From: Squalus acanthias
Lineage: Eukaryota
NCBI GenBank assembly: GCA_030390025.1
Contig: JASTWF010000033.1
Coordinates: forward strand, 3,288,001-3,352,000
DNA length: 64,000 nucleotides
Reading direction: 5' to 3'
The position numbers were made by a program, and so were the translations under genes. Shown here one piece after another: positions 1-64,000 of the stretch. The notes beneath the pieces are model-generated. The model searched no databases. It was not told where the DNA came from and saw only the letters and a program-made list of their open reading frames with translations. Each line of letters begins with the position of its first letter. The stretch's first letter is position 1.

Positions 1-274
1 AGTGAATGAATTAATATACCTCAGGACGGGGATGGAGCCTCGGCCCTTCCCACAGAAGATCTAAATTATATGATTGTTTATTGATGTTGGCCGATTTATT
101 TCTACACCTTGGAATTCTGGAGAACCTACTTCATTATTTGTAGAACAAGCTGAGCCGACAGCTCCCTCCCTGTAACAACAGATAAGGGGAAGCCAGCAAT
201 AGTTCTGGCTGGTTTACCCGGTACACTCTGAGACTCTTAACTTACAGGGAGGGTCGGTCGAGCCCCACATTGGT

Positions 275-615
275 GTGATTGCCTGGTATCCTGGCAGCAG
301 TCATGATGCCTTCATCCTGCACCAGTCTGGTGTACCAGCAATCTTCCAGCCACCATGTCAAACCAAAGGGTGGCTGCTCGGAGACAAGGGCTTTCCGCTA
401 TGCACCTGGCTGATGACACCTCACCAATACCCCACCACTCGGGGCCAGCACTCATAAAATGAGAGCCATGCTGCCACGAGGTACCTCATCGCGCAGACTA
501 TCGGGGTGTTAAAGCAACAGTCCCTCAGACTTGACCGCTCATGAGGAGCTCTCCAGTAAACACTGGAGTCCCATTTGGTGGTGATCTGCTGCATGCGCCA
601 CAACTTGGCCATCTT
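275..615 (+). pseudogene. Harbinger/PIF transposase (HARBI1-like DDE nuclease) C-terminal fragment, disrupted
   Basis: Translation YPGSSHDAFIL...WLLGDKGFPLCTWLMTP continues through stops to HAATRYLIAQTIGVLK and CCMRHNLA. These match the HARBI1/PIF motifs PGS.HD, LLGD.GYP and ACC.LHN. Confidence 0.85.
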
Positions 616-828
616 GAGGTCGAAGTGATTGCCACCACGGGTTCTGGGACCACCTCAGGAGGAGGAGGAAGAGGAGGAAGAGCAGGAGGAGGAATAGGTA
701 GAAATAGAAGAGAAGGCTTGCCATTGCACCGAGCATTTCAGTGTGCATACCCATCACCCTTCTTCTGAATACCGTCCCATTGAGGTCATGATCTGATTCC
801 TGTACATCAGAACTCGTGCATGAACTCA

Positions 829-1480
829 CCCACTGGGGAGCTGACACCCATCTATCCTTTCCCCCTGACCTGGCTGCAGCCCAGTGGTGTCCAGTAACTC
901 ACCACCAGCAGAGCCTGCCTCTATACTACACTCTAAAATCCTCGCAGTGCCATTTTCTGAGCTGGTGCCTGTGAATATCAGATGCATTGACGGTGCTCCT
1001 GCACTGCTCTCCTCCAAAGATTCGGGGACAGGTTGGCGTAGTTGGAATTCGTGCGTATCTGAAAGGAGAAAGGCACAAGGGTCGAGATGTGGTGAGGGAT
1101 GGGGGATAGCAAGATATCCATGCCTACACCATCAGTGTGTTGCATTGAGCAATGTGAGAGGCTAGTGGTGGAGATGGTGCGATATGGCATTTGATGATGC
1201 ATTCACCCACCTTGACCACTCGTCTGAGGTCATTAAACTTTTTGCGGGACTGCATCCAGGTCTTGGGGCTAACTCTTGTCGCACTGACGGCTTCAGCGAT
1301 CACCTCCCGCAGCCTTCTGTTGTCCTTCCTTGAAAGCCTCTTGCCACCCTGAGATAGACGGCCTGACAGCGTCTTTGAAACTCGAGGACCAAGGCCTCCA
1401 TTGCTGCATCTGAAAATCACCTCGTCCTTTCTCTTAGCTGTTGGAACATGGTTTTCTCCACAATGACAATGAGGTGCTTC
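829..1480 (-). pseudogene. Harbinger Myb/SANT-like DNA-binding protein gene remnant, spliced
   Basis: EVIAEAVSATRVSPKTWMQSRKKFNDLRRVVKV is an MSANTD/trihelix-like signature. It is followed by donor AAG|GTGGGT (~1210), acceptor ctttctcctttcag (~1060) and donor GG|GTGAGT (~829). It is convergent with the transposase, as in Harbinger elements. The 5' boundary is approximate. Confidence 0.7.
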
Positions 1481-1789
1481 TGCAAAAATGCACTTCCTCT
1501 TTAATAGTGCAGCGAACCTATGCCAAACTTTATTGGCCAGTAGACTGCACACGATATTGTCCCTCCTGTTCAGCACTAAGCCAATCAGCAGCGGATTTAG
1601 CGCTGAGATCAGCATTTCAATCATTCCAATAAGCAGGAAGCACGAATTGTGTGTGCTGCCTGCAACACTTAGAAAGGACTGGGGCAGATCGAGCTTTGCG
1701 CTGCCTGTGCCTGTTTTCAGGACGTGTACAATTTCTAGAGCTATATTCCAGATCAGAACAAATTGCCGCATTACAACAATGCTCCTGAT

Positions 1790-2000
1790 ATTCCTCCTGG
1801 ATTTTTTCTTGCAAATTATCCTAAATCTCTGTCCTTTGGTTACCGACCCTCCTGCCAGTGTAAACAGTTTCTCCCTATATACTCTATCAAAACACTTCAT
1901 GATTTTGATCGCCTCATTTAAATCTCAATTTCACCCTCTCTGCTCTAAGAAGAACAATCCCAGATTCTCTAATCTCTCCACATAACTGAAGTCTCCGGTA
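1790..2000 (-). mobile_element. CR1-type LINE 3' fragment
   Basis: Minus-strand translation CFDRVYREKLFTLAGGSVTKGQRFRI matches the CR1 ORF2 C-terminus seen in other copies in this window. Confidence 0.7.
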
Positions 2001-3956
2001 ACAATTTAAGGATTAGATCTTTGTCTGATGGGGATCCCTGGAAATGTGATTTATTTGCACTCTGCAACTGGAAGTGAGAAAATAAGTGTAAGGACTCCTG
2101 ACAGTGAGTTCTTTGCAGGGGTTCTGTGGAACAGTTAGTATTTGCGAATGGGTTCCGAGGAATTGTGCCATAACTCCAGTAAGTTCCGTGCAATTGTAAA
2201 TGTTTATTCAGGTACCAATGATTACATCACCATCTACAGGAATGGGGCTCTTGGGATCTTGTTATCCCGGTTCCTGGAGGTGTATCAATATTACTGGGGA
2301 GTCCTCAGGAATGTTTCAATGTTTAGAGCAGGTTCATGGCCCTATCTGACTATGTGCAGCGTCAATGGTTGTGTTTTGCTGGGAAAGATTCACGGGTCAT
2401 GTGCACACATTCTTTGGGGTCGCCAGGAGTGTGTCTGCATTTTAAGGGCAATGGAAATAGGACAATGTTTGCCATGGATCTTCAGAAATGAGCAAAGGAT
2501 ATTCCCGGGGGCTCAACCAGATGGTTTGCTTTCACTAACTGAGGTTAAAGTCCACACTGAGAATTGGATAGAAATTCTCTGAAATTACAGAACCTCATTA
2601 TCACAGAGATAATCAGAAACCTGTAACTAAACTTGTTCTCGCTTCACCCAATGCGGTCATACTGACTATTCCACATAATCTGATTAACCCTGAGCTTTGG
2701 GGAGATTCACTTTACATCTGTGCAATATCGGGCTAAATATAGTTTATGATATTGCAACACGTTGTGTAAAAGAGATTAACTGAATCTGTTTGTTCAGTCA
2801 CTGTAATTAATGTCAATCTCCTTGCGCCCTAATTATGTCAGTGGAGATTTATCTCGCCTTACATAAGTGCCTTCGCTCAGTGTGTTAACCCAGAGTGTCT
2901 CTCGGAGCTTGGTCTGCAGAACAACCCGGGATCAGCGTTCTGCAGAAGTTGGAAAAACGTATCGGAGTCCTCCATGAGAAAATATGGCATTGTCTGCAAT
3001 TTATAGTGCACAGAAGATTTATTATCCCACCCTCGCTGTTTTTGGTGTCCCTGGTAAGTCTCTATCTCCAGCAGTTAATCCTGTAACCATTTAATTGTAT
3101 TCCTGCCTGTAACTGTCAAATCCCAGTTGCTGTCGGTGTTCCTTGTAAGTGACCATATTACTATTTCATACTGGAAAAGATATTTAACTGTAAACACTAT
3201 GTTCATTATGCAAGTCTGCATATCCAAAAAATCATTGTATTCAGTTTATTCCTCTTGCTTTGTGTCTGAAAGTAACTTGATCCCCGACAGTGTCACTGGG
3301 TGATTTATTGAATGAATATCTTACAATCTGCAGTTCGGTCTGAGTCTGGGAGTAGATTTTACACTTTACCCTCTGGGCGTTAAACAGCGACTGAGGAGGC
3401 CGGTGGAACAAGAAGTGGGCGAGAAGGATTTACAACACCAGCCACAGTGGTTCCATTGATTTTCAAGGAAGGTGAATCTGGCGGGTTCTATTATTGGTGA
3501 AGGGTCTGTTCCCCGCCCCGATTATCTGTGTGTGCTCCGGACAGGCGGTGATTGATTGTTAAACAGTAAAGATCGACTCAAATCCAATCAGGAATATGTT
3601 CATGGCTTCAAGGATATTTTTTATATCTGTTGGATAACATTAATGATACAGAGTTGCAATTGGCGATAAATCATTCCAACTGATTTCAATTCCAATTGAT
3701 TGTAAATGGAGTAAGGTGCATTGTAGATTCCTTTATCATTTTATCGTTTTGTATTCCCTCTATCAATTTGAAACCTATTCAGTTCTCACTCACATGTGGA
3801 CAGCGCCAGATTAGCATTGTTTCACTTCCATTCAGATTCTTTCTCCAACACAAGGTGGCAGATCGAATCGTTAGTTACATCATCAGCCCCTTTATAGTGG
3901 CTGCCCATCCGAATAGCTTCGAAATACGAGTGGAAATTCTCCCATTACAAAATCAT

Positions 3957-4016
<60 letters not shown>

Positions 4017-4053
4017 CAGATAGATAGATTGTTAGATCGATAAACAGACAGAC

Positions 4054-4105
<52 letters not shown>

Positions 4106-4173
4106 CGATAGATAGATAGATAGATAGATAGATAGACAGATAGATAGATTGATAGATCGATAAACAGACAGAC

Positions 4174-4257
<84 letters not shown>
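3957..4257. repeat. (GATA)n/(GACA)n microsatellite
   Basis: Direct tetranucleotide array with an internal ~120-bp higher-order duplication. Confidence 0.98.
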
Positions 4258-5021
4258 GGACAAACAGTGGATAGATATACTGACAGATAGACAGACAGGT
4301 AGTACATTTTGTATTGGTAATAGTGTAAGATCGGTTATGTAACACTGGCCTCCCATTATACACCTCTCACGAATTTACTTTACATTGATTTTAATGGATA
4401 GCGAAACCGAGTGGGGTTTTAGAAACATTTGCCCATTCGATATTGTCTGGTTTACTTCTTTGCTGAAAGTTAAAAGTTGCGCCAGTAATCAATGATTGAA
4501 ATCGGGCAGTGTGTAAAAGCCTCAGCCAATCCGCTATTGGCCATTTTTATCCGGGAGCAAAAGAGAATATTCCGTTATTATTGCCAATACTGATTTTTTT
4601 TAAGTTTCTCTCTCTTCCTCTCCAGAAGGTATTGTGTCCTTGATGAGTTTTCACAAGACAGCTATCTCATGTTCCACACATGATTACAGATGATTCTCCT
4701 TTGGTCCATTTTTCCACTGCCGTTTCACACCCCAGATGTTTCCTGTCCAGAAGGAGACGATTCAGCCTTCTCTCAGTCTCAGCTGGTTGCTGCAGTATTT
4801 CAAAAACGACTCCCCAGACCCACTCTCTCCTCATGACCCGGTGTCTTCCTCTGCTCCTTGTACTGTTCTCCTCTTTAGTTAGAAGTATATCCTCTAAGAG
4901 TGATTTACGCTGTCTCGAGTTCCGACCCATCACACGGCTGATGTTAATTTTGAAATATCTCATTGATGATTTTAATTCACTATTGAATCTCTGCCTCTGT
5001 ATCTAATTTCAGCTATCATTT

Positions 5022-5190
5022 GAAGCTAACCCGCCCGGCGGGAACCAGGCGAGTTCGGGCCGGAATCCGGTTTTACAGCCCGCCCGATTCGCTCTGCATT
5101 GACTTCAATGTTGCGGACCATTGGACCTTGAGTAAAACATGTGTCCGACTTGAACACACTCCATTCCCGCTGGTCGGGTTAGTTTAAATT
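5022..5190. mobile_element. Short palindromic MITE-like element
   Basis: gctaacccgcccggcgggaa pairs with ttcccgctggtcgggttagt around a central palindrome cattgacttcaatg. Related decayed copies may lie at ~3350-3580 and ~4340-4560. Confidence 0.5.
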
Positions 5191-5379
5191 CCGGGTTTAT
5201 ACAGGGCCTTGCTAGGTTTCGGTACCAGGGACCACTCTAAAATTACCGTTCATTAAGTTTGAGGCGAGGCAGCAGGTGTAAAATGTCATTCTGCCATGGC
5301 ACATAACGTGGCTGAACAATCCTTTTACTCGTCAAACATTCAAACAGACACTTTCCAGCAGAAGTCATTACACAGTGTA

Positions 5380-5590
5380 CAGGAGCAGGACCAAGGCGTA
5401 TACCCCACCGTATCCCAGGGTCACTGATCAGGAGCAGGACCAAGGCATATAACCCACCATATCCCAGGGTCACTGATCAGGAGCAGGACCAAGGCGATTA
5501 CCCCACCATATCCCAGGGTCACTGATCAGGAGCAGGACCAAGGCGTATACCCCACCACATCCCAGAGTTACTGATTATGAGCAGGAGTCA
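5380..5590. repeat. 49-bp minisatellite, ~4 copies; degenerate copies resume at ~6240-6420
   Basis: Unit caggagcaggaccaaggcgtataccccaccgtatcccagggtcactgat starts at 5380, 5429, 5478 and 5527. Confidence 0.9.
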
Positions 5591-6235
5591 TGTAAACAAT
5601 GGTCAACAGAAGAGGTGAGAGATAACATAAAGCTAATGGAAAGAACATACAAAAGTGAAAATAATAGTGTAGATCGAGGGAGCTGCCAGAGATAGAAAGA
5701 ACAGCAAAGGAAGACAACACAGATATTAAGAGCTGGAAAGAGGGAATACGAAAAGAAAATTGCGATGGATTTCAAGAGCAACACAAAAGGTTTTTACAAT
5801 TATATAAGAGAAAAAGTAGTCGGGGTAACGTAAGCAAGAAAACAGTATCAGCAAATATAATGGCACTGAAGACTGATAATCCCGAGAACCAGCTGGTTTC
5901 CACCCCACGGTTATAAAGAAAGTAGTGAGGAAATTGCAGATGGTTTAGCCGTAATCTTCCGAAGCTCTCTCGAGTCATGAATTGTCCCATTAGGTTGCAA
6001 ATGCAATTGTTATTTAGGAAAGGTGAGAGAGAAATACCAGGAAATTAAACACCAGATAGTCTAACATCTGTTTTGGGAAGTGATTCAGCTAAACTGAGCA
6101 TTTTTTGGGTATTAAGTTATACAGACACGAGGCAGATGAATGGAGTTTGGATACAGATAGCCCAGATCTCATTAAATGGCGGAACAGGCTCGATGGGCTG
6201 AATGGCACACTCCTGCTCCTAAGTTCATATGTGAC
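5590..6235 (+). mobile_element. Degenerate, internally deleted CR1-type LINE
   Basis: Shows CR1-like gaaaattgcgatgg...aaaggttttt and a 3' end aaatggcggaacaggctcgatgggctgaatggc...ctcctgctcct. Confidence 0.65.
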
Positions 6236-9200
6236 ATCCCAACAATACCCAGGGTCTCTGATCAGCATCAGGAGTCAGGGGATTACATACTCAGCATATC
6301 CCAGGGTCAGTGATCAGGAGCAGGACCAATGGGAGTTTCACCCTCAGCACATCCCAGAGTCACTGCTTAGGAGCTGGAACCAGGGGGATCAACCCCACCA
6401 TATCACAGGGTCATTGATTCCAATTGTAACTGACTAGGCCCAGATTCGACCGTGGGACCTTCTGTCAGCACCATCAGGTTTTGTTGGCACCAGTCAGTGT
6501 GTTTACTCTTTGTTCATTAGAGCAAACCACATTCTATTGTTGGACATTTCTGAATAAATATAACCGTGTTATTTTCATGTTTATTTATCCAATTTGATCA
6601 GACCTTGACTTCACAAATCATTACTGACAGTTGACTTGAAGTCTTAGTTCTAACATGAAGTTCTGTGACATCGGATTCCATCACGGGATTTGTGAGCTTT
6701 CAGTAAATTGCATCCATTCATCCACGACACTGATATTTCTGCTCCCATCCTGATGTATAATTTCCCTTTCCCCCCTCCCTTACAGTTAACTTAGTGACGA
6801 TTGTGATCCTGTCTCGGGGAAATTGTGGTTTCTCCAAATGTGTCACTCGGTACTTGGTGGCCATGGCAGCGGCGGATCTGCTGGTCATTATCATCGAACG
6901 ATACTGGGGCACATCCCCATTGTTTATTATACAAAGTTTGACTTTGTGAAAGACATTCCCGTGTGTAATATCCACGCAGTCCTACTTTATGCAGCCACAG
7001 ACTGTTCTGTCTGGTTCACTGTCACTTTCACCTTTGATCGATTTGTGGCCATTTGTTGCCAGAAGCTAAAAAAAAAAATTGCACCGAGAAATCGGCGGCG
7101 GTGGTTATTGGAACAATGACTGTGTTGTTCTGTGTGAAGAACATTTTCTGGTACTTTATGGTTAAAAGCACGTATGTGCTAATGAGAGTTCCCTGGTTCT
7201 GCGCTATGAAACTCAGTGTTATGCTTTCACCAGTATGGACAGCAATTGAATTTCTACTTTATATTTTCACCCCGTGTGTACCATTTATTCTAATTCTGAT
7301 GCTCAATGTTTTAACTGTCAGACACATTTTAGTGACCATCAGAATTCGGAAGAGACTTCGGGACCGGGTCAGTGGGGAGAGTCCCAGTGACCCAGAGTCT
7401 AAAAACAGAAGAAAATCAATTACTGTACTTTTTGTGATCTCGGGGAATTTTATCGTTCTATGGGCTGTGCTCCTGCTCAATACGATGTATACTAGAATTG
7501 TTCTGGTGAGCGAGTTCCCTATTGCTGAGCTCCCCAATATTGTACGAGAACTTGGGTTTATGCTCCAGCTCCTGAGTTGCTGCACAAACACTTTTATTTA
7601 TGCCGTGACCCAGAGTAAGTTCAGAGAGGAGCTGAAGAATGGGGAGAAATATCCCTTCACTGTACTTTCTAAGATTATAAAATAACGAGGAAAACGGAAG
7701 ATTTTCACACGTAGGCCACAATGTTGTTTCACACGGTATCCCACCCCCTCACCACCCGGTCTCTGTAAACCTGTTATTTTGAAGGCAAACCGAGCTGATT
7801 TGATTGAGATTGAATTTGATGCAAGGCGTGTTTTGTAAACTTGGAGCAGCTGCCGTGTGTGGAAAATCCTTTACTGTAATCACACATTTAAATAAAATTA
7901 AACTAACATGGAACAACTACCGTGACAATTGTTTATTGGGTTTTATTGCTGTCTGTGTTCATGGATTCGGCCGGACGGACTGTGATTCTATATAATGGAC
8001 TGTAACTGGGAAAAGATACAACACCAGTCGGCAATACCGCGAGTTCCCCTTTACAGAGACCATCTCCGGGTAGGTAACTGATTCCTGCAGTCCGACTGCT
8101 GAAATACAAGTTATTCTGAGTGTAACCTTCTTCATGAGGTGTATATGAGGAGTTATTTACCACTCGGCTGATGGATACTGCGCGCATTACAATGGTTACC
8201 TTTATAAAGCCTGGAATTTGAGGTGGTTAATGACGGCGAACAAACAACATTCGCTGTTATTACCCCTCTGAAGCTGACCGCAACTTCAGGATGCAGCGCA
8301 TGGGCATCGAAACACGGAAATCCTGAAGTTGCGGTCAGTCATTCACTGCTCCGACACTGGCTGCGCTGTGCCCCCGCCCCCACCCCCATAGCCGGCAATC
8401 AGTGGAATCAGGGAAATCAGTGAAACTGACCAAACTCGGGCTTTTCCCGGCAATATCGCTGTTAAATACCCCGTTAAATGCATTCGGTGTAACTGGGGTT
8501 TTAACAGCGAATTGACTGCTAAACAAGCGTTATGGCCCTGAATAAATATTTTTAATTTTGTGGAGTGTCAAATTTCTCCATTGTGATAAAATTAAGTTTA
8601 TTATAAACTTTAAACAAAATTATATTATTTTAAAGTTTGTTGATATTTATTTCAGGTTTATCTTTTCCCCATGTGAGATCCCCAATCTTTGATTTTCTCT
8701 CTATAACATTTTTTAAAAGTCTGATTAAACGCAACTTCTTCGCGTCCTGCTTCCTGTGAGAATTCTGCATTGTGCTGCACAGACTTTAAATTAATAAATC
8801 AGCGTCATTAACAAATATAATTAGTTGATGCTAAAGCCAAAAAAAAGTAGATATAATAAACAGGTAAGGATGAAATTGGTCCTGGACGGGACAGTAAAAC
8901 GGGCGATAGTGAATCGACAGCCTTTTTGTCGAGCCCAGGATTTTCTTTTCAATTCAACACGGTGCTCCACACGGGGTCTGACCAAGGCTCTGTATAACTG
9001 AAGCCTTATTTCCTCCTGTTCATATTTGAGTTCCCTTCAGATTTTATGTTTAATACCCTCAGGACACCTTGGGATTGGGAAAAAAATGATGCCTTGCCAG
9101 AGCTGCCCACAAAACAAGGAGCAACAATTGAAAAAACTAAATTAATAATTGAAAAAGTGAACATGACGTGGTGCAGATGAAATATAAGAAGTTAAGATTT

Positions 9201-10142
9201 TATTATTTAATTATTACAAAATACATCACATTATCGGGACAATAGTAGAGGCAGTTCAAACACCAGCGACAACTAATATACATGGATGAGCGTTTGGATT
9301 TCAATCTTACACCACGTATGTCTCGTAATCTTCTGCTGTGCCTTTTCTAATTTCAGTTTTACTAGAACACTTGGACAACTGTCATCGTGGCTTCTTTAAC
9401 ATGAGAACCTCCGTAAAGCAAATGCATAGGGTTTATGCAACCTGTCTTCATAACTTAACCCTATAAGCCCTTGTATCATTCTGGTGAATCTGGGCTGTTC
9501 CTGCTCCAGGGCCATATATACATTTCCTGAGGGTCGATGCCCAAAATTAAATGCAGTTTCCCAAATGGGGTCTGGCCAAGGCTTTGTAAAACTCAAGCAT
9601 CGCTTCCTTTCATTTGTATTCCAGCCGCCATTAGCTTTGAATATTAAAGCCCTCGAGGCACCAGGGGAGTGGCAATAAATTGAAACTTGTCAGCATCGCC
9701 CCCAACCCAGGAACCAAAAATTAAATAAAAGGTATGTATAATTGAAAAAGTTAAAACCAGAAGTGGTGCAGATACAACAGAAAATGCAAAGGTATTTTTA
9801 TTTCAAAATTACAGAAGAGAAAATAATCTGTGGCCACTAGTGGAGGCCATTCATACACCAAGAACAAATAGCGACACATCGATAGCCATTTTGATTCGAA
9901 TATTACACTGGTGAATCTCGAGATTTTCTGTGGTGCCTTTTCTGTTCACTGCATTAAGAGAAACCATGGCAAACCATCAAAGTGTACTTTCAATATGAGA
10001 ACTTCTGTACAGCAAATGCACAAAGCATGGATGATTGAGTGAAAGGGCTACCATATCTGATGATTTGCTGCTGCCAAGAGTTTGGGCCTTTGATTAATTA
10101 ATTTAAAAAACCTTCGAGAAATCAGAGATAAGATGTGGTTTA

Positions 10143-11855
10143 AAGAACATAAGAACATAAGAAATAGGAGCAGGAGTAGACCATTTGGCCCCTCGAGCCT
10201 GCTCCGCCATTTAATGAGATAATGGCTGATCTGATCTTGGGTTCAGCTCCATTTCCCATCCCGCTCCCCATAACCCAGCACTCCCTTATTGTTCAAAAAT
10301 CTGTCTATCTCCACCTTAAATATATTCAATGACCCAGCCTCCACAGCTCTCTGGGGCAGAGAATTCCACTGATTTACGACCCTCAGAGAAGAAATTCCTC
10401 CTCATCTCAGTTTTAAATGGGCGACCCCTTATTCTGAAACTATGGCCCCTAGTTCCAGATTCCCACGTGAGGGGAAATATCTTCTCTGCATCTACCTTGT
10501 CGAGCCCCCTCAGTATCTTATATATTTCAATATGATCACCTCTCATTCTTCAAAACTCCAATGAGTCTAGGCCCAACCTGCTCAACCTTTCTTCATAAGT
10601 CAACCCCTTCATCTCAGGAATCAAACTCGTGAACCTTCTCTGAACTGCCTCCAATGCATGAATACCCCTCCTTAAATATGGAGACCAAAACTGTACACAG
10701 TATTCCAGGTGTGGTCTCACCAATATCCTGTACAGTTGTAGCAGGGCTTCCCTGCTTTTATACTCCAACCCCCTTTCAATAAAGGACAACATTCCACTTG
10801 CGTTCCTGATTACTTGCTATACCTGCATGTTAACTTTTTGTGTTTCATGCACAAGGTCCTCCAGGTCCCTCTGTACTGCAGCATTTTGTAATCTCTCTCC
10901 ATTTGAATAATAATTGTTTTTAAATGTTTTTTATCAAAGTGGATAACCTCACACTTTCCCACATTAAACTCCATCTGCCAAATGTTTGCCCACTCACTTA
11001 GCCTGTCTATATCCCTTTGCAGATTCTTTGTGTCCTCTTCACAACTTGCTTTCCCACCTATCTTTGTATCATCAGCAAATTAGTCTACATTACACACGGT
11101 CCGTTTATCCAAGTCATTAATATAGATTGTAAATAGTTGAGGCCCCAGCACTGATCCCTGCAGCATCCCACTTGTTAACGTTTGCCACCCGGAAAATGAA
11201 TTATTTATGCCGACTCTCTGTTTTCTGTTAGTTAGCCAATCCTCTATCCATGCTAATATATTAGCCCCAACCCCGTGAGCTCTTATCTTGTGCAGTAACC
11301 TTTTACATGGCACCTTATCGAATGCCTTCTAGAAATCCAAATGCACCACATCCACTGGTTCCCCTTTATCCACCCTGCTCGTTACATCCTCAAAGAACTT
11401 CAGCAAATTTGTCAAACATTCATAAAACCATGCTGACTCTGCTTGACTGTATTACGATTTTCTAAATGTCCTGCTACTGCTTCCTTAATAATGGACTCCA
11501 GCATTTTCCCAATGACAGATGTTAGACTAACTGATCTATATTTTCCTGCTTTCTGTCTCCCTCCCTTCTTAAATAGGGGCGTTACATTTGTGGTTTTCCA
11601 ATCCACTGCGACCTCTCAAGAATCCAAGGAATTTTGGTAGATTGCAACCAGTGCATCCACTATCTCTGCTGCCACTACTTTTAAGACCCTAGGATGCAGA
11701 CCATCAGTTCCCTGGGACTTGTCCGCCTTTAAACCTATTATTTTACCGAGTGCTTTTTCTTTAGTGATTGAGATTGTTTTAAGTTCCCCCCTCCCTATAG
11801 CCACTGATTATATATTATTGGGATGGTGTTAGTGTCTTCTACTGTGAAGACTGAT
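10143..11855 (-). mobile_element. CR1/HER1-type LINE, RT plus 3' tail, disrupted
   Basis: Fragments [47 protein letters not shown] and RGDHIEIYKIL; tail agaacataagaacataag at ~10144. Confidence 0.95.
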
Positions 11856-11859
11856 ACAA

Positions 11860-12078
11860 AGGGGGGAGGGAGAGATAGAGGGGGAGGGAGAGAGAGTGGG
11901 GCAGGGAGATTGAGAGGATGGAGAGATAGAGAGCGCGGAGAGAGAGAGAGAGCGTCGGAAGAGAGAGAGAATGAGGAGATAGAGGGGAGAGAGAGATAAA
12001 TGGGAGAGGGGAGAGGGTAGAGAGAGGCGAGAGAGAAGAGGGGAAGAGCGAGAGAGAGGGGAGAGAGGAGGGGGAGAG
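11860..12078. repeat. Purine-rich (GA/GGA) low-complexity tract
   Basis: Almost pure G/A run between two LINE fragments. Confidence 0.9.
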
Positions 12079-12099
12079 GTGTTTGTAAACACATCAGCC

Positions 12100-13310
12100 T
12101 TGTCTTTTCCACTCATGTGATGGGCTCTGTCATCATTGAGGATGGAGATAGTTGTTTAATTGTCCACCACAATTCACGACTGGATGTGGCAGGACTGCAG
12201 AGCTTTGATCTGATCCGTTGATTGTGGGGTCGCTAAGCCCTGTCTATAGCATGCTGCTCCTGCTTTTTAGCATGAATGCAGTCCTGTGTTGCAGTTTCGC
12301 CAGGTTGGTATCTTATTTTTAGGTACACCTGGTGCTGCTCCTGGCATGCCCTTCTACACTCGTTATTGAACCAAGGTTGGTCCCCTGGCTTTATAGTAAT
12401 GGTAGACTGAGGGATATGCCGGGCCATGAGGTTACAGATTGTGGTTGAATAAAATTCTGCTGCTGCTGATGGACCACAGCGCCTCATGGATGCGCAGTTT
12501 TGAGCTGCTAGATCTGTTCTGAATCTATCCCATTTAGCACGGTGGGAGTGCCACACAACACAATGACGGGTGTCCTCAGTGTGAAGACGGGACTTTGTCT
12601 CCACAATGACTGTGCGGTGGTCACTGATACCAATGCCATCATGGAAATTTGCATCTGCGACAGGTAGATTGGTGAGGACGAGATCGTGTATGTTTTTCCC
12701 TCGTGTTGGTTCTCTCACCACCTGCCGCAGGCCCAGACTGGCAGTTATGTCTTTCAGCCCTCGGCCAGTTCAGTCAGTAGTGGTGCTGCCGAGCCACTCT
12801 TGGTGATGGACATTGAAGTCCCCCACCCAGAGTAAATTCTGTGCCCTTGCTACTCTCAGTGCTTCTTCCAAGTGATGTTCAACATGGAGGATTACTGATT
12901 CATCAGCTGAGGGAGGGCGGTCGGTGGTAAACAGCAGGAGGTTTCCTTGACCATGCTTGACCTGAAGCAATGAGACTTCATGGGGTCCGGAGTCAATGTT
13001 GAGACCTCCCAGCGCCACTCCTTCCCGACTGTATACCACTGTGCCGCCACCTCTGGTGGGTCTGTCCTGCCGGTGGGACAGGACATACCCAGGGATGGCG
13101 ATGGAGGAGTTTGGGACATTGGCTGAAAGATATGATTCTGTGAGTCTGACTATGTCAGGCTGTTGCTTGACCAGTCTGTGGGACAGCTCTCCCAATTTTG
13201 GCACAATTCCCCAGATGTTGGTGAGGAAGACTTTGCACGTTCGTCGGGGCCGGGTGTGTCATTGCAGTGTCCGTAGCTGGTGCCGAGGTAGATGCCGGGT
13301 GGTCCATCCG
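12100..13310 (-). mobile_element. Second LINE lineage (CR1/L2 group), AP-endonuclease region
   Basis: PDIVRLTESYL, RQDRPTRGGG, DRPPS, VGDFNVHH and PTRGKNIHDLVLTN...SDH are APE motifs; the sequence is clearly different from the dominant CR1 family. Confidence 0.85.
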
Positions 13311-13809
13311 GATTGAGCAAGTTTAAAACAGACGAGAGAAAGACACACACACTGAAAGAGACAAGCTTTTATCACAGCAGAGGGGAGTGTGAAGCAGGAA
13401 TTTCGACTGCTCGTGTGGATAAGAGAAAAATGTTGCCTTTGCAGAAAAGATTGGAAGCGATAAAACATCAAAGGCTTCCCGAAGAAATGAGAACCACTGT
13501 ATCAACAGGATACACTCAGGGAGGGAGTGATGGTTCATGATTAAATCTGTTTCGTTCTCCACGGATGCTGCCTGGCCTGCAGAGTGTTTCCAGCATTTTC
13601 TGTTGTTATTTCAGATTTCCAGCATCCGCAGTATTTTGCTATTGTGTTAGATTTTAGTATCTGATTGACTTGATTTAATAAAATTAAAATCAAAACTTAT
13701 TTCAGTGTTTCCCTACGCCTCGAACTTGTATTAGAGATAAAGGATGTATGACAATATCCTAGAATACATCCACAAGGGCAATAGGAATATACGACTACAT
13801 CCTGCAGCT

Positions 13810-15110
13810 AAGGACAAAGTGACTGAACACAGAGAAATTTGAGTTGATTAGAGAGAGGCAATATGGATTTGTAAAGGGAAGTTCATGTCTAACGAACCTC
13901 ATTGAATTTTGAGGAATTAGCTGAAGTAATAGACAGGGGAATGTCTACGGATGTGTTGTATATGGACTTCCAGAAGGCATTCAATGAGGTTCTGTACAAG
14001 AGACTGTCAGCGAAAATTAAAGGTCATGGAATTGAAGGCAAATTATTGAGCTGGTTAGGAGATTGGTTAGGTGGTAGAAGACAGAGATTAGGGATAATGG
14101 GAATGTACTCAAATTGGAAGGAAGTGACTTGTGGTGTCCCACAAGAATCTGTGCTGGGGAGTCAACTCTTCACTATATTTATTAATGACAGGGATAACAT
14201 AATAGAGAGCCATATATCCAGGTTTACCGATGACACAAAGATAGATGGCACAGTAACTAGTTTAGGTGGGAGCATAAAATTACAAAGAGACATTGATAGA
14301 TTAACTGAGTGGGAAAAACTGTGGCAGCTGGATTTCAACGCAGTGAAGTGTGAGGTCATCCATTCTGGACCAAAGAAAGACAGATGTGAGTATTTTTTAA
14401 ATGGTGGAAAGCTGGGAACAGTGAAGCTCCAAAGACATTTAGGGGTTTGTGTAAAGAGTTCATTAAAATATAGTGATCAGGTGCAAAAAATAATCAACAA
14501 AGCTAAAGGAATGTTAGCCTTTATATCTAGAGGGCCAGAATACAAGGGGGATTGCTAGAGGTATACAAAGCCCTGGTTAGATCACATCTGGAGCACTGTG
14601 TACAGTTCTGGGCACCGCACCTTGTAAAGGATATCTTGGCCTTGGAGAATGTTACCAGGGCCCAAGGGTTAAATTATGAGGCAGCTTACATAAACCTGGC
14701 TTCTATTCCTGGAATATAGAAGGTTAAGGGGTGAGATGATTGAGGTTACCGGGATTTTGAACGGAATTGATAGGATTGGGAGAGAAAACCTTTTTCCACT
14801 GGTGGAGGAGTCTCGGACAAGGGGTCATAACCTTAAAATCAGAACCAGGCCATTCAGGAGAGAATTTAGGAAACACTTCTTCACACAAAGGGTGGTAGAA
14901 GTGTGGAACCCTCTCCCGCAAAAAGCAGTAGATGTCTCAAATAATAATCTTATATCTGAGGTCGATAGATTTTTCATCACCAAGAGTATTAAGGGATATG
15001 GAGCTAAGTCAGGTGGATGGAGTTAGGACACAGATTAGCCACGATCTCATTGAATGGAGGGACAGGCTCGATGGGCTCAAGGGCCGACTCCTGTTTCTAT
15101 GTCCTGTGTT
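13810..15110 (+). mobile_element. CR1-type LINE, 5'-truncated RT fragment
   Basis: YMDFQKAF, GVPQESVLG, FTDDTK, NAVKCEVIH and a CR1 3' end. Confidence 0.95.
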
Positions 15111-15112
15111 TC

Positions 15113-15375
15113 TAATACCTCCACCTCAGGGCAACAGGGATATATGACAATATCCTCCAATACCTCAATAATGTCAATAGGGATATATGACAATATCCTC
15201 CAATACCTCAATAATGTCAATAGGGATATACGACAATATCCTCCAATACCTCAATAAGGGCAATAGGGATATATGACAATATTCTCCAATACCACAATAA
15301 GGTCAATAGGGATATATGACAATATTCTCCAATAACACAATAAGGGCAATAGGGATATATGAAAATATCCTAAAA
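15113..15375. repeat. 43-bp minisatellite, ~6 copies
   Basis: Unit caatagggatatatgacaatatcctccaatacctcaataatgt starts at 15132, 15175, 15218 and onward. Confidence 0.9.
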
Positions 15376-15404
15376 AGCTTCGACATGAGGACAATACAAC
15401 AACT

Positions 15405-16710
15405 TACATAGATTACATAGATTACATAGAAGATAGGAGCAGGAGTAGGCCATCCGGCCCTTTGAGCCTGCTCCGCCATTTAATGAGATCATGGCTGATC
15501 CTGCAATTCAGTATCCCGTCCCCGCCTTCTCTCCGTAACCCTTAACCCCTTTTGCCTGTAGAAATATATCTAATTCCCTCTTAAATATATTTAATGAGCT
15601 GGCGTACACTGCCCTCTGTGGCAATGAGTTCCACAGGTTCAGCACCCTCTGACTGAAGAAATTCCCCCTCATTTCTGTCCTAAATGGTTTAGCCCTTATC
15701 CTTAAATTATGTCCTCTAGTTCTGTTCTCACCCGCCAAGGGAAACATTCCTTCTGCATCTAGTCTGTCTAGACCTGTCAGAATTGTATACACTTCTATGA
15801 GGTCCCCTCTCAATCTTCTAAACTCCAGTGTGTACATCCCTAAACTACATAGTCTCTCCTCATAGGTCAATCCCGCCATTCCTGGTATCAGCCTGGTGAA
15901 TCGCCGCTGCAACCCCTACATGGTAAGAACATCTTTCCTCAGATGAGGCGACCAAAACTGTACACAGTACTCGAGGTGTGGTCTCCCCAGTGCCCTGTAC
16001 AGCTGCAGCAAGGTATCCCTGTTCCTGTATTCCAACCCTTTTGCTATGAAGGCCAGCATACCGTTTGCCTTCTTGACCGCCTGTTGCACCTGCATGCTCG
16101 CCTTCAGTGACTGGTGTACAAGAACACCCAGGTCTCTCTGTACTTCCCCCTCTCCCAATTTATTGCCATTTAAATAATAATTTGCCCTCCCGTTCCTGCA
16201 CCCAAGGTGGATAACTTCGCACTTGTCCACATTATAGTGCATCTGCCATTTATCCGCCCAATCACCCAGTCTGTCCAAATCGCTCTGGAGCTTCCTGGTC
16301 TCCTCCTCTGAGCCCACTCCCCCTCCTAGTTTAGTGACGTCTGCAAATTTGGAAATGCTGCATCCGACTCCCTGATCCAGGTCATTAATGTAAATTGTGA
16401 ACAGCTGGGGACCCAGGACAGATCCCTGTGGTACCCCACTTGTTACTGCCTGCCATTCAGAAAATGACCCGTTTATTCCAACTCTCTGTTTTCTATCTGA
16501 CAGCCAGTTCTCTATCCACGTCAATACTTTCCCCTTTATCCCATGAGCTTCAATTTTCCATGCTAATCTTTTATGTGGGACCTTATCGAAGGCCTTTTGG
16601 AAGTCCAGGTACACCACATCTACTGGCTCTCCCCCATCTATTTTACCAGTTACTCCCTCAAAAAATTCCAATAGATTAGTCAAGCACGATTTATCCTTTG
16701 TAAATCCAAC
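15405..16710 (-). mobile_element. CR1-type LINE RT/3' end, well preserved
   Basis: 255-aa ORF with [23 protein letters not shown] and FADVTK, one stop, then the C-terminal ORF; tail (acatagatt)n. Confidence 0.95.
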
Positions 16711-17285
16711 TTGTATTTATATAGCTTCTGTAACGTAGTAAGATGGTAAAAAGTCCCAAGACGATTCACACGAGCATTTCAGACAACATTTGACACCGAG
16801 CCACATTAGGGCAGATGACCAAAATGTTGTTCAAAGGTTTTCAGGATGTTTAAATGAGGAAACAGAGGTAGAGAGGTTTAGAGAGGAAATTCAGAGCGGA
16901 AACTCAGAGCTAAGGGCCGAGGCAGCTGAAGGCACGGCCACTAATGGAGGAGTGATTAAAATCAGGGATGCTCAAGAGGCCAGAATTAGAGGAGCGCAGA
17001 TACCTCGGAGGGATTTTTGTGGGGCTGGAGGAGATTACAAAGATAGGGAGGGGCGAGGCCCTGGAGGGATTTGAAAACAAGGATGAGAATTTTAAATTGA
17101 GACGTTGCCTAACCGGGAGTCAATGTAGGTCAGCGAGCACAGGGGTTTTGGGTGAACGGGACTTGGTGCGAGTTGGACACGGGCAGCAGAGTTTTGGATG
17201 ACCTCAAGTTTACGGAGGGGAGAAGGTGGGACGCTGGCCAGGAGAGCGTTGGAATAGTCAAGTCTAGAGGTGGTAAAGGCAATGG
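16710..17285 (-). mobile_element. L2-type LINE 3' fragment
   Basis: TSRLDYSNALLAS...KLEVIQNSAAR is the typical L2 ORF2 C-terminal motif, followed by an L2-like tail. Confidence 0.8.
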
Positions 17286-17411
17286 ATGATTGAGGTGTAT
17301 CCCATATCCTACAATACCCCCACAGAACAGGAAAAGCGATATGACAATATCTATGATACCCCCACATACGGCCAATAAGGATGTATGACAATATCCTGCA
17401 ATGTCCCCACA

Positions 17412-18715
17412 GTAGAAAAACATGTGGAAACAGAAAACGTGATAAAGAATAGTCAGAACGGATTTCAAAAGGGAAGGTCATGCGTGACCAACCTTATTCA
17501 ATTCTGTGAAGTAGTAACAAAGAGAAGACAAGGACAATACAGTAGATGTAATAGATTTGGATTTTCAAAAGGCCTTCGATAAGGTACCGCATCGTAGACT
17601 CATGACTGTGGTCAGAGCATGTGGAGTCAGGGGACCGGTAGCAGAATGGATAGCGCGCTGGCTGCACAACAGAAAACAGAGAGTCGAGGTTAAGCTGGCA
17701 AATGTTGGGAAGTGGTTTTCCACAAGGATCGGTGCTGGGACCACTGTTCACAATTTACATCAATGATTTGGACTCGGGAATCAGAAATACAATTTCAAAA
17801 TTTGTGGATGACACCAAATTGGGGGAGTCGAGTTAATACTGAGAAAGACTGCGACAAAATACAAGAGAACATTAATAAACTCGCAGAATGGGCGTGTAAT
17901 TGGCAAATTAATTTCAATATCGATAAGTGAGAGATTTCACATTTTTATAGGAAGAATAAGGAGGCCACATACTGCTTGGAAATTAATAGTCTAACTGGGG
18001 CAGATGAGCAAAGGGATCTGGGGGTACAGATACTCAAATCACTAAAAGTAGCGACGCAGGTTAATAAGGCCATAAGAAAGCAAACCAAGCCCTTGAGTTC
18101 GTTTCTAAAGGGATGGAATTGAAAAGCAGACAAGGTTTGTTAAACTTGTATTGAACCTTGGTTAGACCACATTTAACTTTAATTTTCACAGTTCTGGTCT
18201 CCATATTATAAAAAGGATGGAGAGACACTGAAAAAGGTGCAAAAAAGATTTACAAAGATGATACCAAAACTGTGAGGTTATAATTATCAGGAAAGGCAGA
18301 ACAGGCCTCTAGAAAAGAGAAGGCTGAGGGGTGAGCTCAGAGTTCTGTAAGATTATGAAAGGGTTTGATAGTGTCGACGTGGAGAGATTCTTCCACTTGT
18401 GGGGAGAGGCCAAAACTAGGCTCCAGAAATACAAGCTGGCCATTAATAAATCCCACAGGGAATTCAGGAGAAACTTCTTTGCCCAGAGAGTGGTTAGAAT
18501 GTGGAACTTGCTACCACAAGGAGTAGTTGAGGCGAACAGCACAGGCGCGTTTGAGGGGAAGCTTGATAAGCACCTGAGGGTGAAAGGAATAGAAGGAGAT
18601 GCTGAAAGGTCAGGTGAAGAGGGCTGGGAGGAGGCTAGTGTCAATCACAAACACCGCTATAGACCAGAGGGACCCAATGGCCTGTTTCTGTGCTGTAAAT
18701 TCAATGTAATTCAGT
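17412..18715 (+). mobile_element. CR1-type LINE RT/3' end, frameshifted
   Basis: SQNGFQKGRSCVTNL, DFQKAFDKVPH and RRNFFAQRVVRMWNLLP. Confidence 0.9.
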
Positions 18716-18749
18716 GCAAAAGTGCGATAGGAATATATGACAATAGCTA

Positions 18750-19220
18750 TAATAAAAAAGACTTGCATTTCTATAGCGCCTTTCACGACCACCAGACGTC
18801 TCAAAGCGCTTTACAGCCAATGAAGTACTTTTGAAGTGGAGTCACTGTTGTAATGTGGGAAACACGGCAGCCAATTTGTGCACAGCAAGCTCCCACAAAC
18901 AGCAATGTGATAATGACCAGATAATCTGTTTTTGTTATGTTGGTTGAGGGATAAATATTGGCCAGGACACCGGGGATAACTCCCCTGCTCTTCTTCGAAA
19001 TAGTGCCATGGGATCTTTTACACCCACCTGAGAGCGCAGACGGGACCTCGGTTTAACGTCTCATCTGAAAGACGGCACCTCCGACAGTGTAGCACTCCCT
19101 CAGCACTGCACTGGAGTGTCAGCTTAGCTTTATGTGCTCAAGTCCCTGGATTTGGACTGTGAACCCACGACCTTCTGACTCAGAGGCGACTGTGCTACCC
19201 ACTGAGCCACAGCTGACACC
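18750..19220 (-). mobile_element. tRNA-headed DeuSINE (SacSINE1-like), near full length
   Basis: Minus strand shows an A-box head gtggctcagtgggtagc, a B-box-like gggttc, the Deu core gtaaaagatcccatggcactatttcgaagaagagcagggg...ccaatatttatccctc and an L2-like tail gtgaaaggcgctatagaaatgcaagt. Confidence 0.85.
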
Positions 19221-19559
19221 TCAACCTAATGACAATAGGGATATATTAAATATCCTCAATAAATCCAACATTAATTGACGACTGCGGCAATACTTCAGAC
19301 ATGTAATTGTTTGAATGTAACAAGAGTCTGTGTGTACAACAGAAAAGGCAGAGAGTTTGTGTGAGAGAGAAATGGGAAGACAATATTTGAGAGGGGAGGA
19401 GGGGACAAGAATGGACAGAGAGCCTGTGTGTAGGAGCAAAGGGAAAACAAGTCAGGATGTCTGAGAGGGGAGGTGGAAAATCGGAGTCTGTGTAAGAGAT
19501 GGGAGAGAGAATCTGTGTCTAAAAGAGGGGATGGAGAGCCTGATAGTGAGAGATACAGA

Positions 19560-21915
19560 GGTAGTCTCTGTGCGAGAGAGGGAGTGTGCGAGTGAGGGAG
19601 TGTGAGAGAGAGTGAGTGTGCGAGAGAGGGAGTGTGAAAGAGAGGGAGTGAGTGAAAGAGGGAGTGAGTGATAGAGGGAGTGAGTGAGAGAGGGTGAGTG
19701 TGAGAGAGGGCGAGTCCGTGAGAGTTAGCGAGTCCGTGATAAAGAGCGAGTCCGTGAGAGAGAGAGTGTGTGAGAGAGTGAGTCTGAGAGAGAGAGTGTG
19801 TGAGAGAGTGAGTCTGAGAGAGCCAGTGTGTGAGAGTGAATCTGAGGGAGACAATGTGTGAGCGAGAGTCTGAGAGAGACACTGTGTGAGAGAGAGTGTG
19901 TGAGAGAGAGTAAGTCTGAGAGAGACAGTGGGAGAGAGAGAGAGAGAGTCTGAGAGACAGTTTGAGAGAGAGTGAGCCTGAGAGAGAAAGTTTGAGAGAG
20001 AGGGTGTCTGAAAGAGACAGTGTGTGAGAGATAGCCTGAGACAGTGTGTGAGAGAGTGAGTCTGAGAGAGAGTGTGTGAGAGCGTGACTCTGAGAGACAG
20101 TGTGTGAGAGAGTGAGTCTGAGATACAGTTTGTGAGGGAGTGAGTCTGAGAGAGTTTGTGAGAGTGAGCGTCTGAGAGAGACATGTGTGAGAGAGTGAGT
20201 CTGAGAGAGACAGTGTGAGAGAGTGAGTCTGAGAGAGACAGTGTGTGAGAGAGTGAGTCTGAGAGAGACAGTGTGTGTGAGAGAGTAAGTCTGAGAGAGA
20301 CAGTGTGTGAGAGAGTGAGTCTGAGAGAGACAGTGTGTGAGAGAGTGAATCTGAGAGAGACAGTGTGTGAGAGAGTGAATATGAGAGAGACAGTGTGTGA
20401 GAGAGTGAGTCTGAGAGAGAAGGTGTCTGAGCGAGTGAGTCTGAGAGAGACAGTGTGTGAGAGAGTGAGTCTGAGAGAGAGTGTGTGAGAAGGGTGAGTC
20501 TGAGAGAGAGTGTGTGAGAGGGTGAGTCTTAGACAGACAGTGTGTGAGAGAGACAGTGTGAGAGTGATTCTGAGAGAGATGGTGTGTGAGAGAGTGAGTC
20601 TGAGAGAGACAGTGTGAGAGAGTCTGAGAGAGAGTGTGTGTGAGAGTGAGTCTGAGAGAGATGGTGGGTGAGAGAGTGAGTCTGACAGAGACAGTGTGTG
20701 AGAGAGAGAGTCTGAGAGAGACAATGTGAGAGTGTGAGTCTGAGAGAGACAGTGTGTGAGAGAGTGAGTCTGAGAGAGACAGTGTGAGAGAGTGAATCTG
20801 AGAGAGACAGTGTGTGAGAGTCTGAGAGAGAGTATGTGTGAGAGTGAGTCTGAGAGAGATGGTGGGTGAGAGAGTGAGTCTGAGAGAGACAGTGTGAGAG
20901 AGAGAGTCTGATAGAGACAGTATGTGAGAGAGTGAGTCTGAGAGAGACAGTGTGCGAGAGAGAGTCTGAGAGAGACAGTGTGTGAGGGAGTGTGTCTGAG
21001 AGATACAGTGTGTGAGAGTGAGTCTGAGAGAGATGGTGTGTGAGAGAGTGAGTCTGAGAGAGATGGTGTGTGAGAGAGTGAGTCTGAGAGAGACAATGTG
21101 TGAGAGAGTGAGTCTGAGAGAGACAATGTGTGAGAGAGAGTGAGTCTGAGAGAGACAGTTTGAGAGAGAGTGAGTCTGAGAGAGACAGTGTGTGAGAGAG
21201 TCTGAGAGAGACAGTGTGTGAGAGAGTGTGTGAGAGTGAGTCTGAGAGAGACAGTGTGTGCGAGAGTGAGTGTGAGAGAGAGACAGTGTTTGAGAGAGTG
21301 TATCTGAGAGTGTGAGAGCGAATCAGAGAGAGAGTGTGAGATACTGATTCTGAGAGAGACAGTGTGTGAGAAAGTGAGTCGGAGAGAGATAGTGTGAGAG
21401 TCTGAGAGAGACAGTGTGTGAGAGAGAGTCTGAGAGAGACAATGTGTGTGAGAGAGTGAGTCTGAGAGAGACAGTTTGAGAGAGAGTCTGAGAGAGACAG
21501 TGTGAGAGAGTCTGAGAGAGACAGTGTGTGAGAGAGTCTGAGAGAGATAGTGTGTTAGAGTCTGAGAGAGACAGTGTGTGTGAGAGAGTGAGTCTGAGAG
21601 AGACAGTGTGTGACAGTCTGAGAGAGACAGTGTGTGAGAGAGAGTGAATCTGAGAGAGACAGTTTGAGAGAGAGTCTGAGAGAGACAGTGTGAGAGAGTC
21701 TGAGAGAGACAGTGTGTGAGAGAGAGTTTGAGAGAGACAGTGTGAGAGAGTGAGTCTGAGAGAGACAGTATGTGAGAGAGAGTCTGAGAGAGAGAGAGTG
21801 TGTGAGAGAGTGAGTCTGAGAGAGACAGTGTGAGAGAGTGAGTCTGAGAGAGACGGTGTGTGAGAGAGTGAGACTCAGAGAGACAGTGTGAGAGAGAGTG
21901 AGACTCAGAGGCTGT
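19560..21915. repeat. Compound GA/GT minisatellite (~26-32-bp units, gagagagacagtgtgtgagagagtgagtct)
   Basis: ~2.3-kb direct array that accounts for the spurious S/H/L/T-rich ORFs. Confidence 0.95.
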
Positions 21916-22204
21916 GTGTGAGAATGAGCATGGGAATGAGGGAGGGTCGGAAAGGGAGGGAGCGAGTGAGAGAGGGAGAGAGAGAGAAGGTGTGCATACA
22001 AGAGTGAGAAGAACAGAGACTGTGGGCGACAAAGGGGAGAAACACTTTTTAACGATGAGGAGGGAGAAAAGGGGTAAAGAGACTGTTTGTACTCGAGAAC
22101 TGAGGGATAAAGAACATGAGAGGTTGGAAAGGAGAAAGAGAGAGAGCGAGAGTCAGAGAGAGCGAGAGAGAGAGAGAGACAGGATGGGTGAATCACAAAA
22201 AAAC

Positions 22205-22970
22205 TGAGAGTTTTGGTTAACAGCTGTTTCTTGCACTGGAAGAATTTAAACAGTGGTGATCCCCAGGGGTCAGTGTGGGCACCATTGCTTTTCTCAATAT
22301 ATGTGGTTATGATTGACCTGAATTTGGGTGTTGAGGTCACAATAACAAACATTGCAGCTTCCACAAAGATAAGGAGTGAGGTTAACCATGAAGAGGACTG
22401 TAGAGAACTTCAGGAGGAGATAGACAGATGAGCAGATTGGACAGGGAGATGTCAGATGGAAATTAATGCAGAGAGATGTGAGGTGAGAAGAATAAGGAGA
22501 GGAAATTGACACTATACGATAAAACTGTAAAAGGAGTGGAGGAGCAGAGAGATTCAGGGATTCAGATAGACAAATCTTTAAATGTGGGAGGCAAGTTGAT
22601 AAAGCTGTTTTACAAAATTCCACATGAGATCCGAGGAATTATAAATAAGGACATAGAGTATAACAGCAGAGTTAAAGCTACACCTGGACAAATCATTGGT
22701 TCGGCCACAGTCAGAATATTGTCTCCAGTTTTTGTTGCATTATTTTAGTAAGAATGTCAAGGCCATGGAGAGGTCAGAAGAGATTCACTTAGATGATCCC
22801 AAGGATGGGAGTCTTCACATAACTTTTCTTAAGAGTAGAGAAGTTGAAAAGGAGAACAGATAGAGGGGTTCAACATTTTGAGTGGGTTTTTAATGAAGTA
22901 ACAGAAATAAACTATCCCCACTGGTTCGTGAGTCGGTAACTAGAGGATATCAATTTAAGACCAAAATAAT
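22205..22970 (+). mobile_element. Old degenerate CR1 RT fragment
   Basis: SGDPQGSVWAPLLFSIYV and DCRELQEEIDR, followed by decayed 3' sequence. Confidence 0.7.
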
Positions 22971-23309
22971 TGAGTGACAGGTTGATTTTTCCTTTTCTGC
23001 AAAGTCTTCCTGAACACATTTACAGTCTCATTACTGTTTGTCAAACCTCCTACTTTTGTGCCATCAGCAAATGTTCAGATTGTGCTCCTGATTCCTAAAT
23101 CCGAACAGTCTCTGTTTACGGGGAAGAAAAGTGGGCCCAGCACTGACCCCTGGGTTAACCACTTCCAACCCTTCACCAATCTGAGCAACTCCCATTAACG
23201 CTGACCCTCTGTTTCCTGTCCTCCGCCAACTTTCTACCTGCATGTTCCACTTCCTTTTAAACTGCCCACCTGAACAGAGTGGCCATTACCCCGGGGATCC
23301 CCCAGTTAC

Positions 23310-23500
23310 CTTCAGACCGTTGATCGCCATTTCCCTGATTTCACTGGACGTCCTTCACAGTCTCATCGAATTGTCTCGATGTCTCCCGGCCATGTGATCA
23401 TCCAAAGCAGTTTCCAGTCGGAATGATCTATTCTCCGGAACATTTCATCTCCGGTCAAAATTCATTCTCAAAATTCCTGGAAGTTCCGGCACGACTTCTC
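23310..23500 (-). other. Putative 191-nt exon of an unidentified host transcript
   Basis: Unique sequence bounded by acceptor gtgtctttcttccacag| and donor CTGAAG|gtaact. An ATG at 23330 in good context would give MAINGLK in phase 0. Confidence 0.5.
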
Positions 23501-23562
23501 CTGTGGAAGAAAGACACATCGGGTTAGGGGACGGAAGAATTAAGGACCATTCTGATGTGCTC

Positions 23563-25405
23563 GGTGTCGGCCTTGGCTCATTGGTAACTCTCGCTTCTAG
23601 AATCAGAAAGGTTGTGTGTTCAAGCCCCCCTCCAGAGAGTTAAGCACAAAATCCAGGCTGAAACTGCAATGGGGTGCTGAGGGAGTGCCGCACTGTCGCA
23701 GGTGCCGTCTTTTGGATGGGACGTTAACCCGAGGCCCTGTCTGCCCTCTCAGGTGGACGTAAAAGATCCCACGGCACTATTTCGAAGAAGAGTGGCCGAG
23801 TTCCCCCCGGTGTCCGGGGCCAATATTTCTCCCTTGACCAACATCACTGAAGCGATTATTTGGCCATTGGCCTCAGTGCTGTGTGTGGGATCTTGCTGTG
23901 TCCACAGTGCTGTTTGTGGGCTATTGCTGTGCCCACAGTGCTGTGGGTGGGATCTTGCTGTGTCCACAGTGCTGTGTGTGGGATCTTGCTGTGCCCACAG
24001 TGCTGTGTGTGGGATCTTGCTGTGTCCACAGTGCTGTGTGGGGGATCTTGCTGTGCCCACAGTGCTGTGTGTGGGATCTTGCTGTGTCCACAGTGCTGTG
24101 TGTGGGATCTTGCTGTGCCCACCGTGCTGTGTGTGCGATCTTGCTGTGCCCACAGTGCTGTGTGTGCGATCTTGCTGTGCCCACAGTGATGTGTGTGGGA
24201 TCTTGCTGTGCCCACAGTGCTGTGGGTGGGATCTTGCTGTGTCCACAGTGCTGTGTGTGGGATCTTGCTGTGCCCACAGTGCTGTGTGTGGGATCTTGCT
24301 GTGTCCACAGTGCTGTGTGTGGGTTCTTGCTGTGTCCACAGTGCTGTGTGTGGGATCTTGCTGTGTCCACAGTGCTGTTTGTAGAATATTGCTGTGTCCA
24401 CAGTGCTGTGTGTGGGATCTTGCTGTGCCCACAGTGCTGTGTGTGGGATCTTGCTGTACCCACCGTGCTGTGTGTGGGATCTTGCTGTGTCCACAGTACT
24501 GTGTGTGGGATATTGCTGTGTCCACAGTGCTGTGTATGGGATCTTGCTGTGTCCACAGTACTGTGTGTGGGATCTTGCTGTGCCCACAGTGATGTGTGTG
24601 GGATCTTGCTGTATCCACAGTGCTGTGTGTGGGATCTTCCTGTGTCCACAGTGCTGTGTGTGGGATCTTGCTGTGCCCACAGTGCTGTGTGTGGGATCTT
24701 GCTGTGCCCACAGTGCTGTGTGTGGGATCTTGCTGTGTCCACAGTACTGTGTGTGGGATCTTGCTGTGCCCACAGTGCTGTGTGTGGGATCTTGCTGTGT
24801 CTACAGTGCTGTGTGTGGGATCTTGCTGTGTCCACAGTGCTGTGTGTGGGATCTTGCTGTGCCCACATTGATGTGTGTGGGATCTTGCTGTGTCCACAGT
24901 GCTGTGTGTGGGATCTTGCTGTGTCCACAGTGCTGTGTGTGGGATCTTGCTGTGTCCACAGTGCTGTGTGTGGGTTCTTGCTGTGTCCACAGTGCTGTGT
25001 GTGGGATCTTGCTGTGCCCACAGTGCTGTGTGTGGGATCTTGCTGTGTCCACAGTGCTGTGTGTGGGATCTTGCTGTGCCCACAGTGCTGTGTGTGGGAT
25101 CTTGCTGTGCCCACAGTGCTGTGTGTGGGATCTTGCTGTGTCCACAGTGCTGTGTGTGGGATTCTGCTGTGCCCACAGTACTGTGTGTGGGATCTTGCTG
25201 TGTCCACAGTGCTGTGTGTGGGATCTTGCTGTGCCCACAGTGCTGTGTGTGGGATCTTGCTGTGTCCACAGTGCTGTGTGGGATCTTGCTGTGCTCACAG
25301 TGCCTGCCGCTTTTCTTGGAGTGAGCACCCTTCACAAGCCCCCAATTGTGTGTGAGGCTCTGGGCCGGGCTGAGGCTGTGAAAGGCGCTGGGGAAATGCA
25401 GGTTG
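23563..25405 (+). mobile_element. DeuSINE (SacSINE1-like) copy with an internal minisatellite expansion
   Basis: Head and Deu core at 23563-23870 match the SINE at 18750-19220; the SINE 3' end (gtgaaaggcgctggggaaatgcagg) resumes after 25300. Confidence 0.85.
23874..25302. repeat. 31-bp minisatellite, ~46 copies
   Basis: Unit cacagtgctgtgtgtgggatcttgctgtg(t/c)c with period 31 (e.g. gatc at 23951 and 23982). Confidence 0.97.
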
Positions 25406-25409
25406 CCCC

Positions 25410-25825
25410 GGCCTCGCTCTCATCTCAGCGCCCGCCCGCTCTCTCTGGCCGGAGCCTGGAGCCGCCCCCTGACCCCTGAGCCTCGGCCCCGGGTCAAAAC
25501 TCTGACGTCATCGAGCATTTTGTCGTCACCCGCGGCCCGACCGCCATCTTGGTGTGACCTACCTCACTGCGCATGCGCGCTTCTGACGGCCATGAAACCG
25601 CGCGATTAAAAGGAAAAGTGACGTCAGTTTCCAGCAAAATCACCGCTCGCTCTGAACCGAGAGACTGAAAGTTTGTCCCGCGCCGCAGAGAGAAAGCGGC
25701 GGCTCATCTGGTGGGTGAGGTGCGCATGTGTGAACTCTGCTCCCAGAGTGCAGCGCGGCCTGTGTCACAGAGATAGGGGCCTTTCCCTGGCGCTCTGCAT
25801 TGTGGGAGCTGCAGCCCGCCATGGC
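25410..25825. promoter_or_regulatory. CpG-island Pol II promoter with housekeeping motifs
   Basis: CpG-dense, with CRE TGACGTCA at 25503 and 25619, YY1 CCGCCATCTT at 25541, NRF1 TGCGCATGCGC at 25568 and a ZNF143/SBS-like gctgcagctcccacaatgca on the minus strand (~25796-25815). Confidence 0.7.
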
Positions 25826-25827
25826 AG

Positions 25828-25900
25828 CCCGGCAACAAATCAAATGCAGAGCATTTGACAGAAGATCTAAAGGCCCCTGGTTCAATCCCGGGTACTGCCA
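25828..25900 (+). pseudogene. tRNA-Phe(GAA) pseudogene
   Basis: 3' half gaagatctaaaggcccctggttcaatcccggg matches vertebrate tRNA-Phe; the 5' half is decayed. Confidence 0.7.
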
Positions 25901-25984
25901 ATTTTGTTTAATTTGTATCTCCTTCACTATAAGTGGAGAGAATCAGGAGAGACTTTTCGCTCTTGAACCCACGCCTCCCAGACC

Positions 25985-26982
25985 AACAGCAGTGAACTTG
26001 GTCCCCTCATCTATGATTTGTGTGATGGGACCAAATGTAATATATACAAGTTTGCTGACGATACAAAGTTGGCTGAGAATGTCAGTTGTGAGGAGGATAC
26101 AAGGAGGCTTCAAGGGATATAGACGGGCTAAGTGAGTGGGCAAGAACATGGCAAATGGAATATAATGTAGAGAAATGTGAAGTTATCCACTTTGGTAGGA
26201 AAAGCAGAAAAGCAGATTATTTTTGAAATAATGAGAGACTGGGAAATGTTGGTGTTCAGAGGGACCTGGGTGTCCTTGTACACGAATCATTGAAAGTTAA
26301 CAAGCAGGTCCAGCAAGCAATTAGGAAAGCAAATGGTATGTTGGCCTTTATTACAAGTGGATTTGAGTATAAGAATAAAGACTTCTTACTGCAATTTTAT
26401 GGGGCCCTTGTGAGACCACACCTGGAGTATTGTGTACAGTTTTGGTCTCCTTATCTAAGGAAGGATATACTTGCCATAGATGGAGTGCAACGAAGGTTCA
26501 CCAGACTGGTTCCTGGGCTGGGTTGATTGTCCTATTAGGAGAGATTGAGTTGACTCGGCCTATATTCTCTAGAATTTATAAGAATGAGAGGTGATCTCAT
26601 TGAAACATACAACATTCTTACAGGGCTTGACAGGTTGGATGCAGGGATGATGTTTCTCCTGGCTGGGGAGTCTCGAACCAGGGCTAACAGTCTCAGAATA
26701 AGGGGTTGGCCATTTACTACTGAGATGAAAAGAAATTTCTTCACTCAAAGGGTGGTGAATCTTTGGAAGTCTCTACTCCAGAGGGCTGTGGAAGCTCAGT
26801 CCTGGAGTATATTGAAGACAGAGAACGATAGATTTTTCAATATTAAATGAATCAATTATGTTCTTATGATATGGGGATAGTGCAGGAAAGTGGAGATGAG
26901 GTAGAAGATCAGACATGATTGTATTGAATGAAGGAGCAGGTTTGGAGGACAAATGGACTACTCCTGCTTATGTTCTTATGTG
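25985..26982 (+). mobile_element. CR1-type LINE 3' fragment inserted in the tRNA-Phe flank
   Basis: LVRPHLEYCVQFWSP and RGDLIETYNIL with tail cttatgttcttatg. The flanks are nearly contiguous in the paralogue at ~36450. Confidence 0.9.
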
Positions 26983-27121
26983 TAAACCACATCTGACCCT
27001 CTGGATCCAGATCCAGCTCCAGCCGCCCGCTGCCGGTTCAAGTCCGGTTGTGGTGACAGCGGCTCAGGGTCGCGCCTGCTGGTTTTATATCGGGACAGTG
27101 CTTGAGGGAGGGGCTGTTCAG

Positions 27122-28315
27122 CTTATGTGAGCGGTTCGAATCGACCAACACCCCTCCGGTTCCTAGACTTTGGGCTTATTTAGGGGTTGTGAACAAAATT
27201 GCAGTAAACAGGTTCTGATGAAAGAAATTTACTTTATTAAAAGAAAAAGGTAACAAACTTGAAACACACTTATTACTTAAACACAGATTCGGGGAACACA
27301 CGGTACAAGCGAGGGAGAATGACAATATATCAAACAAAACCTTATCCCTCCCAAAGATCACACTATCTGGCTAGGTTTTTGGTTTCAGGAGATATGGGAT
27401 AATGCTCACCAACGAATCCTTGACAGGATTTTAGAGTCTTTTGTTTAAAAGACTCTGTAAGGCCCTTGTTGCTGCGAGGTGTCCGATGGTCACTGAGGCA
27501 GTCGCTCTGGTTTCTTCTTGCGTGCTGGTTTGTTTTCTGGCCTTCTTCCTCGTGGCTTGTGGTAGGTTTTGCTGGAGCAGGGAGAGAGCTGTGTCCGCGT
27601 GGTCAGCCAGTCCGAAAGAGAGAGAAATTATGGCACAGGCTTTCAAATTATACTGTTTCTTTTTCGCGCCCAAAAAACCCTTATTAAAACGGATTCCTTT
27701 TGGTTGCAAATGAACCTTGCTTAGTCCAATTGTCTAGTTTTGGCGGGCTTGCCAGTTCCGATGGCTTTTGCTCAGTGTTAAACATGGCTTGATCGTTTTC
27801 CGATTTAAACACAGCCTTATCTACGCGCCAAATCTCCCCATATTGTCCCAGGTCTTTTGGCGGGCTTTTAAATCTGTTCTGTGGATACCTGGTTGATTGG
27901 GTTTTTTTTTGATGTGATAATGGCTATGAAACTGTGTGCTGGAAGTTTTATTGTCAGGATTCGATTTTAGTTTTCCAGCATCTTGTTTGCCCCTGGGGAT
28001 TCATATTTGAATGTGTTTGTGAGTTTTTGCTTTGTCTCTTGCACCTGGGTAGGATTTGTAGTGTAAACAATTCCCAGACAGGTGATTTGTTCACTGCCTG
28101 GCCACGCCCCTCACAGCTTGTGTCTGTGAAAGGTGTCTCTCCCAACAGTAAGATTGAAAAAGTCAGTTTCCTCAGGTTTTTTCTTCCCAGTTCTTTAGGT
28201 TTTTACATCAAATCACTTCACTTAGGCCCCATCATCCCAAGTTTGTATGAAAAGTCCAAAAATCACTCCCTTTAGGGCTCTGTTCGAGTTTCTGGGGGAT
28301 TTTGCGAAGCCTACA
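27122..28315 (-). repeat. 3' LTR, lacking the terminal 12 bp of U5
   Basis: Begins TGTAGG on the minus strand right after the PPT and matches 34197-35390. Confidence 0.95.
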
Positions 28316-28326
28316 TCCCCCACTTT
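28316..28326 (-). other. Polypurine tract
   Basis: Minus-strand AAAGTGGGGGA directly abuts the TG of the 3' LTR. Confidence 0.85.
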
Positions 28327-28611
28327 GATACTAAAACTGAATTAGTATCATTAACAGGTGAGCAAAATTTCCGATCCCCGAAAACCAACCTTCCCCTGTA
28401 TTACCTAAACTAAAAACCCAAACATACATTCCCCTTTTGAAAGTGATGTTTCAGGTACATACAGGTAAGAATCAATCTTTATTTCACCTCCAAGCACGGA
28501 GAGGGTCCGACACCCCTTCACAGCTTGGAAAAACACATCATACACATCATAAAAATGACACAACACACATACAAATTTTTCTATTAAAAGATAAAAAATT
28601 CAAGGTTTGTT

Positions 28612-30953
28612 CTATCCCTGGCCATAGCCTTTATTTTGATGCATTTCCCAAGTCCCTTCGTGTCTGGAGCGGAGCTCCCCGTCCCTTCCCCTGCACCTTG
28701 TACACAGCAGGTAGAGAACTATCCCGAGCTGGCAGACCACCAAAAGAAGGGAAGCCATCTTGCTCCAGGAAGGCACCTCTATATTCTCGAAAATATCCCA
28801 CCAGGGTGGAACTACTATATCCAAAATCTCTGCCCCTATTTCAACTGTTTTCTTTTCCAGGGTGTAGAAATGTTTTTGTGAAATCTCTACAGCTTTAAGT
28901 AGGATGGTAAGATGTTCGGGTAGAGGGGGAATTTTATTTCCAAAGTAAGTCACATACTTTTACAGGTTGGTGATGTTTTCTGTTACAGTGAGGTGAACAG
29001 TGGAGGGTTCAGGAATGGGGACAATCCGTTCCTGGGCCACTTGAACTTCTGCCTCGGGTTTAAAGCAGAAACTGCTGTCACTTACCAGACACCAGAAGTG
29101 TCCATGCTGGTAGTGGGACGCACCCGTGGTGACAAAATATGTCCCACCCCCAATATATGCTACCTGTGGGGAAACATGGCCGTGTGCCATCACCTCCATG
29201 GTACAATTGATAGGTCGTGCGCCAGCAGCTCTGAACCCGCATTGTGGTTTCGAACAGGCGTTCAAGTGCTGGGGACACAGTATTATGTGTGAATCCCGGC
29301 TCCGGCACCCAGAGAGGTCAGTACTTGTCATGGCGTGCTCCCACTTTATGACATAAGGTGGGACCGCTGTAAAAATGATGTGTGCACCCCCTTGAATGAC
29401 TCCAATGTTCTCCACCCTGTATACCGGTACGGGTCGGGCTGTCCCACTCATGACCGGCATTCTCACTACTATCCCCATGATATTGTGAATTGAACGCCCA
29501 CAATCCATTGGGACAGGGTAGGCTTCAGAGGCTAGACGAAATTGGCATGGGCTCAGCGAATTACTAAACGGGTGGAGGGCTGCGAGGTGCTTGTTGCTGA
29601 TCCAGGAGGGGACTAAACCTTGCTTTAAATTCTCCAGGTTGCTACGGCCCTCGCCCAGCAACCATGCCCCGTACAGCACACACACCTCATTCTGTGCAGC
29701 CTGATCCGATGCATTCCTATCCTCCCGTATGAGTGCATTTACTGTTTTGGCATGCCTTTCCAGTTCTGCAATAATTTCCTTTAAATGAACCATCATAGCT
29801 TGGTCGTCATGTAGCTCTGAGCCTACCACTGTGTTTCCATCCTTCAGGATCTTTCTTAACTGGGTTTTTAAAACATTTATCTGTGTCTGTAATTCCATGT
29901 CCTCCAGGCTATTTATTACATAGGACCCTGTACTATAGGCAGTGAAGACATCATTGCAGGCTCCCCTTCTTTGTCTACCCGTGCCCATAGGGTTCTCAGG
30001 GTGTATTCTGTATAGCTCTACTTTGTCTATATTGGCAAAATCAAATTTGTAAAATTTCCTAAACATTTCCTTTAGCAGGGCCTGGTACAGCTACTCCGTT
30101 TCCTTAGGACACCACTCAGGTAAGTATACCTCGGTAAGGTTTAATATTACTGAAGCTACTGCATAGTGTACCCCCTGGTATAGCACCTTTTCGGTTGGTA
30201 CTAGGACTAACCCATTCCCTCGTCCCTTGGTGGTGATAGGGCACTTTTCTTCCAGGGTTTTCGGTACCTGGGTCGTGGGTAGGGGCTTTCGGGTGTGTGC
30301 CACGAGTTCAGTGGCATTAACTGGGACCGGAATGTGTGGGACCACGCAACCATGCAGGCTAGAATCCCACCCTATCCCCTCCCCGGCATCTTGCCATTGG
30401 CTGGAGAAGATGATGGATACCCCTGTGGGGCAGGCTTCCTCTGATCCCCACATATAAACATAGACTCCCTGTTCGGACCCCCACCACTTATCCCAACAAA
30501 CACTAACTCCTCCTTGGTCCCTGTGATTGTCCGGTGGGTGTCGTTCCCTAATCTTTCCCAGTCGGCTGTATGGTCCCCTGCTTCCCTGCTCAGCTTCCTG
30601 AGTCAACACCACCTATTCAAGGGAATTCGTCCCTTACAGGTAAGGCACACACGCTTCCGCTCGGTGACACTGACCCTTGTGGCAACGACCTGTATTCTGG
30701 GGCATGGGAGGGATGCCTCCCCGTACGTGAACCCGGGCTGGTTGGAGTATTTAGTAGAGTTGGACCCCAGCCACCCTGGCCACCTTCCCTCGTGGAAGTA
30801 GATGGCGAGCTCCACCACTCCCCGCTCGCCACCCCCTGCGGTGACGACTGGTGCTCTCACTCCTGAGCACCCATAGATGTGGGAGTCCTCCACGTCACCT
30901 CGGTCACCGATGCTCACCCCTACCAGGGCGAGCAGGTGCAGAAACCTTGTCAT
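28612..30953 (-). pseudogene. env: env: ~780-aa F-like class I fusion glycoprotein, three stops and one frameshift
   Basis: Signal peptide MTRFLHLLALVGVSIG, RQRR|G cleavage site (~29965-29976), heptad region, Cys-rich TDLSGC...ILCP region, second heptad and TM MASLLLVVCQLGIVLYLLC. ORFs 30091-30612, 28960-30066 and 28612-28953 are in one frame; the upstream ORF stops at 30603. Confidence 0.85.
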
Positions 30954-31155
30954 CCCGAAGTCCTTTCTGTAGGGGCACATACAAAACATATATCCATGTC
31001 CCAGAAAGGTTGTCTGGCTGGATAATTAATCAAGCCCTTAAACTTAAATAAAACACTACAAACAACTAAACTAATGATAACCATAACCACCAAAACTGCA
31101 ATTACTTAAAACCGCAAAATTCTGTACATTTGCCGCCCGTCTCCGGACGGCCAGG

Positions 31156-32364
31156 TTAAATCCTGTTTAGTCTCTGCCTTATGTGGCCTCTGGATGGCTT
31201 GAACACCTGGGTGTAGAGCGGCCTGTACCGCCGGACCCAGAAGGCCTTCCTCAAAACCGCTGGGGGTATCTTAACATCCCAGCTGAGTCCTGTGCTGCAG
31301 CACACAACCCCCTTTGGTGTGGCTGCAGCGCCCTCGTTCATATCTGTGGGCTCCTCCCAGCCTGAGGCTGCAGGCAGGGGACCCTTCTCTCTCTCTTCTC
31401 CCAGTACTACCTCTACTGTGAAACCCTCACTGTTGGAGGCTGTAGGCTGGGAATCCCCAACTTTAGATCGCTCCCTGCTCTTGGGTGCTCTTTTTCGGGT
31501 TGTAACCCTCTTTGGGTGGGACCCTCTAAACAGATACACCTGTGGCCACAGTAGCCTTTGCTGTGGTGTGCGGGGAGACCTTATTAGGGCTCTGGCAACT
31601 GGGGGTGTGCTTGAGTCCCACATAATCGGTGGAGTGACCTCTCCTGTAAGACAACACACTGTCCCTCCCGCTGCAGCTTGTGCGTCAGCCACAGTTGTGG
31701 CTGGCTGCGGATTTCTAACTTGGGAGCAGTCCAGCTTTGCCGGCTGTTCCCTTTTAGGTTTAAACAGTTTGCACTGGTCAATCTCCCACCCGTGGATTCT
31801 CTGGGGTTCTAACAGCAGCCGATTTTTCTGGTGCTGGCTCCCCAGGCTACTGGCTGCCTGCCAGTGATTCTGTTTAAAAATCTCGTCCTCTACCCTGAAC
31901 GGACCTTCTAGGGACTCCCCACTGTCTCTCTCTACCAGGCCGGCTTTAAAGACGGGATTCTGGGCTTGGACCTGCTTTATGTCCGGGGGCAAAGCTACCC
32001 CCTGTGTGCCTCCCTTGTCTCGGATTGCAGCTACCGGACCTGCTTTATAGGGATCCCATAACTCTCCTTCCCTGGCCCCCTGCTTGGCAAACTTGTTGGC
32101 CTTTTGGTTAACCTGCCACGTGGTATGGAGGGATCCTAAATCTATGTCCAAAGGTTTGGACATTGCCCCAGCCTGCTTGTTCTCTTTGATTCCCATTAAA
32201 CTGTAGGGGACCCCGTTAAACCTGGGTGAATTGTTCAGGTCTTCTGAATGGAACACCGTGTTGGCCGCTCCGGTGTCCACTAAACATCTCCCCTTCACTT
32301 TCTCCACCCCCTTCTTAACATCGTATCCCGGGGAACACAGGCAGAAAGGCTGCGCTGGTTCCAG
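31156..32364 (-). CDS. pol: Protease / RNase H tail / integrase tail fusion (internally deleted Pol), open frame
   Basis: CLVDTGA (aspartic protease) is followed directly by NQKANKFAKQGA (RNase H N..AD.LAK-like), then DIKQVQAQNP, GPFRV and WEIDQCKLF (IN C-terminus). No YxDD RT motif and no DDE core. Confidence 0.75.
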   Translation of the reverse strand: MEPAQPFCLCSPGYDVKKGVEKVKGRCLVDTGAANTVFHSEDLNNSPRFNGVPYSLMGIKENKQAGAMSKPLDIDLGSLHTTWQVNQKANKFAKQGAREGELWDPYKAGPVAAIRDKGGTQGVALPPDIKQVQAQNPVFKAGLVERDSGESLEGPFRVEDEIFKQNHWQAASSLGSQHQKNRLLLEPQRIHGWEIDQCKLFKPKREQPAKLDCSQVRNPQPATTVADAQAAAGGTVCCLTGEVTPPIMWDSSTPPVARALIRSPRTPQQRLLWPQVYLFRGSHPKRVTTRKRAPKSRERSKVGDSQPTASNSEGFTVEVVLGEEREKGPLPAASGWEEPTDMNEGAAATPKGVVCCSTGLSWDVKIPPAVLRKAFWVRRYRPLYTQVFKPSRGHIRQRLNRI

Positions 32365-34182
32365 TCATAGGTCTGCGTTAGGGGGGGCAGATGGGATTAA
32401 TACACCAGTAGCTACCTTCCCTGGGCCATCAAACAGGACTCTGATGGCCGCTACTATTGTGTCCAGTGTGGGGGAAGAGGTCGGTGCCTCTACTTTTGGG
32501 GCAAAAGCTGGGGAATTCTTTGTTAGCATATCCTTCCAGGGATTCCTACAGTCCTTTCTCCAGTGCCCCCTCTTCCCGCACCCGAAGCAGTTACGCTTCA
32601 TGTCGGAAGATTTACCACCTTCCTGGTGCCACTCCTTCTTATCCTGACTGGGCTTTATCTCATGCACCTTCCCTTTCAGTGGGGTGTCTTCAGCTCCCCT
32701 ACAGTTCCGGTAGGCTAGGTTCATTTGCCTGACCACTGCCTCCTCGATAACCCGGGGATCTCTTGGGTCAAACCAAAGCTCAGCCTTGGCTTTTACTCGT
32801 GGCAAGCTGTTTGCCACTAGGCTACGGAGCCAGTAGGCCAGCTCGTCCCTGTTCAGGTTAGCCCTGTCGAGAGCCCCATTACAAGCACCCCTGTAGACCG
32901 GCCACAGTCTGTCTGCGAAAGCCTGTGGTGTCTCCCCTGCGAGCTGCACTGTTTTCTCCACCCGGGAGAAAGGACTTCCCTCATTCATTCTCATGGCCTC
33001 TAAAACTTCCTCCCTGAGGGCAGCATAACCGGTCTGTCCTCTCTTGCTCTCAGTAGAGAGTGACTGGTACAATTTGCCATCCAATGAGAACAGGAGCAAT
33101 TTTGCCATTTCGGCATCGTCACAATCGTTAATGGCTGCTGATTGTTCCACCTCCATGAAGTGGACTGAGGGGTCTTTCTTTTGGGTAAGTTTACTCAGGT
33201 GGCTTACCATAGCCCTAAACTGTTATGTACGTTGGGGAGCCAAGAATTGACTTTCAAGGGGTCCCTGACCTCCACCACCGGCGGGCGGGCAGAATTTTTA
33301 CTGACGTGCTGGGCACATTGGCCCTGGCTCTGACTTCTCCTGCATCGGTTCGCCCCCCTCTCCCTGCTGCCAAACCGAGTCAAAACTCGGCGCCACAGGT
33401 GCTGGTGTGCACTCCCTGTCAGCCTCACAGATTGTCTGCACCTCCTGCTGCCTAACCAAGCTTCTCCTTGGCGCCACAGGTGGTGGTCGAACAGTCTCCC
33501 CCTGCTCTTCCAGGTCTGTCCGGGCCGCACCTGGGCTTATCAGGCACAGCATGCCTTTTGTTTTGGACAGAGCAAGGTTCAGACTCTCAATCTGCTTCTG
33601 ACAGGGGCCGTGGTCCCCTACCTCAAACTCCCTTGTACTGGCTACTCTGTAGGCTGCCTGAACATGGTTTAACTTCTCTGTCAGTTCCCTTAATTGATTG
33701 TCAAGGCGGGTGTTCTCTTCCCTCAATGCCAGTTCACTACTTTTGGCCTCGGTGGCCTGACACTGGAGGTATCCCTTACTGGCACGGTGTTCATCCAGCA
33801 TCTGTGACTGTTCGTGATCTTTTGTGCCGAGCTCTGCTAAAAACCTATCCCCTGCTATAGCTCTGGCACGGGACAGTTGGATTTCTTCCTTTAGCTCTTC
33901 TGTGAGAGCCTGAATGCGCTTCCCCATAAGTTGCATTTGTTTCTGGGAGCAGAACAACCATATGGCTTTCTCCACAGACTTATTGTATTCCTTGCTCTCA
34001 GTCCATGCAGCTGCAGCGTCCATAGGACGTTCAGCATGCAACAGCCTGAGGACCCATTTCTTGGTGATATTTGCTTTTTTATATACATAGGATGACATCC
34101 TCTCTTCCATTTTTGTTCTCACCTCAAAACCAGCATTTACTGCTTCACAACCCTTTCGCCAAAGTCCTGCCATGGTCGCCAT
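32365..34182 (-). pseudogene. gag: gag: coiled-coil N-terminus, capsid-like region and CCHC knuckle; two in-frame stops
   Basis: ORFs 33298-34182 and 32365-33210 share a frame (TAA at 33298 and ~33223). CFGCGKRGHWRKDC lies at ~32549-32590, and there are long heptad-rich segments. Confidence 0.85.
34164..34181 (-). other. Primer-binding site complementary to tRNA-Arg(UCG)
   Basis: TGGCGACCATGGCAGGAC lies 3 nt after the LTR-terminal CA. It matches 16/18 to the complement of the vertebrate tRNA-Arg(UCG) 3' end as recalled (GTCCTGCCGCGGTCG-CCA). Confidence 0.8.
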
Positions 34183-34184
34183 TA

Positions 34185-35390
34185 TGTAAGGGGTATCTTA
34201 TGTGAGCGGTTCGAATCGACCAACACCCCTCCGGTTCCTAGACTTTGGGCTTATTTAGGGGTTGTGAACAAAATTGCAGTAAACAGGTTCTGATGAAAGA
34301 AATTTACTTTATTAAAAGAAAAAGGTAACAAACTTGAAACACACTTATTACTTAAACACAGATTCGGGGAACACACGGTACAAGCGAGGGAGAATGACAA
34401 TATATCAAACAAAACCTTATCCCTCCCAAAGATCACACTATCTGGCTAGGTTTTTGGTTTCAGGAGATATGGGATAATGCTCACCAACGAATCCTTGACA
34501 GGATTTTAGAGTCTTTTGTTTAAAAGACTCTGTAAGGCCCTTGTTGCTGCGAGGTGTCCGATGGTCACTGAGGCAGTCGCTCTGGTTTCTTCTTGCGTGC
34601 TGGTTTGTTTTCTGGCCTTCTTCCTCGTGGCTTGTGGTAGGTTTTGCTGGAGCAGGGAGAGAGCTGTGTCCGCGTGGTCAGCCAGTCCGAAAGAGAGAGA
34701 AATTATGGCACAGGCTTTCAAATTATACTGTTTCTTTTTCGCGCCCAAAAAACCCTTATTAAAACGGATTCCTTTTGGTTGCAAATGAACCTTGCTTAGT
34801 CCAATTGTCTAGTTTTGGCGGGCTTGCCAGTTCCAATGGCTTTTGCTCAGTGTTAAGCATGTCTTGATCGTTTTCCGATTTAAACACAGCCTTATCTACG
34901 CGCCAAATCTCCCCCTATTGTCCTAGGTCTTTTGGCGGGCTTTTAAATCTGTTCTGTGGATACCTGGTTGACTGTTTTTTTTTGATGGGATAATGGCTGT
35001 GAAACTGTGTGCTGGAAGTTTTATTGTCAGGAATCGTTTTTAGATTTCCAGCATCTTGTTTGCCCCTGGGGATTCATATTTGAATGTGGTTGTGAGTTTT
35101 TGCTTTGTCTCTTGCACCTTGGTAGGATTTGTAGTGTAAACAAATCCCAGACAGTTTGCTCTTTTCACTGCCTGGCCACGCCCCTCGCATCTTGTGTCCA
35201 TGAAATGTGTCTCTCCCAACAGTAAGATTCAAAAAGTCAGTTTCCTCAGGTTTTTTTCTTCCCAGTTCTTTAGGTTTTTACATCAAATCACTTCACTTAG
35301 GCCCCATCATCCCAAGTTTGTATGTAAAGTCCAAAAATCACTTCCTTTAGGGCTCTGTTCGAGTTTCTGGGGGATTTTGCGAAGCCTACA
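34185..35390 (-). repeat. 5' LTR (1206 bp)
   Basis: Minus-strand termini TGTAGG...CTTACA, TATAA at ~34723-34727 and AATAAA at 34308-34313. Confidence 0.95.
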
Positions 35391-48726: not shown

Positions 48727-49360
48727 ACAGGGGCAAAGAGATGGTATGAGAATGGAATGGCAGCCAGCATAAAAGGTAATCCAAAAGCCTTCTACAGGCA
48801 TTTAAATAGAAAAAGGGTAGTAAGAGGAGGGGTGGGGCCGAATGGGACCAAAATGGAGACCTGCGCATGGAGGCAGAGGGCATGGCTGAGCTACTAAATG
48901 AGTACTTTGCATCTGCCTGCACCAAGGAAGAGGATGCTGCCACAGACATAGTGAAGGAGGAGGTAGTGGAGACACTTGATAGTATAATAATTGATAAAGA
49001 AGAGGAATTAGTTAGGCTGGCTGTGCTTAAAGTAGATAAATCACCAGGAGCGGATGGGATGCATCCTAGGAAACTGAGGGAAGTAAATGTGGAAATTGCG
49101 GAACAACTGGCCATAATATTCCAATCCTCCATAGATACGGGGATGGTGCCAGAGGACTGGAGAATTGGAAATGTTAAAGCATTGTTCAAAAAAGGGTTAA
49201 AAGATAAACTCAGCAACTACAGGCCAGTCAGGTTAACCTCGGTATATGGAAGCTTTTAAAAACAGCAATCAGGGTCAAAATTTACAGTCACTTGGATAGG
49301 TGCGGATTAATTAAAGAAAGCCAGGAGGGGTTTGTGAAAGGCTAATCGTGCTTAACCATC
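48727..49360 (+). mobile_element. CR1-type LINE ORF2 middle fragment
   Basis: AELLNEYFAS, KSPGADGMHPR, PEDWRIGNV and NYRPVRLTS. Confidence 0.9.
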
Positions 49361-49429
49361 GTGTTTTTCGCTGCCGAACGGCCTACACCTGCTCCTGTTT
49401 CTTTTGTAGTGATGTTAAGATAGGGTCCC

Positions 49430-50980
49430 ACTTGAGAAATCTTAAAAGAAGTGGCTTGTGAGATAGTTGATGCGTTAGTTATAATTTTCCAAAATTCCCT
49501 AGATTCGGGGAAGGTTCCATTAGATTGGAAAATAGCGAACGTAACTCCTTTATTCAAAAAGGGAGGGAGACAGAAAGCAGGAAACTACAGTCCAGTTAGC
49601 TTAACATCTGTCATAGGGAAGATGTTAGAAGCTATTATTAAAGACGTTATAGCAGGGCACTTAGAAAAGTTCAAAGTAATCAGGCAGACTCAACATGGTT
49701 TTGTGCAAGGGAAATCATGTTTTACCAATTTATTGGAGTTCTTTGAGGGAGTAACATATGCTGTGCAGAAATGGGAATCGGTGTATGTACTGTTCTTAGA
49801 TTTCCAGAAGGCATTTCATAAGGTGCCACATCAAAGGTTATTGCGGAAAATAAAAGTTCATGGTGTAGGGGGTAACATATTGGCATGGATAGAAGATTGG
49901 CTAGCTAACAGGATACAGAGAGTAGGCATAAATGGGTCATTTTCTGATTGGCAAAATGTTACAAGTGGTGTGCCACAGGAATCAGTGCTGGGGTCTCAAC
50001 TTTTTACAATTTATATAAATGACTTGGATGAAGGGACCGAAGGTTGGGTTGCTAAATTTGCTGATGACAAAAAGATTGGTAGGAAAGTAAATTGTGAAGA
50101 GGACATAAGGAGGCTACAAAGGGATATTGATAGGTTAAGTGAGTGGGCAATGAACTGGCAAATGGAGTATAACATGGGAAAATGTGAAGTTGTCCATTTT
50201 GGCAGGAACAATAAAAAAGAAGCATATTGTCTAAATTGTGAGAGATTGCAGAGCTCTGAAATGCAGAGGGATCTGGGTGTCCTAGTGCATGAATCGTAAA
50301 AGGTTACTATGCAAGTACAGCAAGTAATTAGGAAATCTAATAAAATGTTCTCGTTTATTGCGAGGGGAATTGAATACAAAAGTAGGGAGGTTATGCTTCA
50401 GTTATACAGGGCACTGGTAAGACCACATTTGGAGTACTGTGTACAGTATTGGTCTCCTTATTTAAGGAAGGATGTAAATGCATTGGAAGCAGTTCAGAGA
50501 AGGTTTACTAGACTAATACCTGGAATGGGCGGGTTGTCTTATGAGGAAAGGTTGGACAGGCTAGGTATGTATCCGCTTGAGTTTAGAAGAGAAAGAGGTG
50601 CCTTGATGGAAACATATAAAAACCTAAGGGGTCTGGACAAGGTGGATGTGGAGAGGATGATTCCTCTTGTGGGAGAATATAGAACTAGGGGTCACAGATT
50701 AAAAATAATGGGTCGCCCAGTTAAGGCAGAGATGAGGAGAATTTTTTTTCTCAGAGGGTCGTGAGTCTTTGGAACTCTCTTCCTCAGAGGGCGGTGGAAG
50801 CAGAGTCTTTGAATATTTTTTTAAGGCAGAGGTAGATAGATTCTTCGTAAGCAAGAGGGTGAAAAGTTATCGGGGGTAGGCGGGAATGTGGAGTAATCGG
50901 ATCAGCCATGATCTTATTGAATGGCGGAGCAGGCTCGAAGGGCCGAGTGGCCGACTCCTGGTCCTAATACGTATGTTCGT
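49430..50980 (+). mobile_element. CR1-type LINE RT plus 3' end, relatively young
   Basis: 282-aa RT ORF (LDFQKAF, GVPQESVLG, FADD), one stop, a 151-aa C-terminal ORF and a 3' tail. Confidence 0.95.
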
Positions 50981-51129
50981 AATGACCATACTTGGCACAA
51001 TAACAACAAGTGGGTCAGGTTATACATATCAGTCAGATGGAACACCTGTGAGGTAAAAAGTTGTGTTTGATTCTTACGTTATATTTGCTTCAATTATTTC
51101 CTTTTTAATCTAGTTTTAAACAGGAACAA

Positions 51130-52655
51130 CCATAGAGTCATAGAGTCATAGAGTTATACAGCACAGAAAGAGGCCCTTCGGCCCATCGTGTCTGCGCCGG
51201 CCATCAAGCCCTGTCTATTCTAATCCCATTTTCCAGCACTTGGTCCGTAGCCTTGTATGCTATGGCGTTTCAAGTGCTCATCTAAATGCTTCTGGAATGT
51301 GAGGGTTCCTGCCTCTACCACACTTTCAGGCAGTGAGTTCCAGATTCCAACCACCCTCTGGGTGAAAAATGTTTTCCTCAAATCCCCTCTAAACGTCCTG
51401 CCCCTTACCTTGAAACTATGCCCCCTGGATATTGACCCCTCTACTAAGGGGAAAAGTTAATTTCTATCTACCCTATATTTGCCCCTCATAATTTTGTACA
51501 CCTCAATCAGGACCCCCTCAGGCTTCGCTGCTCCAAGGAAAACAACCCCAGCCTGTCCAGTCTCCCTTCATAGCTGAAACGCTCCAGCCCAGGTAACAAC
51601 CTCGTGAATCTTCTCTGCACCCTCTCCAATGCAATCACATCCTTCCTATAGTGTGGCGAACAGAACTGCACACAGTATTCCAGCTGTGGCCTAACTAGCA
51701 TTTTGTACAGCTCCATCATAACCTTCCTGCTCTTATATTCTATGCCTTGGCTAATGAAGGCAAGTATCCCATATGCCTTCTTAACCACCTTATCTACCTG
51801 TCCTGCTGCCTTCAGGGATCTATGTACATGCACACCAAGGTCCCTCTGATACCCTGTCCTTCCTAGGGTCCTACCATTCATTGTGTATTCCCTTGCCTTG
51901 TTAGTCCTCCCAAAATGCCCTCACACTTTTCAGGGTTAATTTCCATTTGCCACTGTTCTGCCCATCTGACCAACCCGTCTATATCGTCCTGAGACTAAGG
52001 CTTCCCTCCTCGCTATTAACCACTCTACTAATTTTCGTGTCATCTGCGAACTTACTGATCATATCTCCTACATTCATAACTAAATCATTAATGCACTCTA
52101 CAAACAGCAACGGACCCAGCACCGATCCCTTCGGTACACCACTGGACACAGGCTTCCAGTCACAAAAACAACCTTTGACCATTACCTTCTGCCTCCTGCC
52201 ACTAAGCCAATGTTGGATCCAATGTGCCAAATTGCCCTGGATCCCATGGGCTCTTACCTTCTTGACCAGTCTCCCATGCGGGACTTAGTCAAAAGCCTTA
52301 CTGAAGTCCATGTAGACTACATCAACTGCACTACTCTCATCCACGCACCTAGTCACCCCCTCGAAAAATTCAATCAAATTGGTTAGACATGATCTCCCCC
52401 TGACAAAGCCATGCTGACTATTCTTGATTAATCCTTGCCTCTCCAAGTGGAGACTAATTCGGTCCCTCAGATTTTTTTCCAATTATTTCCCTACCACTGA
52501 CGTTGGGCTCACTGGCATGTAATTCCCTGGTTTATCCCTACTACCATTCTTGAATAATGGTACTACGTTAGCTGTCCTCCAGTCCTCTGGCACCTCCCCT
52601 GTGGCCAGAGAGGTTCTGAAAATGTATCTCAGAGCCCCTGCAATTTTCTCCCTTG
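51130..52655 (-). mobile_element. CR1-type LINE RT plus 3' end
   Basis: YMDFSKAFD, GVPKGSVLGP, FADDTK and LVRPQLEYC; tail (catagagt)n. Confidence 0.95.
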
Positions 52656-53274
52656 CCAGAATAACGTCATCTCCTACACAAAGCCATGGGAAAATTACAA
52701 ATTGATTTGGTAACTTTTCTTGCATTGCATAGGAGTACATAGGATTACATAGGATATACAGCACATAAACAGGCCATTCGGCCCAACCAGTCCATGCCGG
52801 CGTTTATGCTCCACAAGAGCCTCCTCCCGTCTTTCCACATCTAACTCTATCAGCATAACCCACTATTCCCTTCTCCTTCATATGAATATCAACCAGCTCT
52901 CCCGCAACCGGTGCGGTCTCCCTTCGAGCCTTTCGGTGCCATGTCTGTGAGGAAGCTTTCTGATTGTCCCGAAGCCGGTATTAGGTTTATCTTCCTGATC
53001 TGCAGTAACGAGAATCTTTCACTTGGCTCCGATCAGTTAAATTCACCGGTAACATCAGAGTAAATATCGCATTGTCTTAAACCAGGGAAATGTGCCTTGA
53101 TCGCCTCTGGTCAGTCGGGCAGTTCAGCTCTTCATTCTCCTTTCCATTCCGTTTCCAAAAGCGTTTCTAAAGATTCACAAAACTGTTCACTGTATTTTCT
53201 TGTTTTGTTCTTTTCGATTTTTCCGGTCCCAACTGGCAATATTTTCCAAATTTCGTCGCAATCCTCCGCCTTAC

Positions 53275-53735
53275 ATCATTTCCAGGGATGAGGGACTTCA
53301 CTGATGTGGAGAGGCTGGAGTAGCTGGGATTGTTCTCCTAATGGCAGAGAAGGTTAACGGGAGATTTAATAGAGGTGTTCACCATTATGGGCCGGGTGGG
53401 GGCGTTGATGGAGCAGACAGGGAGAAACTGTTTCCACTGGCAGGAGGGTCGATTACCAGAGGTCACAGATTGAAGATAATCGGTAATACAATAAGCCAGG
53501 GAGGAGGCGAGGCGATTTTTTTTAACGCAGCGTGTTGTTATGAGCTGGAATCCACTCCTTGAATGATCGGTGGAAGCTGATTCAATAGTATCTTTCAAAA
53601 GGGAATGTAAAAAGTAAAACATTGCAGGGCTAAGGGAAGAGCACTAGAGTGGGACTAATTGGAAAGCTCTTTCAAAGAGCCGGCAAAGGCAGGATGGGCC
53701 GAAAGGCCTCCTTTAGTGCTGTGTGATTCCATGTC
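53275..53735 (+). mobile_element. CR1-type LINE 3' fragment
   Basis: DREKLFPLAGGSITRGHRLKI followed by a CR1 3' UTR. Confidence 0.8.
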
Positions 53736-53939
53736 CCATCCTTGACAGCAGCCCCTACCTGCGGGAAGCGTTTCCCCACCTCTCCCGTGTGTGAGCTGTA
53801 AAATGTAGTGGAGGAGAAGGATTGTGAACTTTTAGTGTGGAACACAAGTGATGTTGTTTAAGTTGAACCAACACATTCCCGATCTGCACAGAAGAAGTTC
53901 ACTGGTCAGTTCCCCTCTGTTGCAGTTACAGTACCAGCG

Positions 53940-54012
53940 GTTTCCGTGGTGTAGTGGTTATCACGTTCGCTTTACACGCGTAAGGTCTCCGGTTTGATCC
54001 TGGGTGGGTTCA
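53940..54012 (+). pseudogene. tRNA-Val(UAC-reading) variant or pseudogene
   Basis: gtttccgtggtgtagtggttatcacgttcgctttacacgcg with a decayed 3' acceptor. A more degraded Val copy lies at ~54504-54576. Confidence 0.8.
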
Positions 54013-54971
54013 TTTTGTTTTAACTTGTTGTGGATGAACATCTCGAGGCGAGTTTATTCTCCTGTCAAAAGGGCTACAGTGGCTGCTCCCTTATTCTTTT
54101 ATTGCTCTTTATTTCACTTCACTATATAGATAACTTTGAGTGAGAGAACACTGATCAACAGTGACGCCCATTTCATCTTTTGATCGCTTTGGGAATCTTC
54201 GAATCCCTCCCCGGTAAAGTTCAGAAATGTAATTCATTAATCTGCACGGTGGCCGTCAGTAAGAAGCCTTTTCTGTCTGGATCCGGGAGCGGAGCTGGTT
54301 TGAGGCTGAAGATTGCCGCTACTGTCGATAGATTTTTGTTGGTTAAGGGTATTAAGGATATTACTGAACCTAAGCAGGTAGATGGAGTTAACCCACAGAT
54401 CAGCCCGTGATCTAAATGAATGGCGGAACAGGCTCGAGGGGCTGAATGGCCTCCTCCTCTTCCTATTGAGTCGCTGCAATGCAATGCACCCGAGTGCTGG
54501 ATGGTCTCCGGTGTGTTGTGGTTATCGCAGTCCGCTAACACACGACAACTCAACGGTTCGAAAGTGGGTAGATGCAACCTGATGGCTTTTCTCCATTCAA
54601 GTTCAGTAAATATGAAAACTGGAATCAATTACATGTTTGGTTAATTATGAATAAAATACGCATTGAAAGGCGAATTATGCCACTCAAATGGCATGGTTAC
54701 ATTGAGCGAAGTAATTCTCAATGATATTTCCCATATAGGACACAGTTTTGGTTGCGTACTATAAGGTTTTTTGGGGAAAGTTGGCGCTGATTTAGGGAAT
54801 CTCATCCTCGCGTGTCGTTACTGAGGATGTGGACTTATTTTATTTAAAAATTGAGGCTCGGAACCTCTCATTGAGAATGTGGGAGCAGAACAGCACAGGT
54901 TAATAGGACAACACAGGGTCAGCGATAGGATTCAAATTGCAGTTTCAATCGGTCTGTATGGCTATCTTTTT

Positions 54972-55060
54972 AATAAGTTGGTCTCGGGTTGTGATTCTCG
55001 CTTCGGGGTTGTTGGTTAAATTTTGCCGGAAGTTCCCGGATTCAAATCCCGGAGGTGCCC
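54972..55060 (+). pseudogene. tRNA-Pro(CGG) pseudogene with a 16-nt insert after position 37
   Basis: gttggtct...tgattctcgcttcggg[gttgttggttaaattt]tgccgg...cccggattcaaatcccgga...gccc. Confidence 0.7.
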
Positions 55061-55337
55061 GCGTTTTGAAATTGCAGTTGAAACTTTTGCAAGAAAGACT
55101 TGTCTTTCTGCAGCGCCTTTCACCCACTCAGGACGTCACAGCTGTTTCTCGTCGAAATTGATCCCAACGAGAGTGATGTGATTCGGCGAGGGAAATCACG
55201 GAGCTTTTCTGTAGGTTACTCACTTTGGAATGAAATATGTTCCAATATATTCGATTGGGGAAATGTTAGTGAAAGAGCGCCAGTGGATAGAGAGAGAGAG
55301 AATCAACAATTCAATCTCGCCTTTGACACGTTCTTTC

Positions 55338-55409
55338 CTGTTTGTGGTGTAATGGTGAGCGCTCTGGACCCTGAATCCAACGCTCTGAGTTCAAATCTCG
55401 GTGGAACTT
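55338..55409 (+). pseudogene. tRNA-Gln(CUG) pseudogene
   Basis: tggtgtaatggtgagcgctctggaccctgaatcca...gagttcaaatctcggtggaac; the 5' acceptor is decayed. Confidence 0.8.
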
Positions 55410-55715
55410 GTTTTGTGTCAATCTCTGTGATTCCCATGGAAATGGCGACACTTTTTAACATCTGCAGACATATCAATTCTAGTAAATAACATTCCACAAG
55501 CCTCCAATCCTGAGCTGCTGCTGCAATCCATGTTACTGGAGCTCTGAGTCCAGCTCCTGCCACAATGACAGAATGCTGTTCTTGGCGGAGATTGTTGAAA
55601 CGATGCGTCTCTTTGTGTCAGACCACAAGTCTCACTGAACAGGAGTTAAGAAAGATTCCAGTGACTGTGAATGGGAGGAGAGCTGGAGAAAACAGAGTTG
55701 GCTCAGAGGAGCGCA

Positions 55716-55787
55716 CGTGGAATGGTGTAATGGTGAGCACTCTGGACTTTGAATGCAGTAATCTGACTTTAAATCTCGGTGGAACCT
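55716..55787 (+). pseudogene. tRNA-Gln(UUG) pseudogene
   Basis: atggtgtaatggtgagcactctggactttgaat...; B box mutated. Confidence 0.8.
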
Positions 55788-56119
55788 GAATTCTTGTCCC
55801 GGCTGTTGGAAAATTTGGAAAAAAAAATGAAAAGTCTCCTGGAAACCGATCGCTGCTCTGGGCCGTTTGCTGCCTTCATCAATGAGGATCGATCTCCTTG
55901 TCTAGATGTCCAATCACAAGCTCAGCCTGTATTTCCCTGTTCCAAATCAGCGGAAGTGAAAGTTGTTTGTTGTCCAATGCAGCGTCTGTCTGCACAACAT
56001 CATGGTGTTTGCTGAACTTCTCTTTGTAATCTGCATTCAGAAGTCAGACTTGTAGAGTTTCAAAGCATTGCTTCTTGAAATGCAGACATTGCATGTACTG
56101 TGCTCTCGCACTAGTGCAA

Positions 56120-56492
56120 ATCCCTCCAATGCCTCGCCCCTTTCTATCTCTGTAATCTCCTCCAGCCCTACAACTCCCCGCAATATCTGCGCTCCTCCAA
56201 TTCAGGGCTCTTAACAGCCCTGACTTTAATCGCTCCACCATGGGTGGTCGTGCCTTCAGCTGCCGAGGACCTCAGCTCTGGAATTCCCTCCCTGAACCTC
56301 TGTGCCTCTCTATCTCTCTTTCCTCTTTTAGCGCGCTCCTTAAAACCTACCTCTGTGACCAACTTTCGATCATCTGTGCTAATAATTCCTTTCGCGGCTA
56401 GGTGTCACAATTTAGTTCAGAACCCTCCTGCGAAGCGCCTTGGGACGGTCTACGCCGGTAAAGGCGCTATATAGATGCAAGTTTTTGTTGTT
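56120..56492 (+). mobile_element. L2-type LINE 3' end
   Basis: Reverse-complement similarity to 16710-17070; tail aaggcgctatatagatgcaagtttttgttg. Confidence 0.7.
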
Positions 56493-56549
56493 TATGACAA
56501 AAGAGGCAGGTTTCTTTCAAATATTTGCTCTCAATAAGATGTCAGTGTC

Positions 56550-56620
56550 GGTTCCATGGTGTAATGGTGAACACTGTGGACTTTGAATCCAACGACCTGA
56601 TTTAAATCTCAGTAGGATCT
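56550..56620 (+). pseudogene. tRNA-Gln(UUG) pseudogene
   Basis: ggttccatggtgtaatggtgaacactgtggactttgaatcc; T arm decayed. Confidence 0.8.
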
Positions 56621-57142
56621 GATTTGTGTCAATCTCTGTGTTTTACATGTAAATGCAGACACTTGTTAAAATCTGCGGACAGATCGATTCTAGACTACAA
56701 CATTCCACAAACCCCCAGTCGCCTGAGCTGCTGCTTCAATCCATGTTACTGGAGCTCTCAGTCCAGCTCCTGGCACAATGACAGATTTTGCTCTTGACTG
56801 AGATAGTTCACTTTTCAGTTGAAACGATTCATCTCTTTGCAACAGACAACAAGTGCCATTGAACTGGAGTCAGAAAAGATTCCAAATGCAAAATACTGCG
56901 GATGCTGGAAATCTAAAAACCCTCCAGAAAATACTGGAAAATCTCAGCAGGTCAGGCAGCATCTGTGGAGAGAGAAACCGAGTTAACGTTTCAGGTGAAT
57001 GACCCTTTGTCACAACTCTGTTGGTCTCTCCACAGATGCTGCCTGACCTGTTGAGTATTTCCAGCACTGGCAGAAACGATTCCACTGGCTGTGAATGGTA
57101 GCAGAGATTGAGAAATCAGAGTTGTCTCAAGCAGCGGGTGTG

Positions 57143-57214
57143 TGTTCCATGGTGTAATGGTGATCACTCTGGAATTTGAATCCAGTGATCTGATTTTAAA
57201 TCTCGGTGGAACCT
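57143..57214 (+). pseudogene. tRNA-Gln(UUG) pseudogene
   Basis: gttccatggtgtaatggtgatcactctggaatttgaatccag...ctcggtggaacct; B box mutated. Confidence 0.8.
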
Positions 57215-58059
57215 GATTTCTTCTTGTCCCAGCTGTTGGAAAATTTAGAACAAAGAAGTAAAAGGCACCTGAGCCAATCGCTGCTCTGGGCAGTTTGCTG
57301 CCTGAATCAATGCGGATTGAGCTCCTTGTCTACCTGTCAAATCATAATTTTCCTGTTCCAAATCAGCGGAAGAGAAAGTTTGTTGTTCAATGCAGCGTTT
57401 GACTGCTCAACAGAATGCTGTTTGATGAAATGTTCATTTCCATCTGCATTCAGCTGGTAGACATGAAGAACCTCAAAGCAGTGCTTCCTGAAATGCAGAC
57501 AATGCAGGTATTGTGTTCTCGCCCTCGAGCAAACTTTACATTGTATTTTGCAGCTTTGTGCATCAGTGCCTTGCAATGCTTATACACTTTCCATCTGATA
57601 AGACTGTAATACAAGCTGTGCTGTGCAGTGTGAAACAGAAGTAGCGACTTCAGAACCGATAGCCTTGACGACAGCTGTGTGATTAGCTCAGCATCGACAC
57701 TTAGCAGAGGGGAAAGTGTTGAATCTGTAGCTATGGATGAGGAAAGGCCGAGCCCAAGTGGAATAAAGGAGATAACCTTGCCCACTATTTGCAATTTTGC
57801 AAGTAGCCTTGAGGGGGCAGCAATGTATCGCCATTGAGTGCTGGTCCCCGCCACAAACTCCGTTCCCTGGCCACCGACTCCATCAATATCCCTGGCCACT
57901 GTCTGAGGCTGAACCAGTCTGTTCGCGACCTTGGTGTCGTATTTCACCCACCTGGCACAGTGGGATTTAAACTCACGGCCCCGGAACATTAGTCCAGGTC
58001 TCTGGATTACTGGTCGAGTAACAGAACCACTGTGACGCCATAGCACGTCATTAATCGTT

Positions 58060-60610
58060 AAACATAGAAACATAGAAAACATAGTAAAATAGGAGCAGGA
58101 GTAGGCCATTCGGCCCTTCGAGCCTGCTCCGCCATTCAATATAATCATGGCTGATCCTCTATCTCAATACCATATTCGTGCTCTCTCACCATACCCCGTG
58201 ATACCTTTTGTGTCTAGAAATTTATCTCCTTCTTAAATATATTCTGGTGAACCTTCGCTGCACTCCCTCTATGGCAAGTATGTCGTTTGTTAGGTAAGGT
58301 GACCAAAACTGCACACTGTACTCCAGGTATGGTCTTACCAAGGCCCTGTATAACTGTAGTAAGACATCCTTGCTCCTGTACTCAAATCATTTGCAATGAA
58401 GGCCAACATATCATTTGCCTTCCTAACTGCTTGCTGCATGTTTGCTTTCAGTGAATGGTGTACAAGGACACCCATGTCCTTGTGTGCATCAACATTTCCC
58501 AATCTATCACCATTTAAATAATACTCTGCCTTTCTGGTTTTCCTACCCAACTGGATAACTTCACAGTTATCCACGATATACTGCATCTGCCATGTATTTG
58601 CCCACTCACTCAACTTGACTAAATCGCCATGAAGCCTCTTTGCATCCTCCTCACAACTCACAATCCCACCTAGTTTCGTGTCATCTGCAAACTTGGAAAT
58701 ATTACATTTGGTTCCCTTATCCAATCATTGATATATATTGTGAATAGCTGGGGCCCAAACACTGATCCCTGTGGTACCCCACTAGTCACTGCCTGCCACC
58801 CCGAAAAAGACCCATTTATTCCTACTCTCTGTTTCCTGTCTGTTAACCAATTTTCAATCCATGCCAGTATATTACTCCCAATCCCATGTGCTTTAATTTT
58901 ACACACTAACCTCTTATGTGGGACTTTATTAAAGGCCTTCTGAAAACCCAAATACACATATCCACTGGTTCTTCCTTATCTATTCTAACAGTTACATCCT
59001 CAAAAAATTCCAGTAGGTTTGTCAAAAACAATTTCCCTTTCATAAATCCATGTTGACTTTGTCTAATCCCGTTGATATTTTCTAAGTGTCCGGTTATCAC
59101 ATCCTTTATAATAGACTCTAGCATGTTCCCTACTACTAATGTTAGGCTAACCGGTCTGTAGTTCCCTGTTGTCTTTCTCCCCCCTTTTTTAAATAGTGAG
59201 GTTACATTTGCCACCCTCCAATCTTCAGGATCTGTTCCATAATCTATAGAATTTTGGAAGATGAAAACCAAGGCATCCACTATTCCCATGACTACCTCTT
59301 TTAGTACTCTGGGATGCAGATTATCAGGCCCTGCCGATTTATCGGCTTTAGTTACATTAATTTCTCCAAAACTAATTTTTTTCTAATACTAATTTCCTTT
59401 AATTCCTCCTTCTCACTAGACCTTTGGTTCCCTAGCATTTCTGAAAAGTTATGTGTGTCCTCTTTCTTGAAGACAGAACCAAAGTATTTGTTTAATTGCT
59501 CTCCATTTCCTTGTTCCCCATTATAAATTCTCCTGTTTCTGACTGTAAGGGACCAACATTTGTCTTCACTAATCTTTTTCTTTTTAGATGCTTGTAGAAG
59601 CCTTTGCAGTCCACTTTTATGTTCCTTCTTAATCAATCTCGTGGTCCTTTTTTGCTGAACTCTAAACTGCTCCAAATCCTCAGGCTTGCTACTTTTTCAG
59701 GCAACCTCTTTGGATCTAATACTATCCTTAATTTCTTTTGTTAGCCATGGTTGGGCCGCTTTTCCTTTTGTTTTTTTGCGCCAGAAAGGAATGTATAACG
59801 GTTGCAATTCATGCATTCGTTCCTTAAATGTTAGCCATTGCCTATCCACCATCATGCATTTTAATGAAGCTCCCCAATCTATCATAGCAAACTCACTCTT
59901 CATACCTTCGTAGTTTCCTTTGTTTAGTTTAAGAATCCTAGTTGCGGATTGGACTTCTTCACTTTCCATCTTAATGAAGAATTCTATCATGTTAAGGTCA
60001 CTCTTCCCTAAAGGACCCTGCACAACAAGTTTATTAATTATTCGCTTCGCATTCCACAATACCCAATCTAGGATAGCCTGTTCCCTATTTGGCTCCTCAA
60101 CGTACGGGTCCAAAAAAAACATCTCGTACACACTCCAGGAACTCATCCTCCACAGTATTATTGCTAATTTGGTTTGGCCAGTCTATAAGCAGATTAAACT
60201 CACCCATGATTACTGTCGTACTCTTGTTACATGCATCTCTAATTTCCTGTTTGATGCCATCCCCAACATTACCACTACTGTTTGGAGGCATATAGACAAC
60301 TCCCACCGATGTTTTCTGTCCTTGGTGCTGCTTAGGTCCACCTAGACTGATACTGCATCTTGATTTTCTGAGCCAATATCCTTTCTCAGTATTGCACTGA
60401 TTTCATCCTTTACTAACAACGCCACCCCACCTCCTTTTCCTTTATGCCTGTCCTTCCTAAATATCGAATATCCTTGGATATTCAGCTTCCAGCCTCGGTC
60501 ACCCTGCAGCCATGTCTCCGTAATCGCAATTATATTGTATCCGTTTACATATATTTGCGCTGTTAATTCGTTTACCTTATTAGGAATGTTTCTTGCATTC
60601 AGATACAGTT
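58060..60610 (-). mobile_element. CR1-type LINE ORF2 (endonuclease plus RT), frameshifted, with a 3' internal deletion
   Basis: GVVYMPPNS, IMGEFN, EPNREQAILDWVL, NYRPVSLT, GVPQGSVFGP and FADDTKLG; tail (aaacatag)n. Confidence 0.95.
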
Positions 60611-61447
60611 AATGAGCAGCACAGAGTCTGAAGCTGGAAATGTAAGTTAGAACAGTGAATTCAATACCAAATCAGGCATTGAAAGCGAAATAAAGAGAGG
60701 AAAAGAAAGATTGGATCAAGAGAGAGAAAAAACAAACAGAATAAAGTAAAAATATTTTAATTATTTTAAAAATCTAATACAATTGAATTCTGAATGAATG
60801 AGACTCCACATGTATATAGGTTAATTTTCGGTGCCAGAGAGGTTATTTGGCAGTAATTAAGACTTATTAAGACCGTTGAAAAGGGGCCTTAGACTGAAAT
60901 GGACGGGGTTGCTGCGGTGTGTGAAATATGGTGACGATCTCGGGTTATTATCCGAGGCGACGCTGCAGGATCCTTTAAAGGTCTCCCGCGGATCCACTGA
61001 AACCAGTCGAAAGTGCAGCTTTGAGAGGAGCTTTCTGCACCGTCAGGGCAGGAAACGGGAGTGAGGGAGAGATACCTTCGGTATCTGTGCTGAGTTTGAG
61101 TCTGTGCAGAATTGTACAAAGAAAATATACGGATTCTGTGAGAAAGGTCATTTTACTCATAGAGTCATAACTGCAAAGAAGGAGGCCATTCGGCTCATCG
61201 AGTCCGCGCCGACTCTCTGTAGAGCACTCCAGTCAGTCCCAGTCACCCGCTCTGTCCCAGTAGCCCTGCAAGTTTATTTCCCTCAAGTGCCTGTCCAATC
61301 TCCCCTTGAAAACATTGAGCGTCTCTGCTTCCACCACTTCCCTTGGCACCGAGTACCAGGTCATCACCACTCGCTGCGTATTTAACCGCAACAGGAATTC
61401 TTCAATTTTTCATATTTATTCAATTTTAATGGGGAAGGTTTTCAAAA

Positions 61448-61521
61448 TGTTTCCACTCGGTTTCGAACCGTGGACTTTTCGCGTGTGAAGACAAACATGA
61501 TGACCACTACACTGCGGAAAC
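61448..61521 (-). pseudogene. tRNA-Val(CAC) pseudogene
   Basis: Paralogue of 38393-38465 within a duplicated flank; anticodon arm disrupted. Confidence 0.8.
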
Positions 61522-61778
61522 TCTGCCCCGGCAATGGTTGCAAGAGCATCACAGAAGAGAACCGCAGTCTACAAATGCAGGTCCGCGATTATCATTTGTA
61601 TTAATACACTTTATTATCTTAATTTGACAAAACTCATTAAACTCTGTAAAATGATGAACAATTGTTCTAATTGATGAATCAACTTTCTGTTTCAGTCTGA
61701 AGGAAATCCTAATATGGTCACCGAGTGATAACACCAGAGCTTGTGGGTTCGATTCCCATACGGAACCATCATACTTAA

Positions 61779-62500
61779 TGGGCCGGATATTCCGATTGCT
61801 AGGGGTGTGTACGCGTTGTGGACACACCCGCGGGGACATCGGAAATGCCGGTTTCAGGCATGCGAAGCCCATGCGCTGAAAACCGGCATTTCCGTTCTGT
61901 CAAGAATGCTCTTGACAGATCGGATGCCTTCCCTGGAGAAGGGCCTCTGTGGGCGGATAGTTCCGCTTTCTGGAGAATCTCTGCCCTTAAAAATTTTACA
62001 CCTGGTAAAAGCAGGCGTAAGATTTGAAAAAAGTTAAAAACTTTTTTTCACTCATTTATCATTTAAAAATACTTCAAAAAAGGTAACTTTATTTTTAGCC
62101 CCATAATAATCTTTAATTATTTTTTTCAAAAGATTACATTTTTGTTTAAAATTTTTAATTTATTGTAATTTCAACTAATTTTTAAAATGTGGTTAAAAAT
62201 ATATATTTAATATTTTAAAGTGTTTTTGGGGTGATCTCCATTCATATATTTGACAGGTCTGTCTGTCAAGTGTATGAAGGGAGATTCTATTCTTTGATTG
62301 GCTCCACATGACCTACGTGATCCCAGGAACGCTTGCGAACCGCATGCGCCACTGGTATACGTGGGCCCTGCAGATTTCGAGTTGGAGAGGCCCAGGAGCG
62401 GAAGTGCCCGGGCCTCGGGAGCCCTCAGGTAAGTCAGTAGATTTTCTCCAGATCGGAGGCCTCCGCACGCGGGAAGCGTCCGATCGGAAAATACGGCCCA
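61779..62500. mobile_element. Non-autonomous Harbinger-like MITE (722 bp) with TAA target-site duplication
   Basis: TIRs tgggccggatattccgat and atcggaaaatacggccca (16/18), with taa on both sides and an AT-rich core. Confidence 0.8.
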
Positions 62501-62799
62501 TAATTTATTATGTCACGGTCTTTTCTAACATTTAAAATACAAGCTTTACAAAGAAAGAAGTGGACAAGACTTTAGTTTAGCACAAATGCATCAAATGAAA
62601 TGTTCACCCGGCAGCGCGAGAGAGAAGATTCAGAGAAAAGGACAGAAGCAAATCGATGAATATAAAACGATATACATATTTCCCATCCTTGATGTTTCTC
62701 TATTCCATCGCCAACCCTTCAGTGCCGGATAAATAATTTCAGTTAAAATCGTTCAGTTCGAGAACCGGCACCGGCAGAAAACTCAAATGAATTGAAAAC

Positions 62800-62860
62800 T
62801 GCCGAAACCCGGGATTGAACCAGGGAACTTTAGATCTTCAGTCTAACGTTCATCCAACTG
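62800..62860 (-). pseudogene. tRNA-Phe(GAA), 5'-truncated
   Basis: tgccgaaacccgggattgaaccagggaactttagatcttcagtctaacg...caactg, then the match breaks off. Confidence 0.85.
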
Positions 62861-63261
62861 TTTGTAAAAAATGACATTTTAGGTAAGAACACAAAAGACA
62901 TGTCCGCGCAACCACAGCACCAAGTGCGGGTCGGCATCCACTTGAAATGTACAGTGAGGTGAAATATTACCACAAGCTGCTGATGGACATGTTTCCATGT
63001 CTAAAACACACGAACCTGACAATGCAGCTCCTGGGAAAACTGTAAATCCACGCAGAGCTGTCCGGCATCATTTGAAACAACAGTCAGACACAAGATTCTG
63101 CCAGTTTCAAATGGCTTCTCCTTCTGCTCCGATCACTTCTTTCCCTCCAGCCTCCTCTGCTCCTCCAGCCTGCAGGTGAATTAGATGCTTGATGCAAACG
63201 CGGCGAATTCATGACACAAACCCTTCCCTTTCCCTCCAAAAACAGCAGCGCTTGCTCTGTA

Positions 63262-63331
63262 GCGGAAATAAAGCAGTTGGGGGAGCGACTGGAGATTTTA
63301 AAGGTCCCTGGTTCAGTCCCGGGTTTCACTA
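63262..63331 (+). pseudogene. tRNA-Phe pseudogene
   Basis: gcggaaata...cagttgggggagcg...aaaggtccctggttcagtcccgggtttc. Confidence 0.8.
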
Positions 63332-64000
63332 ATTTAAAGTTTATTTGAGTTTCTTTCCGCTGCTATTCTCGACCTGAACGATTTAAACTGGAATTACTTA
63401 TCCGGCACTGAAGGGTTGGCGATGCAATAGAGAGACATCAAGGATTCATATGTATATAGTTTTTTTTAATATCTATTCTCTTCTGTGCTTTTCTCTGGAT
63501 GTTGTCTCTCTCGGTGCCGGGTGAACATTTCATTGATGCATTTGTCCAAAACTGAAGCCTTTTGCACATCTCGCGGGGTCAGAGCCGCTCTGTCTGTCTC
63601 TTCCTGCTTGTGACCATTAACGGGAACAGGCCGCCAGTTCAAAGTTCATCAGCAAACCCAGAAACACAAATAAACAGAAAGATGAGTCTCTCCGCCTCGG
63701 TGGCAAAGGTGTCCGTCATTTTACAGAAGGCAAGGAAGTGTATTTTGGATTGCTGCACCGAATGATGCGCTGCTGACTGTTGCGGCAGTAGCAGCGGTGC
63801 AGCAAGTTGAAAGCTTGATCAGGCTGCTTTGAGTGGTGGCAGTTCAAACAGCCCCAAAACGCAATGTTTCCTTACCGAGAATCGAATCCGGATCGTAGCT
63901 TTTCCTCAGAGACAGAAAGAAAGACAGAGACACACAGACGGAGAGAAGCCGTCGGGAAATTGAACACTGATCACTATACTATCAAGGACCTGGTAGAGGA

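What the first reader, a model, noticed from the sequence alone, without database searches (positions are those of the whole stretch)
27122..35390. Lokiretrovirus-like endogenous virus in an apparent cartilaginous-fish genome
Seen: a full proviral layout with 1.2-kb LTRs, tRNA-Arg PBS, PPT, a Gag with a long N-terminal coiled coil and one CCHC, a DTG protease and an Env lacking the gamma/beta-retroviral ISD-CX6CC signature. Known: lokiretroviruses are a sister lineage to sampled retroviruses, with Env resembling Mononegavirales fusion proteins. As I recall, they were described mainly from lampreys, bony fishes, amphibians and reptiles. Inference: this is a chondrichthyan member or close relative, possibly an undescribed family.
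Basis: partly seen in the sequence, partly recalled or inferred. Interest (0 to 1): 0.85.

Follow-up and report, generated by a model that had tools for sequence, protein, structure and literature searches.

The report
Shark endogenous retrovirus with F-type envelope
This is a dead, polymerase-deleted copy of a very abundant retrovirus family in a shark-like genome; its full-length relatives carry a paramyxovirus-F-like envelope and branch near the base of the retrovirus tree, but outside the lokiretroviruses.

Summary
The provirus is real and lies on the minus strand at 27122-35390. It has 1.2-kb LTRs, a tRNA-Arg(TCG) primer site, a purine tract, a CCHC-bearing gag, a DTG remnant and an env. 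The copy is dead. Gag has 2 premature stops, env has 1 frameshift and 2 stops, and pol is reduced to a 402-aa in-frame remnant.

Pol-complete relatives in the same genome supply RT, a tether, RNase H and IN. In a careful RT tree a natural lokiretrovirus Pol (P0210) falls outside a 100/98-supported clade. That clade holds this family and all sampled canonical retroviruses. An AU test rejects family+Loki (p=0.0018). The family also lies outside the foamy+SnRV+epsilon+gamma clade (98/97), with relatives in anurans and coelacanth.

The env core folds like paramyxo-/pneumovirus F and foamy-virus Env (Foldseek E=1.4e-10; Z up to 10.8). Its nearest solved sequence is foamy gp130 (E=0.003).

Lokiretrovirus membership is not supported. 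The family is best read as a deep-branching, F-type-Env retroviral lineage, possibly the little-described shark/frog "foamy-like" group. Earlier notes of this scan found the same family elsewhere in this genome.

The parts
34185..35390 (-). 5' LTR (1206 nt; TG...CA ends; AATAAA about 100 nt before its end)
   Evidence: Repeat pair and alignment. The inner end was fixed by comparison with full-length copies.
34164..34181 (-). Primer binding site for tRNA-Arg(TCG), 16 of 18 matching. The gag ATG (34182-34180) overlaps it.
   Evidence: Sequence; host tRNA genes; full-length copy 17 of 18.
32365..34182 (-). gag (about 610 codons): helix-rich N-terminal half, capsid-like part and one CCHC knuckle (32545-32592). 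It is broken by in-frame stops at 33298-33300 and 33223-33225. Its natural stop is TGA at 32365-32367.
   Evidence: ORFs; Pfam; single-frame tblastn match to another copy; Atlas neighbours are Retrotrans_gag/Ty3_capsid/zf-CCHC clusters.
31156..32364 (-). 402-aa open frame, in frame with gag after its TGA. It is a pol remnant made of protease residues 1-83 (DTG at 32277-32269), the tail of RNase H with its linker, and the C-terminal tail of integrase. RT, tether, RNase H core and IN core are missing.
   Evidence: BLASTP against full-length Pol pieces. The same ORF is found in 109 scored matches in the genome. No Pfam hit.
28612..31025 (-). env (808 codons in intact relatives): signal peptide, surface part, RQRR cleavage site (29965-29976), F-like fusion subunit and membrane anchor (about 28702-28758). 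It is broken by a frameshift between 30546 and 30513 and by in-frame stops at 30091-30093 and 28960-28962.
   Evidence: ORFs; tblastn of an intact relative; family alignment; fold.
28316..28326 (-). Polypurine tract AAAGTGGGGGA
   Evidence: Sequence. The same tract precedes the 3' LTR in 7 other loci listed.
27122..28315 (-). 3' LTR, lacking the last 12 nt. All 30 differing columns against the 5' LTR lie in its first 558 nt.
32959..45040 (.). Block of at least 12 kb (5' part of the provirus plus upstream flank) repeated at 96-98% identity on three other contigs
   Evidence: Shared 5' flank; blastn of L087-L092 against the window.

Best explanation
The region is a defective, non-autonomous copy of a young and very abundant endogenous retrovirus family of a cartilaginous-fish-like genome.

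Inferred life cycle of the intact virus, from full-length relatives in the same genome:
- It primes reverse transcription with tRNA-Arg(TCG).
- It starts Gag at an ATG that overlaps the primer site.
- It makes Gag-Pro-Pol by reading through a single in-frame stop.
- Pol encodes protease, RT, a tether (degenerate RNase H), RNase H and integrase.
- It integrates with a 4-bp target duplication.
- It enters cells with a class I fusion glycoprotein of the F type: signal peptide, a variable head, a furin-type RQRR cut, then a fusion subunit with the fold of paramyxo-/pneumovirus F and foamy-virus Env.

This copy has lost RT, the RNase H core, the IN core and half of the protease by in-frame deletions. 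It also has stops in gag and a frameshift and stops in env. It cannot replicate, and copies of its kind could only have spread with proteins supplied by pol-complete relatives.

Phylogenetically the family is not a lokiretrovirus. It belongs to a deep lineage of LPQG-type retroviruses shared with anurans and coelacanth. That lineage branches after lokiretroviruses and before the split of foamy viruses from SnRV, epsilon- and gammaretroviruses. A sister relation to foamy viruses is not excluded.

Shown here: the anatomy, the breaks, the copy structure, the fold and the tree position. Inferred only: readthrough, cleavage, fusion activity and trans-mobilisation.
For: Anatomy and breaks.

Abundance. 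Every scored match is close: 40 of 40 LTR matches are 93-100% identical (3372 first-look candidates). 109 env matches are 89-100% (9088 candidates). 114 RT matches are 89-100%, with open frames up to 1496 aa. 109 matches to the 402-aa remnant are 67-100%.

Pol-complete relatives L019-L023 align to the window element on both sides of a roughly 3.6-kb stretch, where the window has only 557 nt. Their Pfam content is RVT_1 5.8e-35, RT_RNaseH_2 1.8e-20, RNase_H 8.4e-21, Integrase_H2C2 1.4e-18 and rve 3.1e-17. Gag stop and pol are in one frame. One full-length copy shows a 4-bp duplication, AGAC. PBS and host tRNA-Arg(TCG).

Env.
- 53 homologues were found. The 9 of the 10 looked up that carried names were all from sharks or anurans.
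- The model of the core has pLDDT 73.4.
- All Foldseek rows listed are paramyxo-/pneumovirus F, the best being 1ztm E=1.4e-10.
- The 16 best VIA rows are F proteins or foamy Env: NDV F Z 10.8, 8rm0 Z 8.5.
- The profile hits foamy gp130 at E=0.0029.
- Atlas neighbours carry Fusion_gly and Baculo_F.

RT tree (careful, 50 rows): Gypsy | (Loki P0210, (36 rows, 100/98)). The family lies outside a 98/97 clade of foamy, SnRV, epsilon and gamma viruses. AU rejects family+Loki, p=0.0018.
Against: - Only one lokiretrovirus (P0210) stands in the tree. It was recognised by likeness to Loki rows of a paper's alignment, not by a label.
- The tree has no class II retroviruses, ERV-L, published shark/frog FLERVs or cartilaginous-fish endogenous foamy viruses.
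- Foamy viruses sit on a long branch (1.6), and a clade of family+foamy viruses is not rejected (AU p=0.117).
- In the 50-row tree the family's wider clade is an unresolved three-way grade rather than one clade. In the 55-row tree its support was only 86/83.
- The IN is closer to Loki's (235.6 bits) than to any class I, SnRV or foamy IN (187 bits or less), and the quick IN tree does not separate Loki from the clade.
- The Env model is of middling confidence. TM-scores are low (0.36/0.46), as expected when pre- and post-fusion forms are mixed.
- The foamy gp130 sequence hit is marginal.
- The host is inferred only from relatives' names.
Confidence: 0.75

Rival explanations
1. It is a basal foamy-like endogenous retrovirus. 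On this reading it belongs to the shark/frog 'FLERV' group of Aiewsakun and Katzourakis 2017, or to the cartilaginous-fish endogenous foamy viruses of Wang, Chen and Cui 2023. The lineage would then be sister to foamy viruses rather than outside foamy+class I.
For: - The Env profile's best solved relative by sequence is foamy gp130 (E=0.0029), and the fold matches 8rm0/8rm1 (Z 8.5 and 8.1).
- The AU test does not reject family+foamy viruses (p=0.117).
- The published frog XtrFLERV clusters with shark CmiFLERVs at the base of the foamy-like clade (passages of PMC5512871). That is the same shark-plus-Xenopus host pattern as here.
- One copy shows a 4-bp duplication.
- Foamy PR-RT scores nearly as high as MLV RT in the PDB search (187 vs 193 bits).
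Against: - The best tree puts foamy viruses with another fish group (P0012 group, 90/85), inside a 98/97 clade that excludes this family.
- Genome organisation is not foamy-like. Gag has a CCHC knuckle. Pol follows gag in frame after one stop, whereas in the foamy locus L050 pol overlaps gag in another frame. The PBS is tRNA-Arg, not the tRNA-Lys reported for FLERVs.
- No match to any foamy Env family appears among the listed Pfam hits.
- Foamy IN scores lowest of all retroviral INs compared (101-110 bits).
Confidence: 0.2
2. It is a true lokiretrovirus, a chondrichthyan member of the clade of Wang and Han 2020.
For: - F-type Env.
- Dual RNase H.
- Helix-rich N-terminal Gag, as described for Loki/BHIKHARI Gag (passages).
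- IN most like its own clade's and then Loki's.
Against: - The RT tree separates the one Loki row from the family by a 100/98 branch.
- AU p=0.0018.
- The RT motif is LPQGF, not PFGY.
- No Fusion_gly (PF00523) hit for the 808-aa Env at E up to 0.1 or among the 25 listed families for 42 Env relatives. The paper reports E=2.2e-7 for a Loki Env.
- The Env profile search of 1.84 billion representatives returned 53 proteins, and all 9 named ones that I looked up were from sharks or anurans. None was from the ray-finned fishes in which Loki abounds.
Confidence: 0.04
3. It is an epsilon-, gamma- or SnRV-like (class I) retrovirus that swapped its env for an F-type one.
For: - Gag-stop-pol readthrough layout, as in the MLV, WDSV and SnRV loci.
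- 4-bp duplication.
- MLV RT is the top solved hit (193.6 bits).
- SnRV is the best match among viral contigs (33% identity, E=7e-85).
- The tRNA-Arg PBS is, as I recall, also a trait of SnRV (recalled, not checked).
Against: - The family lies outside the 98/97 clade that unites SnRV, epsilon, gamma and foamy viruses.
- Its IN is unlike class I INs (187 bits or less, against 254-308 bits for its own and neighbouring deep groups).
- RT and Env relatives show the same shark/anuran distribution. That argues for a long common history rather than a recent env swap.
Confidence: 0.05

Closest known systems
Lokiretroviruses (Wang and Han 2020, PMC7947760; zebrafish BHIKHARI)
   Same: LTR-gag-pol-env layout with a dual RNase H. 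The Env is of the paramyxovirus-F kind. The Gag N-terminus is helix-rich. The IN is of a similar type (235.6 bits to the Loki Pol P0210). The RT position is deep in the tree.
   Different: The RT is separated from the Loki row by a 100/98 branch and an AU rejection. The RT motif is LPQGF against PFGY. Gag has a CCHC knuckle and a stop-readthrough junction. The Env has no detectable sequence match to PF00523. The hosts are sharks, anurans and coelacanth; the 2020 survey found no Loki in 6 chondrichthyan genomes.
Foamy viruses and basal 'foamy-like' ERVs of sharks and frogs (PMC5512871; foamy Env structures 8RM0/8RM1, PMC11468914)
   Same: Foamy gp130 is the nearest solved Env by sequence, and the F-like fusion subunit is shared. 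The host pairing is shark plus Xenopus. The target duplication is 4 bp. A clade with foamy viruses is not rejected.
   Different: The best tree excludes the family from the clade that holds foamy viruses. The family has CCHC in Gag, a Gag-Pol readthrough layout, a tRNA-Arg PBS and a very different IN. No accessory ORFs were seen between env and the LTR in the copies read.
Snakehead retrovirus, epsilon- and gammaretroviruses
   Same: In-frame stop between gag and pro-pol, 4-bp duplication, and the LPQGF/YVDDLLL RT motifs.
   Different: The RT lies outside their common clade (98/97). The Env is not gamma-type: no CX6CC and no TLV_coat hit. The IN type differs.
Paramyxo- and pneumovirus F glycoproteins
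   Same: The fold of the cleaved fusion subunit plus the roughly 100 residues before the cut. The order is furin-type site, fusion-peptide-like Gly/Ser/Thr-rich stretch, long helix, beta-rich domains, second helix, membrane anchor.
   Different: Sequence identity is 8-16% only. The Env has an extra N-terminal head of about 240 residues. It is encoded by a reverse-transcribing element.

Membership tests
Lokiretroviruses | RT falls inside the Loki clade, sister to all other retroviruses | tested here: not met
   In the careful tree, Loki P0210 is sister to a 100/98 clade that holds the family. AU for family+Loki gives p=0.0018. Only one Loki row was available.
Lokiretroviruses | Env with sequence similarity to Pfam PF00523 (paper: E=2.2e-7) | tested here: not met
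   No Pfam hit for the 808-aa Env at E up to 0.1. PF00523 is not among the 25 families listed for 42 Env relatives at E up to about 0.12; 22 weaker families were not shown. The fold, however, is F-like.
Lokiretroviruses | Dual RNase H (tether plus RNase H) | tested here: met
   RT_RNaseH_2 1.8e-20 and RNase_H 8.4e-21 in L020. The trait is shared with all retroviruses, so it does not discriminate.
Lokiretroviruses | IN related to CGIN1/NYNRIN rather than to other retroviral INs | tested here: inconclusive
   Loki IN scores 235.6 bits, above all class I, SnRV and foamy INs (187 or less). The quick IN tree is unresolved at the base. NYNRIN itself was not retrieved.
Foamy viruses / foamy-like ERVs | RT groups with foamy viruses | tested here: inconclusive
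   The best tree excludes the family (98/97), but AU p=0.117 does not reject the union.
Foamy viruses / foamy-like ERVs | Env homologous to foamy gp130 | tested here: met
   Profile hit to 8rm1_D at E=0.0029 and 8rm0_A at E=0.015. VIA Z 8.5 and 8.1. The sequence signal is weak, and no foamy Env Pfam hit was listed.
Foamy viruses / foamy-like ERVs | Pol made on its own (no Gag-Pol), Gag without a Cys-His box, tRNA-Lys PBS | tested here: not met
   Gag stop and pol are in one frame. A CCHC knuckle is present. The PBS matches tRNA-Arg(TCG).
Gamma-/epsilonretroviruses and SnRV (class I) | RT inside the class I clade | tested here: not met
   The family lies outside the 98/97 clade of foamy+SnRV+epsilon+gamma viruses.
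Gamma-/epsilonretroviruses and SnRV (class I) | Gamma-type TM with CX6CC and an immunosuppressive domain | tested here: not met
   No CX6CC or CC pair in the aligned Env. No TLV_coat hit.
Class I fusion glycoproteins of the F type | F fold of the cleaved fusion subunit with an upstream furin-type site | tested here: met
   The R-x-K/R-R site is aligned across relatives. Foldseek gives 1ztm E=1.4e-10, and all listed rows are F proteins. VIA gives NDV F Z 10.8. The model's pLDDT is 73.4.

The most novel reading that the evidence does not exclude
The family represents a third deep retroviral lineage, found in sharks, anurans and coelacanth. It branches between lokiretroviruses and the foamy/orthoretrovirus crown. 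It keeps the F-type Env, the helix-rich N-terminal Gag and the Loki-type integrase, and it already has the orthoretroviral CCHC Gag and Gag-Pol readthrough.

If so, the three deepest branches (Loki, this lineage, foamy viruses) all carry F-type Env. An F-type glycoprotein would then be the ancestral retroviral envelope, with gamma-type and other Envs as later replacements. With thousands of young copies and many long open frames, the lineage may have been active very recently in elasmobranchs.
Probability: 0.35. Interest if true: 0.8.

Novelty: new variant of a known kind. Interest (0 to 1): 0.55.

Why it matters
F-type envelopes were known in lokiretroviruses (by sequence, 2020) and in foamy viruses (by structure, 2024). 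This family adds a lineage with the same kind of Env but an orthoretrovirus-like gag-pol. It sits at a node between those groups. That makes the question of which envelope the first retroviruses carried testable with real sequences.

The family is also an unusual case of a pol-deleted but env-retaining derivative that reached high copy number. It extends deep-branching, F-Env retroviruses to cartilaginous fishes. The locus itself is an ordinary dead copy.

Tried and rejected
- First Env model, from a 6-row alignment: pLDDT 29.2, unusable.
- Pfam on all window ORFs gave only the zinc knuckle. PDB sequence search with a single Env gave nothing.
- Word-index search for Env relatives gave only 3 proteins.
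- One Env relative (P0153) gave a weak Baculo_F hit, E=0.0011 and below the cut-off. I kept it as a hint only.
- I looked in the Loki paper's supplement for peptides of P0007, P0010 and the family RT: no match. These are therefore not the published Loki-Lch or Loki-Xtr. XtrFLERV and CmiFLERV rows were not visible in the text held. The FLERV paper's supplement holds no sequences.
- Wang, Chen and Cui 2023 (J Virol, cartilaginous-fish endogenous foamy virus) is not held. I saw only its citation.
- Three further viral-contig scans aimed at class II, ERV-L or more distant references returned only gamma, epsilon, SnRV and two foamy genomes.
- The RNase H domain alone does not discriminate: MLV-type 38.1 bits, a chain named only 'RNase H' (2lsn) 37.7 bits, foamy PR-RT chains 33 bits.
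- Cluster look-up of the neighbouring deep groups gave almost no names.
- Sequencing runs: no RNA holder listed. Contigs of three runs guessed to be RNA cover the element, but the guess is unproven and no clear splice joint emerged. Nothing is claimed on expression.
- LTR divergence was not used for dating, because the LTRs are mosaic.


Full report
OBSERVATION

Two direct repeats of about 1.2 kb lie at 27122-28315 and 34197-35390. All long ORFs between them are on the minus strand. The repeats begin with TG, and the 3' one is preceded by AAAGTGGGGGA.

Full-length relatives show that the LTR really ends 12 nt further in, at ...CTTACA (window 34185). It is followed by TAA and then an 18-nt primer site. 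The 3' LTR of this copy lacks those last 12 nt, and no target duplication flanks the element.

The primer site, TGGCGACCATGGCAGGAC (34181-34164), was tested against the host. A pattern built from its complement plus a tRNA T-arm hit 614 places. ARAGORN calls the hits in L083 and L084 tRNA-Arg(TCG). Two exact hits, L081 and L082, were not called as tRNA at that place. The window matches 16 of 18 bases, and the full-length copy in L021 matches 17 of 18.

STATE OF THIS COPY

Gag is one frame of about 610 codons that starts at an ATG overlapping the primer site. It carries in-frame stops at 33298-33300 and 33223-33225 and ends at TGA 32365-32367. It has one CCHC knuckle.

A 402-aa ORF follows in the same frame. 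BLASTP against full-length Pol shows it is a remnant:
- Residues 1-83 are the N-terminal part of the protease with DTG (49% identity).
- Residues 84-162 are the end of RNase H plus the linker (43% identity).
- Residues 163-367 are the C-terminal tail of integrase (71% identity, with a 47-aa gap).

Env is read in two frames, with the shift between 30546 and 30513. It has in-frame stops at 30091-30093 and 28960-28962.

The two LTRs differ at 26 substitutions and 4 gap columns, all within the first 558 nt. The remaining 616 aligned bases are identical.

The 5' flank is shared with five other loci. Window 32959-45040 is repeated at 96-98% identity on three other contigs. The mosaic LTRs, the truncated 3' LTR, the missing duplication and this segmental repeat together suggest a rearranged or recombinant locus. 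I did not date it from its LTRs.

THE FAMILY

The host assembly has 3.7 Gb, and every scored match is close.

| Query | Scored matches | Identity | First-look candidates |
|---|---|---|---|
| LTR | 40 | 93-100% | 3372 |
| 402-aa remnant | 109 | 67-100% | 8950 |
| env | 109 | 89-100% | 9088 |
| RT | 114 | 89-100% | 18104 |

RT-bearing copies have open frames of up to 1496 aa. These counts are lower bounds, not copy numbers.

I fetched 10 loci chosen for long open frames. Eight have an env ORF of 808-832 aa, and two (L019, L020) also hold pol. The window element aligns to the pol-complete copies at element positions 1-3056 and 3613-8269. Between these the full copies have about 3.6 kb where the window has 557 nt.

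Pol has RVT_1, RT_RNaseH_2/RT_RNaseH (the tether), RNase_H, Integrase_H2C2 and rve. Gag and pol are separated by one in-frame stop, as in the MLV, WDSV and SnRV loci and unlike the foamy locus L050. One full-length copy has a 4-bp duplication, AGAC.

ENV

Neither Pfam nor a single-sequence PDB search finds anything.

A profile search of 1.84 billion representatives found 53 proteins. I looked up 10 of them, and 9 carried names. All 9 were from sharks (Mustelus, Chiloscyllium, Scyliorhinus, Heterodontus) or anurans (Pelodytes, Mantella, Bombina, Xenopus tropicalis).

The 42-row alignment shows:
- a conserved R-x-K/R-R site;
- a Gly/Ser/Thr-rich stretch after it;
- a long helix;
- a Cys-rich beta region;
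- a second helix;
- a membrane anchor.

The profile's best solved relative is foamy-virus gp130 (8rm1_D E=0.0029; 8rm0_A E=0.015). A henipavirus F appears at E=1.3.

The AlphaFold model of residues 240-808 has pLDDT 73.4. All Foldseek rows listed are paramyxo- or pneumovirus F proteins, the best being hPIV3 F at E=1.4e-10 over 502 columns. VIA-align against 48,161 chains puts F proteins and the two foamy Env structures in its 16 best rows: NDV F Z 10.8, foamy prefusion Env Z 8.5 with rmsd 5.5 over 269 residues. Language-model neighbours carry Fusion_gly and Baculo_F.

The Env is therefore a class I fusion protein of the F type. The link between foamy Env and F proteins is the title finding of PMC11468914; I saw its listing and some passages.

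IS IT A LOKIRETROVIRUS?

The defining paper (PMC7947760) places Loki as sister to all other retroviruses by RT. It reports Env similarity to PF00523 at E=2.2e-7. It found Loki in 0 of 6 chondrichthyan genomes. I read about half of its main text, supplement part 8 and supplement passages.

The RT of the family has LPQGF and QYVDDLLL. All 5 Loki rows I saw have PFGY.

The nearest named Pol proteins (42-47% identity) are 'NYNRIN-like' or 'GIN1-like' models from Rhinophrynus, Pyxicephalus, Aquarana, Xenopus tropicalis and Latimeria. They are not the published Loki or coelacanth foamy sequences of those species.

The IN search brought in P0210 from a killifish. Its RT is near-identical in long stretches to a Loki row of the paper, so I used it as a natural Loki reference.

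References from viral contigs were identified by RT identity to the paper's rows: SnRV (L024) and WDSV (L037). Two foamy viruses (L050, L064) were recognised from their ORFs.

In the careful 50-row RT tree the topology is Gypsy | (P0210, (36 rows, 100/98)). Inside the 36 rows:
- A turtle-containing group is basal.
- Next comes a 96/90 node holding the family, its anuran/coelacanth relatives and a 98/97 clade.
- The 98/97 clade holds foamy viruses plus a fish group (90/85) and SnRV plus epsilon and gamma viruses (89/85).

The AU test rejects family+Loki (p=0.0018). It does not reject family+foamy viruses (p=0.117; this group was named after a first tree had been seen).

Rows left out of the trees: near-duplicate MLV-like loci, partial RT domains, half or more of the Gypsy hits including the longest branches, and several class I rows in the 50-row set.

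INTEGRASE

By phmmer bit score the family's IN scores:

| Compared IN | Bits |
|---|---|
| Its own clade | 275-308 |
| The two neighbouring deep groups | 254-285 |
| Loki | 235.6 |
| Class I | 187 or less |
| SnRV | 132 |
| Foamy | 101-110 |

The quick IN tree leaves Loki unresolved among these deep groups. This fits a lineage close to the Loki split, or IN replacement in the crown as the Loki paper proposes.

READING

The window holds a dead, pol-deleted member of a young, abundant ERV family. The family belongs to a deep LPQG-type retroviral lineage with an F-type Env.
- With Loki and foamy viruses it shares the Env type and a helix-rich Gag N-terminus. That comparison rests on passages of the BHIKHARI preprint and on reading the sequence. 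I ran no coiled-coil predictor.
- With orthoretroviruses it shares the CCHC knuckle and the readthrough layout.

Whether it equals the published shark/frog foamy-like ERVs (PMC5512871, passages) or the 2023 shark endogenous foamy viruses (not readable) is open. Supplements or texts that I could not see may bear on novelty.

Earlier notes of this scan reported the same family on other pieces of this genome. e1-7789869 reported an F-type Env with Loki as closest. e1-7806620 reported an Ig-like head with foamy gp130 as closest. I tested the Env fold and the Loki claim myself. I did not test the Ig-like head beyond weak Pfam hints (Ig_3 E=0.085, V-set E=0.045).

Noticed in passing
window 24000-25200 (the array may start before 24000): A tandem array of a 31-bp unit, at least 37 copies at 92-96% identity, about 2 kb from the provirus. 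GC content is 56% in this stretch.
   Followed up: no
window 26227-26850, + strand: Two open frames with LINE-type reverse-transcriptase tail motifs (e.g. ...RPHLEYCVQFWSP...), just outside the 3' LTR. They are probably an old non-LTR retrotransposon fragment.
   Followed up: no
window 18001-22000: Very strong G-over-C skew (0.33 and 0.73 in two 2-kb bins) together with A-over-T skew. This suggests a strand-asymmetric simple or satellite-like stretch.
   Followed up: no
window 32959-45040; L087-L092: The 5' 2.4 kb of the provirus plus at least 9.6 kb of upstream flank recur at 96-98% identity on three other contigs. The homology stops at 32959, inside gag. Part of this family's copy number therefore comes from segmental duplication (or from uncollapsed assembly copies).
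   Followed up: partly
G000 contig C26, about 38.99-42.22 Mb (e.g. L084-L086): Hundreds of hits to the tRNA-Arg(TCG) 3' end, spaced about 1623 bp apart. This is a large tandem array of tRNA genes; L084 also holds a tRNA-Ser.
   Followed up: partly
window 34182-34164; L021 about 4105-4125: The gag start codon overlaps the first bases of the primer binding site, so there is no leader between PBS and gag. Any packaging or splice signals would have to lie in R-U5 or inside gag.
   Followed up: no
L014, L017, L018: A second subfamily with 80% (gag) to 91% (env) DNA identity to the window type. It has a different env N-terminus (826-832 aa) and a still shorter pol remnant (252-303 aa).
   Followed up: partly
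L021 4838-5740: A LINE reverse-transcriptase ORF is inserted in the gag of one pol-complete copy.
   Followed up: no
runs X1-X20: Near-identical words of the element occur in runs labelled with seven different coded organisms (shares 0.11-0.41). Close relatives of the family are therefore present in several taxa.
   Followed up: partly
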